Positions 1-64,000 of a stretch of DNA of 64,000 nucleotides are shown here, one piece after another. Location: NCBI GenBank assembly GCA_046496795.1, contig JAWOGM010000054.1, forward strand, positions 558 through 64,557. The letters are read 5' to 3'. Source of the DNA: Thermoplasmatota archaeon (lineage in GTDB: Archaea; Thermoplasmatota; E2; DHVEG-1). How positions within the stretch are numbered: position 1 is the stretch's first letter; the number at the start of each line of letters is the position of its first letter. The notes under the pieces were generated by a model that worked only from the letters and a program-made list of their open reading frames with translations, did not search any database and was not told where the DNA came from. Both the position numbers and the translations under genes were made by a program.

Positions 1-1
1 T

Positions 2-2605
2 ACAAATAACGATGAGAAGACGTTTCCAAATCCCGGGGATTGGCAGGGAATCTATATAGAAGAAGATGGCTCAGTATTTGAGAACTGCAGTTTTTATTAT
101 TGTGGTCCCAATCAAGCAATCGAGATATGGGATTCATCCGTAAAGATACATAAATCACTATTTGCACATAATCACGGTGCCGCTTTAAATGCAAGAAAGG
201 CTACACAAAGAACCATAATTTCTAATACTACTTTTTATGAAAACGAGAAACCACTTTCCATCAATACCGCATTTGACATTGACGATTCTAATCGTTTTCA
301 TAATCCTCAAAATCCTTCACAGAATAACACCTATAACGGTATTTTTTTAGAATACACTTCAAGCTTTAAAAATAATGTGACCTGGTTAGAAACTGAGGTG
401 CCTTTTGTCATTGATCATAATGATCTTTGGATTGAGGAGGATGCATCTTTAACTCTTGGTGATACTGTTATCCTCAAGTTTATTCCTGGAAGTAAAATCA
501 CTCATTATCATAATATCATAAATCATGATGGAGCAGGAGTTATATTCACCTCCTACCTTGATGACATATATGGTGGTGACACCAACAATGATGGTTCAGC
601 TACCATTCCAACACAAGGAGAATGGAGATTCTACAATCTTGAAGAGCAGGCTGTTTGGTCTAATGTATATTATGCTGGTGATAAAAAACCTGAGGCATCT
701 GGACCAGATGAGTATCTGATGCCGGTAATTGCTTTCTGGTCTGACCCGCCTCTTATTTCACAAGGTGAATCTGCTACGCTTCATTGGAACGTGTTTTTTT
801 CTAATGATATCCTGTTAAATAACGAGAAGGTATCATCAGAAGGTCAAATGACCGTCTCCCCTTCCACGAGTGTTATTTATGATCTAACTGCAAGCAGTGG
901 TGATATCACTGTTAACAGTAATGCAATTGTTCTTGTTCAAGAAAACGATACCTATATTCAATTACCATATCATCCGGGGATTGTTCAACCTCAACCAGTT
1001 AGTGGACATATAATATCAGGTCTTTCAGCACAACAAATGGCAAGTGCAGAAGATCCTTTGTATGTAAGAATTACTCTTGATTCCCTTTATTGTAAAGCTG
1101 AATCAGTGTGGGATCATTTCACAGATTCTGATGAGAATTATATGCTGGTTACAGGGTTCGCCAGTCACCTTACTCCTAACGCATGGTCAACAGGCACTCC
1201 TCATTTGTTTGATGATATTGATAGTGGTGAAAACCGTCGGTTCAGGGCTTCACAGCGATTGGTTTATGAGGGAGAAATAATACCTGATGAAGTTATTGGA
1301 TTTAATGTTGTTCTTTTTGAGCAGGACGGATGGGATGATGCCATTCATCAGGATATGTCAGACTGGTTAACATCGGAGATTAGTATTGGTGTTGGAGCAG
1401 CAGTGGGCGCAGGGATTGGAACAGCGGTAATACCTCTTATCGGAACAGCAGTGGGAGCGGCAGTGGGAGCTTTTCTGCAGTGGACATTTGGGTATTTAAT
1501 AAATGTTATCGCTGGGGGAGGTGATGATTTTGTCGCTGAAGAAACGGTCATACTCAGCTATGACTATTTGTATCAGTGCGCTCAAGAAGACGTGCATAAA
1601 GCAATGATACTTAACCTCGATGGAGGTGATGAAGGAAGATTTGAATTACGCTGGCATATAGAATTTGATAGAGATGCAAGCAGTGCTTTTGCCCACAGGT
1701 TTACCAATTGGGATGAACTCGTCGCGGGAGACTTGATTGGAGATTCAAAAGATGAAATAGTGATTGTTATTGATGAGGATGCATCTGGAAATAATGGCAG
1801 GTTCTATATTCTTGATGAACGTGGGACCCCTCTCAGTGTTTTTGATGGTTTCTACACTCATAATGACCGTGTAGCAATTGGGGATATTTGTTTGGATTCA
1901 TCAAATGAAATTATTGTAAGCTCTACTAAGGATGGTGGAAGATTTTATGTCTATAACAGTGATGGTGAAGAACTTATTTATCTACCATCTGAAAAATATC
2001 GATTTACTAAATATGATGGCTTTGCTGTAGGAATGGTGCTCATTGGCGAAACTAAGGAACAAATAATAGTTGCAAATGATGGAGAGAACAAGATTTATCT
2101 GTTCAATAACCTCGGAAGAGATTTAGGATCGTTTGAACTTGATTGGAATTTTGATGGATGCCGGTATACCGTGAACCATCCAGATTCAAATAGACATGAT
2201 GTATTCCTGGTGGGTGATGTTATGGGCGATTCCCGTGAAGAAATAGTGATGATTGATTGCCATAATGAAGAAAGCGTTGTTTATGTGTATAATTCATATG
2301 GGCATTATGGGCATAAGTTACAAAAAACTTTTAACGTATATCTGAGTAGATATGATGGAGCCATCCTTGCAGATGTATCAGGAGATAGCAAAAAGGAACT
2401 TGTTATCGGTACTGATGGCGGTGATGGATCCAAAGCATATGCTTTACGTATTTATGACATTGAACGTGGTGAACAGATAAGTACTCGCCACTGGCCATGG
2501 TTTACTAAATACGATGGTTTTGCATCTGGAAAGGTTTTTGGACCGGGAAAAGATTGTTTTATAGTAGCTACCGATCAGGATAACATAGTATATATTGGAA
2601 AATAA
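2..2605 (+). CDS. Large secreted/surface protein, 5'-truncated at the window edge. The N-part has right-handed beta-helix-like repeats and the rest carries FG-GAP/VCBS-like repeats plus a Gly-zipper segment.
   Basis: Frame 2 is open from nt 2 with no stop; the tracked ORF 377..2605 is only the GTG-start sub-ORF. Repeated motifs '(G)D(L/I/V)xGDSxxEIV(I/M)' look like FG-GAP/VCBS repeats. 'GVGAAVGAGIGTAVIPLIGTAVGAAVGAF' is a glycine-zipper segment. N-terminal NxS/T-rich repeats are beta-helix-like. Confidence 0.5.
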   Translation, partial: TNNDEKTFPNPGDWQGIYIEEDGSVFENCSFYYCGPNQAIEIWDSSVKIHKSLFAHNHGAALNARKATQRTIISNTTFYENEKPLSINTAFDIDDSNRFHNPQNPSQNNTYNGIFLEYTSSFKNNVTWLETEVPFVIDHNDLWIEEDASLTLGDTVILKFIPGSKITHYHNIINHDGAGVIFTSYLDDIYGGDTNNDGSATIPTQGEWRFYNLEEQAVWSNVYYAGDKKPEASGPDEYLMPVIAFWSDPPLISQGESATLHWNVFFSNDILLNNEKVSSEGQMTVSPSTSVIYDLTASSGDITVNSNAIVLVQENDTYIQLPYHPGIVQPQPVSGHIISGLSAQQMASAEDPLYVRITLDSLYCKAESVWDHFTDSDENYMLVTGFASHLTPNAWSTGTPHLFDDIDSGENRRFRASQRLVYEGEIIPDEVIGFNVVLFEQDGWDDAIHQDMSDWLTSEISIGVGAAVGAGIGTAVIPLIGTAVGAAVGAFLQWTFGYLINVIAGGGDDFVAEETVILSYDYLYQCAQEDVHKAMILNLDGGDEGRFELRWHIEFDRDASSAFAHRFTNWDELVAGDLIGDSKDEIVIVIDEDASGNNGRFYILDERGTPLSVFDGFYTHNDRVAIGDICLDSSNEIIVSSTKDGGRFYVYNSDGEELIYLPSEKYRFTKYDGFAVGMVLIGETKEQIIVANDGENKIYLFNNLGRDLGSFELDWNFDGCRYTVNHPDSNRHDVFLVGDVMGDSREEIVMIDCHNEESVVYVYNSYGHYGHKLQKTFNVYLSRYDGAILADVSGDSKKELVIGTDGGDGSKAYALRIYDIERGEQISTRHWPWFTKYDGFASGKVFGPGKDCFIVATDQDNIVYIGK

Positions 2606-2815
2606 TTTTATACATGCCATTCGCATGCAGAGAAGTAATCAGAATAGAGAGAGAATTCAAAAAAAACTTTAAATGGAACTCCAACTCAAAGAAAAAATAT
2701 AAAGAGATGCCCCTCAGATTTCCTAAACAATCTCTTTTCATATTTTTAACATAATAGAAAATAGGATACTTACCATAAGCTAATCTAATAAATAATAAAA
2801 TTATTTGGTACCACA

Positions 2816-4177
2816 ATGTCTAAATTTAAAACCTCTCTTTTTATATTTAGAAGAGACCTTCGTTTACACGATAATACAGCGCTACTGCATGCTTTAAAAC
2901 AATCAGAAAAAGTAATACCTCTTTTTATTATTGATGATCTACAGCAAAACCATCCTTACTTTAGTAGTAATGCTTTTGAATTCATGATTAACTCACTAAA
3001 AGAGTTAAAAAAACAAATTCAAAAAAAAGGATCAGGTCTCCTGATAATAAAAGGAGAAGTACTTGGCGTTCTTAACAATTTAAAAAAGGATACCAGTTAT
3101 GAATCAATACATGTAAATCAAGATTATACGCCCTTTAGTAAAAAAAGAGATGCATCAATAGCCCAGTTTTGTCAGCAGAAAAAAATATCATTTTATACTC
3201 ATCATGATTGCCTATTAAACACTCCCGGTGAAATACTAAATAATCAGCAAAAAATGTTTAAAATTTTTAAATCTTTTAAGCAACAAGCAATGAAAAAACA
3301 GGTTGAAAAACCAAAAGAAAATAGCTTTGATAACTATGCTGATCCTAAAATAAATCAACTATCCCTAGATTCATTAATCAAAGAAAAGAATCCTCATTTA
3401 TTCTTAAAAGGTGGGAGTTCTGAGGCAGTATCACTTTTAAAACTATTCAAAAACAAAGATAACTACACCGCCCGTAAAGATTTCATGTATAGTAATGCCA
3501 CATCAAAATTATCCGCCCATTTAAAATTTGGAACAATATCAATCAGAGAGGTATATCAGTATATAAAAAACAATTTTTCAATTGACCATGAGTTTATTTC
3601 TCAATTGTATTGGAGAGATTTTTTTCACCATATAGCAGATAGTTATCCTGATGTTTTTGGAAATGCAGGTAATAAAAAATTAAATAAAATAAAATGGTGG
3701 GGATCAAAACAAGAATTTAAAGCATGGAAAAAAGGAGAAACTGGTTATCCGCTAGTAGATGCAGGCATGAGACAATTACAAAAAACCGGATGGATGCATG
3801 GACGAGTAAGAATGATAACAGCATGTTTTCTTGTAAAAAACCTAGGTATTGACTGGCGTTTGGGAGAACAATATTTTGCCCAGAATCTCATTGACTATGA
3901 TCCTTGTGTCAACAATGGCAATTGGCAATGGGTTGCATCAACTGGGCATGTTGCGCAGCCTTATTTTAGAATATTTAATCCCTTCTTACAACAACAAAAA
4001 TATGATCCAGAATGCTTGTATATAAAAGAGTGGGTTGATGAATTAAAACAATATGATAAAAAAAGAATACATACCATTTTATCAAATCCTATATCTGGAT
4101 ATAATAAACCGATAATTGATTATAAAAAATCTATTAAAAAATCCAATAAAGCGTATAAAAACGCATTTCATGCTTAA
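2816..4177 (+). CDS. phr: Deoxyribodipyrimidine photolyase / cryptochrome family protein
   Basis: N-terminal 'FIFRRDLRLHDNTAL' photolyase alpha/beta domain. C-terminal FAD-binding motifs 'WRDFF' and 'TGYPLVDAGMRQLxxTGWMHGRVRM'. Length 453 aa. Confidence 0.8.
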   Translation: MSKFKTSLFIFRRDLRLHDNTALLHALKQSEKVIPLFIIDDLQQNHPYFSSNAFEFMINSLKELKKQIQKKGSGLLIIKGEVLGVLNNLKKDTSYESIHVNQDYTPFSKKRDASIAQFCQQKKISFYTHHDCLLNTPGEILNNQQKMFKIFKSFKQQAMKKQVEKPKENSFDNYADPKINQLSLDSLIKEKNPHLFLKGGSSEAVSLLKLFKNKDNYTARKDFMYSNATSKLSAHLKFGTISIREVYQYIKNNFSIDHEFISQLYWRDFFHHIADSYPDVFGNAGNKKLNKIKWWGSKQEFKAWKKGETGYPLVDAGMRQLQKTGWMHGRVRMITACFLVKNLGIDWRLGEQYFAQNLIDYDPCVNNGNWQWVASTGHVAQPYFRIFNPFLQQQKYDPECLYIKEWVDELKQYDKKRIHTILSNPISGYNKPIIDYKKSIKKSNKAYKNAFHA

Positions 4178-4264
4178 AGAAAAAGATAGTATTGCTAGAT
4201 TATTGATTTTTATTCATCCTTTTTAATGTACATACAAAAAGAAGTAGATTTTATATGAAAAAAA

Positions 4265-4336
4265 TGCGGATACCGGGATTCGAACCCGAGCAAATGGCTT
4301 GGGAAGCCACTATCATAACCACTAGATCATATCCGC
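4265..4336 (-). tRNA. tRNA-Gly (anticodon CCC)
   Basis: Manual cloverleaf: acceptor GCGGAUA/UAUCCGC, D stem AUC/GAU, anticodon stem GUGGC/GCCAU with loop UUCCCAA, T arm UCGGG-UUCGAAU-CCCGG, discriminator A. Confidence 0.85.
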
Positions 4337-4529
4337 TTTGTTGACATAAATAATATTCATAATCATTATTTTCTTTTAATTTCTATGAAATAGTTAAAAC
4401 ACATTTTACTTTTTCTATCTTTCATTGATCTTTTATTACAACAAATATAGTTATAAATCAATTGTACTAACAATTTAGGCAGGAAAAAACTTTTCTAGTT
4501 GTAATTGGATATACTCTTAGACAAGAGAG

Positions 4530-4883
4530 ATGGGATGCCTGATGAACAAAGAAATTTCAATAAAGATAGATTATAAATTATTTGAGAAGTTAAATAATAA
4601 TGAACTTAGTAGTAAAGATATTGTAAGCAAAGCACTACATCAATTTTTTGAAAATGAAAAGCAAGATAAGGAAATTGTGACAACCTTAACGCAAAATGTA
4701 AAAGAATTAGAGAAACAAAAAGAATTATTAGAAATAGATTATGCCTGCCTCAGAGGTGAAAATAAAATAATGCAGACGAGAATAGACGATCTGGCTCGAT
4801 TATACCCCTCTGCTGTTACATTACTTGGAAAAACATCTGAATTTCAATCAAGTAAAAGAAAGATGAAGTTTTTCAAAAAATAA
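4530..4883 (+). CDS. Small coiled-coil protein with a possible N-terminal ribbon-helix-helix
   Basis: 'KEISIKIDYKLFEKL...SKDIVSKALHQFF' has a beta-strand/helix RHH-like pattern, followed by heptad-like E/K-rich sequence. No recognisable family. Confidence 0.3.
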   Translation: MGCLMNKEISIKIDYKLFEKLNNNELSSKDIVSKALHQFFENEKQDKEIVTTLTQNVKELEKQKELLEIDYACLRGENKIMQTRIDDLARLYPSAVTLLGKTSEFQSSKRKMKFFKK

Positions 4884-4987
4884 TAATATTTTGCTTTAAA
4901 TAAAAAATATTTATGTTTTGAGTTAATTTATTAAAGAAAAAAAGAATAATTGAATTAGACCTTTTGATTTAATTCAACTTTTCCTTA

Positions 4988-6022
4988 TTATTTGTTTTTC
5001 TGTGCTTTTTGTTGAGCGTTCTGCTGTTTTAATTGTTGGGATTTATTTTCTTCTTGTGTTCTGGCAGCTATTAGGCAGCCTCTGGATACTGAAAGGAGAG
5101 GATCCTTGACATGCTTTATTTTGGATAGTTCTACCTTTAGTTTTGCTTCTCTTAATTTTTTCTCAAATAATTCAAAGAATCCATCTGGCTGCGCGCTTCC
5201 TCCTGCAATTGCAACGGGAAATGCTACTTTTGGCGGAGTTATTTCTGAAAGCTTTCGATCTAAATTTTTAATTACATATGTCATTAACGCATCGTAATAA
5301 ACAGTTAGTGCACCTTCAATACTGCCCATCTTAACTTCTTTGTTTAATTTAGAAATTTTTTCTTTTGAGTGGGTAATATGTTCTTTGGGCAAGCCAGTTG
5401 CTTTAGCAACTTGTTGGTCAATCCAATCTCCACCTCTGGATATACTAAACGACATTAGAGGTGTGGCCAGATATGCAAGTGTAACATTAGTTAGACCCGC
5501 ACCTACGCTAATTCCTATTCCTGTAAAATCGTAATCTGCTAGCTCTGAGTAAATCACAGCCAAACCCTCGTCAATTACATGCGTTTCATATTTCAATCCC
5601 TTGAGTAATGCTTCCATGGTTTTTTTATGATATAAAACATTCATGTCTGCATCGATTGGATCTGCTGGTGTTGAAATGTATAATACCTCGTTTTGAATAA
5701 TTGGCTGTCCTAAAACTCTTTCAATTATTAATTTCATAATAGGTATTGCTTCTTTCTCTTTAGGACTTATTATACCCTGCGTCATTGGTCTTCGTGCATC
5801 TTTCTCAAAAATAGTAGCGAATTTAAACGCGTCTTCCCCTATAAGAGAGATGCCTTTCTCATTTTCTATATAGAGTACTTTTGAGGTATCTAACATATTC
5901 TTTGTAAGATCGGTGGAGTCAAGCTCCATAAAAGCGTTTCTCTGCTGCGTAAAAACTATATCGTCTCGATCTTTTCGAGCGCATATAATATTCATGGTCC
6001 CAATATCAAGACCTTTTGCCAT
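4988..6022 (-). CDS. Actin-like ATPase (MreB/ParM/Ta0583 superfamily) with a Q/K-rich C-terminal tail
   Basis: The N-terminal phosphate-1 motif 'GLDIGTMNIICA' and later 'GIGISVGAGLTNVTLA' (phosphate-2-like) fit the actin/Hsp70 fold. Length 344 aa. Confidence 0.5.
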   Translation of the reverse strand: MAKGLDIGTMNIICARKDRDDIVFTQQRNAFMELDSTDLTKNMLDTSKVLYIENEKGISLIGEDAFKFATIFEKDARRPMTQGIISPKEKEAIPIMKLIIERVLGQPIIQNEVLYISTPADPIDADMNVLYHKKTMEALLKGLKYETHVIDEGLAVIYSELADYDFTGIGISVGAGLTNVTLAYLATPLMSFSISRGGDWIDQQVAKATGLPKEHITHSKEKISKLNKEVKMGSIEGALTVYYDALMTYVIKNLDRKLSEITPPKVAFPVAIAGGSAQPDGFFELFEKKLREAKLKVELSKIKHVKDPLLSVSRGCLIAARTQEENKSQQLKQQNAQQKAQKNK

Positions 6023-6106
6023 TTCTACATCACCATCCTTTTAAATTTTTACAAAGCTAAGAGCGATAATTACTTTAAAAAGATTTCGGGAAAACATCTT
6101 CTATTT

Positions 6107-6976
6107 TTAGTGATTTTTTTGCTTAAATCTTTTAAAAAACCCTTTCTTTTGATTTTCTTTTGAAATAGTTTTGGCTAATTGCAATGAAGCTTTCTCAATA
6201 CCAAATGAACCAAATTTCTCAGTTGCAGCTGGCCCTAGTGCATGTGATAAGCTTAAAACTTCATGCATATCATCCTTGACCCGAATTTCAACTCCAGCAG
6301 ATTTAGGGACCGTTTTTCCAACTATTATATCCTTTGGAAGTTCTTCTAATTCAAATTGCAATTCGTTTACAGCAGATTCAATACTTTTTTGAGTTGCTTC
6401 TTCTATATCCCGCTGGATTTCCTCGTCTGTGTATAAATGAGATTTTTCTTTCAATGTTGTTTGGTAAACAGACTTATTTCCAATTATCCACACTATAACG
6501 CTAGCAAATGCATTTCCCAGCAATAACAGAAAACCAAGAACGTAAAGTCCATAAATATAACTAACAAGTGGATAATAAAAATTATTAAGATAATTTGTGT
6601 AAAATAAATAAATAGCTAATGAGGAAAAGAAAATACTAGCAATAATAATTGCATAATCCTTTTTAGTTTGTCTAATCATCAGATTTATTCCTACTAATAG
6701 AAGGATAATTCCGATAGATATCGAAAGGATAGTATGGAATATTTGCATTGCTTCAGATCCATAATGTAATTGATAAAACATAACAAGAGAAGAACCTAAA
6801 ATAATGAGTACTATGCCGGCTGCAAACACTGCTGATCCTAAATAATAGATTGATGCCCCTCGACTGGATAATTTATCAGAATCATTAAACTCAGCATTTA
6901 CAGAATCGTTTTGCATCACACCATCCATTAAGTAAATGCGAATTCTTATATAAAAGGATTTGTAGTTGTGATACAT
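6107..6976 (-). CDS. Membrane protein with a multi-TM N-terminus and a charged/coiled C-terminal cytoplasmic domain
   Basis: Several hydrophobic helices span residues ~40-170, followed by an E/K-rich region. It sits immediately upstream of, and co-directional with, the actin-like gene. Confidence 0.4.
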   Translation of the reverse strand: MYHNYKSFYIRIRIYLMDGVMQNDSVNAEFNDSDKLSSRGASIYYLGSAVFAAGIVLIILGSSLVMFYQLHYGSEAMQIFHTILSISIGIILLLVGINLMIRQTKKDYAIIIASIFFSSLAIYLFYTNYLNNFYYPLVSYIYGLYVLGFLLLLGNAFASVIVWIIGNKSVYQTTLKEKSHLYTDEEIQRDIEEATQKSIESAVNELQFELEELPKDIIVGKTVPKSAGVEIRVKDDMHEVLSLSHALGPAATEKFGSFGIEKASLQLAKTISKENQKKGFFKRFKQKNH

Positions 6977-7144
6977 CTTATATACGCTTTTTTATGCCGA
7001 ATTGTGTTTTACGTTTTTTAATTAATTTATCTTTTCATGGAAAACATGTATTGTGTATAGACAATTTTTCTAAAAGTGGTTTGTGCCTCTCTTTTAACTT
7101 TTCCAATCCATTAAGTAGTCTATTTTTTTCAAATTATTAACTAC

Positions 7145-7675
7145 TTATTTGCTTTCTTTATGTTTGTTTTTCCCTTCAAATGATTCTTCAATCTCTTTTC
7201 CTATATCTTCAAATTTTTTGATTTCATCTTCATGCATAATGCCCCACCGAGCCCAGATAGTACCAAGACAACCACCTATGAATAAAATAACTACAAGCAC
7301 TACAGCAATATTTTGCCATACCGTAAAAGGAAGGGCATAAAACCAAAACCATACAATTAAAAAGATAAGCCCAAAAAACGGTAGTAATATCGATACTGCA
7401 ATACGCCATTTAAAACCTTTAATACGAAGCATCTCCCAACCCTCTTGGGGAATCTTTTTTAAACTCCATACAGCCCACATACCCCCAACTATCAAAAATA
7501 AAAGCAAAGTTGACAACAACAGAATAGCTAAATTTTGCTCCCAGACATAATTAGATGCAAAAAAAGCGAGCCAAAGAATAATAAAAATAAGCCAACCAAC
7601 ACCGGTAATAATTGAAACTGTTGGTTTGTATCCTAAATCTTCAGTTTTACATTCATTCATAAATATCTTCTCCAT
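7145..7675 (-). CDS. Small multi-pass membrane protein with a Trp-rich TM region
   Basis: Hydrophobic segments and an acidic C-terminus. Same strand as the two downstream genes. Confidence 0.4.
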   Translation of the reverse strand: MEKIFMNECKTEDLGYKPTVSIITGVGWLIFIILWLAFFASNYVWEQNLAILLLSTLLLFLIVGGMWAVWSLKKIPQEGWEMLRIKGFKWRIAVSILLPFFGLIFLIVWFWFYALPFTVWQNIAVVLVVILFIGGCLGTIWARWGIMHEDEIKKFEDIGKEIEESFEGKNKHKESK

Positions 7676-7953
7676 CTACAATTATACGAGTATAGTTTCA
7701 TTATGTATGCCAAGTTAGGAATAAAAAATTAACTCTTTGTCTAACAAATTTATTTTATAAAAACCAATATCCTCTTAGATTTTTATCTCTAATTGATGTT
7801 ATCAATTAATCTAAATATTTTCTTTTAGGCATCGCTGAAACCCATTAAAAAAAAGAAACAATTATCTTACTAATAATCTAAAATTTCATTACTTATTCAA
7901 CTAGCAACATAATAACTATTTGGACCTAACAACAATATCGACAACATCTGATA

Positions 7954-8781
7954 CTATACATCCAATATTACAGAGACTTTATTTTTTAAATTAGATATAA
8001 TTTCATCTGATCTTTTTGGCGTTAAAGAAAGCCGTCTCATCGGTTTTAATAATTCAGCAATCCTTTGTGTCGATACCTCCCAAGAATGTACTTGCTTTGA
8101 AACCTGCAACGCTTTCCCATATTGTGCTGGATCATACATCATAATATGCCCTGGCTCAATAGCCAAAACGACATCAAAATGATGCAACCCATTCCAGGGC
8201 AAAAGGGCTTGATCGGCATAACTTTCGATTACAATAAAATCAAATTTTTTCTCTATTGCTTGATACGTATTTACCAAGGCTTTGTGATAATATTTCTGCG
8301 TTAGTTTATTTAAGGATTCTATATCAGAAATAGGCTGCGTAATATATGATTTTTCTACGATTTTTTTGAAATATCTTTTGTTGAGTTGTTGTCTATTGTG
8401 TTGATTTATCACCACAAGTTGTTCATTGTGCGATCCGCTCTGTAGGTTAATTCGATCCAAAATAAAATTAGGGAGATGAGTAATAGGATCAATGATCGAC
8501 GGTTCATTCCAGATGCGATGAATTGGATTTAATGATTCCTCACCAATGTTTATATCAGACTCTTTTTTTAAGAATTGCACATCTTTACTATAGATACGTC
8601 CTTGTTTTAGTGCTTCACTAATCATATCAAAATCATACCAGATATTATTTCCAGAAAAGGGTTTGAATCCAGAAACATTGAATTCTTCCTCTTTAAGATA
8701 TGAAATAACTGCCCTGGCAAGGGAAGTTTTTCCTGAATTTTTATTTTTTAATCCAATGATAAGTATATTTTGTGCCATCAT
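7954..8781 (-). CDS. P-loop NTPase of unknown function (DTB-synthetase/CobQ-like Walker A)
   Basis: Walker A 'GLKNKNSGKTSLA' near the N-terminus. No further family-specific motif recognised. Confidence 0.35.
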   Translation of the reverse strand: MMAQNILIIGLKNKNSGKTSLARAVISYLKEEEFNVSGFKPFSGNNIWYDFDMISEALKQGRIYSKDVQFLKKESDINIGEESLNPIHRIWNEPSIIDPITHLPNFILDRINLQSGSHNEQLVVINQHNRQQLNKRYFKKIVEKSYITQPISDIESLNKLTQKYYHKALVNTYQAIEKKFDFIVIESYADQALLPWNGLHHFDVVLAIEPGHIMMYDPAQYGKALQVSKQVHSWEVSTQRIAELLKPMRRLSLTPKRSDEIISNLKNKVSVILDV

Positions 8782-8873
8782 GATATTAATTGCAGTATAT
8801 AATGTAAAAATGTTTTGAAAAAATTATAAGATAACATAATTATATTAATCTTAGTTCAATTATTAAGAAGACT

Positions 8874-10355
8874 GTGAGTAATATGATTACAATAACAGGT
8901 AAAAACATTATTGCAGGAATAAAATCCTCCAAAGGAAACAATAGTTATCACAGCATAAATCCCAAAACATTTGAAAGATCAAAAATAACTTTTACTGATG
9001 CTAATCAACACGAAATCGACAAAGCATTGGAAGAAGCAAAACTTAGTTTTATGAACCTACAATATAAGACAATACCCCTATTTTTGAAAGAGGTCTCCCA
9101 TCAAATTATGCAGTTAGGAGATCAACTCTTAGAGATAGCAAATTGGGAAACAGCCTTAGGACTCAAAAGATTGGAAAATGAACGAATAAGAACGTGTACC
9201 CAAATAGAAAAATTTGCAGAATATATTGAACAAGGAAATCATTGGGATATTTCTATTGATCAACAATCAAATATTAAAAGTATGAACGTACCAATTGGAC
9301 CTATCCTGGTATTCCCTGCTAGTAATTTTCCATTCGCATTTGGAGTATGTGGCGGAGATACGGTTTCAGCCTGGGCAGCGGGGTGCCCAGCCATTGTCAA
9401 GGCACATCCATCCCATCCACAAACCTCTGAATTATTTGCTCATGGCGTTAATAAAGCAATAGAAAAACAACAGATGCCAAAAGGTTTTTTCTCATTGCTA
9501 CACGGGAAAAATCCCAATGTATCAAAAAAGCTGGTCCTTCACCCTAGATTAGAAGCAATCGGGTTTACTGGATCATTTTCCGTTGGAAATTCTCTCTTTC
9601 AATTAGCAACATCCCGTACCAAACCTATACCAGTGTATGCTGAAATGGGTAGCATCAATCCAATGTTTATTGTTAGCTACCAAAATGATACTCCAGAAGA
9701 AATTGCAAATTCGATAACTATTGGATCAGGGCAATTTTGTACAAAACCAGGTGTTATTTTTGTTACTGAAGAAACAATAGACATTATCGGAAAAATCATT
9801 GAAAAAATCAAAAAAATAAAACAAGGAATTTTATTAAATGAAAATATAAAAAAAAGGCTAGCTACATCTGTTTATGAAACAAGACAGATAAAAAATGTCG
9901 AAGTTTTAGTGGGTGGAAATGAGATACCAAATCAGTGTTCATTTGACAATACTCTTTTAATAACAGATGCTAAAACATATTTGAAACACAATATTTTGCA
10001 TCATGAACATTTCGGACCAGTCGCACTATTTGTGAAATGTAAACATATAGAAGAATTTATAGAAATAGCCAAAACCCTTGAGGGGCAACTCACCGCATCG
10101 ATATATACGCAAGATACTGAAATGAATACTGTAAAGCCCTTATTTAAAGAACTTATACATAGAGTTGGAAGAATAATTATCAACGGAGTTCCAACCGGTG
10201 TGAAAGTATGTACAGCCATGACTCATGGAGGGCCATATCCAGCAACAACTGCCCCTCATACAACCTCGGTGGGAATGAAAGCAATTAGGAGATTTCTCCG
10301 CCCCATTTCGTTTCAGAATGTTCCAAGCAAATTATTGCCTGAACCATTGCAATAA
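8874..10355 (+). CDS. NAD(P)+-dependent aldehyde dehydrogenase (KGSADH/2,5-dioxovalerate dehydrogenase-like subfamily)
   Basis: The catalytic Cys region 'GSGQFCTKPGVIF' matches the GQFCTxPG subfamily. The Glu region 'YAEMGSINP' is also present. Length 493 aa. Confidence 0.8.
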   Translation: MSNMITITGKNIIAGIKSSKGNNSYHSINPKTFERSKITFTDANQHEIDKALEEAKLSFMNLQYKTIPLFLKEVSHQIMQLGDQLLEIANWETALGLKRLENERIRTCTQIEKFAEYIEQGNHWDISIDQQSNIKSMNVPIGPILVFPASNFPFAFGVCGGDTVSAWAAGCPAIVKAHPSHPQTSELFAHGVNKAIEKQQMPKGFFSLLHGKNPNVSKKLVLHPRLEAIGFTGSFSVGNSLFQLATSRTKPIPVYAEMGSINPMFIVSYQNDTPEEIANSITIGSGQFCTKPGVIFVTEETIDIIGKIIEKIKKIKQGILLNENIKKRLATSVYETRQIKNVEVLVGGNEIPNQCSFDNTLLITDAKTYLKHNILHHEHFGPVALFVKCKHIEEFIEIAKTLEGQLTASIYTQDTEMNTVKPLFKELIHRVGRIIINGVPTGVKVCTAMTHGGPYPATTAPHTTSVGMKAIRRFLRPISFQNVPSKLLPEPLQ

Positions 10356-10371
10356 AAAAAAAGATTGAAAA

Positions 10372-11796
10372 CTAAATAATATGAAAGAGCGATACTGATC
10401 TTACACCTAAAAATTTATTTATTCTTAAAGCGAGATTCTGTTTGGGCATTGTCACGGTAAGCTCTGCCCACTCACTTACAGCACCTAGGTTGTCTTTTGC
10501 TTTTGCACGTATCAAAAATGTCCCCTGCTCCCCCCAACTATGGGGAAGAACCATATTTTCTCCTGAATTAAACGGCCCCATCCATTCACTTGTTGTTGTA
10601 TCACCCCAATCCACAAGATAATAAATATCATCCCCTTCAGGATCAGTTGTCGTAAACGTATATTGATAATGCTTGCCTGCAGTCCCGTTTGTTTGGCCAG
10701 TAATCTGCGGAGGTAACGGAGGCATATTATCAAAAATCACCAGTGTTTTCACCCTGTATCCCTCAAGATTATTATAACCACAAGTAACAATTATTCCATC
10801 TGAACCAAATTCACCTTCAGTTACTGTATCGTCCTCAAAAAAAGGAGCTGTAATAGTTATCTCATAAAACCCATCATTATTAGTAGTGGTATCCCAACTA
10901 TCTGCAGTTCTAGGTAGGCAAATGGTAATATCGCCACCTGAAATTACATTATTGTATTCATCGGTAGCATACCCCGATATATGCACATCTTGACCAATAA
11001 ATGCTTTAGAAGGGACAATCTGTTGTGTTAGATGAATTGGTTGAATCGCATGAGAATAGGATTCCAGATATAAATCCATTTCAAAACCATTACTTTTCTG
11101 TCCTTGATCAACAACTGATTTAACAATGTTACCAACTTCAGGGGAATACCAAAAGGTATTTGAACCATATGTCACCGGGAAACACTCAAAATCACCTGCA
11201 GGAACACTAACAGTTTCTTTTTCTAAACATGAAATAATCACATTAAATTGTTCTGTACTAGAGTAATCCTCCTGGATAAAACCCTCTATTTCAAATGAAC
11301 CTGAAGTAATAATAGTTGAGCTTACCTGCCACTGCTCAGACACATGTAATGGAAAATCATACAGTTCAACAGGTGGAAATAACAGATTTAAATTAGCCAA
11401 GGTATATGACGGATTAATAAGCGGGATTTGTATAGTACCCGTAGAAATTATCTCTGTTTTTATCTCTGCAAGATCAGACATACGAATATAGCTAACACCC
11501 TGGATTACTCCATTGAGATTAGCAGAATACACATCCCAAGTAATAACACCGGAGATATCCCCGCTTATCCCCAATTCATAGACAACATAGCTTTCATCAC
11601 CATGAACAAGAGTAGTAATATCCACTACCTGTCGTTTAAAATTGTTAATAGCCCCAATAAACGAAAAATCATCTCCAATAAAGGAGACCGGATCTGCAGT
11701 ATATATCCATTCATCACCCAAATACCATGTTGGGATATCGCAACTGTTTTCTATCATCACAGAAGAATACAGTGCCCCGGTAGGGAAACAATACAT
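10372..11796 (-). CDS. Secreted protein with a C-terminal PKD domain
   Basis: PKD signature 'YQYTFTTTDPEGDDIYYLVDWGDTT...WGEQGTFLIRAKAKDNLGAVSEW'. A signal-peptide-like sequence (KKRQNVFAILLIFLLFS) lies in frame upstream of the tracked ATG, so the true start is probably further 5' and non-ATG. Confidence 0.55.
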   Translation of the reverse strand: MYCFPTGALYSSVMIENSCDIPTWYLGDEWIYTADPVSFIGDDFSFIGAINNFKRQVVDITTLVHGDESYVVYELGISGDISGVITWDVYSANLNGVIQGVSYIRMSDLAEIKTEIISTGTIQIPLINPSYTLANLNLLFPPVELYDFPLHVSEQWQVSSTIITSGSFEIEGFIQEDYSSTEQFNVIISCLEKETVSVPAGDFECFPVTYGSNTFWYSPEVGNIVKSVVDQGQKSNGFEMDLYLESYSHAIQPIHLTQQIVPSKAFIGQDVHISGYATDEYNNVISGGDITICLPRTADSWDTTTNNDGFYEITITAPFFEDDTVTEGEFGSDGIIVTCGYNNLEGYRVKTLVIFDNMPPLPPQITGQTNGTAGKHYQYTFTTTDPEGDDIYYLVDWGDTTTSEWMGPFNSGENMVLPHSWGEQGTFLIRAKAKDNLGAVSEWAELTVTMPKQNLALRINKFLGVRSVSLFHII

Positions 11797-11999
11797 GCTG
11801 AAGAGTAAAAAAATTAGTAGGATCGCAAATACATTTTGTCGTTTCTTTATGATAATTCCTCCCGTTTTAACGATAATAATATGATGATCTATATATAAAT
11901 CTTTGTTGTTTTTCTAAAGATTCTTTTCAAGAGATATATCAGACAGTAATCTATCAGTTAAAAAATAGAAAAGAGAGCTTATATCATTAGAGAACAGGG

Positions 12000-13448
12000 T
12001 TATATCTGTTGTAATATTTGTAGAATAAACTTGTAGAATTCATTCACAGTACTGATATGAACCTGTTCCTCAGGAGAATGTGGATATTTAATAGTTGGTC
12101 CAATAGAGACCATATCCATGCCGGGAAATTTCTCACCGATAATACCACATTCAAGACCTGCGTGAATTGCTTCGACAACAGGCTCTTTATGATACTTCTC
12201 TTTATAGATTTTTTTTGAAAGATTTAAAATTTTGGAATCCAAATTAGGCTTCCAACCAGGATATGGCTCCTCCTCAGAAACCTCTGCTCCTGCAAGTGTC
12301 GCAGCAGCTTTAATTCGATCACGAAAGTCCTGTAAAGCAGACATAATTGAACTGCGAGAACTCAGACCAATATGAACAACATCGTCTTTTACTACTACTG
12401 TCGCAAGATTTGTTGATGTTTCAACAAGTCCTTTGATATCATAACTCATTTTATCAACACCGTGGGGAAGAGCATGAAGCAAATTCAACACCGTATTCTG
12501 GGATTTCTTATCAAAAACAGAAGAAATCGCTTCGCCCTGCTTAATTTCGACGGACAAATTTGGATCAATAGGTTTAATTTCATCAAGAATGTCTTTTCCT
12601 TGGGTTTTAATATGTGATGTGAAATCACTAACTTGTTTTTTATTAATTAACACCGTTGCATATGCCTCTCGAGGTATGGCGTTATGTTTATCTCCGCCTT
12701 TTATGTTAGCAAGATGGAACTCAAAGCTTTTTGATGCCTTCCAAAGCAGACGAGATAAAACCTTTATTGCATTTCCTCTCTGCTCATGAGCATCAACACC
12801 GGAATGACCGCCACGTAACCCAGAGATATTAACTACAAGACTAGCTAGATCATCTGAAATCCTCTGTCTTTTTATAGGTAACTTAATTTTTGAATCACCA
12901 CCACCAGCACAGCCAACGGTCAGCACGCCCCAATCCTCACTATCAAGATTTAACAAAATTTTACCTTTGAGCATATCTGACTTCAACGCAAAAGCACCAG
13001 TCAATCCTGTTTCCTCATCAATGGTAAAAAGACATTCCAACGGACCATGTTTTAAGGCGGTATCTTCCAAAATTGCAAGAGATGCTGCTACACCAATACC
13101 ATTATCAGCACCTAATGTTGTCCCATCAGCCGCAAGAACATCACCATCACGTTTCAACTGTATAGCATCCTTTGAAAAATCAAAATTGACATCACTGTTT
13201 TTTTCACACACCATATCCAGATGACCCTGTAAAATAACAATAGGTTTTTTTTCCATCCCGGATGTTCCAGGTTTTGATATGACAATATTACCAATATCAT
13301 CAGTCTTATACCTTAGTTTATGAGTTTTAGCGAAATCTTCAACATATTTTCGTATTTTTTCTTCATGTTTTGAACAACGAGGGATTTTTCTTATTTCATC
13401 AAAATGTTTCCAAACAGCCTTAGGTTCAAGATTTGTAATAACTGACAT
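12000..13448 (-). CDS. pepD: Aminoacyl-histidine dipeptidase (Xaa-His dipeptidase), M20 family
   Basis: N-terminal 'LEPKAVWKHFDEIRKIPRCSKHEEKIRKYV' and 'GHLDMV', 'TLGADNGIGVA', 'DEETG' motifs typical of PepD. Length 482 aa. Confidence 0.8.
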   Translation of the reverse strand: MSVITNLEPKAVWKHFDEIRKIPRCSKHEEKIRKYVEDFAKTHKLRYKTDDIGNIVISKPGTSGMEKKPIVILQGHLDMVCEKNSDVNFDFSKDAIQLKRDGDVLAADGTTLGADNGIGVAASLAILEDTALKHGPLECLFTIDEETGLTGAFALKSDMLKGKILLNLDSEDWGVLTVGCAGGGDSKIKLPIKRQRISDDLASLVVNISGLRGGHSGVDAHEQRGNAIKVLSRLLWKASKSFEFHLANIKGGDKHNAIPREAYATVLINKKQVSDFTSHIKTQGKDILDEIKPIDPNLSVEIKQGEAISSVFDKKSQNTVLNLLHALPHGVDKMSYDIKGLVETSTNLATVVVKDDVVHIGLSSRSSIMSALQDFRDRIKAAATLAGAEVSEEEPYPGWKPNLDSKILNLSKKIYKEKYHKEPVVEAIHAGLECGIIGEKFPGMDMVSIGPTIKYPHSPEEQVHISTVNEFYKFILQILQQI

Positions 13449-13585
13449 ATATCAAATTACCTCCCTAATAGAGAAAATCAGACAAGTAATATTGCCCTTA
13501 CATAAAAGATTTCCCACAAAATCCTTTAAATAATAGCCATACTATTAACCAAAAAAAACAGATTATTTGGAGGCAATGATTTTTT

Positions 13586-14371
13586 ATGGACTGGGGAATG
13601 AAAAACCGGATAAACAAAATAATCAATCCAAAAGATGGTCATACGGTAATGCTTGCTGTGGATCACGGATATTTTATGGGGCCAACCACAGGACTTGAGA
13701 ACATAAAAACTGTGACAGATCCGCTAATAAAATATGCAGATACGCTCATGCTTACCAGAGGTGCGCTTCGAAATTATATCGATCCTAAAACAACTATCCC
13801 AATAGTATTGCGTGTATCTGGTGGTACAAGTATTCTTAATGAAAACAACTTACTTCATGAAGGTATCGCCGTTGATATAGAGGATGCAATCAGGCTTAAT
13901 GCATCAGGAGTTGCGTTTTCTATTCTCGTCGGGCAAAGCTTTGAGCGAGATACAATTCTAGGAATGACGCAGTATATTGATAAATGCGAGCGTTATGGAA
14001 TACCAGTTCTTGCTGTGACTGCAGTGGGAAAAGGACTTGGCAAAGACGCGAAATATCTTTCTCTTGCAAGTAGAATGGCTGCAGAACTTGGTGCGCATAT
14101 TGTTAAAACATACTACTGCGAAAATTTTGAACGAGTAGTAGAAACCTGTCCTGTACCAATCGTTATTGCAGGTGGAAAAAAGATCCCTGAAAAAGAGTCA
14201 CTTCAAATGGCATATAATGCATTACAGTCAGGTGCCATAGGGGTAGATATGGGAAGAAACGTATTTCAGAGTACAAATCCAGTTGGAATGATAAAAGCAG
14301 TACAAGCAATTGTTCACAAGAAATATACCGCAAAAGAAGCGTATGAATTATTCACATCCTATAAGAAATAG
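13586..14371 (+). CDS. Class I fructose-bisphosphate aldolase family protein (DhnA/FbaB/ADH-synthase type)
   Basis: The 'KDGHTVMLAVDHG' TIM-barrel start and 'VKTYY' Schiff-base lysine region are typical of the archaeal DhnA family. Length 261 aa. Confidence 0.65.
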   Translation: MDWGMKNRINKIINPKDGHTVMLAVDHGYFMGPTTGLENIKTVTDPLIKYADTLMLTRGALRNYIDPKTTIPIVLRVSGGTSILNENNLLHEGIAVDIEDAIRLNASGVAFSILVGQSFERDTILGMTQYIDKCERYGIPVLAVTAVGKGLGKDAKYLSLASRMAAELGAHIVKTYYCENFERVVETCPVPIVIAGGKKIPEKESLQMAYNALQSGAIGVDMGRNVFQSTNPVGMIKAVQAIVHKKYTAKEAYELFTSYKK

Positions 14372-14429
14372 ATTTAAATAAAGCATAATGTTAATGGGCG
14401 ATAAAACAAAAATAATGAGGTAAGATAAA

Positions 14430-14987
14430 ATGATACTATTGATAGGTATATTTGTAATAATCCTTGTAGTATTTTTCCTGCTGATATACTGGGGATTTTT
14501 CAACAGAATCATCCGTATGGAAAACAGGATAGATAACAGCTGGGCGCAAATCGATGTACAACTCAAAAGAAGAGCAGATTTGATACCAAATCTCATCGAG
14601 GCAGTAAAAGGATATATGGTCCATGAAAGACAAGTACTTGAGAATGTAACTAAAGCACGCTCAGCATTAATTAACGCAAAAACACCACAAGAAAACATTG
14701 ATGCAGATAATATGCTTACCGGGGCATTAAAAACACTGTTTGCCGTATCAGAAAACTATCCAGACCTCAAAGCAAATCAAAACTTTCTAAACCTTCAAGA
14801 TGAACTAACAAACACAGAAAACAAAGTTGCATATTCTCGCCAGCATTACAACGACTCAGTACTTGCATATAACAATACTATTGAAACATTTCCAGGGCTT
14901 TGGTTTGCAAAAAGAATGGGTAAAAAACCCCGTGATATGCTTCAAATCCCAGAAGCAGATCGTGCTGTACCAAAAGTAAAATTCTAA
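14430..14987 (+). CDS. lemA: LemA family protein
   Basis: N-terminal TM helix, then 'NRIIRMENRIDNSWAQIDVQLKRRADLIPNLIEAVKGY...ENYPDLKANQNFLNLQDEL', which is diagnostic of LemA. Confidence 0.85.
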   Translation: MILLIGIFVIILVVFFLLIYWGFFNRIIRMENRIDNSWAQIDVQLKRRADLIPNLIEAVKGYMVHERQVLENVTKARSALINAKTPQENIDADNMLTGALKTLFAVSENYPDLKANQNFLNLQDELTNTENKVAYSRQHYNDSVLAYNNTIETFPGLWFAKRMGKKPRDMLQIPEADRAVPKVKF

Positions 14988-15013
14988 AACCCATTTTTTT
15001 CTTTTGATTTCCC

Positions 15014-15925
15014 ATGACAAAAAAAATGCTTGTAGAAGATCATATTCGAAGAAATAAAAGAAATACAGTGATAGTGTGTACACTTATGGCCTTATTATTC
15101 ATCGTAGTAGTCTTTGCAATAGGATACATATTTTACCCTGCTAATCCAATGATAGCACTTATTTTTGCATTACCGATAGCACTTGTTTATGTTGGGGTGA
15201 CATATTCTTTTTCCGTTCAAGCAGTGCTTTCTGCTGCAAAAGCACGACCTGCAAACCCGAGACATCGTGAAGAAAAACTACTCATGCATCGTGTGGAAGA
15301 AATGAGTATTGCATCTGGTCTTCCCATTCCAAAAGTATATGTCCAAGACTCAGAATATATTAACGCCTTTGCAACAGGAAAAAACCTTGAAAACTCTGTT
15401 GTCTGCGTTACAACAGGTGCTCTTAAAAAACTTAATCAGGAGGAACTTACCGGAGTGATTGCTCATGAAATGAGCCATATCAAAAACTATGATATCCGCC
15501 TTGCTACTGTTACGATAGGTGTTGTTGGTGCAATCGCTCTTTTATCACAAATCCTTTTTTATTCGCTTTTTTGGGGAGGTGCAGGACAAGGACGTGGGAG
15601 AAACCAGGGTAATGCGATTTTAATGTTGATTGCAATCCTTTTTGTAATCCTAGCTCCAATCTTTGCAAGACTTACCTATCTAGCAATATCAAGAAAACGA
15701 GAGTATTTAGCTGATTCAAGCGGTGCTCATATGTCTCGTAATCCTGAAGGGCTTGCAAAAGCACTTGAAAAAATAAGACAAGATTCACCTAGAACACGAC
15801 CAGAAGGTTCAAAGACCGTTGCTCCTCTTTATATTGCAAACCCTTTCAAAGGCACATCAAGAAATTCTGTTTGGTCAACACATCCTCCAATTGAAGAAAG
15901 GATAAAACGGCTTAGATCAATGTAG
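15014..15925 (+). CDS. htpX: HtpX-like M48 zinc metalloprotease (membrane)
   Basis: HExxH motif 'AHEMSHIKNYD', four hydrophobic segments, and a C-terminal 'WSTHPPIEERIKRL' typical of HtpX. Confidence 0.8.
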   Translation: MTKKMLVEDHIRRNKRNTVIVCTLMALLFIVVVFAIGYIFYPANPMIALIFALPIALVYVGVTYSFSVQAVLSAAKARPANPRHREEKLLMHRVEEMSIASGLPIPKVYVQDSEYINAFATGKNLENSVVCVTTGALKKLNQEELTGVIAHEMSHIKNYDIRLATVTIGVVGAIALLSQILFYSLFWGGAGQGRGRNQGNAILMLIAILFVILAPIFARLTYLAISRKREYLADSSGAHMSRNPEGLAKALEKIRQDSPRTRPEGSKTVAPLYIANPFKGTSRNSVWSTHPPIEERIKRLRSM

Positions 15926-15968
15926 CCTGATATTCTTTATTTATGACTCTTTTATATAGATACTTAAG

Positions 15969-16451
15969 TTAACGTTCTGATAGAATTATTTTTTGTTTCT
16001 TTTTGATATCTAATTTTTTTGGAACATCAAGTTGTGCTTTAACATACCAATCGATTCTTGAACTCAAACCTGAAAGAATGCGAACAGCTGTAGCTGCTTG
16101 GCCCAGTTTACCATCTAATGTTGGATTTGTTTGTAAAACATCATCTGGTATTTTAATTTCAAAAGAGTATTGTTCATCCTGATATTCTTTCTCACCTGAG
16201 ATAGGAATTTTAAAATCAAAAACTTTAAACGTACTGGTATGCCTGCTATGTCGATTTCTACCTGACATCATGGGTCCAACAGCAACACTACTTTGTCTGT
16301 CGACTCTGACTCCATAAAAAGAAACTTCAAGTTTTCTTGCAGAAGTTGGTTTTTTTAAATTTAACTTGACTTTTCCTGTTATTTTCTCTCCTGGGTTATA
16401 GTTATATTTATCTAGCATAAAAGTTATTTTTTCTGGCCCGAATAATCCCAT
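15969..16451 (-). CDS. Spo0M-like (arrestin-N-like beta-sandwich) protein
   Basis: The N-terminus 'MGLFGPEKITFMLDKYNYNPGEKITGKVKLNL' resembles the SpoOM family start (GxxxxKVDTxLDKxxYxPGExVxGxV). Confidence 0.4.
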   Translation of the reverse strand: MGLFGPEKITFMLDKYNYNPGEKITGKVKLNLKKPTSARKLEVSFYGVRVDRQSSVAVGPMMSGRNRHSRHTSTFKVFDFKIPISGEKEYQDEQYSFEIKIPDDVLQTNPTLDGKLGQAATAVRILSGLSSRIDWYVKAQLDVPKKLDIKKKQKIILSER

Positions 16452-16565
16452 TTTTTTCTCTCTCCTGAATACTATTTAATCACGATATTATTTGATTAAT
16501 AATAAAAACTTGTCTATTGTCTTTGGTAAAAGCTATTAAATAGTTCTCAATAACAGTGAGATAGC

Positions 16566-17600
16566 ATGAGAAAAATGAAAGTTGCTATGTATTATAATAA
16601 CCATGATGTTCGAATAGAGAAACAAGACATCCCCGCAATATCAGATAATGAGCTATTGGTAAAAGTAATCGCAAGCGGTGTATGCGGCTCAGATGTCATG
16701 GAATGGTATCGGTTAAAAAAAGCACCTCTTGTATTAGGACATGAGATAGCGGGGATTGTTGAAAAAACAGGTAAAAATGTTACAAAATTCAAAAAAGGAG
16801 ATAGAGTTTTTGTTACGCATCACGTACCCTGCAATACCTGCGATTTTTGTAAGAAAGATCAACAAACCCTATGTCATACGCTTCATTCAACAAAATTTTA
16901 CCCAGGTGGTTTTGCTCAATATATACGCGTACCAGAAATCAATATTAGGTTTGGAACATTTAAACTGCCAGACAATGTCTCCTTTGATGAAGGAACATTT
17001 ATTGAACCTTTAGCATGTGCAGTAAGAGGTTTTAGAGTTGGAGAATATAGAAAAGGGCAATCAGTTCTTGTTCTAGGATCTGGTATGGCCGGTCTTCTCA
17101 ATATTAAACTTGCAAAAGCATATGGTGCTAAAAAAATATTTGCAACAGATATAGACAAATATAGACTTGATCTTGCTAAGAAAATAGGTGCAGATGTTGT
17201 AATACATGCAAAAGAGGATATAGTGGAACAAATAAAGAAAAACAACAATGAATGTCTTGTTGATTTTGTAATACTATGTGCAGGAGTTTCATCAGCTGTG
17301 AAACAAGCAATAGACTCAGTTGATTATGGAGGGACAATTCTATGGTTTGCAATGACGCCACCTGGAATCGAGATCCCCATTCCTTTTTTTGATCTCTGGA
17401 ATAAACAGGTAAAAACAATTTCAACCTATGCAGGAGCAGGAAAAGATATTACAGAAGCGATAAAACTAATTGAAACACAAAAAATAACCACACAAGACTT
17501 GATAAGCCATAAATTACCAATGAATCAAACACCTAAAGCATTCAAACTTGTCGCAGAGGCAAAACAATCAATGAAGGTTATTGTTGAGCCTCATCAATAA
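16566..17600 (+). CDS. Zinc-dependent alcohol/threonine/sorbitol dehydrogenase (MDR superfamily)
   Basis: Catalytic Zn motif 'GVCGSDVMEW...GHEIAG'. Structural Zn Cys cluster 'CNTCDFCKKDQQTLC'. Rossmann fold 'VLGSGMAGL'. Confidence 0.8.
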   Translation: MRKMKVAMYYNNHDVRIEKQDIPAISDNELLVKVIASGVCGSDVMEWYRLKKAPLVLGHEIAGIVEKTGKNVTKFKKGDRVFVTHHVPCNTCDFCKKDQQTLCHTLHSTKFYPGGFAQYIRVPEINIRFGTFKLPDNVSFDEGTFIEPLACAVRGFRVGEYRKGQSVLVLGSGMAGLLNIKLAKAYGAKKIFATDIDKYRLDLAKKIGADVVIHAKEDIVEQIKKNNNECLVDFVILCAGVSSAVKQAIDSVDYGGTILWFAMTPPGIEIPIPFFDLWNKQVKTISTYAGAGKDITEAIKLIETQKITTQDLISHKLPMNQTPKAFKLVAEAKQSMKVIVEPHQ

Positions 17601-17742
17601 CATAAAATCACATCGTTTTTGTAGTTTAAGAAGTATTCACGTAAAACAGTATTTCTTACCGTTAATGATAATTTTTAGGTTTAAAAAAGATGGAAAAGAG
17701 GTATAAGTTTTTTATGGATAATTTGTTACACGTATTGTCCTT

Positions 17743-18630
17743 ATGAAAAAAACAAAAGCAATCTGGCAGCTCATGCGTCTTGAACATGGTATAATGATTT
17801 TTTTAGGAATATTAATAGGTTCGGTTATTGCATTAGGGGGCAAAGGCATTCCTTCATGGGATAAATTTATTCTCACGTTTTTTACTGCTTTGTTTTTAGA
17901 GGCAAGCACGTTTGCATTAAATGATTATTTCGATTATGAAATAGATAAAAAAAATCAGCGATATGACCGGCCTCTTGTGCGAGGGGACATTCAACCAAAA
18001 ACAGCCCTTTATTTATTTATAATTTTTTATCCTCTAGGGATTATTTGTGCATATTTTGTTAATATTGTTTGTTTTTTAATAGCGTTATTTACTGCTGTTT
18101 TTGCTGTTTTATATGATTCTCATATGAAACGTGTAAAATTTCTTGGTAATTTTTATGTTGCATATACCATGGCTATTCCTTTTGTTTTTGGAGGAGCTGC
18201 AGTACTTGAAGAAAACATATTAGCTTTAGATATTCACCCTGCAATTTTTATTATCGCCCTTATCGCTTTTTTTGCAGGATCGGGCAGAGAAATAATGAAA
18301 GATGTCCAGGATTACGAAGGAGATAAAGAAAAAGGAGTTCGATCGTTTCCAAAATATATTGGGAAAAGAAAATCAAATATGCTTGCAGCATTTTTTTATA
18401 TTATCGCTATAGCGTTAAGTTTTCTTCCCTTTTTTATGCAGCAGTATACAATCTATTATATGAATTTTGCATATTTAGTACCAATTTTATTGTGTGATAA
18501 TATGTTGCTTACAACTGCGCTTCAATTAATTTTCAAAGATGACCCAGATATGAAGTTGTATCGTAAAATTACACTGCTTGCTATTTTTATTGGACTTGTT
18601 GGTTTTCTATTAGGAGCGTTTCTAAGGTGA
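17743..18630 (+). CDS. UbiA-family prenyltransferase (candidate digeranylgeranylglyceryl phosphate synthase)
   Basis: 'LNDYFDYEIDKKNQRYDRPL' carries the NDxxDxxxD Asp-rich motif. A second Asp-rich region 'KDVQDYEGDKEKG' is also present. About 8 TM helices. Confidence 0.7.
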   Translation: MKKTKAIWQLMRLEHGIMIFLGILIGSVIALGGKGIPSWDKFILTFFTALFLEASTFALNDYFDYEIDKKNQRYDRPLVRGDIQPKTALYLFIIFYPLGIICAYFVNIVCFLIALFTAVFAVLYDSHMKRVKFLGNFYVAYTMAIPFVFGGAAVLEENILALDIHPAIFIIALIAFFAGSGREIMKDVQDYEGDKEKGVRSFPKYIGKRKSNMLAAFFYIIAIALSFLPFFMQQYTIYYMNFAYLVPILLCDNMLLTTALQLIFKDDPDMKLYRKITLLAIFIGLVGFLLGAFLR

Positions 18631-18634
18631 TCTA

Positions 18635-19327
18635 ATGCAATATATTACCGATATCATAGGGGTTTTAGTGGTGTATATCTATGTCGCTGTTCTCTTAATC
18701 GTCACGGAAAAAATAATTGGAAAAAAATATCCTCTTATGAGTAGAAAAATACTTCATATTATGGTTGGAAATATTGCTTTTTTATTGCCTATCTTTCAAA
18801 CAAAGGAGATTATGGTATTTATCGCAGCTGGGCCATTCATTCTTTTTACCTATTTAATGTGTCCATATTCACCTATTCGTTCAATGAGAGGTAAGACATC
18901 TGAGGCAGGTCATGGTTTAGGGCTTGTATATTACGCAATTACCTGGATGATTCTATCCTATATCTTTTTTGATGATAAAGTAATAATTGCTATTGGGATA
19001 CTATCAATGTCTTATGGAGATGGATTTGCCTCTGTTATTGGATTGAAATATGGGAAAAACATCTATACAGTTTTTAATGATAAAAAAAGTTTTGAAGGCT
19101 CTATTGCTATGTTTATTTTTACCTTTGTTTTAATTATTATTGCTTTACTTTATTATAGCATACCGCTCTCTTCTACAATAATAGTTATTTTACTTGTCAT
19201 TTCTTTATTGGTCGCAATAATCGAAGGATGTACACCAAAAGGACTTGATAATTTATCAGTCCCCTTTGCAGCAGTATTTATCTACTGGTTGTTTTTGGAA
19301 TATAATATATTGGGGGCAATACTATGA
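18635..19327 (+). CDS. CTP-dependent polyprenol/dolichol kinase-like membrane protein (CTP_transf_1 superfamily)
   Basis: C-terminal 'YGDGFASVIGLKYG...KSFEGSIAMF' matches the dolichol kinase/CdsA-family catalytic region. It is multi-pass and its stop overlaps the next start. Confidence 0.5.
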   Translation: MQYITDIIGVLVVYIYVAVLLIVTEKIIGKKYPLMSRKILHIMVGNIAFLLPIFQTKEIMVFIAAGPFILFTYLMCPYSPIRSMRGKTSEAGHGLGLVYYAITWMILSYIFFDDKVIIAIGILSMSYGDGFASVIGLKYGKNIYTVFNDKKSFEGSIAMFIFTFVLIIIALLYYSIPLSSTIIVILLVISLLVAIIEGCTPKGLDNLSVPFAAVFIYWLFLEYNILGAIL

Positions 19328-19899
19328 GATTAATTGTTGTTGATGGGTTAGATGGTGTTGGAAAAGATACCCATGCATTGCTTATAAGAAAAAGATATGA
19401 AGACAAAGGAGAACGTGTTGTTCTTCGATCCCATCCTGAATCTGATAATTATTTTGGAAGAAAAGCAAAAAAGGCTCTCTTAGGCGCCGGGAAAATTAAT
19501 CGTCTTATTGCCTCAATTTTTTATGCACTTGATGTTCTTCGTTCATTACGGCTTTACTACCGCCCCGATCAATATGATACAATTATTATTGTTCGTTATC
19601 TTATGGGAACAGCATATCTTCCAAGATCACTTGGACAATTCACATATTCCATTTTTAAGAAATTTGTTCCCACCTCGGATTATATGTTTTTCTTAGATGC
19701 TGAGCCGGAGGAATTGCTTCAGCGTATTTCTCTAAGATCAGAAAAAGAAATGTTTGAAACTCATGAAGCGCTTGTACGAGTGAGAAAAAAAGCTATTGAT
19801 TTAGCTAAGGGGTGGAATATTATTGATACAATGCAACCGATTGAAGATACCTTTTCGCGTATTGAGAAAGTATTAGATGTATTAGATTTAAAAACCTAG
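19324..19899 (+). CDS. Thymidylate-kinase-like P-loop kinase
   Basis: Walker A 'VVDGLDGVGKDTH'. 'VRYLMGTAY' resembles the DRYxxSxxAYQ box and 'LDAEPEELLQRI' the lid/LDxxPE box of the dTMP kinase family. Start overlaps the upstream stop (ATGA-type). Confidence 0.5.
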   Translation: MRLIVVDGLDGVGKDTHALLIRKRYEDKGERVVLRSHPESDNYFGRKAKKALLGAGKINRLIASIFYALDVLRSLRLYYRPDQYDTIIIVRYLMGTAYLPRSLGQFTYSIFKKFVPTSDYMFFLDAEPEELLQRISLRSEKEMFETHEALVRVRKKAIDLAKGWNIIDTMQPIEDTFSRIEKVLDVLDLKT

Positions 19900-20056
19900 A
19901 TGACGTCTGTCATCAAATAAATAATAATTTTTATTATTATTTTTTCTATTTTAATAATAAAATATTTATACCATTAAATCAATATAATTATACTGGATGG
20001 GGAACTAACTTTTCTCTCTCCTCACCATCTCCTCCACATTTCCCCATCCAACATTT

Positions 20057-20464
20057 TCAACAAACCAATTTTTTGACCAATTCAGCAAAACAAGGAACTG
20101 TATTTACCGTGCTAACATCTGAAGGTTTTACCCATAAAAAATCAGTATGTTCCCAATTAAGAGTAATTTTATCTCTATCGTTTATCTGAAACAAAAAAGG
20201 GTGAACTATCCACTCATACAATTTACCTTCATAATTATCTTCAAAAGAAAAAACATCTCCTCTTTTAACAAAAAAGAAATCTTGTTTATGCAATCCAACC
20301 TCTTCTTTAATTTCTTTTATTGCAGTCTGCAAAGCATCTTCATTATCCTCAATGTAACCAGTAACACCAATCCATAAACCACCATACGTAGCTACATCTA
20401 AACTACGTTTCAATACAAGTATTTTCCCTCTATTTTCCAATATGCAAGAAACAATATTTGCCAT
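20057..20464 (-). CDS. NUDIX hydrolase
   Basis: Nudix box 'GGLWIGVTGYIEDNEDALQTAIKEIKEEVGL' (Gx5Ex7REUxEExGU). Confidence 0.7.
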   Translation of the reverse strand: MANIVSCILENRGKILVLKRSLDVATYGGLWIGVTGYIEDNEDALQTAIKEIKEEVGLHKQDFFFVKRGDVFSFEDNYEGKLYEWIVHPFLFQINDRDKITLNWEHTDFLWVKPSDVSTVNTVPCFAELVKKLVC

Positions 20465-20465
20465 A

Positions 20466-21317
20466 TCAAAACTTCCGAGAGATATAATCTAAAACAGACT
20501 CAAAAATAGCCCTTCCATCTCCATTTCCATCAGCACAATTATGTAACGTCCAATCTGGATGTTGATATCTATAAAACGTTCTCTCTGGATGAGGCATCAT
20601 ACCAAAAACAGTACCTGAATGATTGCAAATCCCTGCAATATTAAATAAAGATCCGTTGGGGTTCCAGGGATACCCTGCATAATTACCATCAGGATCAACA
20701 TAACGAAAGACGATTTGATCGTTCTTTTGAAGAGACTTAAGAAACGTTTTTTCCTTTTCCTTTGGAAATAATAGTTTTCCTTCAGCATGGGCACTTGGAA
20801 TTAATCGAATATCATTTTTTGGAATCTTCGAGGTGAAAACACAGGTTTGTTTATTTTCATGTTTTAATAATGTTGGTCTGCATTCAAAACGATCTGAATC
20901 ATTAATATATAAACATGCCTGAGGAACAGAACTGAGCGTTGCATCAAAACCGGGTAACAATCCAAGTTCAGTTAACACTTGAAAACCATTACAAATACCA
21001 AGAATAGGAAACTCTTGAGAAACAAATTCAGATAAATCATTTTGTAATTTACTTTTAATACGAGCTGCAAAAATTGCCCCCGCACGAATATAATCTCCTG
21101 CTGAAAAACCACCAGGAATCATTAGACATTGATAATCAAAAATATTTCTTTTCTCATGTTTATTACAATCCATACCAAGAAGCTGTTTTAAATGAACAAA
21201 CTCAGGCTTCGCCCCCAAGCGTTTAAAAGAATCGTATGATTCCTGTTCACAGTTAGTACCTTCAATTTGCATAACACCAATCGCGATATCTTGTATCTTC
21301 ACCAATTCACCTAACAA
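20466..21317 (-). CDS. purQ: Phosphoribosylformylglycinamidine synthase subunit PurQ (class I glutamine amidotransferase)
   Basis: 'PGGFSAGDY' (PurQ GGFSYGD box), the nucleophile elbow 'GICNGFQVL', and 'MMPHPERT' (the PurQ MPHPER His/Glu box). Confidence 0.75.
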   Translation of the reverse strand: MLGELVKIQDIAIGVMQIEGTNCEQESYDSFKRLGAKPEFVHLKQLLGMDCNKHEKRNIFDYQCLMIPGGFSAGDYIRAGAIFAARIKSKLQNDLSEFVSQEFPILGICNGFQVLTELGLLPGFDATLSSVPQACLYINDSDRFECRPTLLKHENKQTCVFTSKIPKNDIRLIPSAHAEGKLLFPKEKEKTFLKSLQKNDQIVFRYVDPDGNYAGYPWNPNGSLFNIAGICNHSGTVFGMMPHPERTFYRYQHPDWTLHNCADGNGDGRAIFESVLDYISRKF

Positions 21318-21455
21318 ATATCAGTAATTACTTGTATACTATTTCAATCTTTTTTGTTTGAATAAGAGAAACTTCAAAAAGCAAATACAGATAACAATGG
21401 TACCTGCAATGTAGATAATAGAAACATTATTGATGAGAGAGGTACTTCTGCAAAA

Positions 21456-22328
21456 GTGAATTATATGAAGACAAATCTTGAATGTATTCCCTGTTTAATC
21501 AAGCAATCCTTAGAAGCATCTCGAATGGCAACACACAATGAGAACATACAAAAACAAGTTCTCAAAGAAGTAATGAAACATTTACTCACTATCGAGTTTA
21601 ATAATTCTCCCCCTGAGTTATCTCGCGAGATTCATACTATAATCAAAACACTGACAAAAACAAACGACCCATATAAAACAGTAAAAATTAAATCAAATAA
21701 GCAAGCTAAATCCCTCTACCCTCAATTAAAAAAAATGATAGAAAACTCAGAAGATCATTTACTAGCGGCAATAAAACTAGCTATTGTAGGAAATGTGATA
21801 GATTTTGGAACTCTAAACCGTTTTGATCTTAAAGACATGATTGATTCAGCATTACACAAAAAATTTGATGAGTCCAGTTATCCACAATTTCAAAAAAGAT
21901 TATCAGAATCAAAAACAATATTATATATAGCTGACAACAGCGGAGAAATATTTTTTGACAAATTATTACTAGAAGAACTTGTAAAAAGAAAGAAAAAAGT
22001 GACCTATGTTGTAAAAGCAAATCCCATTATCAATGACGTATTAACAGAAGATGCGCTATATGCAGGAATAGATGAATTGGCAACCATTATTGAAGGAGAT
22101 GCTGGGCAAAAAAAATCTGCTCCAGGAATGGTTCTTCATTATATTTCTGATGAATTTAACCACAAATTAAAAACATCAGATATGATCATTTCAAAAGGAC
22201 AAGGTAATTATGAAGCATTAAATAATTATGACCGGGAAATATTCTTTTTGCTTATGATAAAATGTCCTCTGGTCGCAAAAGATATCGGAATTGATATGGG
22301 TCAACTTGTATTAAAGGTGAAACAATGA
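21456..22328 (+). CDS. DUF89/ARMT1-like damage-control phosphatase family protein
   Basis: N-terminal 'LECIPCLIKQSL' and metal-binding 'YIADNSGEIFFDK' (DNxGE motif) are typical of DUF89. Confidence 0.6.
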   Translation: MNYMKTNLECIPCLIKQSLEASRMATHNENIQKQVLKEVMKHLLTIEFNNSPPELSREIHTIIKTLTKTNDPYKTVKIKSNKQAKSLYPQLKKMIENSEDHLLAAIKLAIVGNVIDFGTLNRFDLKDMIDSALHKKFDESSYPQFQKRLSESKTILYIADNSGEIFFDKLLLEELVKRKKKVTYVVKANPIINDVLTEDALYAGIDELATIIEGDAGQKKSAPGMVLHYISDEFNHKLKTSDMIISKGQGNYEALNNYDREIFFLLMIKCPLVAKDIGIDMGQLVLKVKQ

Positions 22329-23170
22329 TTATCTCAGTTGCAAGTGGTAAAGGAGGGACAGGTAAAACTACTGTTGCAACGAATTTAGCGTTGAGTCTGG
22401 GAGAGGTACAGTTTTTCGACTGTGACATTGAGCAGCCAAACTCAAATATATTCCTAAAAGCTACCATGAAAGAAAGAAAAGAAGTCAGTGTTCAGATTCC
22501 TATAATAGACAAAGAAAAATGTACTGTTTGTGGCAGTTGTTTAAAATTTTGTGCTTTTAATGCCATTTCAAAACAGTCATCACAAATCCAGGTTTTCCCT
22601 GATCGTTGTCATTCCTGCCAAGGCTGTAAAATTGTCTGCCCCGTAGATGCAATAAGTTGGTCATCAAGACCAATTGGAAAAATAGAACACGGTTTTACAA
22701 AAACTATTGATTTTTATCAAGGTATACTAAACATCGGCGAGGCAATGACAACACCTGTTCTTAGAGAGTTGAAAAAAAATATTGATCCGGAAAAAACTGT
22801 CATCTTAGATGCACCGCCGGGTACAGCTAGTCCAGTAATTGAAACTGTTTATGATTCAGATTATTGTATTCTAGTTACAGAACCGACCCCCTTTGGCCTC
22901 CATGACCTTCAGGCTTCATTTTATCTTTTAAGGAAGCTCTATATTCCTTTTGGGGTAATCATCAATAGAGAAGGGATTGGCGATAAAAAAATTGAGTTTT
23001 TCTGCCAACAACAAAAAATTCCTGTTATTATGAAAATTCCAAATAATAAAGAAATTGCTCATCTATATTCTCAGGGAATACCATTTATAGAAAATATGCC
23101 TAATTGGCGTGAAAAATTTATTGATCTATATAATTTTATAACAGAGAAGGTGAAACCATTAAGCAAATAG
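22325..23170 (+). CDS. MinD/ParA-superfamily P-loop ATPase with an inserted 2x[4Fe-4S] ferredoxin domain (COG1149-like), copy 1
   Basis: Deviant Walker A 'SGKGGTGKTT', then 'CTVCGSCLKFCAFNAI' and 'CHSCQGCKIVCPVDAI'. Start overlaps the DUF89 stop (ATGA). Confidence 0.75.
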   Translation: MIISVASGKGGTGKTTVATNLALSLGEVQFFDCDIEQPNSNIFLKATMKERKEVSVQIPIIDKEKCTVCGSCLKFCAFNAISKQSSQIQVFPDRCHSCQGCKIVCPVDAISWSSRPIGKIEHGFTKTIDFYQGILNIGEAMTTPVLRELKKNIDPEKTVILDAPPGTASPVIETVYDSDYCILVTEPTPFGLHDLQASFYLLRKLYIPFGVIINREGIGDKKIEFFCQQQKIPVIMKIPNNKEIAHLYSQGIPFIENMPNWREKFIDLYNFITEKVKPLSK

Positions 23171-24024
23171 CTATTATCAGTGGGAAAGCAGGCACAGGGA
23201 AAACATCAATTGCTGCGTCATTTGCAACTCTCTCATCAAAGTCTGTTCTTGCAGATTGCGATGTTGACTCTACCGATCTTCACTTAATCATTAAACCACA
23301 TATAAAGAGAACAACAGGATTTCACGCAAAGAAATTAGCATCAATAGATAAAATTTTATGCACCTCATGTAAAACATGCTATGATTTCTGTAGATTTCAT
23401 GCAATAGATGAAGAAATACATGTCATCAAAGAATTATGTGAAGGATGCGGCGTCTGCCATTATGTTTGTCCAAATGATGCTATAAAAATGATACAAAGAG
23501 ATTCTGGTCTAGTCTATATCTCTGATACTCGCTGTGGCCCCATGTCTCACGCATCACTCAAGACTGCTGAGGAGGCTTCAGGTAAACTAATAACAGTTGT
23601 GAGAAATAACGCAAGAACTATCGCTGAAAGACACAAAAAGGAATTAATAATCATAGATGGGCCGCCTGGAGTCGGATACCCGGTTTTCTCAACAATTATA
23701 GGAGTAGATCTGGTTGTCATTGTCACTGAGCCAACGCTTTCTGCTCTTCAGGACCTCAAACGCATAATAAAAGCATCCCAACATTTCAATATTCCCGCGG
23801 TTGTTTGCATAAACAAATATGATATCAATTTACAAAATACAGAAGAGATCACAAAATATTGCGCAAAAAATTCTATCGAGGTTGTTGGAAAAATCCCTTA
23901 TGACACCATTATAAATGATGCGATGATTCAAGAAAAAAGCGTTGTTGAATTTTCAGATGAATTAACAAGCAGAACCATTAAAGACATGTGGACTAAAATA
24001 CAAGAAAAACTAACAACACAATAA
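23167..24024 (+). CDS. MinD/ParA-superfamily ATPase with ferredoxin insert, copy 2. The N-terminal 107 codons, including Walker A, have no ATG/GTG/TTG start, so this is a possible pseudogene or an ATA-initiated gene.
   Basis: The frame is open from 23155 and encodes 'IAIISGKAGTGKTSIAA...CTSCKTCYDFCRF...CEGCGVCHYVCPNDAI'. The first canonical start is M at 23488, well past the P-loop. 'ATAG' at 23167-23170 overlaps the gene 1 stop codon. Confidence 0.5.
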   Translation: MAIISGKAGTGKTSIAASFATLSSKSVLADCDVDSTDLHLIIKPHIKRTTGFHAKKLASIDKILCTSCKTCYDFCRFHAIDEEIHVIKELCEGCGVCHYVCPNDAIKMIQRDSGLVYISDTRCGPMSHASLKTAEEASGKLITVVRNNARTIAERHKKELIIIDGPPGVGYPVFSTIIGVDLVVIVTEPTLSALQDLKRIIKASQHFNIPAVVCINKYDINLQNTEEITKYCAKNSIEVVGKIPYDTIINDAMIQEKSVVEFSDELTSRTIKDMWTKIQEKLTTQ

Positions 24025-24065
24025 TAAAAGAAAAAAATAGAGCAATAAAGAAAAAAATTGTAAAC

Positions 24066-24419
24066 GTGATCGGTATGAAACACATACATTATAGTAATGT
24101 TGGGCTGGAAACTCTAAAAGAAACGGGAATAAAAGACGTGAAAATAAGATGGTTGATTTCAGAAAAAGATGGTGCAAATAATTTTGCAATGCGTTTATTT
24201 GAGATTCAGCCAAATGGATATACGCCTTTACATCAACATGATTGGGAACATGAAGTTTTCATTGTAGAGGGAAACGGTGTTGCCAATGATAACACAAAAG
24301 AAATTCCCTTCCGACAGGGAGATGTATTTTTTATTCCATCGCTTCAATGGCATCAATTTAAAAACACAGGAAATACGACGCTGAAAGTGCTTTGTTTAAT
24401 CCCTTATAAAAAGGTGTAA
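24066..24419 (+). CDS. Cupin domain protein
   Basis: Two-motif cupin signature 'LHQHDWEHEVFIVEGNG' ... 'GDVFFIPSLQWHQFKN'. Confidence 0.7.
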   Translation: MIGMKHIHYSNVGLETLKETGIKDVKIRWLISEKDGANNFAMRLFEIQPNGYTPLHQHDWEHEVFIVEGNGVANDNTKEIPFRQGDVFFIPSLQWHQFKNTGNTTLKVLCLIPYKKV

Positions 24420-24442
24420 AAGAAACAAAGGCGAGATCAACT

Positions 24443-25048
24443 ATGCAGCAAAAAGAAAAACAAATAAACGATCTTTCCCTAAAGATATATCATTGTAAAA
24501 AATGTCAATTATGGGAAACAAAAAAAAATTATGTTGTTGGAAATGGTTCATGTAACGCAGATATTTTATTTATTGGTGAAGCCCCAGGATATCATGAGGA
24601 TCAACAGGGCATTCCTTTTGTTGGTCGAGCAGGTAAAGTTTTTGATGAACTCTTACAATCAATTGGATTAAAACGTGATCATGTCTATGTATGTAACATC
24701 CTAAAATGCCGCCCCCCAGGTAATAGAAATCCATATGAATCAGAGATTACAGCATGCACTCCATTTCTAGATAGCCAAATTGATATCATTAAACCATCAA
24801 TAATAGGAACTTTAGGGAATTTTGCCTCTTCATATATTCTAAAAAAATTTGGATTTCCGTTAGAAAAAATAGGCGCTAATCATGGAAAAGTCTACCATAT
24901 GAAAAATTTGATGTTTGAATCCAGAATAATACCCCTCTATCATCCAGCCTCAGTAGTTTACAATACTTCAATGATGTCTCTATTACTCAATGATTTTCAA
25001 ATAATTGCAAAATATGCAAACAAAATAAAAATTAAAAATACTGGTTAG
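24443..25048 (+). CDS. udg: Family 4 uracil-DNA glycosylase (4Fe-4S UDG)
   Basis: 'CKKCQLWETKKNYVVGNGSCNADILFIGEAPGYHEDQQGIPFVGRAGKVFDELL' and 'CNILKCRPPGNRNP' are diagnostic of family 4 UDG. Confidence 0.85.
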   Translation: MQQKEKQINDLSLKIYHCKKCQLWETKKNYVVGNGSCNADILFIGEAPGYHEDQQGIPFVGRAGKVFDELLQSIGLKRDHVYVCNILKCRPPGNRNPYESEITACTPFLDSQIDIIKPSIIGTLGNFASSYILKKFGFPLEKIGANHGKVYHMKNLMFESRIIPLYHPASVVYNTSMMSLLLNDFQIIAKYANKIKIKNTG

Positions 25049-25078
25049 ATTTATAACAGGTACATTATTACAGAAAAA

Positions 25079-25315
25079 GTGATGTGTTTAGCTATACCAG
25101 GAAAAATTATAAAAATAGACAAAGACAAACAACATGGCATTGTAGATTATGGGGAGGGCACCACAAGAAAAGTCAATATTAGCCTTGTTGATGTAAGAAT
25201 TGGCGATTATGTTTTAGTCCATGCAGGATTTGCCATTCAAGTTCTTGATGAACAAGAAGCAAAGGAAACATTATCCCTCTTTCGAGAAATGCTTTCTTCT
25301 GTGGAGGATTTATAG
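25079..25315 (+). CDS. hypC: Hydrogenase maturation factor HypC/HupF
   Basis: N-terminal 'MCLAIPGKI' with the essential Cys2, ~78 aa, immediately followed by hypD. Confidence 0.8.
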   Translation: MMCLAIPGKIIKIDKDKQHGIVDYGEGTTRKVNISLVDVRIGDYVLVHAGFAIQVLDEQEAKETLSLFREMLSSVEDL

Positions 25316-26394
25316 TGTTTTTACTTCGCGATAAAGAAATTGCAAAAAAAATAATAACATCTATAAAAAAATCAAACGTTCACTATAAATTCATGCATGT
25401 TTGTGGGACACATCAAGATACTTTAGTTAAACATGGTCTTGACTCATTACTAAAAAGCTGTGGTATTGAGATAAGACAAGGACCAGGATGTCCTGTCTGT
25501 GTTACAACCCCAAAAGAAATAGAGGAAATGCTTCATTTAGCCAAAAAAAACTATATTATTACGACATTTGGTGATATGATACGTGTACCTGGCGAGCATG
25601 AATCCTTACAGAATATGAAAGAACAAGGATATGATGTTAGAACAGTTTATAGTGTAGAAGATGCAATAGATATTGCAATAAAAAATAAAGAAAATGATGT
25701 TATTTTTATGGCTGTCGGTTTTGAAACAACAACACCTATGAATGCTGATGTCGTATTACGTGAACCCCCATCAAATTTTTCCATGTTATGCTGCCATAGA
25801 GTCATTCCCCCAGCACTTCAAGCCATTCTTGAAATGGGAGATGTAAAACTTGATGGGTTTATCCAGCCAGGCCATGTTTCCGCAATTATTGGATCAAAAC
25901 CCTATGAATTTATTTCAGAAAGATATCATATACCTCAAGTAATAGCAGGATTTGAGCCCCTTGACTTGCTCATGGCTATCTGGATGCTTACCCGTCAGCT
26001 TAAACAGGGAGAGATTAAGGTTGAAAATGAATATGTGCGCGTTGTTAATCATTTAGGAAATGTTAAAGCACAAACATTAATAAAAAATGTTTTTGAATTA
26101 TGCGATATAAAGTGGCGTGGTTTTCCCATCATCCCTCACTCAGGTTTAAAGATAAAAAGAAAATTTGAAGAGTTTGATGCTAGAAAAAAATACGAAGATG
26201 ATCTCATCGTTGTTCATGAAAAAGAGTTTACCGAACCAAAAGGATGCAGATGTGGCGATGTATTACGAGGCATAATCACCTCAGAAAAATGTCCCCTTTT
26301 TGGAAAGAAATGTTACCCAAATAATCCAGTTGGGCCATGTATGGTAAGTATTGAAGGGAGTTGTAATATCCACTATCGCTATAGTAACCAGTAA
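25315..26394 (+). CDS. hypD: Hydrogenase maturation factor HypD
   Basis: The motifs 'CGTHQD' (CGxH), 'GPGCPVCV', 'FETTTP' and a C-terminal Cys cluster 'CRCGDVLRG...CPLFGKKC' are diagnostic of HypD. Confidence 0.85.
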   Translation: MFLLRDKEIAKKIITSIKKSNVHYKFMHVCGTHQDTLVKHGLDSLLKSCGIEIRQGPGCPVCVTTPKEIEEMLHLAKKNYIITTFGDMIRVPGEHESLQNMKEQGYDVRTVYSVEDAIDIAIKNKENDVIFMAVGFETTTPMNADVVLREPPSNFSMLCCHRVIPPALQAILEMGDVKLDGFIQPGHVSAIIGSKPYEFISERYHIPQVIAGFEPLDLLMAIWMLTRQLKQGEIKVENEYVRVVNHLGNVKAQTLIKNVFELCDIKWRGFPIIPHSGLKIKRKFEEFDARKKYEDDLIVVHEKEFTEPKGCRCGDVLRGIITSEKCPLFGKKCYPNNPVGPCMVSIEGSCNIHYRYSNQ

Positions 26395-26398
26395 GAAA

Positions 26399-27277
26399 TT
26401 ATTTTATTTTATTTCTTAAAGTAAATAGTGCTAAGGTAATGCTTAAAGAGATACAAAAAGCAAAAACAGTTCCCACTACTATACCATATAATGGATAGAG
26501 GAAATAAATTGAAATCGCATAACTCATCACACTCATGCTTCCAATAATCATAGATTTTGCAATACCAGCGGTAAAAATTGGACCATGTTCTTTTAAAGCA
26601 ATAATCATTGTTGACGCAAAAATCGCAGGGAAAATAGAAAAAATGCCGCTTAATACCGCTGAAGTATTTGAAAGAAGGACAGAGATTGCAATAATTAGTC
26701 CAGCGAGGACCCCACGAAATAGTATCTTAGTTGGAGTATAATGTATCGTTACTTTTCCTACTGATGGAACCTTTTTTCCAAATTCCAAATATAAAAAAAT
26801 ACAGATAAGTGAAAACGCATAGATACTGACTGAGATAACAATGTTTGTAACACTGAAAATATACAGAAGAGAAGAAAAAAAAGTCCATATAATCATAGAT
26901 CCTGTGAAAGCAAGAAAGAGCGAACGGTAGGCAAGCAGAACAAACATTAGTAAAAATAAAAGATTAATTCCCATCTGAAAGGGAACTACAGCTACAGATT
27001 CTACAGCAAAATCAATACCTTGATTAAGAGCAATAAAAATAAAGGCAATTATTATAGTAGAAGGAAGTGTTCCAAAAATTCCTCCAACTTTTGTTCCATA
27101 TCGTTCTGCAATAATGGTGATAACAATTACTATCAATGCAGAGAGAAGAAAGGGTAATATACTTTGATATAATAATAAAAGCATACCCGGAAATATACAT
27201 CCATTATAAAATAATTGTATACTAAAAATACCAAAATACCTACTTTTTAAAGTTGATAGATAACATTTATATACCAT
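26399..27277 (-). CDS. Polytopic membrane protein, unknown function
   Basis: Roughly 8 hydrophobic helices with no recognisable catalytic motif. Confidence 0.4.
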   Translation of the reverse strand: MVYKCYLSTLKSRYFGIFSIQLFYNGCIFPGMLLLLYQSILPFLLSALIVIVITIIAERYGTKVGGIFGTLPSTIIIAFIFIALNQGIDFAVESVAVVPFQMGINLLFLLMFVLLAYRSLFLAFTGSMIIWTFFSSLLYIFSVTNIVISVSIYAFSLICIFLYLEFGKKVPSVGKVTIHYTPTKILFRGVLAGLIIAISVLLSNTSAVLSGIFSIFPAIFASTMIIALKEHGPIFTAGIAKSMIIGSMSVMSYAISIYFLYPLYGIVVGTVFAFCISLSITLALFTLRNKIK

Positions 27278-27315
27278 AGGACAAATATTATCATGAGAAA
27301 TTAGGGGATACTAAT

Positions 27316-29202
27316 ATGAAGAAACTTGTACCATTAATTATAGGTATTTTAGTCCTCAGTGGACTTGGAGCTGCCGTCGCACAAGAAAACACCCAAACAT
27401 TTGTTCTTTCTGATTCCATACATTTTTCAGAGCCAGCAATAATTCAAAATCGACACACAGTGGAAATTAATCTGGAAGAGGCAAATTCAGTTTTAATGGG
27501 TGAAGATAGTTATGATTTACCAATTATTTCAAAAGTGTATACCTTTCCTTTAGGAACATCCATAGATGAGGTCACAGTTTCCTTTTCTGATCCATATTTA
27601 TATACGCTTACATCAGACTTAAATCCTGCACCTATAGCACAATATATCTCAACACAATATCAATCAGAAAAAATATCCTATGAAACAGAGAATATAGACA
27701 TGTATCCACAATATCAATACACCTACAACACTGGAGCAGGACGCTTTAAAGGAGATCATGTTATAATTTTATCTGTTCAACTCAGCCCCATGCTTTATTT
27801 CCCTAATGAAAACATACTTTCCATTTCTGAAGAAGCCTCTATTGAGGTAACCTATACCCTTCCAAAAACACCAATTATCACTGGGGATGCATATGATATG
27901 CTAATTCTTGCACCTGACCATTTCAGTGCAGAATTACAACCTCTTATTGATTATAAAAATAGTAGAGGCATTGACACAGTATTAGTAACACTTAGTCAGA
28001 TTCCTACTCAGGGATCAGACGTACAAGAACAAATCAAATATTTTATAAAAAATGCCTATGAAGACTGGGGTTTTACCTATGTTTTATTGGTCGGAAGTGG
28101 AGTTGAAGGCCAAGAAGTATTTCCCGTACGCCATGTATGGATCCCCTCTGGAAGTTATGAAGCATATTTCCCAAGTGATTTGTATTATGCAGATTTTTAT
28201 AGATCAGATATGAGTTTTGCCAGTTGGGATCATAACAATAACGGAAAATATGGTGAAATTCCTCAAGATATTCCTGCTATGAACATCTATCCTGATGTGT
28301 ATCTGGGCAGACTCGCATGTAGTGATGAATTTGAAGTACGCAGTACCGTAAATAAAATAATCAATTATATGAAACATAACCAGGTCATGGAAAAAATTGT
28401 TCAAATCGCCGGTGATACATTCCCAGGAGATCCTCAAAACATTAACGAAGGAGAATATTCAAATATTGCCGTTATGAATCAACTTCCAGGTTATACCACA
28501 GAACGACTCTGGGCATCAACTAATACACTCACAAAAGTAAATATCATTAACGCAATAAATAAAGGTGTTGATTTCGTTGATTTCTCAGGACATGGAAGTT
28601 ATATGAGTTGGGCAACACATCCCCCAAATGATCCGTCCCGATGGCTTCCTGACGATGGGAAATACTCTGGATTTCTCAACATTAATGTGCCATTTCTGTT
28701 TAATAATAAAAAACTGCCTGTTGTATTTTTATTTGCATGTTCATGTCATAAATTTTCATCCTCTGAAAACTCTCTTGGGTGGGCATTTGTAGAAAATAGT
28801 TATGGTGGTGCAATAGCATCATATGGCGCATCAGGTATTGCATATGGAATGCTTGGTACAGCTATTAATGATCGTGTATTTGGATGGATGCAACTCAATA
28901 CCTTTAAAGGTCTTTACAATGACAAGGTATTAGGAGATGTATGGGGAGACTGCATTGTTGGATATTATAATGCTTTTAACTTTGATATCCAAGAGTCAGA
29001 TTATAAAACACTCTTGCAGTACAATCTATTCGGAGATCCTTCACTCGCTATTGAAACAGGTCCTGATCCGAAAAGCGCAGATGGATATCAGTTCCCTCTG
29101 CTTACTTTAATTCATCAAATCATTCAAAGAACATTAATGCGGTTTCCCTTTCTAGATCGATTGTTTACCCCTGCAATTCTCTCCAGATTACTAACACAAT
29201 AA
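27316..29202 (+). CDS. Secreted protein with a gingipain-like (peptidase C25, clan CD) domain and a conserved C-terminal tail
   Basis: Signal peptide 'MKKLVPLIIGILVLSGLGAAVA'. 'YVLLVGSG...VPVRHVW...SDLYYADF', a His region 'FSGHGSYMSW' and a Cys region 'FLFACSCHKF' parallel the gingipain His/Cys dyad. The tail '...RFPFLDRLFTPAILSRLLTQ' is shared with two other proteins. Confidence 0.5.
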   Translation: MKKLVPLIIGILVLSGLGAAVAQENTQTFVLSDSIHFSEPAIIQNRHTVEINLEEANSVLMGEDSYDLPIISKVYTFPLGTSIDEVTVSFSDPYLYTLTSDLNPAPIAQYISTQYQSEKISYETENIDMYPQYQYTYNTGAGRFKGDHVIILSVQLSPMLYFPNENILSISEEASIEVTYTLPKTPIITGDAYDMLILAPDHFSAELQPLIDYKNSRGIDTVLVTLSQIPTQGSDVQEQIKYFIKNAYEDWGFTYVLLVGSGVEGQEVFPVRHVWIPSGSYEAYFPSDLYYADFYRSDMSFASWDHNNNGKYGEIPQDIPAMNIYPDVYLGRLACSDEFEVRSTVNKIINYMKHNQVMEKIVQIAGDTFPGDPQNINEGEYSNIAVMNQLPGYTTERLWASTNTLTKVNIINAINKGVDFVDFSGHGSYMSWATHPPNDPSRWLPDDGKYSGFLNINVPFLFNNKKLPVVFLFACSCHKFSSSENSLGWAFVENSYGGAIASYGASGIAYGMLGTAINDRVFGWMQLNTFKGLYNDKVLGDVWGDCIVGYYNAFNFDIQESDYKTLLQYNLFGDPSLAIETGPDPKSADGYQFPLLTLIHQIIQRTLMRFPFLDRLFTPAILSRLLTQ

Positions 29203-29337
29203 TATCATAACCAGCCCCCTCTTTTTTTTCTTTTTTTTAAATTGGCTTGTTTAATAATAGTTTGACCTGTGCTAACAATTAACTTTATATAGTGTGAATT
29301 CTTTACTCATGCCAATAAGTGACCAGGAGGTGAAAAA

Positions 29338-29649
29338 TTGGAAGAGGAAAAAAATATAATTACAAGTGTTGCTACAAAAGAAATCGATTTATTAAGCAGA
29401 CATATTGATGTTTTAACAACCGTACGAGATCATGGACCTATTGGAATTATACGGTTATCACAAGTCACCGGACAACCACAACATATGATACGATACTCAT
29501 TACGAACATTAGAAAAAGGAGGAGCAATAAAACCATCTCCAAATGGAGCAGTAGTCACCGATAAAATACATGAAGCATTGGGAACCCTTGAATCAAGCAT
29601 AGACGAAATTAGTACAACAATGACAGAAATAAAAAAGAAATTAAAATAG
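29338..29649 (+). CDS. Winged-helix DNA-binding protein (putative transcriptional regulator)
   Basis: A TTG start lies 8 nt after a perfect AGGAGG. 'IIRLSQVTGQPQHMIRYSLRTLEKGGAIK' looks like a wHTH recognition helix followed by a wing. Confidence 0.45.
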   Translation: MEEEKNIITSVATKEIDLLSRHIDVLTTVRDHGPIGIIRLSQVTGQPQHMIRYSLRTLEKGGAIKPSPNGAVVTDKIHEALGTLESSIDEISTTMTEIKKKLK

Positions 29650-29679
29650 AACCAACAATCTTCCAACTTTTTCCATTTT

Positions 29680-31080
29680 TTGTTTTTAGTTATCTTTTTA
29701 TGTCGAAATTCTATGACAGACATAAGAGGATTTTATATGAGCAAAACTGAATCAGCATATGCCTATAAAAAAAAATCAGCCTGGGAAAACTTTACAAAAG
29801 ATCAAATAAAAAAAGCATTTGATTTCTCTGAAGAATATAAAACTTTTTTAAAGGATTGTAAAACAGAACGTGAGGCCATACAAAAAATCAAAAAATATGC
29901 AACTGCAGCAAAAAAAAACATTATTATCAACCAAGAAAAAGAAGCTGCAATCATTATCCCCGGGAAAAAACCAATATCAGAAGGGCTACGCATTGTAATA
30001 TCTCATATCGATAGCCCTCGACTTGATCTTAAACAAATACCTCTTTTTGAGGATTCAGATAGCAATATTGGTTTATTTGAAACCCATTATTACGGCGGTA
30101 TAAAAAAATTCCAATGGGTTGTTATACCACTAGCACTTCATGGCGTTGTAATAAGAAAAGATGGTGAAAAAATAACATTTAGTATCGGGGAGAATGCATC
30201 AGATCCTGTTTTTTCTGTCCCAGATTTACTCCCACATTTATCTCATGAAATACAAGACAATAAAAAACTTGATGATGCAATAAAAGCAGAAAGCCTTGAT
30301 ATAATAGTTGGCAGCATACCTTTAAAAGGAGAATATAAAGAAAAAATAAAGACAGCAATCCTTGAAAAATTGCACAAAGATTATGGAATTATTGAGGAGG
30401 ATTTTGTTTCTGCAGAACTTGAGGCAGTTCCTGCGTTTCAACCAAGAGATATAGGTTTTGATCGTTCATTAATCGGAGCGTACGGTCAAGATGACAAAGC
30501 ATCAGCATATCCTGCTTTACAAGCAATCCTAAATGTACAAAACCCAACATATACAGCAATATCATTATTTGTCGATAAAGAAGAAATCGGAAGTGAAGGA
30601 AGTGCAACTGCTCAAGTTACTACTTTTCTTCGATCAGTTATCAAAGAACTAGATCCAACAGCTGATGTTGATAAGGTAATGTTGGAATCAAAAGTCATCT
30701 CAGCAGATGTCAATGCTGCTGTCACTCCAAATTATACTGAAGCATTTGAATTAAAAAATGCATCTGTGTTAGGAAAAGGAGTGGTTATGTCAAAATATAC
30801 CGGTCATGGTGGAAAATATTCTGCTAATGATGCATCTGCTGAATATGTCGCAGAGATACGAACTATGTTAAACAACGAAAAAGTACCATGGCAGACAGGG
30901 GAGCTTGGAAAAGTAGGTAAAGGCGGCGGAGGAACCGTTGCAAAATACTTTTCAAGGCTAGGAATGCAAGTTCTTGATTTAGGACCTGCTGTGCTGTCCA
31001 TGCACTCACCCTATGAAGTCACCAGCAAAGCAGATATCTATGCTACCTATCTTGCATATCATGGATTTTTAAAGCACTAA
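29680..31080 (+). CDS. M18 family aminopeptidase (aspartyl aminopeptidase-like)
   Basis: Metal ligand motifs 'ISHIDSPRL', 'GQDDKAS', 'DKEEIGSEGS' and C-terminal 'SMHSPYEV'. The likely true start is the internal 'MSKTESAY' near 29737. Confidence 0.8.
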   Translation: MFLVIFLCRNSMTDIRGFYMSKTESAYAYKKKSAWENFTKDQIKKAFDFSEEYKTFLKDCKTEREAIQKIKKYATAAKKNIIINQEKEAAIIIPGKKPISEGLRIVISHIDSPRLDLKQIPLFEDSDSNIGLFETHYYGGIKKFQWVVIPLALHGVVIRKDGEKITFSIGENASDPVFSVPDLLPHLSHEIQDNKKLDDAIKAESLDIIVGSIPLKGEYKEKIKTAILEKLHKDYGIIEEDFVSAELEAVPAFQPRDIGFDRSLIGAYGQDDKASAYPALQAILNVQNPTYTAISLFVDKEEIGSEGSATAQVTTFLRSVIKELDPTADVDKVMLESKVISADVNAAVTPNYTEAFELKNASVLGKGVVMSKYTGHGGKYSANDASAEYVAEIRTMLNNEKVPWQTGELGKVGKGGGGTVAKYFSRLGMQVLDLGPAVLSMHSPYEVTSKADIYATYLAYHGFLKH

Positions 31081-32702
31081 AAAAACCGATCTTTCATATA
31101 ACTCATAGCGCTTTTAAAACCATTCTGACAATACTGATGATCGCACGTTTTTTCAATCTTACCACTCAGAGGAAGACCTGCGAGATGCATCATAGGAATT
31201 GTTGCCTTTTTACCATGCTTCCATCGGGCATAAAACCAATGGGAAAAGAAAAAAACGGGGCTATAAATCCAGCGTAAATCAGGAGTCCAAAAATCAATAT
31301 TATTTTTCCAGCAACGAGCAAGAACCTCCCATTGCAACTCGCTAAGATTAGAAAGATTTGTTCTACTGCAGTTTCCTAAAAGTGCGTCTTTTAAAGGAAT
31401 GAATAAAACAGGAGTGTAAAACATTCTAGCGTTATGTGCTTTTAAATCATCAATAAGATTTAATGTAGCAAGAACATCCTCTTCAGTTTCTTGGGGTTGA
31501 CCAGTCATAATCGTACACAGCGGCCACCAATCATGATCATTCATCAATCCCAGGCCTTGAATCACAAGCTCAGGCCAGTTATCAACACTAAAAGGAAGGG
31601 CTTTTCCTTTCATGTATTTTTTCATAAGCCTAACGCTTCCTGATTCAATACCTACTTCAACAGAGATAAACGGTTGTTTATGTTTCTTACTTTTTTGAGG
31701 ATTCCAGCGTGTTTTTTCAATAAGAATTGGCGTTAACTCTTCTAAGATTTTTTCATCATAGATAATTGGTGCAAATGAAGCATGCGACAATAAAATATAT
31801 TCAACACCAGGATACGATGCAATTGTTTTATACAGTTTCACAATTTCTTCTCTATTAGGGATAAAACCCGGATGAGATTTATAAAGAAAGATATCTTCAG
31901 TTACCGTAAATATCGAATTTTGTCCTTCTTTGATGTTTACCTCGACTTCTTTCATAATATGATCAAGAGGAAAAGAATATTTTTGTTTCATGGTTGGGCT
32001 GCAGAAATGACATCCTCGTCCACAACCGCGCATGGTTTCAACCATTCCATAGCAGGCAGCATGTTTGATACAAGGAGTTGTTTCATTGTTTTGTTTTTTT
32101 GATTCAATGATAGTTGGAAGAGGCGTATTATTAAGGGCTTTGGTAAATACTTCAATGATTTCTTGTTGACCATCTCCATAAAACAACGAATCTATACCTA
32201 GTTGTTGCTGCATCTGAGCATCGTTTATCTGCCAAGAACCTTGTCCACCCACAATTATTTTTGGTTTATACTGTTGAATTGAGGGATGATTGAGCATTTT
32301 TTTAAATTCTGCCGCGTTTAATGCTTCGCCACCAAATCCAATTAATGAATTATAGGTTGTTGAAACATAAGCAAGACCCATAGGATCCATCGTAGAGATA
32401 CCCACAGCTTTTGTGTTTTTTCCGATAAATTTATCAAGATTATCATAATGAGAAACAACAACAGTATCTTCACCAAAAGCATCAGTCAGTATTGATTCTA
32501 TTTTTCGTAGTCCATAGATAGTGTTTTTTGCTGTGCCGTCCTTGTTAGATTTTAAGTTGTTGAGATGTTCTTTTAACACATAGCCTGAAAGTTTTTGTGG
32601 AAAGGTACAAATAAATGCTGAAAAAGGATTATTATCGTATTCATTGGCCTCTGCTCTGGAGGCAGTAAGAACAATAGGATACCCACCTTCTTTTGTATTC
32701 AT
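31077..32702 (-). CDS. B12-binding domain radical SAM protein
   Basis: N-terminal Rossmann-like B12-binding region, then 'MRGCGRGCHFCSP' (CxxxCxxC). Length 541 aa. Confidence 0.8.
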   Translation of the reverse strand: MNTKEGGYPIVLTASRAEANEYDNNPFSAFICTFPQKLSGYVLKEHLNNLKSNKDGTAKNTIYGLRKIESILTDAFGEDTVVVSHYDNLDKFIGKNTKAVGISTMDPMGLAYVSTTYNSLIGFGGEALNAAEFKKMLNHPSIQQYKPKIIVGGQGSWQINDAQMQQQLGIDSLFYGDGQQEIIEVFTKALNNTPLPTIIESKKQNNETTPCIKHAACYGMVETMRGCGRGCHFCSPTMKQKYSFPLDHIMKEVEVNIKEGQNSIFTVTEDIFLYKSHPGFIPNREEIVKLYKTIASYPGVEYILLSHASFAPIIYDEKILEELTPILIEKTRWNPQKSKKHKQPFISVEVGIESGSVRLMKKYMKGKALPFSVDNWPELVIQGLGLMNDHDWWPLCTIMTGQPQETEEDVLATLNLIDDLKAHNARMFYTPVLFIPLKDALLGNCSRTNLSNLSELQWEVLARCWKNNIDFWTPDLRWIYSPVFFFSHWFYARWKHGKKATIPMMHLAGLPLSGKIEKTCDHQYCQNGFKSAMSYMKDRFF

Positions 32703-32717
32703 CGTTTAATCTCTCCT

Positions 32718-33038
32718 TTAATATGATTGAATTATTTTTTTAAACACAGGGTCTTTTATTGTTTTTTGTATTTCTATAAGAAACTCTTTCCAGGATATGG
32801 TATTCCAGGACCATTGTATCATTTCTTTTTTATGTAGTGATAGTATTTTTAGAAAACTTTGCCAGGAATACCCCATTTCCTTTAAGGGTGTTGACCATCC
32901 TGCTTCTTTCCAAAGATAACTAGGTAGTCGATTGCCAAACCATAGGATGATGCCATCTATATCCCAACTTTTATCTGTTTTTTGTTGGTTTGTTTGTTTT
33001 TTAAGCAGTAATGGTTCTGGTGGTATGCTTAGATTCAT
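32718..33038 (-). CDS. Trp-rich small protein of unknown function, immediately upstream of the B12-rSAM gene
   Basis: 106 aa with 8 Trp ('ILWFGNRLPSYLWKEAGWS...QWSWNTISWKEF'). A 15-nt gap separates it from the rSAM start on the same strand. Confidence 0.35.
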   Translation of the reverse strand: MNLSIPPEPLLLKKQTNQQKTDKSWDIDGIILWFGNRLPSYLWKEAGWSTPLKEMGYSWQSFLKILSLHKKEMIQWSWNTISWKEFLIEIQKTIKDPVFKKIIQSY

Positions 33039-33249
33039 TATTTAACCCCTTAGTACTATGTAGTTGGTATATGGTATTGAAAACTAGTTTTTATGTTTTT
33101 ATAAAAAAAATGAAGCACAATACTAATTACTTGTTTTACTCTACCACGGAATCAATAAGAGAGTTGTATGTTAGATTAATAACTAATATGTAACAGTGAA
33201 TTTTTTGTGCAATAGCAAGTATATGTACAAAGCCATTATTGTAGAAAAC

Positions 33250-33299
33250 TATATAAAAAGAATTTTCTATATACGTATTAATACGTGTTAAAACGTATT
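33250..33299 (+). promoter_or_regulatory. Archaeal promoter: TATA box (ctatataaaaag) followed by a perfect 14-bp palindrome ACGTATTAATACGT (33273-33286) and a third ACGTAT half-site (33294-33299)
   Basis: Read directly from the sequence. The TATA lies ~50 nt upstream of the ATG at 33313. The palindrome sits where a repressor would block TFB/RNAP or the TSS. Confidence 0.4.
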
Positions 33300-33312
33300 T
33301 GGATGTGAATAT

Positions 33313-33552
33313 ATGAAAAAAGGAATAACCATAGGATTTTCAATGCTGATACTTGCTATAATCCTCTGGATAGCATATGGATTATACATCGGCTTTGAAG
33401 AAATATTACAAGCCCTTGATATCATCACAGGACTCTTAACAGGATTGGTAGTGGTAGGAATTATTATATTATTTCTGTCAATCATTTTCGAACAACGTGA
33501 TGATACAAAAAAAATGAAACAAAAAATAAACAAGGAGGATTTAGAACCATGA
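33313..33552 (+). CDS. Small two-TM membrane protein
   Basis: Two hydrophobic helices and a charged C-terminus. Its stop overlaps the YbjQ start (ATGA). Confidence 0.4.
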   Translation: MKKGITIGFSMLILAIILWIAYGLYIGFEEILQALDIITGLLTGLVVVGIIILFLSIIFEQRDDTKKMKQKINKEDLEP

Positions 33553-33863
33553 TACTAACAACAACCGACTTTATAACAGGGAAAGAAATCAAAGAAATAT
33601 TAGGCCTTGTCAGAGGAAACACCATACAGGCAAAAAGCATTGGCAAAGATTTCAAAGCAGGACTACGCCACATTGCCGGTGGAGAAATAAAAGAATATAC
33701 AAGTATGCTTGCAGAATCACGAGAAATCGCCTTAAAAAGAATGGAAGAAAAAGCACAGAAAATCAATGCAGATGCCGTCATCAACATACGATTTATGACC
33801 TCATCAATTATGGGTGGAGCAGCAGAAATACTTGCCTATGGAACAGCAGTAAAACTAAAGTGA
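33549..33863 (+). CDS. YbjQ/UPF0145 (DUF74) family protein, copy A
   Basis: Whole-length resemblance to the UPF0145 family: 'ITGKEIKEILGLVRGNTIQAKSIGKDF...ADAVINIRF...GAAEILAYGTAVKL'. Confidence 0.8.
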   Translation: MILTTTDFITGKEIKEILGLVRGNTIQAKSIGKDFKAGLRHIAGGEIKEYTSMLAESREIALKRMEEKAQKINADAVINIRFMTSSIMGGAAEILAYGTAVKLK

Positions 33864-33967
33864 ACCAATGAACATTAAAAACTATTCCTTCATCATTTTT
33901 TTGGGGATTGCTTCCCCTTATTTTTGGAGTGGCATCTCTATTGAATATTGAATAAAGGTGAGTTAAC

Positions 33968-35053
33968 ATGAAAATCGAAAAAAAATTACGCTGCCCAAAT
34001 TGTAAAAAAGTATCCAAATTCTTAGGTAATCCTGGAGAGATACTAGAAATTACGTGCCCACATTGCAGCACAAAAGGAAAAATAGCGCTTGAAGACCCTC
34101 TGCTATCAACAAAAAATACTATAATTTCCGTAAAAAACATCTCAAAAAAATACAAAGATGTCCTAGCCGTACATAATGTTTCTTTTACTATAAACAAAGG
34201 AGAGATCTTTGGCTATATTGGACCAAATGGAGCGGGAAAGACCACGACTATAAAAATGATGATAGGGCTATTACATCAAACAAGCGGAGAGATATCTATC
34301 AATGGATTACAGATGCCAAAACAAAAAGAACAAGCACATCGGTTTATTGGCTATATGCCACAGTATGCAGGATTTCAACAGTGGCGAACAGTAAACCAGG
34401 CTCTCTTGACATTTGGGAAGTTATCAGGTGTGGAAAATAATGTGCTTCAACAACGCATTGATGAAGCGTTACATCTACTAGGTCTTATGAAATATAAAAA
34501 CAAAAAAATCTCAAAATTATCTGGAGGGACAATTCAAAAAGTTGGAATTGCTCAAGCATTACTTCACAATCCAAGTCTTTTAATTCTAGACGAACCCTTA
34601 AGTGGTCTTGATCCAGATAGTAGGTATCAAGTGAAAAAGATACTAAAACAATTAAGTAATAATGGAACAACAGTCTTTTTTTCCTCCCATATTTTGTCAG
34701 ATTTACAAGACATAGCATCAAAAATCTGTATTATTGATTGGGGGAAAATGATAAAAATCGGATCGTTAAACGATTTAAAAGTAGAATTTTCAAAGGAGAA
34801 TCAAATAGAAATTATATTTTCAAAAAAAACTGATGAATACAAGAACATACAAAAAATCACTGCAGTCAAAGAAATCATAGAAATTTCAAATGAAAGATAT
34901 ATCATACAACTTGACAAAAATGCAGATTCAGATGCCGTTACTAATGAAATAATTACAATGCTTATGGAAAATAACTGTATGATTAGAAGTATAACACCAG
35001 TAAGTCCTTCACTAGATGAAATGTATCAATATTATCTGAGAAAAGGAGGGTAA
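33968..35053 (+). CDS. ABC transporter ATP-binding protein with an N-terminal zinc-ribbon extension
   Basis: 'CPNCKK...CPHCSTKGK' zinc ribbon, then Walker A 'GPNGAGKTT', the 'LSGGTIQKV' signature, Walker B 'LILDEP', and a C-terminal extension. Confidence 0.8.
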   Translation: MKIEKKLRCPNCKKVSKFLGNPGEILEITCPHCSTKGKIALEDPLLSTKNTIISVKNISKKYKDVLAVHNVSFTINKGEIFGYIGPNGAGKTTTIKMMIGLLHQTSGEISINGLQMPKQKEQAHRFIGYMPQYAGFQQWRTVNQALLTFGKLSGVENNVLQQRIDEALHLLGLMKYKNKKISKLSGGTIQKVGIAQALLHNPSLLILDEPLSGLDPDSRYQVKKILKQLSNNGTTVFFSSHILSDLQDIASKICIIDWGKMIKIGSLNDLKVEFSKENQIEIIFSKKTDEYKNIQKITAVKEIIEISNERYIIQLDKNADSDAVTNEIITMLMENNCMIRSITPVSPSLDEMYQYYLRKGG

Positions 35054-35057
35054 ATCA

Positions 35058-35717
35058 ATGAGTTTTTCGTTAATATTAAAAGATGAGTTCAAAGGGTTTT
35101 ACAAATCAAAAGTTATGATATTTTTATGGACTGGACTACCACTATTAGCAGTCATCCTTCATCTATTTATAACTGATGATTCCATCCCAATGTCTACCAT
35201 CACCGCAATAGTTGTATCAAACATTGGTGGATTACTCGCTGCGGTAATGATAACAGTAAACATTATTAATGAAAAAGATACCAGAGTTTTTGACTTATTT
35301 TTAATAAGACCACTGAAACGCTGGCATCTCCTGCTCTCAAAATTTTTAGCGGTTTTTATCTGCGTATCAATAGCAGGTCTTCTCGCAGTAAGCGTTGGCA
35401 TAGGAGTTGATTTTTTTCAATCAGCCCTACCCTTTGAACAAATTCTTCGAAATGTCATTGATCCGTTCATCATGACCTTATCAATCATTGCAATATCTAG
35501 TGCTACAGGCATACTCTTTGGCGTGATAGCTCCATCAATTCTCGTTGGAGTAATACTAGTGATATTTATAGGAAATTACATATCCTCTATACCTTCAATT
35601 ATCCCTCTTGTACTTGAAATAAATAATCCTGTTAATTATGTGTTAGCAGTAGGACTACTCTGTACCATTGTTTTATTAGGTTTAGGAGTCTATTTATTTA
35701 ACAAAAAGGAGTTTTAA
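35058..35717 (+). CDS. ABC-2-type transporter permease (6 TM)
   Basis: Six hydrophobic helices. Immediately downstream of the ATPase; its stop overlaps the next start. Confidence 0.5.
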   Translation: MSFSLILKDEFKGFYKSKVMIFLWTGLPLLAVILHLFITDDSIPMSTITAIVVSNIGGLLAAVMITVNIINEKDTRVFDLFLIRPLKRWHLLLSKFLAVFICVSIAGLLAVSVGIGVDFFQSALPFEQILRNVIDPFIMTLSIIAISSATGILFGVIAPSILVGVILVIFIGNYISSIPSIIPLVLEINNPVNYVLAVGLLCTIVLLGLGVYLFNKKEF

Positions 35718-35932
35718 TGAAAAAAGTAACCATAACATTGAGTAATGAGACGTGGAAATGGTGGAAAAACAACCCATGGATAAATCTCTCACAACTCACC
35801 GAACGAGAACTTAATAGAATACAAGCCTTAGAAGAACGAGTCCATGGAATATGTCCCACTTGTGGAAATGCAAAACTTCGCTTTAATGGAAAAATATATC
35901 GATGCTCAAAATGTGGATATGAATATAAATAA
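35717..35932 (+). CDS. Small zinc-ribbon protein (possible RHH-like N-terminus)
   Basis: 'CPTCGNAKLRFNGKIYRCSKCGYEYK' is a C4 zinc ribbon. The N-terminal 'KVTITLSNETWKWW' is beta-strand-like. Confidence 0.5.
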   Translation: MKKVTITLSNETWKWWKNNPWINLSQLTERELNRIQALEERVHGICPTCGNAKLRFNGKIYRCSKCGYEYK

Positions 35933-36006
35933 AAAATAATCAACAATACCTTAAAAAATAAAAAAATTCAAAAATTAATAAAAGAAAACAGAAAAGAGGC
36001 ATACCT

Positions 36007-36321
36007 ATGATGGTAACAACAACAGAACAAATCCCTGGTAGAGATGTAAAAGAAGTATTAGGAGTCGTCTTTGGAAGTTGCGTACAAATGAAACATATCG
36101 GAAAAGACATACGAGCAGCAGGAAGAACACTCATTGGAGGAGAAGCTAAAGGATATACAGAACTCATGGAAGAATCACGCAGAACAGCAATGCAACGGAT
36201 GATAGATGATGCTAAAAAACTTGGTGCTGACGCTGTCATTGGTATGAGATATGCAACAGCACAAACCATGCATGGTGCCGCAGAGCTCATCGCATTTGGA
36301 ACAGCAGTGAAAACACACTAA
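36007..36321 (+). CDS. YbjQ/UPF0145 (DUF74) family protein, copy B
   Basis: Paralog of 33549..33863: 'IPGRDVKEVLGVVFGSCVQMKHIGKDI...ADAVIGMRY...GAAELIAFGTAVK'. Confidence 0.8.
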   Translation: MMVTTTEQIPGRDVKEVLGVVFGSCVQMKHIGKDIRAAGRTLIGGEAKGYTELMEESRRTAMQRMIDDAKKLGADAVIGMRYATAQTMHGAAELIAFGTAVKTH

Positions 36322-36336
36322 ACAAAAGGTGTAAGC

Positions 36337-37047
36337 ATGCCAGTTGTTGAAGTAAAAAATCTTTTAAAAACATTTGGATCAACACAAGCAGTCAACAAAA
36401 TCTCATTTACCGTTAACAAAGGAGAAATCTTTGGCCTTATTGGACCAAACGGTGCCGGAAAAACAACAGCCTTACGAATCATTTCAACCCTTCTTCAAAT
36501 AACTTCAGGGGACGTAACTATTTTAGGATATGACGCGAAAAAAAAACCAGACCAAATCCGAAAAGTTATTAGCTACCTACCCGAGGATGCAGGAGCATAT
36601 AAAAATTTAACAGGAAGAACATATCTGCGGTTCATCGCCTGTTTTTTTGAAAAAAAACCAGAAGACATAATATCTAGAGGAATAACCATTGCAGATCTTG
36701 GCGACAGAATTGATGATAAAGTAGACACCTACAGTAAAGGAATGAAACGGCGATTATTAGTAGCTAGAGCATTAATGATACAACCAAAACTAGCAATTCT
36801 AGATGAACCGACATCAGGATTGGATGTCATAAACGCCCAAGAAATACGAAAAATAATAAAAAATACCGCAAAAAGCGGGGCTGCTGTTCTTCTTTCCTCT
36901 CACAATATGCTTGAAGTAGAATTCCTCTGCGATAGAATTGCACTTATCGCACAGGGAAGAATCGTTGAAGAAGGAGCGCCAAATAAACTCTTAGACCGTT
37001 ACAATGCAAATAACATTGAAGAAGTGTTTGTGAAGGCGGTTTCATGA
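36337..37047 (+). CDS. ABC transporter ATP-binding protein
   Basis: Walker A 'GPNGAGKTT', signature 'YSKGMKRRL', Walker B 'AILDEPTSGLD', H-loop 'SSHNM'. Confidence 0.85.
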   Translation: MPVVEVKNLLKTFGSTQAVNKISFTVNKGEIFGLIGPNGAGKTTALRIISTLLQITSGDVTILGYDAKKKPDQIRKVISYLPEDAGAYKNLTGRTYLRFIACFFEKKPEDIISRGITIADLGDRIDDKVDTYSKGMKRRLLVARALMIQPKLAILDEPTSGLDVINAQEIRKIIKNTAKSGAAVLLSSHNMLEVEFLCDRIALIAQGRIVEEGAPNKLLDRYNANNIEEVFVKAVS

Positions 37048-38327
37048 GCGCACTTACAAATATTTTTAAAAAAGAATTAAAAGAACTTTTAACACCTGCA
37101 GCAATATTACCCATAGTAGTACTTGCTATATTATTTGGCTCAATTGGTAGTTCAATGGAAGGAATTCAATCGGGACTTGAAGAAAAACCAATAATAGGAG
37201 TCATCAATGAAGATAGTGGTAATTTTTCTAAATTAGCAAATTCAATAATAAATAATCACTCCAGAGTCATTTATAACTCAACTGATAGTGCTGATAAACA
37301 ACAAGCCCTTGAACAAATAACAGCTGAGCAGGGATTGGCCTTACTTATTATTCCGCAAAATTTCTCTAAAAATATTTACAATAATACTCAAGGCCAAATC
37401 GATATCTATTGGATAATGAGAGGAGCAGGAATTTTTGATACCATATCCTCAGAAACAGTGCAAGCAATTATTTCAATAATTAACAGAGAAATATCAAGAT
37501 ATCTCATTGATCAAAATACAACAATTAACGCAAGTATTGTGTTATCGCCCACCGTTAAAACCGATACAACCTACTTTAAAGACAGAGTAATTCATCTCCC
37601 TCCAACAACAATTTCAGGGATGCTCTCATCGCAATCACTTCTTATCCCAATTGTGATTATGATGATCATAATAATGGCAGGAAGCATGGTCATCTCATCA
37701 ATGGCCTTGGAAAAAGAGAATAAAACACTTGAAACACTATTGACCCTACCCATAAAACGAACAAGTATTGTAACTGGAAAAATTGCTGCAAGTGCATTAA
37801 TAGGACTGTTATTTGCAGTGGTTTATATGATTGGGATGAGTCGATACTTTCAAGGAATGCAATTTTCAGATTCAATAAATCTTGCAGATTTTAATTTAGC
37901 GTTAACTTCGTCAGATTTTTTGTTAATAGGAATATCTCTTTTTATCACCCTGATCGCAGCGTTATCTCTTTGTATGCTTCTTGGAACCATGGCTAAAAAT
38001 TACAAAAGCGCACAAACACTAACATTTCCCATCACCATGCTTGCAATGATTCCCATGTTTATTACTATGTTTACTGATTTTGACACCTTACCCCTGGCTT
38101 TAAAAACCGTTATTTATGCAATACCGTTTTCTCATCCCATGATTGCCCCAAAAGCATTAATATTTAATGATTATAGCCTTGTAATTAGCGGAATTATCTA
38201 CGTATCACTATTTGCTCTTGTAACTATTTTTATCGTTGTATGGTTGTTTAAAACAGATAGAATACTTACCGGCAGTACAAAAAAAAATTGGAAAAATATA
38301 TTTACAAAAAGAACAAAAGAAGAGTAA
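37044..38327 (+). CDS. ABC-2 family exporter permease with a large extracytoplasmic loop
   Basis: N-terminal TM helix, a ~150-aa loop, then 5 TM helices. Start overlaps the ATPase stop. Confidence 0.6.
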   Translation: MSALTNIFKKELKELLTPAAILPIVVLAILFGSIGSSMEGIQSGLEEKPIIGVINEDSGNFSKLANSIINNHSRVIYNSTDSADKQQALEQITAEQGLALLIIPQNFSKNIYNNTQGQIDIYWIMRGAGIFDTISSETVQAIISIINREISRYLIDQNTTINASIVLSPTVKTDTTYFKDRVIHLPPTTISGMLSSQSLLIPIVIMMIIIMAGSMVISSMALEKENKTLETLLTLPIKRTSIVTGKIAASALIGLLFAVVYMIGMSRYFQGMQFSDSINLADFNLALTSSDFLLIGISLFITLIAALSLCMLLGTMAKNYKSAQTLTFPITMLAMIPMFITMFTDFDTLPLALKTVIYAIPFSHPMIAPKALIFNDYSLVISGIIYVSLFALVTIFIVVWLFKTDRILTGSTKKNWKNIFTKRTKEE

Positions 38328-38459
38328 TATACCAAAACAATAAAATAAATTATTTGATTATTACATAGAGGAACATATATATAATTTTCTATGGAAAAGT
38401 TTAAATAAAAATTCAACATAATGATATATATAAAAAAAAATTTAGGGAGGAAATAAAAC

Positions 38460-39587
38460 ATGAAAAATATGTTAGTGAAGAGTTTACTCATTGCAATTGT
38501 GCTCTTATTACTTGGAGTGAGTATTCTTCCAACTATCAACGCAACAATAAATGAGGCTAGTGCTATAAACAAACAACCCCAACCACAGCTATTAGATATA
38601 TTTTGGGAAGAAAACTTCGATTCCTACGATCTTGGCAGCTCAATGCATGAGCAAGGTGGCTGGAAAGGCTGGGATAATAACCCTGCATGGACTGCCTATG
38701 TCACTGATGAGCAATCTCGCAGTAACCCACATTCAGTTGATATTGAAGGTGATGCAGATATTGTCCGTGAATTTTCAGGATTAACATCTGGACAGTGGAA
38801 CCTTACAGCATGGGTCTACGTACCATCAGACCTATTTGGATTATCGTATTTTATTTTACTCAGCGACTATACCGATGGAGCAGGTCAAGCAAATGAGTGG
38901 GCAGTTCAAGTACGATTTGATCCAGATCAAGGAATAGTTGAAGCTGAACATGGTGGCCCAAGTCTGCCATTGATAACTGATCAATGGGTTGAACTAAGTG
39001 TTCTTATAGATCTTGATGTCGACTGGTTTGAATTCTACTATAATGGCGACCTATTGGAAGAAAAAGCTTGGACTGCAGGTCCAAACAACGCAGGAACAGG
39101 AAAGCTTAACATCGGCGCAATAGACCTATTTGCAAACTCTGCAACAAGTGTTTTTTACGACGATATAACCTTAGAAGGAGAAGCAACAGAACCTTCTCTC
39201 ACATGCGAAGGAAGCCTGAGCTGGACTGATGTGGAACCTGGTGCTACTGTTACAGGAACCTTTACCATTGCAAATATTGGAGCCCCCGGATCTGATCTTA
39301 ACTGGGAGATACAAAACTTTCCAACCTGGGGAACTTGGACATTCACACCAAACAGTGGAACAGGCTTAAAGCCAGAAGATGGAGAACTCACCATTGAAGT
39401 GGAAGTTGTCGCTCCAATTGATAAAAATGAAAATTTCACAGGATCAGTAAGAGTCGTCAATAGTGATAATACCAATAACTATTGTGATATTGATGTAGCG
39501 CTTGCAACACCAGTAAGTTATTACAGGCCGCTACTGCAACGATTTATCAGCAGACATCCCATATTAGCACAACTCCTTGGATTGTAA
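38460..39587 (+). CDS. Secreted protein with a CARDB-like beta-sandwich and a conserved C-terminal tail '...HPILAQLLGL'
   Basis: Signal peptide 'MKNMLVKSLLIAIVLLLLGVSILP'. The C-terminal ~110 aa are paralogous to 40170..40700 ('WTDVEPGATVTGTFTIANIGAPGSDLNWEI...TGLKPEDGELTIEVEV'). Confidence 0.5.
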   Translation: MKNMLVKSLLIAIVLLLLGVSILPTINATINEASAINKQPQPQLLDIFWEENFDSYDLGSSMHEQGGWKGWDNNPAWTAYVTDEQSRSNPHSVDIEGDADIVREFSGLTSGQWNLTAWVYVPSDLFGLSYFILLSDYTDGAGQANEWAVQVRFDPDQGIVEAEHGGPSLPLITDQWVELSVLIDLDVDWFEFYYNGDLLEEKAWTAGPNNAGTGKLNIGAIDLFANSATSVFYDDITLEGEATEPSLTCEGSLSWTDVEPGATVTGTFTIANIGAPGSDLNWEIQNFPTWGTWTFTPNSGTGLKPEDGELTIEVEVVAPIDKNENFTGSVRVVNSDNTNNYCDIDVALATPVSYYRPLLQRFISRHPILAQLLGL

Positions 39588-39662
39588 ACAAATACAATCT
39601 CTCTCTTTTTTTTAATTTTTTCTGATAATTTAATTGATTAAAGAAAAGTAGATTACCAATTC

Positions 39663-39677
39663 TTACGGACGTGGCGG
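39663..39677 (+). repeat. attL: a 15-bp direct repeat TTACGGACGTGGCGG copying the 3' end of tRNA-Arg. A degenerate 26-bp extension matches at 21 of 26 positions.
   Basis: Identical to 48721-48735. It is GC-rich in an AT-rich background and sits in intergenic DNA. Confidence 0.6.
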
Positions 39678-39806
39678 CGTCTGAACCTATTTCCTCCTGT
39701 TAAAAAGTTCAATAATAACATAAAAATCGCACTTATAGATTTTTCAGCATCCCTCACTAAAATCTTTTTTCTTTCTTTTTTTGTCACATTTTTTTGAGGT
39801 GCTAAC

Positions 39807-40175
39807 ATGAAGCAGAAATCAATATACGATAACATGACTAAATCAGAAAAAATCGTTGCACAATTTTTGAAAGATCTTGGAATCTTTTGGTCATATGAAA
39901 AACCTATATATGTATGGGACAGAAATAAAAGACCGCGAGTTTGGACTCCCGATTTTTTCCTTAACCAGTTTAGTATCTATGTTGAGGTTTGCGGGTCAGA
40001 AGATTTTGATTATGAATATAGAAGAATAACGTACAAAGAGAATGGATATAATGTTATATTTTTACACCTGTATAAAGAGACAAATAGATGGAAAGAACAT
40101 TTTTTCCAGTATATTTCAAAAATATCAAATTATAGAAATGAGTGGTTAAACAGATTACGTATGAAATATTCATAA
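39807..40175 (+). CDS. DUF559 (Vsr-like endonuclease fold) domain protein
   Basis: 'NMTKSEKIVAQFLKDLGIFWSYEKPI...TPDFFLNQFSIYVEVCGSED...ENGYNVIFLHLYKE' parallels the DUF559 pattern (MTxAEkxLW...YIvDF...IEvDG...G..VlRf). Confidence 0.6.
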   Translation: MKQKSIYDNMTKSEKIVAQFLKDLGIFWSYEKPIYVWDRNKRPRVWTPDFFLNQFSIYVEVCGSEDFDYEYRRITYKENGYNVIFLHLYKETNRWKEHFFQYISKISNYRNEWLNRLRMKYS

Positions 40176-40700
40176 TCCGACTAGTTGTCTTAGTATCGGA
40201 AATACATTTGGAAACTGCTCTGAAATTAATAAAAGAAATTTATATATATTTATTTCAGTATTTTTCTGAATCTTTGTTGGAGTTATTAAGCTTAATTCAA
40301 AAATATGAAAATCTTCTGGATTATCACTATTAATAATTTTCACCTCTCCACCAAACTCTGTAAGATGTTCATATGGCGCATCGACCTCAACTACAACTGT
40401 CAATGTTTCATCCTCAGGTTTCAATCCAGTTCCATCATCAGGATCAAACCTCCATTCACCCCATTCAGGCCATGAATCTACTTCCCAATTAAGTTCAGAA
40501 TTCGGATCGCCGATGTTTTTCACAATAAAACTATCCTCGACTGTTGCACCAGGTATTACATCAACCCACCCTATCTCCCCATCGCAATCCAAATCAGGAA
40601 CAGGATCACCTATTATTTTATATGAATTACATAACGGCATAAAAACTAAAAACAACAATAATACTGCAACCATTAACGGAAATATTGATTTTCTAAGCAT
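40170..40700 (-). CDS. Secreted protein with a CARDB-like domain and the C-terminal tail '...FPILRQLVGL'. The true start is the internal Met at 40700, not the tracked 40928.
   Basis: The signal peptide 'MLRKSIFPLMVAVLLLFLVFMPLC' begins at residue 77 of the tracked ORF; the upstream 76 residues are AT-rich read-through. It is a paralog of the C-terminal half of 38460..39587. Confidence 0.5.
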   Translation of the reverse strand: MLRKSIFPLMVAVLLLFLVFMPLCNSYKIIGDPVPDLDCDGEIGWVDVIPGATVEDSFIVKNIGDPNSELNWEVDSWPEWGEWRFDPDDGTGLKPEDETLTVVVEVDAPYEHLTEFGGEVKIINSDNPEDFHIFELSLITPTKIQKNTEINIYKFLLLISEQFPNVFPILRQLVGL

Positions 40701-40881
40701 GTTCTTATTTCCCCTTATACATAAAGAATATAGAAAATGGTATTTATAAATTTCGCAAATTTTGTAAACAATTATTACATGAAAGACAAAATATTGAAAA
40801 AAAATAATAAATATTATAAACATTATGATTATCTCACTACAAGTAACATTGAATATAATTCGTAGGACGAAGGGAGAAAAC

Positions 40882-43800
40882 ATGAATAATTCTTGTTTAA
40901 ATAAATACCTAAAGGCTAGTATTCTCATAGGCAGCTTAATAATATTGATTTTTATGTTGAATTCAGCACAAGCAACAGAAATTGAAATGGATTTTTCATT
41001 TGAAGAACCTGATATAACCGAACTTACAATATCAGATGAAACATATCATGATGTTAAGATTGATGGTTTGAAAACAACAGGTGACACTGGTTTACCTTTG
41101 TTGCCGGTAAAAACAGTTAAAATTCTTCTACCACAAAGAGGAGTTTTGGAGTCGATAGATGTAGTTTTAGATGGTAATACATCAATGGGCCAGAATTATA
41201 ATGTTACACTTGGGAAAGAATCTGTTAATTTGTCTGGTGGGCAAAACGGGTCAAATGAGTCATATTTTAATGAATCAATACCATATCCAACGACTTCTTA
41301 TGATAAAATTGGTGTTTTTCATTTCAGGGGGCATTCCTTTTTGATAATTAATCTTCATCCATGTTATTACATTGGTGAAACCGGGGAGATATATTACTAT
41401 GAAAATATTTCTCTTACAGTAACAACAAATGAAGTGGGTAATGTTAGTAAATTTTTTAGAAATACAACAACTGATGAAGAATTGATAAAGGAGAAGGTAG
41501 ATAATTATGATTGTATATCCAGTTATGATACTAAGGTGGGTTTTTCAAAAAACTCAGATCTCGTTGATCCTCAAGATTCTTATGATTATGTCATTATAAC
41601 AAAAAAGAAGTTTAAAAATGCTATTTGTCCACAGGGTTTCAGATTCTGGTATACGTTTCAGGATTTAGCAGATTATAAAAATAGTACAGGTACACAAACA
41701 ATAGTTGTAGCTCTTGAGGACATTTTAAATGAACCTGAATATCATTGGGATGGTGAATTTGGCGATGGTTTAAATGAAAGTATTTTTAATGACACGCAAT
41801 GTCATATCAGAAATTTTATTAAGGATGCATTTCAAAATTGGGGTATTGAATACGTTCTTATTGGAGGAGATCATAATAATACTTTAACTGATTGTGATAT
41901 CGTTCCAGCAAGATTCTTTAAATATACAGAAATTCATATCTCAAAACCTTCTGACATTTATTATTCATGTCTTGACGGCAATTATAATATGGATTCTGAT
42001 GGAGATTTTGGAGAAAAGGGCGATGGAGGTTTTGGTAATGGAGATAACTGGGAGCCAAAATTAGGTTCTGGATATTGTTATGCAGAGGCAGATTCAAGCC
42101 AATATGGAGGTGGGTTTGATGTTGGCTTATTTTCAAAAGAATTAGATATGTCCAATTTTTCTAATGTGTATTTAAATTTTACATGGAGCTTCCGTTCTAA
42201 TTATAACGCCCATATAGAAGTTAATGTTTATTCCGGGGGAAATGATTCTGAAAACAAAGAAGTAACTCTGTGGGAAAAGAGTACTGGTTCTGAAATTCCT
42301 GATCCTATGGTATTGAATTTTAATCCTAGTATATATACTGATCCATCTGAAGTTTATATTGAATTTAATTATACAGATAGTGGTAGTTCCAGTTCAGATT
42401 CAATGAATATCGATGATATAAAAATAACCGGTTTTGATGGCACTAATTGGACGGTGATTTTAAATGAGAGTTTCGAAGGAGACCCTTTTCCTCCGGATGG
42501 TTGGGATCAAAAAAAATATAGTGGAGAAAAAGAATGGGCAATTGAATATTATCAAATCTATCCTGATTTATTTGCAGAAGTTTATATCGGGCGGGCAAGT
42601 GTTGGTAATAGGTTTGAAGTAAACAATTTTGTAACAAAAACACTATCTTATCAAAAAGCGGATGCTCATGATCCATATATTAATAAAACATTGTTACTTG
42701 GTGCAAGGTTAAATAAAAAAACTTGGGGTGGTGATTATAAGGATGAAATCGTAGATAAATGTGATAACGTCTTCAATTCGACAGGTATTCCAAGTGAAAA
42801 TTATACCATTGATAAATTATATGATCGTGATTTATCTCCTGATTATTGGCCTAAAAAGGAGCTAAGACGTAGACTTAATAATGGAGTTAATATAATAAAT
42901 TATATGGGTCATGGAGATTGGGATGGAATTGGTACAAAAGATTATGATGGTGACTTTTCATGGATAGATAAATTTAATATTGCAGATGTTTGTTTACTTC
43001 ATAATAATAAATATTTCTTTATGTATTCTATGGGTTGTTTAAATGGTAAATTTCATTGTTGGTCATCACTTCCTATATTCAATATTACACAATGTGACAG
43101 TTTTGCTGAGTTCCTTACTGTTAGAACAAAGCATGGTGCATATGCGACTATTATGAATACAGGCTCTGGAACATTTATTCCAAGCTCGACCAACTCTTCA
43201 TCCCAATATTTTGATAGGTTTTTTTTCAATGCAACATTTGGAGGTGCTGAAATAAAAGAATTAGGTAGAGCAAATCAGGAATCAAAAGAAAACACCTTAC
43301 CTCTAATATACGATTTAAATGTTTTTTATGGTTTAACTCTTTTTGGTGATCCTCAGATTTCTCTAAAAATTCCAGTTGAAAATAATCCCCCAAATAAACC
43401 TGATACACCGACAGGATATGAAGATCCTGATCATAAATTATTCTGGACTTATTATACTAGTACAACTGATCCAGAAGGAGATCAGCTTTATTATAAATGG
43501 GAATGGGATGATGTTGAAGGTTTGGTATGGTGGATTCCATTTTTACCTTATGATTCAGGTGATACTGCTAGTATGATACGTCCATGGTTAATTCCAGGGA
43601 CTCATAAAGTTAGAGTTAAAGCTATGGATATTTATGGTGCAGAAAGTAATTGGTCTGATCCTTATTACATGTCTGTATCATTTGATCTTAATATGCAAAT
43701 AAACCCTAATCCTGCTGTTGTTGGTGAGACAATTGATTTCAATGCAGAATCAGAATATGGTGAAACATATACCTGGGATTTTGGAGGAAGCAAAGGAATA

Positions 43801-46800
43801 AAATATGGTGCCCAAGTAACTGAAGATTATGATTCTGTCGGTGAATATGAGGTTATCCTAAATGTAACAGGTAGTGAAAACATTACATCAAATGCAACAG
43901 AATCTGTTGAAATTGTATTGTTACGATCTGAAATTGGTTGTTCATCCAATCATGCAGCACCAGACGAAACTATTTACTTTACAAACCTTTCAAAAGGATA
44001 TTATGAAATCAAGGAATGGGAATGGGAATTTGGTGATGGTAATGGATCAACAGATGAGAATCCAAACCACTCTTTTACATCTTCAGGTGTATATAATGTT
44101 ACCTTAAACGTAACAGATGATGAATATAATACAGATGAATTTACTGTGGTCATATATGTAGATACTGTACCCCCGGAAATATCAAATGTTTCCCATTCAT
44201 CTGAGATTATTGGCTATGGGACAAATATCACAATTTCTGCTCATGTCACAGATGATATAAGCGGCATTCAATTGGTTTGTGTCAATATCACCTGTCCTGA
44301 TGACAATAGTGAAAATTATACCATGAACCTTACAAATGATGATAATTACGAATGCACATTTACAAACACTTGGGATCTTGGCATATATAACTATACTATT
44401 TGGGCGATGGATAATGCAAACAACACCAATTCATCATCAGGGCATAGTTTCTCAGTTTCCAGATCGTTTGGTTATACAGAAATTGGGGCCTCAAATCAAA
44501 CCATATGGGATACAATAACTGGATCAACGTTTATGGTCAATGAAAAATGTGTTGCAGATAACCTAACAGTATATATTAACCCGGGTGATGCTACATATGA
44601 TTCACATTATCAGTGTATGATATATGATTATGATGACTCTGAGCTAGTTGGTATTTCTGATGAATTGAATGTTACCTCTGGAGAAGATTGGGTGGTATTT
44701 CCGTTTTCTGAGCCGAAACCTGTGATGATACTTGGGGTTAATTATACCTTGCAATGTTGGAGTGATAATGAAACATTAGCGATGTATTATGTCAATGGAA
44801 CTGGTTATGGTCAGGGGCAGTATTTTGAAGGAATATATGGATATGTTCCTGAAGATATATTGTTTGAATATGAAGATAGGAGATATTCAATTTATTGTAG
44901 CTATTCAAATGATACAATTCCACCAACTATCTCTGATGTAACTGATGACCCAAATACCTGTGGTTTTGGGCAGACAGTAAATATTACAGCAGAAATCAAC
45001 GGCACGATAAGCGGTGTTGATAATGCAACTGTAAATATCACATATCCAGATGAAACATTACATGTTTTTACAATGGACAATACTGAAAATGATATTTATC
45101 AATGCAGTTTCACAGCTACTTGGTTAGTTGACCAATATAACTATTCAATCTGGGCAATAGATGCCTATGGAAATCAAAATACCAGCACGGGTTATAGTTT
45201 TACTGTTTCTTCAAATGCAACAATTGGTGTTTGCACAATCAAGAATATTTATGGTGCCAATGAGTCTATTAATATAACTGATCCGCCCGTAGGTTCACCA
45301 TTTATTGGTTATGAATTACTAGATAATGACAGCGTTCTTCACATCTGGAACAAGTATGATAGTTATTATTTCAACACAAGCAGTGGGTTGCAGCTTACCA
45401 ATAATTATGATGAGTACTGGTCTCATAATGTGTTAATGCTAGGTTACTACAATAATGACCAATGGAATCTTATGTATCGTACTGATGAGCTCAGTGGATT
45501 TACAAAGAGTATTGATTCAGATAATGATACGTTTGTGAATGCTACACTCTGGAAGGATCTAACCTATGGTGGTTATGCCTTCCGACTGGCAATAAGATAT
45601 CATCTAGGTGTGGATGATAATGAGCTTACAATAATTCCGTACATTAAGAATATCGATGATGAAGATATTCCATATGTGTTGGGTTTTGGCTGGGAATTAC
45701 AGGATATTCAAATTGATATGACAGAGACAGGAGACTATATCCAACTGGGTAATGAAAATTATTATCTTAATCAAAGTCTTGATAACAGCTATACGAATCT
45801 TTCTGATCCTATCTATTGTTTCAATGAGGTGACTAATGAAACTGAGATCTGTGGTTATTCCGATCCAGCATTTTATCTCATGGAGAACATCACAGAGACA
45901 ACTACTGAATCATTGTATCTTCGTTGGGATAAAGATCTTACATATAAACTAGAGGTAAAGTCAAGAGCGGGGCAGTATAATGCGCCCGTAACCTTGTTTG
46001 TCAGAATTGGAACATTAAATAATGGTCAGGAGAAATCTACGGATATGTTTTGGTATGATGCTGATCAATATACTTATTATTTCGACAGCTATGATACAAA
46101 ACTCGATGCATGGGAAACAAATCCTAGTAACATGGTTGATGGAAGTACATCGACATTCGCAAGTACAGACATTAGGGATGATTCTGAATATTGTGATAGT
46201 ACATCATTTGGATATGGCGGTGCACCTTCAGGTACGGTCTCTAAAGTTGAGATAAGGGCATATGGTAAATATGAAGAAATTGGTGGCTCTATCAACATAA
46301 AACCAACTTTCAACGGTGGAAACGGTGATAATCATTACTTTTCCCTCCCCGGTTCAGCAGGTTGGTCATCCTGGTTTGATATTACAGATGATACCAATGC
46401 ACCTGAACCATGGACCTGGAGTGATGTTGAAAGTCTTGATTGCTCTATTATTGTATGTGATATCAGACAAGGGGATACATTTTATTGCCATAAAGTTGAG
46501 ATTCGTGTGACAAATAATGAAGCTCCTGTTGATAATAATCCAGCGCCTGCTGATGATAGTATTAATGTTTCAATATCTCCGACTTTGAGCATTAATGTCT
46601 CAGATGCTGAAGGTGATTCTATGAATATTACTTGGTATAGTAATAGCAGTGGTTCTTGGACGTCATTTGGAACTAATAACAGTGTAGGTAATGGTACATA
46701 TTACCAGTCGTTTAGTAATGCTTCTGTGAACGGTCAATGGTGGTACTGGAAGGTTAATGTTTCCGATGGCTCCAACACTTTAGAAAGCAGTGTCTATAAG

Positions 46801-47136
46801 TTCTATACTGGTGTTCAATCAAAGATCTTTAATACTGGTTCCACAAATATTTCTGGTTATTTGTTGATACAAGTTGAATTTTTTAGCGGAACTCAGTTAA
46901 TATGGGTGTTGGATAATGATACAATCAATGAAACCACTCCAAGGACAATAAATGTTGGTGAGCAACTTGCTTTAGATCTGATATTCAACGGTGAAATCAG
47001 TACTGATGATCTTACGCATGGTGATGGAACGTATCGTGTGTATGCAGCATTCCGTGATCCTGATGGCGACGTACTAATATGTGATGATGAAACTTTGCTT
47101 GCAGCTTGGTATGAGTTTGAGGTAGACACCAGCTAA
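40882..47136 (+). CDS. Giant (~2085 aa mature) secreted surface protein with a gingipain-like (C25) domain, PKD-like domains and an internal tandem Ig-like repeat. It is extremely rich in N-glycosylation sequons.
   Basis: The likely start at 40882 is preceded by AGGGAG. Signal peptide 'MNNSCLNKYLKASILIGSLIILIFMLNSAQA'. 'YVLIGGDHNN...VPARFFKY...SDIYYSCLDG', His 'YMGHGDWDG' and Cys 'YSMGCLNGKF' parallel 27316..29202. PKD-like 'YTWDFGGSKG' and 'EWEWEFGDGNGSTDENPNHSFTSSGVYNVTLNVTD'. Repeats 'PPEISNVSHS...HSFSVS' and 'PPTISDVTDD...YSFTVS'. Confidence 0.6.
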   Translation: MNNSCLNKYLKASILIGSLIILIFMLNSAQATEIEMDFSFEEPDITELTISDETYHDVKIDGLKTTGDTGLPLLPVKTVKILLPQRGVLESIDVVLDGNTSMGQNYNVTLGKESVNLSGGQNGSNESYFNESIPYPTTSYDKIGVFHFRGHSFLIINLHPCYYIGETGEIYYYENISLTVTTNEVGNVSKFFRNTTTDEELIKEKVDNYDCISSYDTKVGFSKNSDLVDPQDSYDYVIITKKKFKNAICPQGFRFWYTFQDLADYKNSTGTQTIVVALEDILNEPEYHWDGEFGDGLNESIFNDTQCHIRNFIKDAFQNWGIEYVLIGGDHNNTLTDCDIVPARFFKYTEIHISKPSDIYYSCLDGNYNMDSDGDFGEKGDGGFGNGDNWEPKLGSGYCYAEADSSQYGGGFDVGLFSKELDMSNFSNVYLNFTWSFRSNYNAHIEVNVYSGGNDSENKEVTLWEKSTGSEIPDPMVLNFNPSIYTDPSEVYIEFNYTDSGSSSSDSMNIDDIKITGFDGTNWTVILNESFEGDPFPPDGWDQKKYSGEKEWAIEYYQIYPDLFAEVYIGRASVGNRFEVNNFVTKTLSYQKADAHDPYINKTLLLGARLNKKTWGGDYKDEIVDKCDNVFNSTGIPSENYTIDKLYDRDLSPDYWPKKELRRRLNNGVNIINYMGHGDWDGIGTKDYDGDFSWIDKFNIADVCLLHNNKYFFMYSMGCLNGKFHCWSSLPIFNITQCDSFAEFLTVRTKHGAYATIMNTGSGTFIPSSTNSSSQYFDRFFFNATFGGAEIKELGRANQESKENTLPLIYDLNVFYGLTLFGDPQISLKIPVENNPPNKPDTPTGYEDPDHKLFWTYYTSTTDPEGDQLYYKWEWDDVEGLVWWIPFLPYDSGDTASMIRPWLIPGTHKVRVKAMDIYGAESNWSDPYYMSVSFDLNMQINPNPAVVGETIDFNAESEYGETYTWDFGGSKGIKYGAQVTEDYDSVGEYEVILNVTGSENITSNATESVEIVLLRSEIGCSSNHAAPDETIYFTNLSKGYYEIKEWEWEFGDGNGSTDENPNHSFTSSGVYNVTLNVTDDEYNTDEFTVVIYVDTVPPEISNVSHSSEIIGYGTNITISAHVTDDISGIQLVCVNITCPDDNSENYTMNLTNDDNYECTFTNTWDLGIYNYTIWAMDNANNTNSSSGHSFSVSRSFGYTEIGASNQTIWDTITGSTFMVNEKCVADNLTVYINPGDATYDSHYQCMIYDYDDSELVGISDELNVTSGEDWVVFPFSEPKPVMILGVNYTLQCWSDNETLAMYYVNGTGYGQGQYFEGIYGYVPEDILFEYEDRRYSIYCSYSNDTIPPTISDVTDDPNTCGFGQTVNITAEINGTISGVDNATVNITYPDETLHVFTMDNTENDIYQCSFTATWLVDQYNYSIWAIDAYGNQNTSTGYSFTVSSNATIGVCTIKNIYGANESINITDPPVGSPFIGYELLDNDSVLHIWNKYDSYYFNTSSGLQLTNNYDEYWSHNVLMLGYYNNDQWNLMYRTDELSGFTKSIDSDNDTFVNATLWKDLTYGGYAFRLAIRYHLGVDDNELTIIPYIKNIDDEDIPYVLGFGWELQDIQIDMTETGDYIQLGNENYYLNQSLDNSYTNLSDPIYCFNEVTNETEICGYSDPAFYLMENITETTTESLYLRWDKDLTYKLEVKSRAGQYNAPVTLFVRIGTLNNGQEKSTDMFWYDADQYTYYFDSYDTKLDAWETNPSNMVDGSTSTFASTDIRDDSEYCDSTSFGYGGAPSGTVSKVEIRAYGKYEEIGGSINIKPTFNGGNGDNHYFSLPGSAGWSSWFDITDDTNAPEPWTWSDVESLDCSIIVCDIRQGDTFYCHKVEIRVTNNEAPVDNNPAPADDSINVSISPTLSINVSDAEGDSMNITWYSNSSGSWTSFGTNNSVGNGTYYQSFSNASVNGQWWYWKVNVSDGSNTLESSVYKFYTGVQSKIFNTGSTNISGYLLIQVEFFSGTQLIWVLDNDTINETTPRTINVGEQLALDLIFNGEISTDDLTHGDGTYRVYAAFRDPDGDVLICDDETLLAAWYEFEVDTS

Positions 47137-47183
47137 AACAACATACTTTCTGTAAAGTAGGTCAGACAATTTGGCCTGATTTT

Positions 47184-47390
47184 TCAATATTTTCCTGATT
47201 CAACTTGTTCTTTAAGTAAAAGAAGAGCCTGTTCTACAATATCAGATACAGATCTGAATCTTTTGTTATCTACAGCTGAACCAGTATTTTCTTGTACCCA
47301 TTTTAAAAGAGTTGGATGTATGGTGACGGAAAGTCTTTCTCGTTTTGGTTCTGTTTTCTTTGGTCTTGCCATAATTACATATGAATACAC
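47184..47390 (-). CDS. Ribbon-helix-helix (CopG/Arc-like) DNA-binding protein
   Basis: 'RERLSVTIHPTLLKWVQENTG' has the RHH beta-strand + helix pattern. The likely start is the internal 'MARPKK' at ~47372. It is divergent from the integrase. Confidence 0.55.
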   Translation of the reverse strand: MYSYVIMARPKKTEPKRERLSVTIHPTLLKWVQENTGSAVDNKRFRSVSDIVEQALLLLKEQVESGKY

Positions 47391-47428
47391 ACCGAAACTT
47401 ATAAATATTACTATGCATATTTCATATT

Positions 47429-47447
47429 ATTACATATAATTACATAT
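47429..47447 (+). promoter_or_regulatory. Tandem direct repeat ATTACATAT-A-ATTACATAT in the RHH/integrase divergent intergenic region
   Basis: Read directly. Its position between divergent regulator and integrase starts suggests an operator. Confidence 0.3.
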
Positions 47448-47469
47448 CTTAATTAACGGTGCATGAAAG

Positions 47470-48762
47470 TTGAAGATCATCCAAGAAAACCTAATTAACC
47501 ATTCAACCAATCCATTTACAACCAATTCACATGAATTGGAAGGAGGCAATAATCAAGAATGGAAACAAAATATAGAAAACATAGGCCAGAAATATGTCAA
47601 ACAACCAAATCCCCAATTGGACGGGGAGGAGATGAATGACCGTGGCTATGTAAGACAAAAATTTGATGTTGAAAAATTTAAAAACCCATATATCTTAGAT
47701 CCATCCGAATACAAAACACAACAGGAATTATTCAATGCAATAAAATACTGGTGGGTATTCAAAAGACGGAAAAATGAAAACACGGTAAAGAAACGAATAC
47801 CAATGGCAAAAAGAATGAGCAAACATCCAGTATTCCCAATTAATTGGAAGGAACTAAACCCTAATCAAATCATAGCATATCTAGAGTACAGAGAATACAA
47901 AGAAGGTGCTGGAAAGAACGCGATACGAAACGAATGGGACACACTCAACATGTTTGCAAAGGCATTTGGTATAAACACAGAAACATGGGGATACACACCG
48001 CCAAGTAAACCACCGGCAAAAGTCAAAATAATACCACTACCAAACACAACACACAGTATCATACATTACAGATACTCAAAAGACAAATACACAAATGCAC
48101 TCTTTCAGTACATACTAATGCACGGCTTTGTTATTGGATGGCGACCAAGTGAAATAGTAATCCAGAAAGTACGCGATGTAAACATCGATGATGGCTACAT
48201 GATCATAACTGAGACAAAGAAACACAATCAACTAAGACAGATATTTCCAGAAAAAGACTTAATGATCAATCCAAGACGAAAATGTTTGAAAAACTGGATT
48301 GACAAATGGAGACCCAAGGTCGAAAACCAATACAGTAAAGACTTTTTGTATCTGCAACCAAACGGTAAACCATACACAGTAGATTACTTACGAAAGAAAC
48401 TCTCACCTCTCGTAAAAGAGGCATGGAGACCTTTCAGCCTATACACAATGAGACACTGGTGTGCAACAGCAAGACTTATCAAAAGCAAGACAGAGACAAA
48501 GAAATGGGACATATGGGAAGTTAAAGATTGGATGGGGCATGACAAAATTGACACAACCGAAGATTACGTGAAATATGCGAAAAAATACCATCGAAACGCA
48601 CCGTATGATTGGATTAAGTCCGTCCTCAAATTTCATGACAATTTGGAAGTGGAAAATGGGCTAAAATCAATAAACGGCAAAAAAACCTACGTTTCGAGTG
48701 GAAACAACAGGAGTGGTGAGTTACGGACGTGGCGGGATTCGAACCCGCGATTACCGACTTAG
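47470..48762 (+). CDS. int: Tyrosine recombinase/integrase (pNOB8-type, not split by integration)
   Basis: C-terminal catalytic boxes 'MRHWCATARL' (HxxR) and 'DTTEDYVKYAKKY' (Tyr region). The last ~13 codons are translated from the tRNA-Arg gene. Confidence 0.75.
   Translation: MKIIQENLINHSTNPFTTNSHELEGGNNQEWKQNIENIGQKYVKQPNPQLDGEEMNDRGYVRQKFDVEKFKNPYILDPSEYKTQQELFNAIKYWWVFKRRKNENTVKKRIPMAKRMSKHPVFPINWKELNPNQIIAYLEYREYKEGAGKNAIRNEWDTLNMFAKAFGINTETWGYTPPSKPPAKVKIIPLPNTTHSIIHYRYSKDKYTNALFQYILMHGFVIGWRPSEIVIQKVRDVNIDDGYMIITETKKHNQLRQIFPEKDLMINPRRKCLKNWIDKWRPKVENQYSKDFLYLQPNGKPYTVDYLRKKLSPLVKEAWRPFSLYTMRHWCATARLIKSKTETKKWDIWEVKDWMGHDKIDTTEDYVKYAKKYHRNAPYDWIKSVLKFHDNLEVENGLKSINGKKTYVSSGNNRSGELRTWRDSNPRLPT
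48721..48735 (+). repeat. attR: the 15-bp direct repeat TTACGGACGTGGCGG, covering the tRNA-Arg 3' acceptor/T-arm end plus 3 nt of flank
   Basis: Identical to 39663-39677. Confidence 0.6.
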
Positions 48763-48798
48763 AAGGCCGGTGCCTTATCCAGGCTAGGCCACACGCCC
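48724..48798 (-). tRNA. tRNA-Arg (anticodon UCU)
   Basis: Manual fold: acceptor GGGCGUG/CACGUCC (one G-U), D stem GCCU/AGGC, anticodon stem CCGGC/GUCGG with loop CUUCUAA, T arm GCGGG-UUCGAAU-CCCGC, discriminator G. Confidence 0.85.
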
Positions 48799-48803
48799 AT
48801 AAA

Positions 48804-48891
48804 CGCTGAGGAGGAGATTTGAACTCCTGATCCCCTTTCGGAGAACCGGCTTTCAAGGCCGGCGCGGTAGGCCAGGCTTTGCTACCTCAGC
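48804..48891 (-). tRNA. tRNA-Ser (anticodon UGA), type II with a long variable arm
   Basis: 88 nt. Acceptor GCUGAGG/CCUCAGC, anticodon stem CCGGC/GCCGG with loop CUUGAAA, a 17-nt variable arm, T arm AGGAG-UUCAAAU-CUCCU. I could not resolve the D-stem pairing by eye. Confidence 0.75.
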
Positions 48892-48945
48892 ATATTATTA
48901 AATAGTATTGTAAAAAGAGTATCATAAATTCTTATAAAAAGAATT

Positions 48946-49260
48946 TTATGATTTTAACACAATTTCGATATGAACACCATCAGGAACCTGAATGCGCATC
49001 AACTGCCGAAGAGCTCTATCACTAGCATCAAGATCAATAAGTCGTTTATGAATTCTCATCTCCCAACGATCCCATGTCTCAGTGCCCTCTCCATCTGGAG
49101 ATTTTCTACAGGGAACTTTTAAATGTTTTGTTGGTAAAGGAACTGGTCCGCGTAAGGCAACACCAGTTCTTTCTGCAATCATTTTAATTTGAGTGCAAAC
49201 GTCTTCTAGTTTTTTTGACTCCGTGCTTGTAAGCGATATTCTTGCTTTCTGCGCTGGCAT
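48946..49260 (-). CDS. rps10: 30S ribosomal protein S10 (uS10)
   Basis: 'ARISLTS...[10 protein letters not shown]...[13 protein letters not shown]...[14 protein letters not shown]' is a full-length uS10. Confidence 0.9.
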
Positions 49261-49313
49261 CCTATAAGGCTCCTATTTTTTCTCATATTTTGTAATAAAA
49301 AAAGAGGAGAAGC

Positions 49314-50597
49314 TTATTTAGCTTCCTCAACTTCTAAACAAACACCAGCAGCCACAGTTTGTCCCATATCTCGAATAGCGAATCTTCCAAGTTGTGGAAT
49401 CTTTTTGGATGATTCAATAACCATCGGTCGCGTTGGAATAATTTTTACAATTGCTGCATCACCTGTTTTAATGAAGTCAGGGTTTTCCTCTTTCACTTGT
49501 CCAGTTCTTGGATCAAGTTTCTTTTGTATTTCTTCGAATCTGCATGCCACCTGTGCTGTATAACAATGGAAGACGGGCGTGTATCCTTTTGTTATTACAG
49601 AAGGATGGTTAAGAACCATAATCTGTGCAATAAATGATTTTGCAACAGTTGGGGGGTTATCAGCTGGTCCTGCGACATCTCCCCGACGAATCTCATTTTT
49701 GTTGATGCCTCTCATATTAACACCGACATTATCTCCAGGCTCTGCTTGGTTAATTTGCTCGTGATGCATTTCAATAGTTTTAACTTCTCCCGTTGCTCCA
49801 CCAGGTTTTGCACTGGGTTTAAAGATAAGTTGTTGACCAGGTTTCATAATCCCTGTTTCAATCTTACCGACAGGAACAGTCCCAACTCCCTTAATAGTAT
49901 AGACATCTTGAAGTGGCCATCGAAGTGGTAAGTCAGTTGGTTTTTTTGATAATTGGAAGTTATCAATAGCTTTGAGAATTGTATCTCCCGTCCACCATTC
50001 AATATTTCCTTTATCTTTGACATTATCGCCTTTAAATGCCGATACAGGTATTATTTGTAGCTGTTCATCTTTGTAACCCACGCTTTTTGCAAGTTTAGTT
50101 ATCTCTGATTTTACCTCTTCAAATCGTGCTTTGTCATATGGTGGTTTTGTATCATCCATTTTATTGACGGCGATAATCATCTGTTTAACGCCAAGTGTTC
50201 GTGCAAGAAACATATGTTCCTTTGTCTGAGCCATAATACCTTCAGGACCTGCAACAACAAGAATTGCAGCATCTGCCTGCGATGTCCCTGTGATCATATT
50301 TTTAACAAAATCTCTGTGTCCAGGAGCGTCGATGATAGTAATATAGTACTTATCTGTATTAAATCGCTTATGAGCAACATCAATAGTAACTCCACGCTCT
50401 CGTTCTTCTTTTAAATTATCAAAAATCCATGCGATAGCAAAACTTTCTTTTCCTTTTGCTTTTGCTTCTTCCTTAAATTTATCGAGCATGTGCTGAGGGA
50501 ACTGCCCGGTCTGAAGCAATACTTGTCCAACTAAGGTTGATTTCCCATGATCGACATGACCGATAACTACCATGTTCATGTGTGGTTTATCTGCCAT
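49314..50597 (-). CDS. tuf: Translation elongation factor 1-alpha (aEF-1A)
   Basis: G1 'GHVDHGKST', G3 'DAPGH', G4 'NKMD', and the domain II/III conserved blocks. Length 427 aa. Confidence 0.95.
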
Positions 50598-50720
50598 AAT
50601 TTTACCTCCATTAACTACATTTCAATTCAGTATTTATCTTTTTCCTATTCTTTAAGGTTTGGTAGCGTATACTCTTCTTATTTATAAGATTTACCTAGAG
50701 AGAAAATATCATGAGTTTTA

Positions 50721-52115
50721 CTACATAGGTGTTTTCTTCTTATCAATTATTCTTTTTAATTTCTTCATAAAAGTAGTGGTAATTTCACCAAGGCTTGAAT
50801 GGTCATCAGCTTCAGCAGTTAATCGGATAATAGGACTGGTATTGGATTGTCGTATCAAAACCCATCCTTTTTCAAGTGTTACACGAATACCATCTAAAAC
50901 ATTTGTATTATTAAACTCGCCAATTAATTCTTTTGTTAATTCATCAATAACTATACTTTTTATATCATCAGGGCAATTGATTTCTTCACGATTTGTGAGA
51001 TACATGGGAAGCTCATCAACAAGAGCACTAAGAGCAGCATCTGTTTTATCTAATACCTCGGCCATTTTAAGAGGGACAACAAGAGCATCATCAAATAAAA
51101 AATACTCCGGTAAAATAATATGTCCTGAGGATTCAATGCCAAGTCGTGCTTTTTGTTTTTTACCTTCAAGTGTTAAAAAAGTATGACCAACTCGAATCTG
51201 ATTAACCTGAAAGCCTAGGGGCTCAAGTTGCTCTTTTACTGCTTTTGAAACTTCAACATTAACAAGTACTACTCCTTTTTTATCAGAAATCCCAAATTTA
51301 CCAAGAATAATACCTGTTTGATCTGCTGATAAAACACGTCCCTTATTATCCACAATAACTGCTCTATCTCCATCACCATCAAATGCAACGCCAAAATCAC
51401 ATTTCTGCTCCCTTACTGTTTTCACCAATTCCCCCAGATTTTTTTCTTTTGGCTCAGACGGTCGCTTAGAAAACAATGGATCAGGTTCACAGAAAACAGG
51501 GACACAATCCAAACCTAGTGATGTAAAAACATCAGGTGCAGAAAGTGTCATACTTGCTCCACCACAATCAAGTGCAACTTTAATTTGAGAAGTATAAGAA
51601 AATTTAGATAAGAAAAAATCTCTATACACTTTTGAGATATCAATTTTTTTAACTTTCCCAACTGTTTGCCAATCAGCAATTTCAAAATCATCATCCAAAG
51701 TGAAATCTCTAATTTGTTCAAGATCATCTACAGAAAAACCAACACCATCACCATAATAAAATTTTATACCATTCCATTCAGCAGGCAGATGACTAGCAGT
51801 AATAAACGCAATTACCTCATGTTTATTTTGCCATCCAGCAAATAATGTTTGTCCAAAAGAAGTAATTCCTGTATACTGCACATCTATTCCAGTTGAAGAA
51901 ACACCAGAAATAAAAGAATAAAACAGTGAGGGGCTGGATTGTCTAATATCAGCGCCAACTGTTAGGTTTTTACCGCGTAATATTCTTTTAGCAAACGTAC
52001 CTGCAGCCTGTCCAATTTTAAAAAATAATTCAGGAGAAATATCCTTCTGATAAATTCCTCTAATATCATACGCTCTAAAAATATGTAATGAGATATCTTT
52101 TTGCATATACTGCAA
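50721..52115 (-). CDS. Phosphoglucomutase/phosphomannomutase family (archaeal GlmM/PMM-type)
   Basis: Active-site Ser loop 'TASHLPAEWNGIKF', metal loop 'FDGDGDR', sugar loop 'GIESSGH'. Confidence 0.8.
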   Translation of the reverse strand: MQYMQKDISLHIFRAYDIRGIYQKDISPELFFKIGQAAGTFAKRILRGKNLTVGADIRQSSPSLFYSFISGVSSTGIDVQYTGITSFGQTLFAGWQNKHEVIAFITASHLPAEWNGIKFYYGDGVGFSVDDLEQIRDFTLDDDFEIADWQTVGKVKKIDISKVYRDFFLSKFSYTSQIKVALDCGGASMTLSAPDVFTSLGLDCVPVFCEPDPLFSKRPSEPKEKNLGELVKTVREQKCDFGVAFDGDGDRAVIVDNKGRVLSADQTGIILGKFGISDKKGVVLVNVEVSKAVKEQLEPLGFQVNQIRVGHTFLTLEGKKQKARLGIESSGHIILPEYFLFDDALVVPLKMAEVLDKTDAALSALVDELPMYLTNREEINCPDDIKSIVIDELTKELIGEFNNTNVLDGIRVTLEKGWVLIRQSNTSPIIRLTAEADDHSSLGEITTTFMKKLKRIIDKKKTPM

Positions 52116-52162
52116 TCACTACTGCGTTATAAAAAATTGATTGAAAAAATAGTAATAGAAAA

Positions 52163-53191
52163 TCATTCTCCAATTACATTACCTATTTGTTTATTTGGGT
52201 ATCCATGAGGGATAGGTTGATTCCAAATAATGTTTTTTTCCAAACTGCTTTTTTGTTTTACCTTTTCATGATCACCAATAACACAATAAGTAAGATGACA
52301 ATCGTCATCAATGAAGCTATTTTCTCCAACTATGCAATGATCCAATACAACATTATCACCAATAGAGGCATTGTTAAAAATAACAGATGAATAAATGGAT
52401 GATTCTTTTCCTAAACGAACATTATCTCCAACAGAGGATTTAACTATTTCTCCATGAAGTGAGCAATGTTTGCCAATGTAATTTGTTAGTTTATTTTTTT
52501 TTAGTAAAAGTTGGTGTACATTAAGATAACTATTTATTCTTCCAACATCAATCCAATATCCCTCAAATTTGAATCCATAAAACCGTTTTGTATCTCTAAT
52601 TATTTGCGGGAAAATTTCTTTTTCCATTGAAATAAGACGCCCTCTTTCAATATAATCCAATATTTTATATTCCAAAAGATAAGCCCCGGCATTAATGAGA
52701 TTAGAAGGAGCATCTTCTGGTTTTGGTTTTTCAACAAAACCAGTCACATTTCCATCTGATTGAACATCAACAACACCAAATTCAGAAACATTATCGACAG
52801 GCCATAAAGAAATAGTTGAAACAGCATTATTTTTTTTATGAAAATCAATCATCTCGCTAAGATTAAGTGAACAAATGATATCTGCATTAATCACAAAAAA
52901 AGAATCAGTGATATGTTTTTCAGCAAATTTTACCGCCCCTGCAGTTCCAAGTGGTTTGGGTTCATCATTTACAATGATTTCTTTATTAAAAGAGGCTGTA
53001 TTAAAAAACTCTTCAATCTGATCTTTTCTATAGTTAACAGCTACAATAATCTTGTCTACTTGTTTTGGGAGCGATTCGACAAGATAGGAGATCATAGGTT
53101 TGTTAAGAATGGGTAATAATGCCTTAGCTCTTGTATAGGTTAAAGGACGAAGTCTTGTTCCAAAACCTCCTGCTAATATAATTGCCTCCAT
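52163..53191 (-). CDS. Sugar-1-phosphate nucleotidyltransferase with a C-terminal left-handed beta-helix (GlmU/ST0452-like bifunctional architecture)
   Basis: N-terminal 'AIILAGGFGTRLRPLTYTRAKALLPI'. C-terminal hexapeptide repeats ('SVIFNNASIGDNVVLDHCIVGENSFIDDDCHL'). Confidence 0.8.
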   Translation of the reverse strand: MEAIILAGGFGTRLRPLTYTRAKALLPILNKPMISYLVESLPKQVDKIIVAVNYRKDQIEEFFNTASFNKEIIVNDEPKPLGTAGAVKFAEKHITDSFFVINADIICSLNLSEMIDFHKKNNAVSTISLWPVDNVSEFGVVDVQSDGNVTGFVEKPKPEDAPSNLINAGAYLLEYKILDYIERGRLISMEKEIFPQIIRDTKRFYGFKFEGYWIDVGRINSYLNVHQLLLKKNKLTNYIGKHCSLHGEIVKSSVGDNVRLGKESSIYSSVIFNNASIGDNVVLDHCIVGENSFIDDDCHLTYCVIGDHEKVKQKSSLEKNIIWNQPIPHGYPNKQIGNVIGE

Positions 53192-53425
53192 GATATCAAC
53201 TCATTATTTTTTACAGTTTATCTTGAATTACATAGACCCATATTAAATTTCACATTTTTCAAACCAAAAATACAAATAAATTTTAAAAACAAAAAAACCA
53301 GGTATAGCCTAATACATTTTTTAGGAAATCAAATTTTTGTAAAATGAAACAAAAACTATAAAACTACCAACTGAAACATTTAAAAACTGTTAGAAATTCT
53401 GAGGTTGCAAAATAAACAAAAAAAA

Positions 53426-53499
53426 GGGCTCGTGGTCTAGTTGGTTATGACGTCGCCTTGACATGGCGGAGGTCGAGTGTTCGAATCTCTCCGAGCCCA
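53426..53499 (+). tRNA. tRNA-Val (anticodon GAC)
   Basis: Acceptor GGGCUCG/CGAGCCC, anticodon stem UCGCC/GGCGG with loop UUGACAU, T loop UUCGAAU (one U-U in the T stem), discriminator A. Confidence 0.85.
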
Positions 53500-53555
53500 T
53501 TACAACAATTCTTATATGAAATTAACAATTATTTAAAAAAATAGAGAATAGTTTT

Positions 53556-54050
53556 TTAATCAAGGAATGTCACTTTATTTTTCCCTAAAATTTTATAAAT
53601 AAAATCCTCTGCACTTGCTTCAATTAATTTCTGAAAAAAACCTTTGGAAGGCGGATGCATAATCAAATGAACAACATTCATAGAATTAAATTCATTTAAA
53701 ATCTGCTGAGAAATATTCTCCCCTACTCGTACATGAACATCATAAGGAATACCTAATTTATTTATAGTCTTTATAAGTAATACACCCACTTCATCAACAT
53801 CTTCTTTTTTAAATTGCTTAATATATTGTTGAAACTTCTGCAGATCACCAAACCCAATATTGGCATCCAAGAGTTCACAGACACGTACTGTTTTAATTAA
53901 TTTTAGAATAATAACACTATCAGGCTTAATATCGTTAATAATGGAAACAATTTGTTGAAGAGATTCATTGGTATATCTTTTTTTATAGCAGGCGATTAAA
54001 AGCACACGTTTTTCTTTAATTTCATCAATTTCTCTATTTATTTGATTCAT
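53556..54050 (-). CDS. Hypothetical protein, possibly a USP-like regulatory domain
   Basis: Weak resemblance only ('NVVHLIMHPPSKG'). Co-directional with the downstream permease. Confidence 0.3.
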   Translation of the reverse strand: MNQINREIDEIKEKRVLLIACYKKRYTNESLQQIVSIINDIKPDSVIILKLIKTVRVCELLDANIGFGDLQKFQQYIKQFKKEDVDEVGVLLIKTINKLGIPYDVHVRVGENISQQILNEFNSMNVVHLIMHPPSKGFFQKLIEASAEDFIYKILGKNKVTFLD

Positions 54051-54063
54051 ACTATTTCCCCTT

Positions 54064-55524
54064 TTACCAATATCCTAAAAACCTCCACCATACAAGACCA
54101 ACAGTTAAAAATACAATAATTCCTAAGACATTTAATATAAATCCGGGTTTGATAAAATCTTTTACTTCTAAATTTCCTGTTGCATACACCAGCATAGCAC
54201 TTGGAGTACCGATAGGAAGTAGAAATGCAAAACCACTCGCCATTGCAACGGTATATGTCGGAACTATTGGAGAAAAACCTAATTCACCCATAGATGATAA
54301 CGCTATAGGCAGAATAATTGCTGTCACCGCTGCATTACTCATGACATTTGAAAGAAAGACAGCAATTATTGCAAAAATGGCAAGAACAACAAGAGGATTA
54401 TCTCCCACCGAAGAAAGTAAAAATTTGGTAATAACATCTAACGTCCCTGCATGGGGGAGCACAAAAGATAACGTGATTGCACCAACATATAAAAATAAAG
54501 TGCCCCAAGGCATCTTTGATTCAACATCACTCCACTCTATCGTTTTTGTAGATGCTATAGCTACAGCTAATGCTACAGCAATAACACCCATACCAATTAT
54601 CTGCCCAAGTGTTGCCCAAGCAACAAAACCTGCTAAAAGAAAAAACAACGCTTTTTTTTCACCAATACTAAAATTTCCCATCGCCTCTATTTCATTAGAG
54701 ATTTTTTTACGAATATGGCCCATATCAATATTTTCTAGGTGAAACACTTTAGCCAATACCAAATAAGTAAAAACAATCATAACCAGCGCTACAGGCATGG
54801 TAGAAATGATCCAGCGAACAAAAGAAACAGTATCACCAGTATAATAGCCATAAATCTCAACAGCTAAAATATTTCTTGCACCCCCCAGAAACGTAGTAAT
54901 ACTACCAACAGATGTACCATAAGAAAGAGCAAGAAGATTTGCTTTACCGAAATTCGACCTCAGAATATTTTTTTGTTTAGATGCAGCAAAAATAATAAAA
55001 AGAACAGGGATAAACAATGCAGTTATACCATGTTCAGGCATAAGCATTGAAAGAAAAAAACCTATCAAGGTTACACCTAGTAAAAAACGACGTGGGCTAC
55101 TACCAAAATGATTCAGAAAATAAAGAGCGATACGTTTGTGTAAATCATGTTTCTCAACAGTGATTGCAAGAATAAGAGCACCCATTAAAAAAAACAATGT
55201 ACCCGATGAAAAACCCCTAAACGCTTCACTTTGAGGAAGGATTCCTAGCACAACAGAGCCCGTAATTATTAAAAAAGTGGAGAAAGTAAAAGAAATGGGA
55301 GCAAATATCCACATATAAATAGCTAAAAAAAGGATTGCAGCACCATAATAAAGCGGAGGCTCTTCAGCATAAAGATATGACAGAACAACCATCAATAAAA
55401 AAAGCAATAAACCAAAAACTAACTGAAATGATTTATTTCGAAATATCATATCAAGGTTAACATGATCTCTCATTTTCAAACTGAATGAATAAAAGAATAT
55501 AAAAGACTTTATTAATAAAACCAC
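54064..55524 (-). CDS. ArsB/NhaD-superfamily (CitMHS-like) anion permease
   Basis: About 12 TM helices with the internal two-fold repeat and Gly/Pro-rich re-entrant segments typical of this ion transporter superfamily. Confidence 0.6.
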   Translation of the reverse strand: MVLLIKSFIFFYSFSLKMRDHVNLDMIFRNKSFQLVFGLLLFLLMVVLSYLYAEEPPLYYGAAILFLAIYMWIFAPISFTFSTFLIITGSVVLGILPQSEAFRGFSSGTLFFLMGALILAITVEKHDLHKRIALYFLNHFGSSPRRFLLGVTLIGFFLSMLMPEHGITALFIPVLFIIFAASKQKNILRSNFGKANLLALSYGTSVGSITTFLGGARNILAVEIYGYYTGDTVSFVRWIISTMPVALVMIVFTYLVLAKVFHLENIDMGHIRKKISNEIEAMGNFSIGEKKALFFLLAGFVAWATLGQIIGMGVIAVALAVAIASTKTIEWSDVESKMPWGTLFLYVGAITLSFVLPHAGTLDVITKFLLSSVGDNPLVVLAIFAIIAVFLSNVMSNAAVTAIILPIALSSMGELGFSPIVPTYTVAMASGFAFLLPIGTPSAMLVYATGNLEVKDFIKPGFILNVLGIIVFLTVGLVWWRFLGYW

Positions 55525-55729
55525 CGTGTTAACAACAAGATACTCAATTATTATAAAACATTTTCCTCTAAGTAAATATCATAAAACCAAAAGAAATATT
55601 GACGGAATCATCTATATCTCTTATCAATATGTCAATATGATTAATAAAAAGATCAGACTTTTAACTGATCATACAAAACAATTCATAAACCCTGATAACT
55701 ATTACAAATTATATATGTAAAGGATTACT

Positions 55730-56473
55730 ATGAAACAAGCACCTGCTTTTTCCATAATCATTCCCGTTCTGCATGAGAGAGAGAATATCAATACATTAAT
55801 TAACAATCTTCTCCAGGCCCCTACAAAAGAACCCATAGAGATTATAGTTGTCGATGCATCTCCCACAAAAGATACAATTAACCAGATAGCGAATTCCTCT
55901 GTTATAAAACTCACCGCGCAAAAAGGACGTGCACAACAAATGAACAAAGGAGCAAAACATGCCTCAGGTGAAATTCTTGTTTTCCTGCACGCAGACACAG
56001 AACCACCAAAAAACTGTTTAACAGAAATAAAAAAAATTATGGAAAATAAACAATTTATCGGCGGAGCATTCAGTCTTAAGATACAAACAAAACATAAAAT
56101 AATACAAATAGTAGCTGTAATTTCGACCTTACGATCTCAAATCACCCGGGCACCATATGGAGACCAAGTAATATTTATAAAAAAATCATTTTTCGAGAAA
56201 ATAGGAGGATATAGAAATATTCCAATAATGGAAGATGTAGATATTATGCGCCGTATAAAAAAACAAAAAGGGAAAATAAGAATTCTTCCACATCATGTCA
56301 TCACATCAGACAGACGATGGAAAGAAGAAGGACTACTCTATACCAACATAAGAAACACAATAATCATCTTCCTTTATTGGTGTGGAATGCCTGCAGAAAA
56401 ACTAGCTAAATTTTATCCCACACATACAACAAAAAGTAAAAAAGAACCCAAAAAAAGTAAGAGTCCACAATAG
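55730..56473 (+). CDS. Family 2 glycosyltransferase (GT-A), resembling the rSAM-associated 'transferase 2' (TIGR04283-like, from memory)
   Basis: 'FSIIIPVLHERENI', 'IVVDASPT' and 'FLHADTEPP' (DxD region) are GT2 hallmarks. Confidence 0.65.
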   Translation: MKQAPAFSIIIPVLHERENINTLINNLLQAPTKEPIEIIVVDASPTKDTINQIANSSVIKLTAQKGRAQQMNKGAKHASGEILVFLHADTEPPKNCLTEIKKIMENKQFIGGAFSLKIQTKHKIIQIVAVISTLRSQITRAPYGDQVIFIKKSFFEKIGGYRNIPIMEDVDIMRRIKKQKGKIRILPHHVITSDRRWKEEGLLYTNIRNTIIIFLYWCGMPAEKLAKFYPTHTTKSKKEPKKSKSPQ

Positions 56474-56565
56474 ATAAAAAGCACAATAGGATTCATCAAA
56501 TATAAAAAAAAGGTGATTCTATACAAACACAGAAAAACGAATTTGAACAACATATCATATCTGCT

Positions 56566-57480
56566 GTGCAAAAAAAATTACATTGCCAAACTCTTTCAAC
56601 CATTCAAATAAACCTTGGGTTCATCTGCAATCAAACATGTAAACACTGCCATGTTAGCGCATCGGCAGAAAGAACCGAACAAATGAGTTTAAAAACCATG
56701 GAAACAGTACTCTTTGTACTCTCAAAACTCCCCCATATTTTTGTAGACATCACAGGAGGTGCGCCAGAACTTCATCCGTATCTTGTAAAATTTCTAAAAA
56801 CATTAGAAAAACAAGGCCACCAGTTACAACTGAGAACAAATCTTACGATTCTAGATGAACCAAAATATCTCAACTACCCACAACTCTACAAAGCATTAAA
56901 AATCCAACTTGTCGCATCACTTCCCTGTTATCTAGAAGAAAACGTTTGCGCTCAACGCGGTGACGGCGTTTTTGAAAAAAGTATAAATGCATTACAAAAA
57001 CTCAATAACATAGGATATGGAACTACCAAAGACCTACCTCTCACCCTCGTTTTCAACCCTCAAGGTCCTATCCTTCCACCACCTCAAAAAGCACTGGAAG
57101 AAGAGTATCGAAAACATCTTGCTGAACAATACAACATTCATTTCACAAAACTTATTGCATTAACCAATATGCCCTTAGGGCGATTTCTTGAATCAATCAA
57201 AGAAAATAAACACCATTATATGAATCTTTTAAAAAAATCGTTTAATCCTCATACAATTCCCTCACTTATGTGTCGTCATCAAATCAATATCGGCTGGGAT
57301 GGAACACTATATGATTGTGATTTCAATCTAGCCGCAGGAATACCTGTCTCATCAACGGTACCACAACATATAGAAAAATTCAACAAAAAACAGTTAGAGA
57401 AACGAACTATAATGACTGGGGCACATTGTTTTGGTTGTACGGCAGGAGCAGGATCATCCTGCAGTGGATCATTAATATAA
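56566..57480 (+). CDS. Radical SAM protein with a C-terminal Cys-rich (DUF3641-like) domain; resembles the ArsS / TIGR04167 family
   Basis: 'GFICNQTCKHCHV' (CxxxCxxC) and C-terminal 'GAHCFGCTAGAGSSCSG'. The ORF ends with TAA and has no in-frame TGA. Confidence 0.7.
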   Translation: MQKKLHCQTLSTIQINLGFICNQTCKHCHVSASAERTEQMSLKTMETVLFVLSKLPHIFVDITGGAPELHPYLVKFLKTLEKQGHQLQLRTNLTILDEPKYLNYPQLYKALKIQLVASLPCYLEENVCAQRGDGVFEKSINALQKLNNIGYGTTKDLPLTLVFNPQGPILPPPQKALEEEYRKHLAEQYNIHFTKLIALTNMPLGRFLESIKENKHHYMNLLKKSFNPHTIPSLMCRHQINIGWDGTLYDCDFNLAAGIPVSSTVPQHIEKFNKKQLEKRTIMTGAHCFGCTAGAGSSCSGSLI

Positions 57481-57493
57481 AAGATAAAAAAAA

Positions 57494-58201
57494 TTGAAAT
57501 ATAGCATGAACCAAACAATTAAAAAAACAATACCATCGATAAATTGGTGGAAACCAGTTATTTTAATCATATGTATTGTTACCTTATTTATTGTCTTTAA
57601 TCTATCGGGATCTACCGAAAACCTGATAAATGTACAAGCATGGATAAAAAATCTAGGCGCATGGGGTCCTGTGGCATTCTTTTTCATTTATATAGGAGCC
57701 ATTATTGCAACAATACCAGGGACAATTTTTGGAATACTTGCTGGTGCATTATTTGGATCGATTGCAGGAGTGATTATAATTAGCATTTCATCAACCATTG
57801 GAGCAAGTATCACTTTTCTTATTGCAAGATATTTTGCAAGAGAACCAATTTCTCAATGGCTCTCAAAAAATCCAAAAATGAAACGATTTGACCAGCTCAC
57901 CCAAACCCATGGTATGATTATGGTCGCTTTTACAAGATTAATTCCCCTATTCCCGTTTACTTTGCTCAACTACGGGTTTGGGTTAACAAAAGTACCGTTT
58001 AAAACCTATGTTTTTTGGTCCTGGCTTTGTATGCTACCTGCTACAATACTCATCGTTGTCGGTTCTGATGCTATTATGCAAGCAATTATCTCCAGACAAA
58101 TCTCAGTTGAACTGTTTGTGGTATTAATTACTTCATTTATTATTCTCATTCTTACCGGATGGTACGCGAAAAGAGAATACAACAAAAAAACAGGGAAATA
58201 A
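57494..58201 (+). CDS. TVP38/TMEM64 (DedA/SNARE-associated) family membrane protein
   Basis: 'GAWGPVAFFFIYIGAIIATIPGTIFGILAGALFG' and 'RLIPLFPFTLLNYGFGLT' are family hallmarks. Confidence 0.75.
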   Translation: MKYSMNQTIKKTIPSINWWKPVILIICIVTLFIVFNLSGSTENLINVQAWIKNLGAWGPVAFFFIYIGAIIATIPGTIFGILAGALFGSIAGVIIISISSTIGASITFLIARYFAREPISQWLSKNPKMKRFDQLTQTHGMIMVAFTRLIPLFPFTLLNYGFGLTKVPFKTYVFWSWLCMLPATILIVVGSDAIMQAIISRQISVELFVVLITSFIILILTGWYAKREYNKKTGK

Positions 58202-58204
58202 ACA

Positions 58205-59353
58205 ATGAATAAAATAACAACCCAAAACCAAAAACCTACAGATACAGAAACACTTCATGCAAACCTTATCCCCAAGTATATTGACACATGTATCTGTTGT
58301 AATAAATGTATGGATGCTTGTCCTGTTACAAAACCATCATTTACAATCCAAGAACTAAACAATGCATCAAAAAAAATAACACCAGTTCCATCAACTATTA
58401 GAAAGTTTGCATTTAACTGTGTACAATGTGGAAAATGCGTTCCAGTTTGCCCTATGCAAATCCGCAGAGATTATATGATCCGTTACATAAAACACAAACT
58501 ACGCCACATAAAACCAAAAACATACAAACGATACCTTTTAGTAAAAGGAGTAAAAAAAACAGGGATTAAACGAATCGTACAAAATCTATTTATTTATTTT
58601 CGAAAAATTACAACGAAAGATCTTTCTGCATATATGGAGAATACGCCTTTAATACAAAACAAGCTTCTTTTTTACCCAGGTTGTTATATCTATTCAACAA
58701 CAACCATTCGCCAAACTCTACGGCTACTAAAACATGTCAGCTCTTCAATAAGCATTATTGGAGGTGTCACCAACTGCTGTGGAGGACCTCATCTCATTCA
58801 AGGCGAATATGATCAAGCAGATAGTTGTAAAAAAATATTGTATGAAAAAATAAAAACCGTCAAACCAGATATAATACTGACAGCTTGTGCAGAATGCCAT
58901 GAAGTTTTAGAAACAATAAAAAAGCAATATAATGAAAACTATAACGTCTTACATGTCATAGAATACCTATTACAACATATTGAAAAGTTTCCGGACAAAA
59001 AAATTAGAGGAGACATGATGATACATCCTTCTTGTCGATACAAAAAAGATTCTCCTCAAATGACTGCAGCAAACCTCACAGTCAAACGATTTGCAAATCT
59101 TAGAGAGACAAAAGAAAATTTAGAATCATGCTGTTTTCAATGGAACCACCAATTTGATCAACATAACACAAACCGGCAGCAAACATATCTTTCCTCAGTT
59201 AAAAAAAACGCCTCAACACTAGCCTGTGTCTGCCTCACTTGCTACGAAGAACTTAGTAAACAAAAAACAGACGTAGAAATAATGGATATTATACAACTAT
59301 TTGATGAAGCGCTCAATAATACAAACAAAGAGAGGAAAACATGTGAACAATGA
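58205..59353 (+). CDS. Fe-S protein with 2x[4Fe-4S] ferredoxin motifs and C-terminal CCG (HdrD/GlcF-like Cys-rich) domains
   Basis: 'CICCNKCMDACPV', 'CVQCGKCVPVCPM', then 'PGCY...NCCGGPH' and 'TACAECH...PSCRY'. Confidence 0.6.
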   Translation: MNKITTQNQKPTDTETLHANLIPKYIDTCICCNKCMDACPVTKPSFTIQELNNASKKITPVPSTIRKFAFNCVQCGKCVPVCPMQIRRDYMIRYIKHKLRHIKPKTYKRYLLVKGVKKTGIKRIVQNLFIYFRKITTKDLSAYMENTPLIQNKLLFYPGCYIYSTTTIRQTLRLLKHVSSSISIIGGVTNCCGGPHLIQGEYDQADSCKKILYEKIKTVKPDIILTACAECHEVLETIKKQYNENYNVLHVIEYLLQHIEKFPDKKIRGDMMIHPSCRYKKDSPQMTAANLTVKRFANLRETKENLESCCFQWNHQFDQHNTNRQQTYLSSVKKNASTLACVCLTCYEELSKQKTDVEIMDIIQLFDEALNNTNKERKTCEQ

Positions 59354-60053
59354 AAAAACTAGCTGTATACTTCTCTTCATAAAATACCCGAAAAAAGGAC
59401 ACGTGAAAAATAGACTTGCTAAAGATATTACACAAGAAAACGCTGTCAATCTTTATAAAAAATTTGTAATTGACATCATATCAACAGTTCAACAAATCAA
59501 AACAACGCTAATTTTATGCCATCATCCATCAACTATGTTACCACAATTCCAAAAATGGCTGGGACAACACCAAAACTATATACCCCAAAAAGGAAATAAT
59601 CTTGGAGAACGAATGACGTATTGCTTTAAATATGTATTTAACAAAGGATTTCAACGTGCAATCCTTATAGGTAGTGATAGTCCTGATATCCCTAAGAAAA
59701 TTCTCACCAACGCATTAAACCAATTACAAAAAAATGACATTGTAATAGGTCCCGCAACAGATGGAGGATATTATCTCATCGGATTTAACCAAACAACATT
59801 TCTTCCTCAAATCTTCGAAAGCATAACATGGAGTAATTCAACAGTATATAAACAAACAAAAGAAAAAATTGAAAAAACAAACTATCAACTTAACATACTA
59901 CCGTTTTGGAGTGATGTCGACACCATAGATGATTTAAAAGAATTTGTACAACGTAACAAAAAAACAGATTTTAAATCCTCTCATAGTATAACATACCTTC
60001 AGAAAAACAGAAAAATCCTTGAGGGAGATAATGCCACAACAACAAAAAGATAA
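59301..60053 (+). CDS. DUF2064-family protein (GT-A-like; the rSAM-associated 'transferase 1', TIGR04282-like from memory)
   Basis: 'CILLFIKYPKKGHVKNRL' N-terminal box and 'IGSDSPD' (DxD-like). A more plausible start is GTG at 59343, which gives an 11-nt overlap with the upstream stop. Confidence 0.6.
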   Translation: MMKRSIIQTKRGKHVNNEKTSCILLFIKYPKKGHVKNRLAKDITQENAVNLYKKFVIDIISTVQQIKTTLILCHHPSTMLPQFQKWLGQHQNYIPQKGNNLGERMTYCFKYVFNKGFQRAILIGSDSPDIPKKILTNALNQLQKNDIVIGPATDGGYYLIGFNQTTFLPQIFESITWSNSTVYKQTKEKIEKTNYQLNILPFWSDVDTIDDLKEFVQRNKKTDFKSSHSITYLQKNRKILEGDNATTTKR

Positions 60054-60456
60054 ACGAGAACATTTGTTTAATAATAAAAAAAATCTTTTAGTCTACTCAT
60101 TATTTATAGCGCTAGGTAGTGTCTCTTTATTTATTTCATTAAATATGCTTTATATTGTCTTCCAGGCATATCTCTGGAACTATTCTATAAAATATATTCT
60201 TAACTCTCTAACAACATCATTTGTGCTCTTATTAGCATGCATTTTCTTTATTATAAGTTGCTTTCAAATAATAAAAAACAAAACAAACCCATACAATATT
60301 GGAACCATTGGATGTATTCTTCTAATAGTATACCCCCTATATATACTATTTATTGACACATACACACTTTCTTTTTCATATTATGTCGTTTTAATGATAG
60401 GTCCTGCTCTCATTGCTTTATTTGTAACACTAACTATAGAAAGTGGGAAAAAATAA
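60019..60456 (+). CDS. Small 4-TM membrane protein
   Basis: Four hydrophobic helices. It overlaps the end of the DUF2064 gene. Confidence 0.35.
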   Translation: MREIMPQQQKDKREHLFNNKKNLLVYSLFIALGSVSLFISLNMLYIVFQAYLWNYSIKYILNSLTTSFVLLLACIFFIISCFQIIKNKTNPYNIGTIGCILLIVYPLYILFIDTYTLSFSYYVVLMIGPALIALFVTLTIESGKK

Positions 60457-61332
60457 CTATAACTCAAATTTTTTAATAATAAAAAAAGCAACGATAAGAA
60501 ATACAGCGTAACCAGATCCAAACGTCATATGCGGATTAACTTCAATTTCTACATCAATTGCGTTGCTAGTAAATAAATTTGAATTAATATCTGTTTTGTA
60601 ATCTGCAGTCGGGCTATGCAAACCAACTGTATTTTCAATAAACTGGTTATCCTCAAGAGAGTTATCATATGAATCACGAATATTCACACCAGAAAAAGAA
60701 TTATTTCTGAAAACATTTCCAATTATCAAATTCTTATCTGAAAATTCATACAATCCAAACCCATTAAAAGAATGATTCTTTACTATATTAAAAGAAAGGA
60801 TATTATTTGACGCTCTGCTAAAATATACACCACATTGAAAATTGTTCCAAATATGATTATCCGAAATTAGATTACCCGATGTTAATTCAAGACGAATGCC
60901 ATAATAATTCTGATAAATATTGTTTCCAATTATCGTGTTATCATTTGAATTAACTGTAATTCCTGCTAAGGGAAAAGTCATTCCACTGTTTATTATAGTA
61001 AAACCAGAAACCATACAATTATCTGATTGAAGAAGTACAACATTCTTATGACCACCACCATTAATAATTGTTGTTTCTTTATCCTCCCCCATAAGAAGAA
61101 CAGATATATTCACTATTATATTTTCATAATAAGTGCCTGCGTAAACATAAATAACATCCCCTTTGAAGGCATTGTTTAATGCATCCTGAATAGAGCTATA
61201 ATTACCATCACCACTGCCGCCTACAAACAGCGTTGTATTTGCAGATGCAAAACCAAGTATAGACATGCTGCAAACACAAAACATAATAAATACCATTAGA
61301 ATAATAATCCTATAATAAATCGTTTTTTTCAT
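60457..61332 (-). CDS. Secreted right-handed parallel beta-helix (PbH1/NosD-like) repeat protein with a C-terminal TM anchor
   Basis: Signal peptide, then repeated 'N(x)I(x)NN..G(I/V)' coils ('IIGNNIYQNYYGIRL','ISDNHIWNNFQCGVYF','LSFNIVKNHSFNGFGL'). C-terminal 'YAVFLIVAFFIIKKFEL'. Confidence 0.55.
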   Translation of the reverse strand: MKKTIYYRIIILMVFIMFCVCSMSILGFASANTTLFVGGSGDGNYSSIQDALNNAFKGDVIYVYAGTYYENIIVNISVLLMGEDKETTIINGGGHKNVVLLQSDNCMVSGFTIINSGMTFPLAGITVNSNDNTIIGNNIYQNYYGIRLELTSGNLISDNHIWNNFQCGVYFSRASNNILSFNIVKNHSFNGFGLYEFSDKNLIIGNVFRNNSFSGVNIRDSYDNSLEDNQFIENTVGLHSPTADYKTDINSNLFTSNAIDVEIEVNPHMTFGSGYAVFLIVAFFIIKKFEL

Positions 61333-61441
61333 CTCAAAACAATAGTGATATCATTTAATTTATCTAATAAGTTTTTTGCAAAACAGAAGATATTTATTAC
61401 AAAATTGTAATTAAGAAAAAAAGCAATATGGTGATATAATT

Positions 61442-61777
61442 ATGAAAACAACAATTATTCTACATAGTGAATCGCTTGGTAAAGGTGATGAAAAACTTGG
61501 AAAAATATTAATGGCATCGTTTCTCAGAAAGCTTTGGGGTTTACAGAAAAAACCGGACGTTATGATCTTTTATAACTCAGCAGTAAATCTACTTACCGAT
61601 ACTTCCTCGGTTTTAGATGCATTAGATGCTTTGTCAAAAGATGGAGTTGATCTTATTGGATGTAAAACATGTATTGGATTTTATAACATTGAACAAAAAC
61701 TTTCAATAGGGCGTATGGTTGATATGCAAGAAATCGTTTCATTACTAATGAAATCAGATCGTGTTATAACTCCTTAG
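61442..61777 (+). CDS. DsrE/DsrF-like (YedF/TusD-fold) small protein
   Basis: 'TTIILHSESLGKGDEKLGKILM...DLIGCKTCIGFYN' has the topology and conserved Cys typical of the DsrE-like family. Confidence 0.5.
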   Translation: MKTTIILHSESLGKGDEKLGKILMASFLRKLWGLQKKPDVMIFYNSAVNLLTDTSSVLDALDALSKDGVDLIGCKTCIGFYNIEQKLSIGRMVDMQEIVSLLMKSDRVITP

Positions 61778-63657
61778 AAAAACTTCCAAAGCCTTATTTC
61801 ATTGCTCATACTCTCTGTAGAGTCATAATAGGCAACTATCTTTATAGTCTGTCTAAAAAACGAAGGAACATCCCAAGACCATATATAAGGAGCTTCTGTT
61901 TCTATGTGCTGTAATTTATTATTCTGATAAAACTCGACTTTTTCAACTGTTTGCACATTACCTCTGATTTGTGCTTCCACATCGATATTTCCAATTATCA
62001 GGGTAAATGGAAACCAACCAATCGTATCACCACGAACATACCCATGATTCTCTAAAGGATTGGAAATTACAATTCCGGGACTTGCATACTGCTCACCAGA
62101 GGTCTGAAAATCTATACCGTCTCCCTCTAGACCCAAGTAGCGTTGCGAGGAAAAGATATCCACACTTGCATCCCAATGCTCATGAACACCAAGACTTTCA
62201 GAGAGAAAAACACCATTATTCTCAGGATCATACACGTTTAATTGTGGCTCAGCTGCCTGATGGAGATAATTTTGAGAACCCTCGCTAGGATTTGTTCCTT
62301 CAGCATATAAAAAATCATACATCACTGAGTCAAGAGCAACAGGATCCTGCGAAATAAATAAACTATTTGTCCAATCATCATTAAACGGATACATCAAAAA
62401 CCGTGCAATAGTTTTATGATCAATCTTTGTGCCATAGAGCGCATCACCAATATACAAAAGTGTTTTTCCTCCGAGATGTTCATGCGCCAGGAGATCAACC
62501 TGAGGCGCAGGATTACCCATAATCAAGCCTGACTCATGATAGGGATGTAGATCAGCAACTCTTTCCATAAAAGAGCCGAAATGATTCTTCCCTGAAAATG
62601 TTACACCCATGCTTATAGGATGACGCTTTAATAAGGGAATGTTAATGAAATATTTTGCCTCCACAACACATGTTGGAAGAGTACGAATTAAACCATCGGC
62701 AAAATGTATCTTCTCATTACTTGCAGTTGCTTTTTCTCTTCGCGAGGCACCACCTGTTGAATCAACAAAGTTAACATCAGGGAATTCATCAACAAGTGGA
62801 AACGAAGGATATGTTTCATATCGAATGCGGTTATAAAACCAATTTGGTATAGGCCGAGATGCATCAAAAAGTGTGATATCTTCTTGCGATACTCCAACGA
62901 CATAAACAAGTTGACGTAATAATGCTTTAACTAAATGTGGACTTGCATCTCTATCATTAGTTCTTCTTATATATGGATTGCCAAAAAGAACGTAGGCATT
63001 ATTCATATTCAATTTAATAACTATCTTTTCCCCAGGTTCATATCCAGCCTCACCAAACCCCTTTTCGACATTAAAATAGGTAAAGATTACATCCCACGCC
63101 TCAGCATCATCTGTGACGCCAGCATATTGCCTAATACCATCAGAAAGCATCTGATCAATAACTGTTTGGTTGTTGTTATGTGATTGCCACCAGAATCCTT
63201 GTAAATTTCTCTGAGTAGCATGAGGATTCCAAGCCCATACAACCCGCCCAGGTGATGCACCAGTTGGTATTCCTATCGGTTGAATTGAGATAGGATCCCA
63301 AGAGCTAAGACTGGTTTGATTTGATTGGAAAGGAAATGTAGCAAAAACTACGCCAGAAATCGTAAATAAAATAATAAAAACTGTAAATAAAGCAGGTACA
63401 GTTTTAGCCCATTTTGTTTTCACGTTTCTTATCCAGACAAAAAGACCAGAAAAAAGAACCCCCCAAAACGCAATATAGCCTATTGCAACAGATATAGCAA
63501 CCTGCTGACAGGGATATCGAGCGCGTGTAGGATTAGGAATAACTCGTACAAGAAACCAAATAATTGCAATCAATCCAGCAAGGTGAAACCATAAGCCTCT
63601 CCAGTTCTTCATTCTCTGCCATAGCGATATCTTTTCATCGCAATGATGTATCTTCAT
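61774..63657 (-). CDS. Large membrane-anchored extracytoplasmic protein of unknown function (possibly a DUF362-like core)
   Basis: Three N-terminal TM helices, then a ~530-aa soluble domain. The DUF362 assignment is a weak guess resting only on the 'KIVIKLNMN' motif. Confidence 0.35.
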   Translation of the reverse strand: MKIHHCDEKISLWQRMKNWRGLWFHLAGLIAIIWFLVRVIPNPTRARYPCQQVAISVAIGYIAFWGVLFSGLFVWIRNVKTKWAKTVPALFTVFIILFTISGVVFATFPFQSNQTSLSSWDPISIQPIGIPTGASPGRVVWAWNPHATQRNLQGFWWQSHNNNQTVIDQMLSDGIRQYAGVTDDAEAWDVIFTYFNVEKGFGEAGYEPGEKIVIKLNMNNAYVLFGNPYIRRTNDRDASPHLVKALLRQLVYVVGVSQEDITLFDASRPIPNWFYNRIRYETYPSFPLVDEFPDVNFVDSTGGASRREKATASNEKIHFADGLIRTLPTCVVEAKYFINIPLLKRHPISMGVTFSGKNHFGSFMERVADLHPYHESGLIMGNPAPQVDLLAHEHLGGKTLLYIGDALYGTKIDHKTIARFLMYPFNDDWTNSLFISQDPVALDSVMYDFLYAEGTNPSEGSQNYLHQAAEPQLNVYDPENNGVFLSESLGVHEHWDASVDIFSSQRYLGLEGDGIDFQTSGEQYASPGIVISNPLENHGYVRGDTIGWFPFTLIIGNIDVEAQIRGNVQTVEKVEFYQNNKLQHIETEAPYIWSWDVPSFFRQTIKIVAYYDSTESMSNEIRLWKFF

Positions 63658-64000
63658 TATTATCCCCTATATAGACAACAAGTTTTTAGCTATAAAAAGA
63701 TTACTGCCTTTTATTATCACCGGATTATTTACAAAATTTAAAAAAACATATCAACAAAACCTTTTTTATATGAAAAACTTTGTTATTCCAATCGTGTTAA
63801 CAAACCTAAATGCCATATCAAGAGTGATATCAGTTGTCGTCAATAATTGAAAAATTTTTTTCACTCGCAATCCTTTTTGATAACCTGGACCAAACATCGC
63901 TTTGATTTTTTTTTCATAATTAATTAATTTTTCGTTATATGAAAAATAGCGCTGTATTGCAATGCCACATTCTCTTGCACCAACCATAGCAGAATCAATA

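Follow-up and report, generated by a model that had tools for sequence, protein, structure and literature searches.

The ABC-2 or type V exporters pair a separate ATPase with a 6-TM permease, as in the DrrAB daunorubicin pump and the B. subtilis NatAB Na+ exporter, and their ATPase domains are ABCA-like. To our knowledge the DrrAB and NatAB operons hold no YbjQ, 2-TM or zinc-ribbon genes, and none was described there in the literature searched. Solved homologs of the YbjQ family (UPF0145, PF01906) are pentameric (PMC4092069), and each of the entries 1VR4, 2GTC and 1Y2I contains five chains. In the Acinetobacter adeIJK/adeXYZ loci, two YbjQ-family genes stand in tandem directly 3' of the outer-membrane factor gene of a multi-component RND pump and are conserved across the species of that one genus, and no functional link between YbjQ and the pump has been reported (PMC10132057). 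The locus described here, from a sediment archaeon of the Thermoplasmatota, likewise has a YbjQ pair beside an efflux pump, but it is archaeal and its pump is of the ABC-2 class, whereas in the bacterial case YbjQ lies downstream of an RND pump. It differs from the DrrAB and NatAB operons in adding YbjQ, 2-TM and zinc-ribbon genes. No description of a coupling between YbjQ and an ABC exporter was found in the literature searched, in agreement with the original prediction.

All eight genes of that prediction are present in the ORF list, on the plus strand between 33313 and 38327 of the window (the whole 64-kb stretch of DNA analysed), and a ninth feature is the remnant of a small gene:

tm79, 33313..33552, + strand: 79 aa, 2 TM segments by hydropathy
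YbjQ-A, 33549..33863, + strand: 104 aa, UPF0145/YbjQ (PF01906, 131.6 bits against a cut-off of 23, E=1.9e-38)
tm63 remnant, 33868..33951, + strand: 27 codons, from alignment to relatives' DNA
AtpA, 33968..35053, + strand: 361-aa ABC ATPase (ABC_tran 8e-33, DrrA1-3_C 4.6e-7)
PermA, 35058..35717, + strand: 219 aa, ~6 TM, ABC-2-like permease
zn71, 35717..35932, + strand: 71 aa, C-terminal zinc ribbon
YbjQ-B, 36007..36321, + strand: 104 aa (PF01906, 120.2 bits, 7e-35)
AtpB, 36337..37047, + strand: 236-aa ABC ATPase (ABC_tran 2e-29)
PermB, 37044..38327, + strand: 427 aa (ABC2_membrane_3, PF12698, 133 bits, 1.6e-38)

From tm79 to PermB the successive junctions are -4, 104, 4, -1, 74, 15 and -4 bp, the overlapping or short spacing originally described, and the domain and TM scans likewise bear out the zinc ribbon fused to AtpA, the ~6 TM segments of PermA, the ribbon of zn71 and the large loop of PermB. 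YbjQ-A and YbjQ-B, which are 51% identical, are the sole YbjQ genes in the window by tblastn, and AtpA and AtpB (34% identity) are its sole ABC ATPases. The core conserved in relatives is tm79(2TM)-YbjQ-A-tm63 ... zn71-(zn63)-YbjQ-B-AtpB-PermB; in one of them (L002) the gaps between tm63 and zn71 do not exceed 10 bp and everything from tm79 through the permease gene is packed. On the basis of gene packing and of these relatives, it is plausible that the block is a single operon.

AtpB and PermB are a half-transporter pair of the ABC-2 class (DrrAB/NatAB-like, type V). The AtpB translation contains a Walker A motif (GPNGAGKT), a signature (YSKGMKRRL) with SKGM in contrast to the canonical LSGGQ, a Walker B motif (LAILDEP) and an H-loop (SSHNM). 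PermB consists of TM1, an extracytoplasmic domain of ~165 aa (~residues 35-198) and then 5 TM; a large loop after TM1 is typical of the ABC2_membrane_3 family, and this one matches the solved structure PDB 3CNI, a 'putative ABC type-2 transporter' (E=4.7e-14). Orthologs are 69-82% identical for AtpB and 56-76% for PermB. The PermB start overlaps the AtpB stop, and the same -4 overlap occurs in most relatives examined; overlapping ATPase and permease genes, and the absence of a solute-binding protein gene from the ORF list of the block, are both as in other ABC-2 exporters. Both ATPases score best against the drrA model and the structures of ABCA1/3/4, NosF and Rv1218c (the best PDB matches of AtpA), with values against drrA of 1.5e-66 for AtpB and 1e-67 for AtpA (TIGR01188) that stay under the model cut-off, and in the NCBIfam scan no equivalog model reaches its cut-off. 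The pair would be expected to export a substrate from the membrane or the cytoplasm, outward being the predicted direction of transport.

The original prediction saw two tandem YbjQ-ABC modules. The second stands, with YbjQ-B-AtpB-PermB conserved, but the first dissolves on comparison. In 35 related metagenome loci the slot between tm63 and zn71 is occupied by a lipoprotein alpha/beta-hydrolase in 14, by a YhfC intramembrane metalloprotease in 5 and by ABC module A in 5, and it is empty in 11; module A of the window is therefore an accessory cassette, not the partner of YbjQ-A. In relatives AtpA never occurs without PermA. AtpA has a CxxC...CxxC zinc ribbon over ~residues 1-45 (Zn_ribbon_4, E=6e-6, residues 1-51), unlike DrrAB and NatAB, and a DrrA-type C-terminal domain (DrrA1-3_C); the ABC-2 Pfam matches of PermA (ABC2_membrane_3/4) are all under the curated cut-offs (28.2 against 31.6 bits).

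The explanation we favour, to which we give about an even chance, is that the block is a clade-specific ABC-2 exporter operon of sediment Thermoplasmatota composed of three kinds of unit, with YbjQ as a non-essential accessory. The first, tm79-YbjQ-A(-tm63), would be a two-gene module of long standing, made up of a small 2-TM protein and a cytoplasmic YbjQ whose translation is coupled to it, and the two may form a membrane-tethered YbjQ complex. The second, zn71-(zn63)-YbjQ-B, would be a clade-specific set of small zinc-ribbon proteins and a Cys-bearing YbjQ paralog, possibly assembled into a soluble complex, and the third would be the exporter AtpB-PermB with its large extracytoplasmic domain. 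The slot between the first two units would be recombination-prone and gather envelope-acting cargo: a second ABC-2 exporter, AtpA-PermA, in the host lineage, and the lipoprotein hydrolase or the YhfC protease elsewhere. The YbjQ modules would most likely serve the exporter as a non-essential cytoplasmic and membrane-proximal accessory, for example a sensor, regulator or ligand buffer, through a putative interaction with the pump, and are probably not a core pump subunit. A counterpoint is that the symmetry match between a pentameric YbjQ and a dimeric ABC-2 transporter is not obvious.

The linkage itself extends beyond this genome, as had been predicted. Of 66 assessable permease-anchored metagenome loci, 59 have YbjQ-B 12-47 bp 5' of AtpB, and it also stands directly 5' of AtpB-PermB in 6 GTDB species representatives and 2 complete genomes. 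The proposed general enrichment of ABC exporters near YbjQ was not found: in 74 other bacterial and archaeal YbjQ loci, in a GTDB sample of the nearer YbjQ subfamilies that took the best 80 of at least 590 relatives and was selected with a YbjQ-A-like C-terminal pattern, ABC ATPases occur about once per 78 kb, which is taken to be ordinary genome density, with a single adjacent same-strand ABC gene and a single divergent one. The pairing of YbjQ with the exporter is conserved within one archaeal clade only and is no general YbjQ rule, and shared ancestry could therefore account for part of it. In the remaining 7 of the 66 loci AtpB-PermB persists without a nearby YbjQ. These fall into two groups on a crude, midpoint-rooted NJ tree without support values, a pattern suggestive of losses, and three of them (L131, L139 and L145) also hold AtpA-PermA. 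Judged by these gene contents YbjQ is dispensable for the pump, contrary to its proposed role as a pump component.

Shared ancestry might even account for everything, the YbjQ modules and the exporter being functionally unrelated ancestral neighbours that happen to point in the same direction and whose adjacency is meaningless. We consider this unlikely. It is favoured by the confinement of the linkage to the clade, by the seven transporters without YbjQ, by the unrelated cargo genes inserted within the block, and by the lack of overlap between YbjQ-B and AtpB, unlike the coupled tm79/YbjQ-A and AtpB/PermB. Against it, the short gap has been kept in 59 of the 66 loci while the permeases have diverged and flanking synteny has been lost altogether: the gene downstream of PermB in the window was beside PermB in 0 of 48 assessable loci, so that it is the block that is conserved and not synteny in general, and L001, L002 and the window have different genes upstream. 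Every insertion is in the one slot, and none separates YbjQ-B from AtpB. In addition, zn71 decays where YbjQ-B has been lost (L131, L139), which suggests that the small genes act as a single unit joined to the operon of the pump.

Of the genes in that unit, zn71 is clade-specific, with 41 clusters only in a 5.8-billion-protein database, each at least 66% identical. Ortholog alignments show a conserved N-terminal half (KVTITL..W.WWK.N.WINLSQL.E.EL), and the C-terminal ribbon (CPxCG...CxKCGY) resembles those of TFS4, L37ae and RPA12. The zn71/zn63 and zn63/YbjQ-B junctions in relatives are often -4. YbjQ-B, the paralog immediately 5' of AtpB, is also clade-specific; among 50%-identity cluster representatives only one full-length protein (P0123) and a 71-aa fragment exceed 60% identity to it. 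Like other members of the family, both YbjQ copies match the full-length model and the solved pentamers (E=4e-12 for YbjQ-B against 1VR4/2GTC), with ~104 aa and a C-terminal GTAVK motif. Unlike other members, they are two diverged paralogs inside an exporter operon, each with dedicated small partners, 2-TM proteins for YbjQ-A and zinc-ribbon proteins for YbjQ-B.

YbjQ-A is the highly conserved paralog, with at least 83% identity in each of the best 120 relatives listed, and two small membrane proteins are conserved beside it. The first, tm79, has a charged C-terminal tail (..EQRDDTKKMKQKINKEDLEP); its stop shares ATGA with the YbjQ-A start, and this -4 overlap is present in all clade loci examined. 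The second, tm63, is a 2-TM gene of ~63 aa that is intact after YbjQ-A in L001, L002, L003, L009, L012, L013, L015 and L016; in the window a 108-bp in-frame deletion, seen in DNA alignment with L009 and L003, has reduced it to the 27 codons contained in the 104-bp spacer 3' of YbjQ-A.

The pairing of a 2-TM protein with YbjQ suggests another, rather improbable, explanation, in which a small channel, or a mechanical or chemical sensor, is built from five tm79 proteins (10 TM helices) with a YbjQ-A pentamer as their cytoplasmic cap, recalling the architecture of 2-TM pentamers like MscL and CorA. The block would then be an envelope-stress or self-protection island whose ABC exporters, hydrolase and YhfC protease work side by side as effectors and are not partners of YbjQ. 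Consistent with this, and equally with the favoured explanation, the translationally coupled pair is widespread: by HMM a tm79-type protein adjoins YbjQ in ~20 of the 74 non-clade loci, with no match elsewhere among 4277 ORFs, and such pairs occur in Methanosarcinales, Methanophagales, DPANN archaea, Hadarchaeota, Planctomycetota, Halanaerobiales, Bipolaricaulota and others. Single-chain 2TM-YbjQ fusions exist (P0156, P0219, P0201), YbjQ is pentameric in solved homologs and has five matched stretches within one protein (P0121; four in P0122), and the slot cargo is all membrane- or envelope-located. Zinc-ribbon-YbjQ fusions also occur (P0242, P0265, P0228, P0204, P0239) and, like the 2TM-YbjQ fusions, favour the three-unit explanation. 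However, the reasoning is from architecture alone, no 2-TM neighbour is detectable for ~70% of the YbjQ genes sampled, and tm79 has no Pfam family at or above cut-off and no detected similarity to channel families in the Pfam and NCBIfam scans.

The original proposal of two duplicated efflux modules forming a dedicated resistance pump, with YbjQ as the subunit that binds or chaperones its substrate, probably a heavy metal, has in its favour the Pfam label of PF01906 ('putative heavy-metal-binding'), an ABC ATPase following both YbjQ genes in the window, Cys25 of YbjQ-B (invariant in 56/56 orthologs, not present in the other family members aligned, and the sole candidate ligand residue), and a weak match of both YbjQ copies to the selenium-binding protein family of Methanococcus (TIGR03884, E~3e-3, under cut-off), whose member is a pentamer with the YbjQ fold (PMC4092069). 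It is very improbable, given that module A rarely follows YbjQ-A, that all four transporter genes occur together without YbjQ in three loci, that YbjQ shows no general enrichment of ABC genes, that YbjQ-A has no Cys and neither copy a CxxC or His-rich motif, and that we found no metal regulator or metal pump family among the eight proteins (Pfam and NCBIfam scans) and no metal-resistance genes or riboswitch.

A last comparison is with immunity-type pairs of an ABC-2 transporter and an intramembrane protease and with fusions of an ABC permease to a CPBP intramembrane protease (NF041647), to which PermB aligns over positions 4-412 of 636 with a score, 116 bits, far under the cut-off of 435. Five relatives share with such systems an intramembrane protease, YhfC, in the operon. 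The window block differs from such systems in having no protease domain or gene, and no peptide precursor gene was identified in it.

The block in the window comprises eight ORFs, all reading in one direction on the + strand from 33313 to 38327, and Pfam and NCBIfam scans bear out the eight gene labels that the original prediction had assigned:

33313-33552, + strand: tm79, 79 aa, with two TM segments predicted by hydropathy
33549-33863, + strand: YbjQ-A, the first UPF0145 paralog, PF01906 (E=1.9e-38, 131.6 bits)
33968-35053, + strand: AtpA, ABC_tran (8e-33) and a DrrA1-3_C domain, with a CxxC...CxxC ribbon ahead of both
35058-35717, + strand: PermA, about 6 TM segments, every ABC-2 match under the curated cut-off
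35717-35932, + strand: zn71, a small protein with a C-terminal Zn ribbon
36007-36321, + strand: YbjQ-B, the second UPF0145 paralog, PF01906 (E=7e-35, 120.2 bits)
36337-37047, + strand: AtpB, ABC_tran (2e-29)
37044-38327, + strand: PermB, ABC2_membrane_3 (PF12698, E=1.6e-38)

The junctions measure, in gene order, -4, 104, 4, -1, 74, 15 and -4 bp. YbjQ-A and YbjQ-B are 51% identical and AtpA and AtpB 34%, and beyond these four tblastn detected no YbjQ gene or ABC ATPase in the 64-kb window. An NCBI YbjQ family protein from a Thermoplasmatota archaeon MAG is 100% identical to YbjQ-A.

The block was compared with related loci in the complete genomes L001 (CP070724) and L002 (CP070751), in metagenome sequences (L003-L010) and in GTDB species representatives (L011-L016). 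The common order is tm79 - YbjQ-A - tm63 - slot - zn71 - zn63 - YbjQ-B - AtpB - PermB, where tm63 is another small 2-TM protein, zn63 another small Zn-ribbon protein and the slot the stretch between tm63 and zn71. A 4-bp overlap joins tm79 to YbjQ-A in every relative compared and AtpB to PermB in most, and is often present at the zn71/zn63 and zn63/YbjQ-B junctions. In L002, the slot is empty, tm63 and zn71 are separated by 10 bp, and the series is packed throughout and looks like a single operon. The window departs from the common order twice. At 33868-33951 it retains a 27-codon remnant of tm63, which carries a 108-bp in-frame deletion relative to its closest relatives L003 and L009, and at 35933-36006 zn63 is absent, leaving 74 bp between zn71 and YbjQ-B. 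Of 43 related loci, 38 have zn63 (about 58-63 aa; CPRCG...CKDCGY) at this position, and the nearest relatives of the window lack it as the window does. The tm63 remnant keeps one hydrophobic segment, and a micro-protein is still possible. A simple scan placed a terminator-like hairpin at 33903-33917, inside the remnant; in L003 and L009 the same stretch is conserved coding sequence, and the hairpin is therefore weak evidence for a transcript break. A sigma-70 promoter scan, using a model not applicable to archaea, gave fewer matches than shuffled sequence and was discarded.

Slot contents at the 35 permease-anchored metagenome loci with both YbjQ-A and zn71

Lipoprotein-like alpha/beta-hydrolase, ~450 aa, DUF3887 plus S9/S33-type hydrolase (e.g. 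L001:8525-9871): 14/35
Nothing: 11/35
YhfC intramembrane metalloprotease, PF10086, E=4.6e-33 (L107:3185-3949, L128:936-1706, L151:4737-5507, L163:742-1512, L169:4696-5466): 5/35
AtpA-PermA (module A): 5/35

Module A was further found in L015 and in the closest relatives of the window, and slot cargo of every kind acts at the membrane or envelope. Because the contents of the slot vary, the duplicated YbjQ-ABC module of the original prediction dissolves into an accident of what this lineage carries there, and module A is slot cargo rather than a partner of YbjQ-A. The comparison with relatives, in which one of the two sets is slot cargo, is a warning that adjacent look-alike gene sets need not be a duplicated module. 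We presume that the clade, the Thermoplasmatota lineage sharing the block, is MBG-D/Thermoprofundales, a guess from the gingipain-like peptidases of that group (Peptidase_C25 is present in L001). The PermB gene of L002 (9972-11084), L012 (8038-9332) and L015 (5846-7299) is broken up or cut short, apparently through a frameshift or internal stop, which could reflect assembly error or, in some lineages, pseudogenization of the pump. Beyond PermB in the window, the proteins encoded at 38460-39587 (+) and 40170-40928 (-) have in common a C-terminal stretch of ~140 residues (45% identity), and both terminate in ..P(I)L(A/R)QL(L/V)GL. The first of them, of 375 aa, has an N-terminal hydrophobic segment, and its gene follows PermB in the closest relatives only. 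This common region is possibly a surface-protein domain or a sorting signal specific to the lineage.

The linkage of YbjQ-B to the conserved exporter AtpB-PermB was assessed by scanning metagenome contigs with a PermB alignment, which avoids a YbjQ anchor and gave 80 loci of 56-76% identity. YbjQ-B lies directly upstream of AtpB in 59 of the 66 loci with enough upstream sequence, at a distance of 12-47 bp (median 20), and the adjacency is likewise present in six GTDB species representatives and two complete genomes. The block is conserved and its surroundings are not: the gene downstream of the block in the window directly follows PermB in 0 of 48 assessable loci, and the upstream neighbors are not the same in L001, L002 and the window. 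YbjQ is not a requirement wherever the transporter occurs, since seven loci (L115, L125, L131, L139, L142, L145 and L149) encode AtpB-PermB with no YbjQ in the available 3-6 kb upstream. In L115, L125, L142 and L149, AtpB-PermB stands alone behind genes unlike those of the usual block, and in L131, L139 and L145 it is directly preceded by AtpA-PermA; in L131 and L139, a fragment of a decayed zn71 is left between these pairs. In a midpoint-rooted NJ tree of AtpB plus PermB, the seven split into a group of six and L149 on its own, each placed among YbjQ-bearing loci; this crude tree, which carries no support values, suggests that YbjQ was lost at least twice. Because the YbjQ-less loci keep AtpB-PermB, the pump is a self-sufficient unit, and YbjQ-B behaves as an accessory to it that disappears together with zn71.

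The view beyond the clade came from scanning GTDB with a 12-sequence YbjQ alignment. The 80 top-ranked of at least 590 confirmed relatives were analyzed, six of them from the clade and 74 from elsewhere; the scan pattern ([LI]AYGTAVK[LF]) and the ranking favor YbjQ-A-like sequences, and distant subfamilies lie outside the sample. The 74 non-clade loci, drawn from these best 80 of at least 590, are spread over many phyla of bacteria and archaea, at 56-71% identity to YbjQ-A. An ABC ATPase occurs within ~6 kb in only eight of them. An adjacent ABC gene on the same strand was found once in the 74 (L061, a fused ABC-FtsX protein) and an adjacent divergent one once (L030, from Hadarchaeota). At the Hadarchaeota locus (L030:1349-3991), a DrrA-like ATPase carrying a C-terminal domain and an ABC-2 permease are ~100 bp from a divergent pair of YbjQ and a 2-TM protein; this is a second, independent co-location of ABC-2 and YbjQ, but a single case among 74 is no more than chance would give. 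ABC ATPases occur around the non-clade YbjQ genes at 9 per 706 kb, or 1 per 78 kb, which we take to be ordinary genome density by comparison with ~1 per 58 kb in Escherichia coli. A Pfam census of 68 downstream neighbors of non-clade YbjQ returned no dominant family (ABC_tran 3, SmpB 4), and finding 3 or more ABC_tran in 68 has a binomial P of 0.16-0.33 at a background of 2-3%.

The YbjQ-ABC linkage of the original prediction recurs beyond this genome and is confined to one clade, and the wider ABC enrichment that it had proposed to look for is not seen at the 74 loci outside; no general YbjQ-ABC system can be derived from this locus. On genuine functional coupling of YbjQ with the pump within the clade, our judgement is evenly balanced. 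Passive synteny of YbjQ and the pump, weighed on the same 59 adjacencies amid unconserved surroundings and the same seven exceptions, appears unlikely.

Both YbjQ proteins span positions 1-103 of the PF01906 profile, far above its gathering cut-off of 23 bits. A sequence search of the PDB gave full-length homology of YbjQ-B to 1VR4/2GTC (E=4e-12) and 1Y2I (E=6e-10); the entries 1VR4, 2GTC and 1Y2I contain five chains each, and pentameric homologs with the YbjQ fold are documented (PMC4092069). YbjQ-B is clade-specific. Among representatives clustered at 50% identity, one full-length protein exceeds 60% identity to it (P0123, 86%), and the others above that level are a 71-aa fragment (80%) and a partial match (61%); PF01906-type YbjQ as such accounts for 4987 cluster representatives at E<=0.001, from bacteria and archaea. 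A cysteine, Cys25, is present in 56 of 56 YbjQ-B orthologs, and YbjQ-A is devoid of Cys. The NCBIfam scan returned a weak match, below cut-off, to TIGR03884, the Methanococcus selenium-binding protein, a single-Cys protein with the YbjQ fold (PMC4092069), and because of this weak similarity Cys25 would be a reasonable target for mutagenesis, no more. Two to five tandem YbjQ domains per chain are found in P0121 (627 aa), P0122 (460 aa), P0124, P0125 and P0133, whose composition suggests a high-GC or eukaryote-like source; the five matched YbjQ stretches of P0121 fit a pentameric ring made as a single polypeptide. A Methanosarcinales MAG (L018:6001-6797) has two tandem YbjQ genes after a tm79-like gene, with a ~25-residue insertion in the second, and is another lineage with in-place YbjQ duplication.

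The small proteins of the block have counterparts beside YbjQ elsewhere. Many non-clade YbjQ genes have an overlapping ORF of 63-90 aa just before them, with the layout of tm79: two TM segments and a charged tail starting ..ER..D/E.K... An HMM was built from ten of these ORFs and searched against 4277 six-frame ORFs. In about 20 of the 74 non-clade loci, 12 of them outside the seed set, YbjQ has such a gene as its immediate neighbor. All matches among the 4277 ORFs adjoin YbjQ except for tandem second copies, the small gene being present twice in a row at five loci. Among the lineages concerned are Methanosarcinales, Methanophagales, Diapherotrites, Aenigmatarchaeota, Altiarchaeota, Hadarchaeota, Planctomycetota, Halanaerobium and Bipolaricaulota/Acetothermia (examples within L018-L089 are L018:5753-5998, L020:5753-5998, L023:5784-6020 and L030:3773-3991), and no Pfam family covers the small 2-TM protein. 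Among the cluster representatives, there are three natural 2TM-YbjQ fusions (P0156, P0219 and P0201, the last with the B-type FGSCV motif) and five natural Zn-ribbon-YbjQ fusions (P0242, P0265, P0228, P0204 and P0239). Most other N-terminal extensions of YbjQ representatives look like miscalled starts and were not retained, and P0193, an ABC-ATPase fragment fused to YbjQ, was set aside as a likely frameshift or chimera. The adjacency and the fusions show that the 2-TM and the Zn-ribbon proteins are each independently tied to YbjQ domains elsewhere. Translational coupling and gene fusion usually indicate a physical complex, and from this general expectation we infer a complex of YbjQ with its small partner. 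An autonomous membrane device made of the 2-TM protein and YbjQ is decidedly unlikely. Within the block, zn71 (41 clusters) is confined to the clade. Foldseek and PDB profile searches with zn71 matched its Zn ribbon and nothing else, and its AF2 model is mediocre (pLDDT 70), with two helices plus the ribbon. An N-terminal ribbon-helix-helix fold, which would make zn71 a regulator, was considered and not confirmed, Pfam giving CcdA at E=0.04 in one ortholog only.

The catalytic motifs of both ATPases, read from the translations, are intact (GPNGAGKT, ILDEP and SSH in both), and the signature motif is LSGGT in AtpA and SKGM in AtpB. For both, the best-scoring matches are the drrA subfamily and the structures of ABCA1/3/4, NosF and Rv1218c, which assign them by sequence to the ABC-2/type V exporter class (DrrAB/NatAB-like); the N-terminal ribbon of AtpA matches Zn_ribbon_4 (E=6e-6). 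All NCBIfam scores against named equivalogs (DrrA, NatA, GldA, NodI and others) were below cut-off, for example 228 versus 312 for drrA and 209 versus 402 for GldA. PermB scores 133.2 bits against the PF12698 cut-off of 31.6, and has six TM segments arranged as one TM, an extracytoplasmic domain of ~165 residues that matches PDB 3CNI (E=4.7e-14) and five more TM. PermA, with its ~6 TM, has PF12698 as its best match, at 28.2 bits against the cut-off of 31.6, and is always paired with AtpA. The family and the lack of a solute-binding protein gene in the block suggest that the pump would move its substrate outward. A suspected role in heavy-metal efflux or resistance finds no footing in the block: when the eight proteins were scanned against Pfam and NCBIfam, no metal regulator, metal-binding motif or metal pump family appeared, Rfam gave no match of any kind, riboswitches included, at E<=1 in 32900-38600, and Cys25 of YbjQ-B is the sole candidate ligand residue. 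A metal chaperone in a duplicated module, which would have the paired YbjQ genes and that cysteine in its favor, is highly improbable in view of these results and of the slot census. PADLOC defense components gave generic ABC/AAA similarity of the two ATPases and a marginal match of the zn71 Zn ribbon to Cas12f (E=8e-4), and nothing for the YbjQ, permease or tm79 proteins.

The most likely description of the block would be a clade-specific ABC-2 exporter operon with a dispensable accessory YbjQ apparatus, which would combine tm79/YbjQ-A, tethered to the membrane, with a unit of Zn-ribbon protein and YbjQ-B, and with a cargo slot that in this genome would be occupied by a second exporter. The observation behind the original prediction stands, and its interpretation is supported in part. 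A more far-reaching and quite unlikely extension is that YbjQ would form a pentameric head on the cytoplasmic side of a small membrane device, with the tm79-type 2-TM protein as ancestral partner (encoded by an overlapping gene or fused), and that in this clade the device, supplemented by a Cys-bearing, Zn-ribbon-associated paralog, would be wired to an ABC-2 exporter as sensor or gate. If such wiring were true, it would be the first functional context for a widespread family with solved structures and no known role. Two handles are available: a clade that keeps a YbjQ paralog 12-47 bp upstream of an exporter in ~90% of loci, and, across a much broader range, a small 2-TM protein, and also Zn ribbons, paired with or fused to YbjQ, an association that puts the family at the membrane. 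Together they offer a testable context for a family that is structurally solved (three pentameric structures) and functionally blank.

In the searchable full-text literature, we found neither a study of YbjQ function nor any account of YbjQ coupled to an ABC transporter, which agrees with the novelty originally supposed for it. In three Acinetobacter species, two YbjQ-family genes immediately follow the outer-membrane factor gene of adeIJK/adeXYZ (PMC10132057). As here, a tandem YbjQ pair lies beside an efflux system, but the pump is of the RND type and no functional link was reported (PMC10132057); the arrangement is a possible parallel to the placing of YbjQ next to a pump in the block. Thiamin phosphate synthase activity, which we take to be a property of the unrelated YjbQ family, was not used for YbjQ, as the two names appear to have been mixed up. 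The activity has been attributed to 'YbjQ' (PMC7084401). Confusion of the YbjQ and YjbQ names could spread into annotations.

Follow-up and report, generated by a model that had tools for sequence, protein, structure and literature searches.

Does a 15-nt sequence that occurs at the 3′ end of a tRNA-Arg gene, and again about 9 kb away, delimit an integrated DNA element, and if so, of what kind? The initial annotation of the window (the whole 64-kb stretch of archaeal DNA analysed here) had read the segment between the two copies as an att-bracketed element integrated in tRNA-Arg(TCT), and our analyses support this interpretation: 39663-48735 is very probably an integrative element of 9,058 bp, spanning 9,073 bp with both repeats, in a Thermoprofundales (MBG-D, Thermoplasmata) host. 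The features at its two ends are:

39663..39677, + strand: attL, left copy of the 15-bp core TTACGGACGTGGCGG; displaced tRNA-Arg 3′ end plus 3 nt
39694..39701, − strand: P′ arm motif, an inverted copy of AACAGGAG (+ strand reading CTCCTGTT), 16 nt past the core
47470..48762, + strand: tyrosine integrase, 430 aa, TTG start, PF00589 (E = 7.6e-11)
48691..48713, + strand: P arm in the 3′ end of the integrase gene, palindrome GTTTCGAGTGGAAAC followed by AACAGGAG
48721..48735, + strand: attR, right copy of the 15-bp core; makes the 3′ end of the reconstituted tRNA-Arg
48723..48799, − strand: target gene, tRNA-Arg(tct), located with ARAGORN
48803-48892, − strand: tRNA-Ser(tga), located with ARAGORN

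Searching the 64-kb window for the 15-mer returned exactly two copies, at 39663-39677 and 48721-48735, both exact and on the + strand as first reported, and no third copy even with two mismatches allowed; the proposed check for dispersal thus turned up none elsewhere in the window. The chance expectation for matches estimated from shuffles was 0.02, with two copies reached in 0 of 100 shuffles, and the tRNA-derived 12-nt portion, CGGACGTGGCGG, was likewise present within the window at the same two positions only. The right copy consists of the final 12 nt of tRNA-Arg(TCT) and three flanking nt, and its earlier description as the acceptor/T-arm end was confirmed by the ARAGORN placement: a 7-bp acceptor stem and the discriminator set the end of the tRNA at 48724, so that the repeat combines 4 nt from the 3′ strand of the T-stem with the 3′ strand of the acceptor and the discriminator, plus 3 flanking nt. 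Beyond the 15-mer, the match continues degenerately at 6 of 11 positions, and direct reading gave the same overall figure as the initial annotation (21 of 26). At attL, host DNA lies to the left and the element to the right, and sister elements (see below) carry the same type of repeat in the same position. The target tRNA-Arg is intact, its mature part (48724-48798) being identical to that of relatives in which the site is unoccupied (L017, L021 and L024). A 15-bp core is short; att sites of 14 nt have been documented for the archaeal SNJ2 integrase (PMC8371274).

The integrase ORF, which had been described as complete and running into the tRNA, is indeed whole and aligns with its homologues end to end. 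It passes through the repeat and has its stop inside the tRNA, overlapping the last 40 nt of this opposite-strand gene. PF00589 is its sole domain, Phage_int_SAM being undetected by Pfam, and it displays the signature R225…Y325xxR328…H357…Y366, in which R225, Y325, R328 and Y366 are invariant across an alignment of 31 homologues. The arrangement of integrase and tRNA, viewed initially as the geometry expected of such an element, is a family trait: in a comparison of 83 integrase loci (80 from metagenomes, that of the window and two on contigs retrieved with homologues), 56 have a minus-strand tRNA at the integrase 3′ end, and the integrase ORF ends inside the tRNA in 47 of these. Scans with the integrase and its alignment found no relative of the family in INPHARED or in IMG/VR, and in PLSDB (E <= 1e-3) there were none except bacterial recombinases at ~25% identity, with no Sulfolobus plasmid among the protein matches.

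A route of integration can be proposed. The element would have existed as a circular form with attP in the final codons of its own integrase gene, and the integrase would have recombined this attP with an attB made up of the 3′-terminal 12 nt of tRNA-Arg(TCT) and 3 further nt. Crossover would fall within the 15-bp identity; this places it in the acceptor and the 3′ strand of the T-stem, and in neither the T-loop nor the anticodon loop. As the element brings an identical 3′ end, the tRNA remains intact, with the displaced original end presumably becoming attL. With attP located within the final codons of the integrase, it is the antisense strand of the tRNA that supplies the 8 terminal codons and the stop to the integrated gene; Tyr366 is 55 residues upstream of the core. 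A crossover in the T-loop, a common sublocation in tRNA genes, was considered and rejected because four of the seven T-loop positions differ between attP and attB, and in the products the T-loop side of each parent is retained. In the predicted attP of the excised form, …GGTGAGTTACGGACGTGGCGG is joined to CGTCTGAACCTATTTCC… (longer stretch, …AACAGGAGTGGTGAGTTACGGACGTGGCGGCGTCTGAACCTATTTCCTCCTGTT…), and in the predicted restored attB, …ACCAATTCTTACGGACGTGGCGG is joined to GATTCGAACCC… (longer stretch, …GTAGATTACCAATTCTTACGGACGTGGCGGGATTCGAACCCGCGATTACC…); a scan of IMG/VR for the predicted attL/attP 23-mer gave no match. We infer that the window copy has a circular intermediate and may be currently active.

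Two short DNA stretches next to the core may serve the recombination reaction. Conserved at the DNA level and always equally far from the end of the tRNA, the P arm is a candidate site for protein binding. The P′ arm motif is a candidate integrase-binding site, and AACAGGAG or its inverse, CTCCTGT, is also found after attL in L002, L089, L155, L157, L146 and L163. The integrase encoded by the excised form is predicted to have 461 aa, compared to 430 aa when integrated. A conserved C-terminal extension in this form (window and L002 both read into 'NLF(P/S)PV…SLTK') was examined and rejected, given that at the attP-type junction of L105 a single codon follows the core before the stop, and that the shared residues coincide with the DNA motifs CTCCTGT and CTCACTAAA, which are kept whatever the frame.

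Between attL and the integrase gene lie the following features:

39753..39761, + strand: conserved CTCACTAAA box, ~45 nt upstream of the nuclease-like gene
39807..40175, + strand: left-end core gene, nuclease-like small protein of 122 aa
40170..40700, − strand: cargo, small secreted protein of ~176 aa from the Met at 40700
40825..47136, + strand: cargo, gingipain-family (C25) cysteine peptidase, 2,103 aa, secreted (6.3-kb ORF)
47184..47372, − strand: basic protein of 62 aa, divergent from the integrase

The 6.3-kb giant gene of the initial annotation is present as the ORF at 40825-47136, with the Met at 40882 as the likely start of the peptidase. Pfam identified Peptidase_C25 (PF01364, E = 8.5e-46, 157 bits against a cut-off of 23), Propeptide_C25 (PF08126, E = 2.1e-9, 37 bits against a cut-off of 22) and PKD (E ~1e-15), besides Ig-like domains, and the catalytic His (in YMGHG) and Cys (in SMGCLNG) are retained and can be matched by alignment to the motifs HG and AC in gingipain R (RgpB, PDB 1CVR). 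We take the aligned catalytic dyad of the latter to be His211 and Cys244. Giant surface-protein cargo had been called unusual; on the contrary, it is the rule among the sister elements. The 176-aa protein is, as had been noted, a small secreted paralogue, with 45% identity to the C-terminal domain of the product of the host-side gene at 38460-39587, and no domain was found in it by Pfam or NCBIfam.

For the 122-aa protein, previously labelled a DUF559 nuclease-fold protein, neither DUF559 nor any other Pfam match was found even at E <= 10, NCBIfam also gave none, and a PDB sequence search was uninformative; more than 500 homologues (57-89% identity) were retrieved, none with a Pfam domain. Its AlphaFold model (pLDDT 92) gave weak Foldseek matches (E >= 0.014, TM 0.45-0.55), the best of them being nearly all nucleases (Bax1, AbaSI, 3HRL and RecE), and PHROG matches, to resolvases/endonucleases, were weak as well. 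A search of IMG/VR with the alignment of the nuclease-like family gave no match. The earlier label is weakly supported, the model and these matches being weakly suggestive of a PD-(D/E)XK-like nuclease fold, with a correspondingly predicted role. The gene adjoins attL in six of seven bounded elements, and the CTCACTAAA box, probably its promoter element, is conserved in L002, L150, L157, L146 and L163-L170. The 62-aa gene is located upstream of the integrase in at least nine sister loci, with 40-89% identity. Its labelling as RHH is weakly supported: three of 10 homologues gave a match to RHH_1 (best E = 1e-5), while in the window's own copy (a 68-aa ORF) Pfam detected no RHH match and NCBIfam none. 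The gene probably encodes a regulator of the ribbon-helix-helix type or a directionality factor, and the parts played in the element by its product and by the nuclease-like protein are putative. Pfam and PHROGs searches with all element ORFs recognised no replication, capsid, conjugation or transposase genes, PHROGs matching just the integrase and the nuclease-like gene. Lacking recognisable genes for replication, capsid or conjugation, the segment is most aptly called a cryptic integrated element.

The same chromosomal site could be compared in 21 Thermoprofundales (MBG-D) genomes, where an ABC permease, 0.77-6.1 kb of variable DNA, tRNA-Arg(tct), tRNA-Ser(tga), S10 and EF-1α occur in conserved order. 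Homologues of the integrase, the nuclease-like gene and the RHH gene are absent from this site in all 21. The search for an empty site that the initial annotation had suggested was therefore successful at the level of species: the empty sites belong to other species (53-81% permease identity), and, with the permease-tRNA DNA being variable in all relatives, the comparison shows absence of the element rather than a clean excision scar. In the nearest two genomes (L075 and L022), DNA homology ends at 38313 and restarts at 48724 and 48722, which is the tRNA 3′ end, and the unoccupied site of L005 bears the full 15-mer as attB. GC content shows no difference between the element (34.2%) and its flanks (34.5% and 34.1%). 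The host-side gene at 38460-39587 is not conserved in the relatives and has a domain in common with an element gene, and hence the left neighbourhood may hold older captured DNA. An older tandem element over this gene is not supported, given that there is no third copy of the core (two mismatches allowed) and no left-end motif in 38328-38459. That the permease-tRNA gaps of the relatives are captured element cargo was also rejected, as these gaps are without element genes; in most of them there is a single conserved gene, either ~627-645 aa or ~185 aa long.

Six bounded sister elements from metagenomes are built alike: a tRNA 3′ end is repeated over 13-26 bp, the nuclease-like gene usually comes next, and variable cargo leads up to an integrase that extends into the tRNA. 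They are:

L002: 13-bp repeat, 8.3 kb, tRNA-Glu
L089: 15-bp repeat, 9.3 kb
L150: 26-bp repeat, 5.8 kb, tRNA-Arg cct
L155: 13-bp repeat, 10.2 kb, same tRNA-Arg(tct)/S10 site as the window element
L157: 14-bp repeat, 3.9 kb, same tRNA-Arg(tct)/S10 site as the window element
L146: 13-bp repeat, 5.9 kb

In all but L155, the repeat leads into the conserved left end, with the nuclease-like gene, and L157 contains the nuclease-like gene, one gene for a secreted protein and the integrase only. Left ends that are nearly identical adjoin three different flanks, and the break between flank and left end falls precisely at the core (L163 compared to L167-L170), a sign of mobility. The conserved core of the element is the nuclease-like gene on the left and the RHH-like gene with the integrase on the right, with exchangeable cargo in between; in the sisters, this cargo encodes secreted proteases and surface proteins, and the cargo of the family as a whole includes C25 and M28 peptidases, PQQ/PKD propellers and CARDB proteins. 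Non-integrated forms of related elements are seen in L105, with an int-attP-nuclease junction but no tRNA, and L135, a circular contig of 9.9 kb that carries an integrase of the family. Moreover, at the same site as in the window, L101 has a 5′-truncated integrase remnant with 95% aa identity over residues 209-427, which indicates that such elements decay in place, and since this identity is above that of EF-1α (86% aa), recent spread is suggested.

Could the data be explained otherwise? A coincidental repeat, with the integrase being a resident recombinase beside a tRNA gene, we consider scarcely credible: 15 bp is short and the permease-tRNA region is variable in all relatives, but the expectation of 0.02 is low, a left-end sequence and gene that are conserved among other elements begin right at the repeat boundary, and the whole segment is absent from the 21 relatives. 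It is also improbable that the segment is a provirus or integrated plasmid with replication or structural genes too divergent to be recognised. Related integrases are found on the circular, plasmid-like 9.9-kb L135 and its integrated look-alike L155, both with a serine recombinase and large uncharacterised proteins, in line with such an origin. In the window, however, one peptidase gene fills 6.3 of the 9.06 kb, with no space for a capsid or replicase, the remaining genes being those for the integrase and the RHH-like (62 aa), nuclease-like (122 aa) and secreted (176 aa) proteins; PHROGs detects but the integrase and nuclease-like genes, whose families are without members in IMG/VR or INPHARED, and a nuclease-like gene, one secreted protein and an integrase make up the whole of the 3.9-kb L157.

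An alternative that deserves more weight, though we still deem it unlikely, is that the element integrated as described and is now a fixed, immobile island, with its integrase kept for another role or simply undecayed and its peptidase effectively a host gene. The host-like GC content, the in-place decay evident from the L101 remnant and the fact that no excision product was seen would agree with this, whereas the identity of the repeat copies, the full-length integrase with every invariant residue, the intact P-arm and P′-arm motifs and the recent spread suggested by the L101 remnant (95% aa versus 86% aa for EF-1α) would not.

As an integrative element, the segment can be compared to known systems, and its integration mechanism is conventional and of a known kind. 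Int/IntX of the bacterial phage Mx8 (a myxophage), which Magrini, Creighton and Youderian are said to have described in J Bacteriol in 1999, reportedly has attP in the int 3′ end such that integration alters the C-terminus, and the altered IntX is said to have changed activity. The location of attP is the same here, but the exchanged tail is unconserved among the family (461 or 430 aa in the window, one codon in L105), and a regulatory role of the tail switch is therefore not supported. For pNOB8-type (class II) integrases, whose definition includes the signature R…YxxR…Y (PMC8371274), the label given in the initial annotation fits on both published points, as the gene is whole after integration and R…YxxR…Y is present; the tRNA target and flanking direct repeats are shared too. 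By contrast, and going by the description rather than by the pNOB8 Int sequence, attP is here inside the last codons of the integrase and not beside the gene, the Phage_int_SAM domain listed for the XerA/XerC/pNOB8 group (PMC8371274) is not detected by Pfam, and no plasmid kin is found in PLSDB. With the SSV-type (class I, suicidal) integrases (PMC7253208, PMC8371274), the element shares an att within the integrase frame and a compact int plus att module. Those genes, however, are split into int(N) and int(C) and have the signature R…KxxR…Y, whereas the window ORF is whole, has Y325 and not K, and undergoes an exchange that touches just 8 codons after the core, with Tyr366 55 residues upstream of the latter.

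Cryptic integrated elements have been reported in Thaumarchaeota, with sizes of 2.6-98 kb, att repeats and the integrase as the only shared gene (Krupovic et al., 2019; PMC6563490). Like the window element, they are without viral or conjugative hallmarks and have variable cargo (restriction-modification systems, for example, in theirs), but the host phylum is another, and the window's family has extra conserved core genes (nuclease-like and RHH-like) and a cargo that is mostly secreted enzymes and surface proteins. The SNJ2 pleolipovirus integrase (PMC5861418; att in PMC8371274), again compared by description, from haloarchaea, has a comparably short att core in a tRNA gene, stem-loop-free and of 14 nt, versus 13-15 bp here, but serves a virus and is of a family restricted to Halobacteria according to the review.

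Ordinary as its mechanism is, the element family is one that has not been described previously. Thermoprofundales (MBG-D) are among the most widespread uncultured sediment archaea. Secreted peptidases, gingipain (C25) and M28 enzymes among them, are believed to sustain these organisms, and the genomic survey of the group has nothing on integrases or mobile elements, with no mention of 'integrase' (PMC6461988). The element offers a defined att/integrase pair from a lineage without genetic tools. Furthermore, a C25 gene that is catalytically intact as judged by sequence, together with M28 peptidases in sister elements, as cargo suggests horizontal exchange of extracellular enzymes. We tentatively propose, as a reading that falls somewhat short of an even chance, that the window holds a member of a large, undescribed, Thermoprofundales-wide family of non-viral mini-elements whose only constant genes would be the integrase with its built-in attP, the RHH-like gene and the conserved nuclease-like gene, and whose cargo would be mostly secreted hydrolases or surface proteins, with C25 and M28 peptidases of 1,700-2,100 aa. 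Such a family may constitute a dedicated vehicle by which the extracellular protein-degrading enzymes believed to set the ecological role of these sediment archaea are moved between genomes.

An integrative element of 9.06 kb, inserted into tRNA-Arg(TCT) by a pNOB8-type tyrosine integrase, spans 39663-48735; the initial annotation had read this segment as an integrated element, and its repeat, its integrase, unoccupied sites in relatives and sister elements uphold that reading. The 64-kb window contains just two copies of the 15-mer TTACGGACGTGGCGG that bounds the element, both where first reported, with 0.02 chance matches expected from dinucleotide-preserving shuffles; no third copy was found in the window with two mismatches allowed, and the 12-nt tRNA portion of the repeat lies in the same two places only. 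Placed on the cloverleaf, the repeat comprises the acceptor 3' strand and discriminator, together with four T-stem bases (3' strand) on one side and three downstream flanking bases on the other, which confirms the assignment of the right copy to the T-arm/acceptor end of tRNA-Arg, and the degenerate extension proposed for it is also present (6 of the 11 positions adjoining the 15-bp core are identical). GC content is the same in element and host. The features, with tRNAs called by ARAGORN, are:

39663-39677, attL, left copy of the core
39807-40175, plus strand, 122-aa protein
40170-40700, minus strand, secreted protein of ~176 aa
40825-47136, plus strand, 2,103-aa protein
47184-47372, minus strand, basic protein of 62 aa
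47470-48762, plus strand, integrase of 430 aa, TTG start (PF00589 E = 7.6e-11; PHROG integrase E = 3e-15)
48721-48735, attR, right copy of the core
48723-48799, minus strand, tRNA-Arg(tct)
48803-48892, minus strand, tRNA-Ser(tga)

Pfam and PHROGs scans detected no replication, capsid or conjugation genes in the element, and no relatives of it were found in IMG/VR, INPHARED or PLSDB; it fits the category of cryptic integrated elements defined in Thaumarchaeota (PMC6563490).

The integrase does run into the tRNA, as proposed, its reading frame overlapping the last 40 nt of the tRNA-Arg gene on the opposite strand. Residues R225, K250/251, Y325xxR328, H357 and Y366 are invariant or nearly so in 31 homologues. 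An R…YxxR…Y signature defines pNOB8-type integrases, and class II those whose gene is left intact (PMC8371274); the window integrase has both properties, and its pNOB8-type label stands. Because attL and attR differ on the T-loop side, crossover would have to fall inside the 15-bp identity, a core as short as those on record for the SNJ2 integrase. The attP falls within the final codons of the integrase: once integrated, the gene ends in …RTWR|DSNPRLPT, and in the reconstructed circular form it would continue for 39 codons to give 461 aa. We assign no regulatory role to this exchanged tail because it is unconserved in the family, with a single codon past the core in one sister locus (L105).

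Genes for ribosomal protein S10 and EF-1α lie to the right of the tRNAs, and the host is therefore an archaeon. With the ABC permease at 37044-38327, to the left of the element, as query, we retrieved 80 loci from species-representative genomes, including the MAGs M11B2D, M9B1D, 3300003432D, SG8-52-3 and SM1-50, which are Thermoprofundales/MBG-D reference genomes (PMC6461988). The order ABC ATPase, permease, variable DNA (0.77-6.1 kb), tRNA-Arg(tct), tRNA-Ser(tga), S10 and EF-1α was found in 21 genomes, none of which has homologues of the integrase, 122-aa or RHH-like (62-aa) genes. L075 and L022 are the closest of these; their nucleotide homology to the window stops at 38313 and restarts at 48724 and 48722 respectively, the tRNA 3' end, and both have an intact tRNA-Arg gene. 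The window tRNA-Arg sequence is identical in several relatives, and the attB of one (L005) is the complete 15-mer. The empty sites that the initial annotation suggested seeking thus exist in these 21 genomes, at species rather than strain level. The 375-aa gene left of attL (38460-39587) is missing at this position in all 21 relatives, and a pair of YbjQ-like small-protein paralogues upstream of the ABC transporter (33549-33854 and 36007-36321; 50% identity) is kept in most relatives.

Integrase homologues number at least 217 (40-79% identity), mostly from Thermoplasmata where a taxon label is given, and their C-termini (RDSNPR, GIRTRV or alike) are antisense T-arm sequence. We compared 83 integrase loci, namely the one in the window, 80 from metagenomes and two on contigs retrieved by way of homologues. 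The integrase 3' end meets a minus-strand tRNA (Arg, Glu, Val, Ala, Met or Pro) in 56 of them, and in 47 of these 56 the integrase frame stops inside that tRNA; many contigs among the remaining loci stop at that point. At loci with enough upstream DNA, the tRNA 3' end was found repeated:

L002, 13-bp repeat, 8.3 kb, tRNA-Glu
L089, 15-bp repeat, 9.3 kb, tRNA-Glu
L150, 26-bp repeat, 5.8 kb, tRNA-Arg(cct)
L146, 13-bp repeat GTGGGCCAGGCCG at both ends, 5.9 kb, tRNA-Val-like fragment
L155, 13-bp repeat, 10.2 kb, the window's tRNA-Arg(tct)/S10 site
L157, 14-bp repeat, 3.9 kb, the window's tRNA-Arg(tct)/S10 site

All except L155 share a left end in which the repeat is followed by a AACAGGAG or CTCCTGT motif 15-25 nt past the core, a CTCACTAAA box and a homologue of the 122-aa gene. 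L163 (9819-10003) and L167-L170 have near-identical left ends behind three different flanks, the break falling exactly at the core. Their core ATGGGCCCGCTGAG agrees with a tRNA-Pro-type gene at its 3' end, and an ABC ATPase-permease pair once again adjoins L163 on the left. The integrase 3' end in L146 (5860-5996) resembles just the 3' half of tRNA-Val(TAC), and ARAGORN called no tRNA there.

In L105, integrase, core and the nuclease-like (122-aa) gene are contiguous with no tRNA between, a junction that would be expected for a circular or tandem form. L135, a 9.9-kb (9,907 bp) contig with a family integrase at 43% identity, is circular because its ends overlap by 127 bp. It further encodes a serine recombinase along with large unknown proteins, and the 122-aa gene is absent from the whole contig. 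L155 (984-11215) resembles it but is integrated, at the tRNA-Arg(tct) site; this integrase family therefore also serves elements of a second, plasmid-like kind. Five loci (L134, L145, L148, L155, L157) share the tRNA-Arg site with integrases merely 42-44% identical, and at the same tRNA-Arg/S10 site L101 (1-2700) retains only the C-terminal half of an integrase (residues 209-427, 95% amino acid identity to that of the window), an example of decay in place. The site is hence a hot spot of element arrival and decay. In place of the integrase 5' half, L101 has unrelated DNA whose opposite strand encodes a 309-aa zinc-ribbon protein.

In many family members, a palindrome, GTTTCGAGTGGAAAC, followed by AACAGGAG (48691-48713 in the window) keeps a constant spacing from the tRNA end, and an inverted AACAGGAG lies at 39694-39701, 16 nt past attL; these are candidate binding sites. 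VSSGNNRS stands out near the C-terminus of the integrase, whose tail is otherwise variable, because the DNA underlying it is conserved. The integrase-end arm falls into two sequence classes (…AACAGGAGTGG… and …CTCCGAGAGAG…), which follow integrase subfamily and not tRNA identity.

The 122-aa protein has >500 homologues at 57-89% identity, a conservation exceeding that of the accompanying integrases, and matches no family in Pfam or NCBIfam. Fold matches to its model (pLDDT 92) are weak throughout (E >= 0.014), the top ones being nearly all PD-(D/E)XK-type nucleases (Bax1, AbaSI, RecE and the putative endonuclease 3HRL); together with weak PHROGs resolvase/endonuclease matches and an invariant PD…EVC motif compatible with that fold, they make a nuclease fold plausible; the more specific DUF559 label stays tentative, Pfam giving no match. 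The 62-aa protein, labelled RHH, carries a ribbon-helix-helix pattern, and RHH_1 is detected by Pfam in 3 of 10 homologues, though the copy in the window gives no such match.

The 2,103-aa protein contains Peptidase_C25 (E = 8.5e-46), propeptide, PKD and Ig-like domains, and its YMGHG and SMGCLNG align to the catalytic His and Cys of gingipain R. Sister elements carry M28 peptidases (1,675 and 2,006 aa), PQQ/PKD propellers (up to five in tandem), a NosD-type β-helix protein, CARDB proteins and, twice, restriction-modification genes. The usual load is therefore secreted proteins, and the cargo is not, as had been thought, unusual. Both gingipain (C25) and M28 peptidases have been reported, among other extracellular enzymes, from Thermoprofundales (PMC6461988). 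C25-like proteins 26-39% identical to parts of the giant protein are also encoded downstream of the permease, on the opposite strand, in relatives without tRNA-Arg synteny (L007, L013, L015, L033, L041, L043-L045, L050, L059, L080), and hence are common chromosomal neighbours of that transporter in this lineage. The host-side 375-aa protein and the small element protein, both secreted, share 45% identity across a CARDB-like or 'choice-of-anchor D'-like domain. Together with a secreted protein of sister locus L105 (2427-2999, minus strand), they end in a common C-terminal tail, …FP(I/L)L.QL.GL, possibly a sorting or anchoring signal peculiar to the lineage.

Altogether, the element is of a kind already known, and the novelty lies in its family: an integrase without relatives in the plasmid, phage and IMG/VR collections searched, accompanied by a conserved nuclease-like partner gene, with attP within its own 3' end and, as cargo, secreted enzymes in a lineage that is uncultured and ecologically important.

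Follow-up and report, generated by a model that had tools for sequence, protein, structure and literature searches.

The window, i.e., the whole stretch of 64,000 nucleotides analysed here, contains three genes for secreted proteins whose C-termini are considered in this report. Gene A (27316..29202, + strand) encodes a secreted gingipain-like C25 cysteine peptidase with a signal peptide, a prodomain, a catalytic domain and a tail. Gene B (38460..39587, + strand) encodes a secreted protein that combines an Ig-like domain and a tail with a weak Laminin_G_3-like region. Gene C (40170..40700, − strand) encodes a small secreted protein of 176 aa that begins with MLRKSIF and consists of a signal peptide, an Ig-like (HYDIN/VesB PapD-like) domain and a tail; positions 40170-40241 are its final 23 codons and the stop codon. 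Based on sequence and hydrophobicity, the signal peptides were located at 27316..27381 (+) in A (MKKLVPLIIGILVLSGLGAAVA), at 38460..38543 (+) in B (MKNMLVKSLLIAIVLLLLGVSILPTINA) and at 40623..40700 (−) in C (MLRKSIFPLMVAVLLLFLVFMPLCNS), where AF2 also predicts a helix at residues 7-20. The N-termini of A, B and C are all signal-peptide-like, with a maximum 19-aa Kyte-Doolittle value of 2.5-2.8 in the first 40 residues.

The Ig-like domains occupy residues ~245-348 of B (39192-39503, +) and residues 35-138 of C (40287-40598, −). In a fold search, the domain of C matched HYDIN PapD-like and VesB Ig domains. Protein B weakly matches the NCBIfam 'choice-of-anchor D' model, and the type of Ig-like domain found before the tail matches the NCBIfam 'choice-of-anchor D' and 'choice-of-anchor J' models. 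Ig domains of the choice-of-anchor or VesB type are known to precede other C-terminal sorting signals in bacteria. A word-indexed protein search with C gave no match besides C itself, and the exact sequences of A and C, sought on database contigs, were not on record there.

Protein A belongs to peptidase family C25, as shown by its match to Pfam Peptidase_C25 (PF01364; E 1.7e-53, 182.6 bits, gathering cutoff 23), its gingipain fold and its His/Cys dyad; peptidase activity is inferred. The AF2 model of A (predicted, pLDDT 89.3) found its best PDB matches by Foldseek in RgpB (E 3e-19) and Kgp, over the catalytic and pro domains. Residues H426, C475 and E380 of A are invariant and align with H211, C244 and D163 of RgpB. 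Against the PorU model NF033707, A scored 57 bits (cutoff 420). A is a gingipain-like C25 enzyme of the generic kind, nearest to RgpB and Kgp, and not of the PorU type. It represents a conserved C25 family of 628 aa, in which ~15% of the homologues lack any C-terminal extension. Gene order around A is not kept at distance, and the DUF3147-like membrane gene beside A is syntenic in close relatives only.

The three proteins end in ...LMRFPFLDRLFTPAILSRLLTQ (A), ...LLQRFISRHPILAQLLGL (B) and ...ISEQFPNVFPILRQLVGL (C). The tail module of C (40173..40286, −; residues 139-176: ITPTKIQKNTEINIYKFLLLISEQFPNVFPILRQLVGL) is canonical, with a linker, a helix at residues 152-162, a PNVFP turn and a helix at residues 168-174; AF2 predicts a helix-turn-helix (pLDDT about 80) after a low-confidence linker. 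The tail module of B (39504..39584, +; residues 349-375: ATPVSYYRPLLQRFISRHPILAQLLGL) is also canonical with a degenerate turn, ISRHP being found where others have FPNAFP. The C-terminal extension of A (29074..29199, +; residues 587-628: SADGYQFPLLTLIHQIIQRTLMRFPFLDRLFTPAILSRLLTQ) is a divergent, longer three-helix variant with predicted helices at residues 594-609, 611-616 and 619-627 (AF2, pLDDT 50-68). Among the 224 stop-to-stop ORFs of at least 60 aa in the window, only A, B and C fit the motif regex. A frameshifted canonical tail was sought in ORF 10372-11796 and was absent in every frame.

We then scored 4,601 ORFs with a tail profile whose sequences came mainly from other genomes. The tail of C reached 52.6 bits and that of B 32.2 bits (E 1.9e-8), and the tail of A was not detected by this canonical profile. 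In a search of 1.84 billion proteins, the tail of C scored 54.6 bits (E 7.7e-10) with the tail profile. Profile-profile comparison with hhalign aligned A-type with canonical tails at 92% probability (E 5e-7), and four A-family homologues (P0013, P0014, P0016 and P0023) bear a canonical tail at the position of the tail of A. Because of these two results, A can be linked to the canonical module; its tail is likely a divergent, faster-evolving relative, which only profile-profile comparison reveals.

The last ~140 residues of B and C align with 45% identity (E 9e-40). B and C are paralogues over this C-terminal part, and both the Ig-like domain and the tail are common to them. However, the tail codons of B and C differ at many synonymous sites, and thus the likeness of the two tails is not due to recent duplication. 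An earlier note, made from the sequence alone, had given the three C-termini exactly as they are and had assigned N-terminal signal peptides to A, B and C; both statements held, the latter on the basis of signal-peptide-like hydrophobicity. Its claim that the proteins are otherwise different failed for B and C, and its claim that A bears a looser version of the tail held in part, for the divergent relative described above. A recent duplication of a single 3' end, which the note had named as a possible refutation, is contradicted by the synonymous codon differences.

The canonical tail is short and highly conserved, with the consensus …LFERFPNAFPILRQLLGL. It forms a module of ~35 residues (25-40 across tails) with two to three short helices, the helices being predicted. 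The order of its parts is a P-K-N-K-like site, a short linker, helix 1 (φφxxφφERF), a rigid P-N-A-F-P turn and helix 2, ILRQLLGL-COOH. The consensus of helix 2, I-L-R-x-L-L-G-L, is the end of the protein: exactly five residues follow FPILR, with its conserved Arg, in 110 of 139 tails, and the endings are LLGL, LLGY or LLEL. Residues P, F, P, I, L, R and G are near-invariant. In the 33 loci found with a DNA pattern (see below), R-6 was kept in 33/33 and E-16 in 25/33, although the pattern leaves both positions free. The invariant residues are encoded by 3-5 synonymous codons, with a third-position identity of 53%; because so many synonymous codons are used, selection acts at the peptide level. 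Conservation of the tail far exceeds that of the neighbouring domains.

The site P-[KR]-x-[KR], typically PKNK, often opens the module and lies a constant distance ahead of the helices. It is present in 90 of 167 tails versus 0.16% of background windows (~300-fold enrichment), and A-type tails are without it. The linker frequently shows an alternating F-N-F-N-F pattern. An N-glycosylation sequon at PKNK was considered and rejected, N-x-S/T not being consistently there on inspection.

The tails are rich in Phe, Trp and Leu and contain a few Arg and Glu. Conserved Glu, Arg, Asn, Arg and Gln break up their terminal segment, which falls short of transmembrane grade. Over 19-residue windows, the maximum Kyte-Doolittle mean of the tails was 0.60 ± 0.23 (highest 1.43), and none of 172 tails reached 1.6; 77% of the N-termini of the same proteins did so in a 19-aa window. 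The hydrophobic moment was 0.45-0.53 and the mean hydrophobicity 0.30-0.40. Amphipathicity of the helices is modest, the hydrophobic moment not being significantly above that of shuffled sequences (p 0.05-0.3). The isolated tail peptides had no match in Pfam or NCBIfam at E≤10, and no CTERM model was among the 25 families listed for 30 carriers.

A tail-only profile retrieved 958 protein clusters (50% identity) at E≤1e-3. The tail was exactly terminal in 101 of the 142 top independent representatives and no more than three residues from the C-terminus in 134 of them. The carriers comprise 35 Pfam families among 30 genome-derived proteins and 54 among 92 representatives, and their domains include C25, C1, C11, C13 and S8 peptidases, PKD, NosD/beta-helix, PQQ propellers, Laminin_G, FG-GAP and cadherin-like domains. 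Signal-peptide-like N-termini were found in 62 of 84 representatives that start with M. Carriers are exported by Sec and come from many unrelated families, prominent among them the extracellular peptidases for which the clade is noted. A non-Sec C-terminal secretion signal was ruled out because the carriers have N-terminal signal peptides.

The sequence contexts before the tail are two recurrent last-domain endings and the end of the C25 catalytic domain. The folded domain closest to the tail (PKD, HYDIN/VesB-type Ig or C25 catalytic) is joined to it by a flexible linker. This domain and the tail often move together, e.g., PKD and tail inside one genome; thus, part of the spread of the tail is module duplication. 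A word-indexed search with the tail alignment gave only fragments of 34-77 aa, which yielded no carrier diversity and enabled the later profile search.

The DNA pattern of the tail with its stop codon was found at 33 loci in 185,579 species genomes, and all 33 belong to Thermoplasmatota; ~0.4 would be expected by chance (our own calculation). There were up to 5 strict hits per MAG, and at least 11 further tail genes adjoin them. Because the strict pattern fits only 8 of the 142 top representatives, the true tail counts are much higher than the strict hits. Hits include the Thermoprofundales (MBG-D) genomes SG8-52-3 and SCGC AB-540-F20. Cluster taxonomy gave names for few proteins only, all of them beginning with Thermoplasmat-. 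Tail genes occur in tandem clusters, and the tail DNA pattern had 0 matches in viral contigs. The tail is very likely confined to one archaeal clade, Thermoprofundales-type Thermoplasmatota, with several copies per genome.

We also searched for a partner gene. A survey of 141 ORFs neighbouring tail genes (genome pieces of 8-20 kb) listed 25 families, and no archaeosortase, rhomboid, CPBP-type or other sortase-like gene was among them. No conserved linkage of A-family genes to tail genes was found, and neither the window nor 36 loci showed a scaffold in which receptor domains are repeated. For the tail, neither a partner nor a processing enzyme has been identified, and its function stays inferred from architecture and distribution. 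The earlier note had proposed a candidate uncharacterised sorting or anchoring signal that is neither a transmembrane helix with a basic patch nor PGF-CTERM or PEF-CTERM. The negative part of this claim held (hydropathy, endings and the lack of Pfam and NCBIfam matches); the positive part is supported, the sorting function itself still being inferred. That no further proteins would end in this way, the other refutation it had named, is contradicted by the 958 clusters. As to the co-occurring protease or sortase-like gene it had envisaged, the 25 families listed for neighbouring ORFs included no sortase-like, rhomboid or CPBP gene.

Archaea of the Thermoprofundales (MBG-D) rank with the most abundant in marine sediments, and the remineralisation of detrital protein has been ascribed to them, by way of extracellular C25, C11, C1 and C13 peptidases (PMC6461988, PMC9585477). 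How these uncultured organisms hold enzymes and hydrolysis products near the cell is the question that the tail addresses. On balance, we favour the view that the tail is a clade-specific modular C-terminal sorting and retention tag, which would keep proteases and adhesin-like proteins on the cell surface via a conserved partner. This function is inferred, and there are no localisation data for these organisms. After Sec export, the helix-turn-helix hairpin with its free hydrophobic C-terminus would dock on the partner at the outer cell face. The partner may be either a processing enzyme or a receptor and would sit in the membrane or surface layer. Docking would hold hydrolases and binding proteins cell-associated, and the upstream basic site may permit later proteolytic release or transfer. 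A specific partner is suggested because the near-invariant residues and the fixed distance to the free C-terminus exceed generic lipid-binding needs.

The occurrence of the basic site in only about half of the tails, the modest amphipathicity and the failure to identify a partner count against the partner-tag view. The tail would provide a sequence-based means to define the Thermoprofundales surface proteome, and the tail HMM of ~34 positions is a handle for partial phylogenetic profiling toward the partner gene. It would also point to sorting or retention machinery outside the current models of the archaeal surface (transmembrane anchors, lipobox and archaeosortase).

Among the other explanations, a self-sufficient interfacial membrane anchor remains possible, in which the two short helices would lie in the outer membrane interface without partner or processing. 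The C-terminal amphipathic helix of Escherichia coli PBP5/PBP6 anchors in that way. This view is supported by the lack of a transmembrane-grade stretch, the richness in Phe, Trp and Leu, a moment and hydrophobicity near those of the PBP5 tail (0.43 and 0.38), helices predicted on a flexible linker and the failure to find a partner gene nearby. However, the conservation of the prolines, Arg, Gly and C-terminal distance goes far beyond what lipid binding requires, the hydrophobic moment does not significantly exceed that of shuffled controls, and the enriched upstream P[KR]x[KR] site would be left unexplained. A docking module that assembles secreted enzymes on a scaffold, as in dockerin-cohesin, rather than sorting them to the membrane, appears very unlikely. 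The presence of the tail on many hydrolases and carbohydrate- or protein-binding domains, a conservation that implies a protein partner, and the tandem clusters of tail genes speak for it; against it, there is no repeated-receptor scaffold in the window or the 36 loci, and it is a special case of partner docking that present data cannot distinguish from the tag view. That the tail has no function and reflects only the common descent of a duplicated gene end, or a conserved 3' DNA element, can be all but dismissed. It could be argued from the paralogy of B and C over ~140 residues and from the frequent joint movement of the tail with a PKD or Ig domain. However, the carriers of the tail fall into 958 clusters and more than 50 Pfam families, its invariant residues have synonymously variable codons, and it is better conserved than the adjoining domains; recent duplication and a DNA-level repeat are both excluded by the synonymous variation.

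We consider it improbable that the tail is a cleaved sorting signal, which would hold the exported protein at the membrane transiently until a gingipain-like C25 (or C13) clan-CD transpeptidase cuts at the PKNK-type site and transfers the cargo to a lipid or glycan. The 628-aa C25 family of A would be the candidate enzyme. The ~300-fold enrichment of P[KR]x[KR] at a fixed offset speaks for this view, as does protein A itself, which is gingipain-like with an intact His/Cys dyad and in which E380, aligned with the S1 Asp163 of RgpB, fits cleavage after Arg or Lys. PorU is known to retain its own C-terminal domain, and the A-type tails without a basic site would parallel this. A further point in favour is that a site, a spacer and a hydrophobic end without basic residues resemble the layout of a GPI signal. 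However, there is no evidence of cleavage, half of the tails are without the basic site, A-family genes show no conserved linkage to tail genes, some A-family homologues have no C-terminal extension, as stated above, and a nutritional role as extracellular peptidases already accounts for the C25 enzymes of the clade (PMC6461988, PMC9585477). The bolder form of this reading, which we likewise regard as doubtful, is an unknown archaeal surface-attachment pathway in which a tail-bearing C25 enzyme would recognise the tag, cut at the PKNK-type site and attach the cargo to a lipid or glycan. If true, it would be an independently evolved archaeal counterpart of PorU (type IX) or GPI8 (GPI anchoring), and the pathway would organise the entire extracellular protein-degrading machinery of Thermoprofundales.

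A search of the literature for the tail or its motif strings found no description. Like PGF-CTERM, PEF-CTERM, PEP-CTERM and LPXTG, the tail is a short C-terminal tag that follows the last folded domain of Sec-exported proteins from unrelated families, and like archaeosortase, exosortase and sortase signals it is lineage-restricted with many copies per genome. Archaeosortase and exosortase signals are defined by a tripartite structure that includes a hydrophobic membrane-spanning H domain (PMC6098224). Unlike these and sortase signals, the tail has no membrane-spanning segment and no basic end cluster, and it is most conserved at the extreme C-terminus, whereas tripartite signals are most conserved at the motif before the transmembrane helix. 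An archaeosortase-type signal was rejected because there is neither a transmembrane-grade segment nor a basic end. The Ig domain before the tail in B and C resembles that of VesB of Vibrio cholerae, a substrate of the GlyGly-CTERM/rhombosortase system, and the VesB Ig domain is known to stand directly before the VesB sorting signal. However, the tail has no Gly-Gly motif, transmembrane helix or basic end, and no rhomboid gene was found nearby.

The C-terminal domain (CTD) of type IX secretion is a beta-sandwich of roughly 70-100 residues that serves outer-membrane translocation in Bacteroidota. C25 peptidases are prominent carriers of the tail, which takes the place that the CTD has in gingipains, and a C25-family enzyme with an atypical tail exists in protein A, in parallel with PorU. 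Unlike the CTD, the archaeal tail has 25-40 residues and is predicted to be helical; a type IX CTD was rejected for wrong size and fold. The tail does not fit a GPI-type signal: a spacer and a motif resembling a cleavage site occur in about half of the tails, but there is no uninterrupted hydrophobic end of 15-20 residues.

PBP5/PBP6 anchors share with the tail a Sec-exported carrier, the lack of a transmembrane segment and a similar helix hydrophobicity and moment, although the moment of the tail helices is not significantly above that of shuffled sequences. Anchors of this type are limited to one protein family and show little sequence conservation, whereas the tail is portable and has two helices, a Pro-x-x-Phe-Pro turn and near-invariant residues. 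Sulfolobus AmyA is likewise an archaeal secreted hydrolase with a C-terminal retention motif, which gives membrane association, and the cell-associated hydrolase aids growth on polymers (PMC5023256), which offers a biological rationale for a retention tag. The AmyA motif has 18 hydrophobic residues plus charged residues and is of the transmembrane type; the architecture of the tail differs. With its function inferred, the tail would thus likely add a non-tripartite, helical and seemingly undescribed type to the C-terminal sorting signals of prokaryotes.

The window comes from an NCBI MAG labelled 'Thermoplasmatota archaeon', and a motif regex matched only three of its 224 ORFs of at least 60 aa: A (27316-29202, + strand; 628 aa, a C25 peptidase), B (38460-39587, +; 375 aa) and C (40170-40700, −; 176 aa). 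The earlier note had described a shared tail on three otherwise different secreted proteins. The tail exists, the three C-termini were confirmed as written, and the claimed signal peptides held, with signal-peptide-like N-terminal segments in 3/3. The description as otherwise different failed for B and C, which are paralogous over the last ~140 residues (45% identity, E = 9e-40) and have in common an Ig-like domain resembling the HYDIN/VesB PapD-like Ig domains; B also gave a weak choice-of-anchor D match. The claim that A ends in a looser version held in part, since this ending is a distant variant and not a second copy.

The tail is a clade-specific, strictly C-terminal, helical and portable module, borne by exported proteins and kept under purifying selection. 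We searched one genome per species (185,579 species) with a degenerate back-translation of P-x2-F-P-I-L-x-Q-L-x-G-L-stop and found 33 loci, against our estimate of ~0.4 chance matches; within the window, tail C was the sole match, and 100 shuffles gave none. All 33 loci lie in Thermoplasmatota, Thermoplasmatales or Thermoplasmata MAGs, or in UBA33, labelled only 'Euryarchaeota archaeon' in its record. SG8-52-3, a recognised Thermoprofundales (MBG-D) genome, is among the matches, which number up to five per MAG. The ORFs (284 to >1,100 aa) have signal peptides and end uniformly in ...[TM]P[KR]x[KR]...LLxxLFERFPNAFPILRQLLGL. Positions unconstrained by the DNA pattern are still conserved (numbered relative to the C-terminus, Arg-6 in 33/33 and Glu-16 in 25/33).

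A tail-only profile of 34 positions (A3), searched against 1.84 billion representatives, matched 958 clusters at E≤1e-3 and 44 at E≤1e-10. EMR74854.1 of SCGC AB-540-F20, a Thermoprofundales single-cell genome tabulated in PMC6461988, was among them. The tail was the exact protein end in 101 of 142 new top matches and lay within three residues of it in 134; the conserved Arg had exactly five residues after it in 110/139 top matches. Invariant tail residues use three to five different codons each, the last 14 codons show 53% third-position identity against almost identical amino acids, and the tail codons of B differ from those of C. Because codons vary while amino acids stay almost identical, an origin by DNA repeat or recent duplication is excluded.

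An AF2 model of C, whose alignment included tail-covering fragments, showed a beta-sandwich joined by a low-confidence linker (residues 140-151) to a helix (152-162), then a PNVFP turn and a second helix (168-174), these last three at pLDDT ~80. No transmembrane-grade hydrophobic window was found in 172 tails, and none of the tails inspected had a basic C-terminal end. P[KR]x[KR] occurred at a fixed upstream offset in 90/167 tails, against 0.16% of background windows. In many tails, the segment linking this PKNK-like site to helix 1 alternates strictly as F-N-F-N-F(N/P), a beta-strand-like pattern that might perhaps join strand addition to a partner.

Pfam scans assigned 35 families to 30 genome-derived carriers and 54 to 92 representatives. 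PKD, NosD/beta-helix, PQQ-type beta-propellers, Laminin_G_3 and FG-GAP were commonest; CBM96, Kelch, cadherin-like domains, arylsulfotransferase and metallophosphoesterase also occurred. The peptidase carriers (C25, C1, C11, C13, S8) match extracellular peptidases described for this clade (PMC6461988, PMC9585477), and signal-peptide-like N-termini were present in 62/84 M-start representatives. Several unlike contexts precede the tail (two recurrent last-domain endings, the C25 catalytic-domain end and others), and the tail is therefore modular; this is qualified in that last domain and tail often travel as a unit. Tail genes are frequently arranged in tandem.

Not every exported C25 protein of this genome uses the tag: a giant secreted 2,103-aa C25 peptidase adjoining C (40825-47136, +; C25 propeptide domain, PKD, Big_13) lacks it and ends ...EFEVDTS. 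ORF 10372-11796 (−) ends ...KAKDNLGAVSEWAELTVTMPKQNLALRINKFLGVRSVSLFHII, with the usual PKD-domain end and an 'MPK' site followed by a non-canonical ending. No canonical tail was found there in any frame and no obvious signal peptide was seen; either decay of a tail or a pseudogene could account for this ending.

The A family is large (3,019 word-index matches), and 101/119 homologues extend at least 25 residues past the GDP(S/T) that closes the catalytic domain; ~15% have no C-terminal extension. Four homologues carry the canonical tail, and most of the others have ...LERLIxRFPxLExLL... variants, with some Q-rich or other endings. In some orthologues (e.g., P0038, P0053, P0066, P0079; P0024, P0034, P0056), Gln-rich endings (…QQSQQQ…LLLKQMQGQQLQN) or …HPFLQPGGLRALLATM…QQIREQY replace helix-FP-helix. 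A itself was undetected by the canonical tail profile; hhalign aligned A-type with canonical tails at 92% probability (E = 5e-7). AF2 of A (80 sequences) gave a confident gingipain-like fold (pLDDT 89.3) with a three-helix tail (pLDDT 50-68), and Foldseek matched both the catalytic and the pro domains of RgpB and Kgp. H426, C475 and E380 are invariant, the last aligning with RgpB S1 Asp163.

A 25-nt sequence (39663-39687) repeats the 3' end of tRNA-Arg(tct) (48723-48799, −) at 21/25 bases with a 15-nt exact core, and a tyrosine-integrase-like ORF (47470-48762) overlaps this tRNA. The ~9 kb between them (39663-48799) resemble an integrated element, the repeat alone being only modestly significant; this interval holds ORF 39807-40175, C and the 2,103-aa C25/PKD protein, with B just outside. 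Large serine recombinase domains were the commonest neighbours of tail genes at the 33 loci (Recombinase PF07508 8/141 ORFs, Resolvase 5/141). This fits PMC9585477, which reports 27 Thermoprofundales genomes with gingipain genes on plasmid-like sequences, and tail-bearing genes could often lie on mobile islands. Between A and B are two ABC-type ATPase/permease gene pairs (33968-35717, 36337-38327), preceded by paralogous 104-aa ORFs (33549-33863, 36007-36321, +) for which no link to the tail was seen. Elsewhere, 4988-6022 (−) strongly matches Pfam Volactin (2e-118), an archaeal actin homologue, and adjoins a DUF7139 protein.

The sorting or anchoring interpretation of the earlier note was supported, with function and machinery still open. 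We infer, with a slight preference over the alternatives, that the tail would hold exported carriers at the cell surface through recognition by a conserved protein partner, receptor or enzyme. Partner recognition is favoured because residue conservation is extreme and the distance to the free C-terminus fixed, beyond generic lipid-binding needs. No partner has been identified; none emerged among the 141 ORFs neighbouring tail genes or from synteny around A.

A PBP5-like interfacial membrane anchor acting without a partner remains conceivable; the hydrophobic moment of the tails (0.45-0.53) is near that of the PBP5 anchor and not significantly above shuffles. Cleavage of the tail as a signal, with a clan-CD enzyme (the A family, for instance) cutting at the basic site, is attractive through analogy with PorU and GPI8. 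However, it is without direct support, and we consider it unlikely. That the tail is a docking module for surface complexes seems more remote still, and a tail without any function is already refuted and all but excluded.

We compared the tail with known systems. No Pfam-A or NCBIfam r20 model matched the tail, in full-length carriers or isolated peptides (E≤10). The motif strings were absent from the literature searched, and no such tail is mentioned in the Thermoprofundales papers (PMC6461988, PMC9585477) or in a review of archaeal surface biogenesis (PMC6098224). An archaeosortase-type tripartite signal and a T9SS CTD were both rejected, as the tail does not meet their defining features. 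The tail appears to represent a previously undescribed kind of sorting/retention signal at prokaryotic C-termini, its function being inferred. P0143, a 693-aa metagenomic representative, has two tails, one internal (residues 423-447) and one that follows a PKD domain at the C-terminus; two tail-bearing genes have probably fused here, and the internal tail recalls the PGF signal that lies inside a fused ArtA substrate (PMC6098224).
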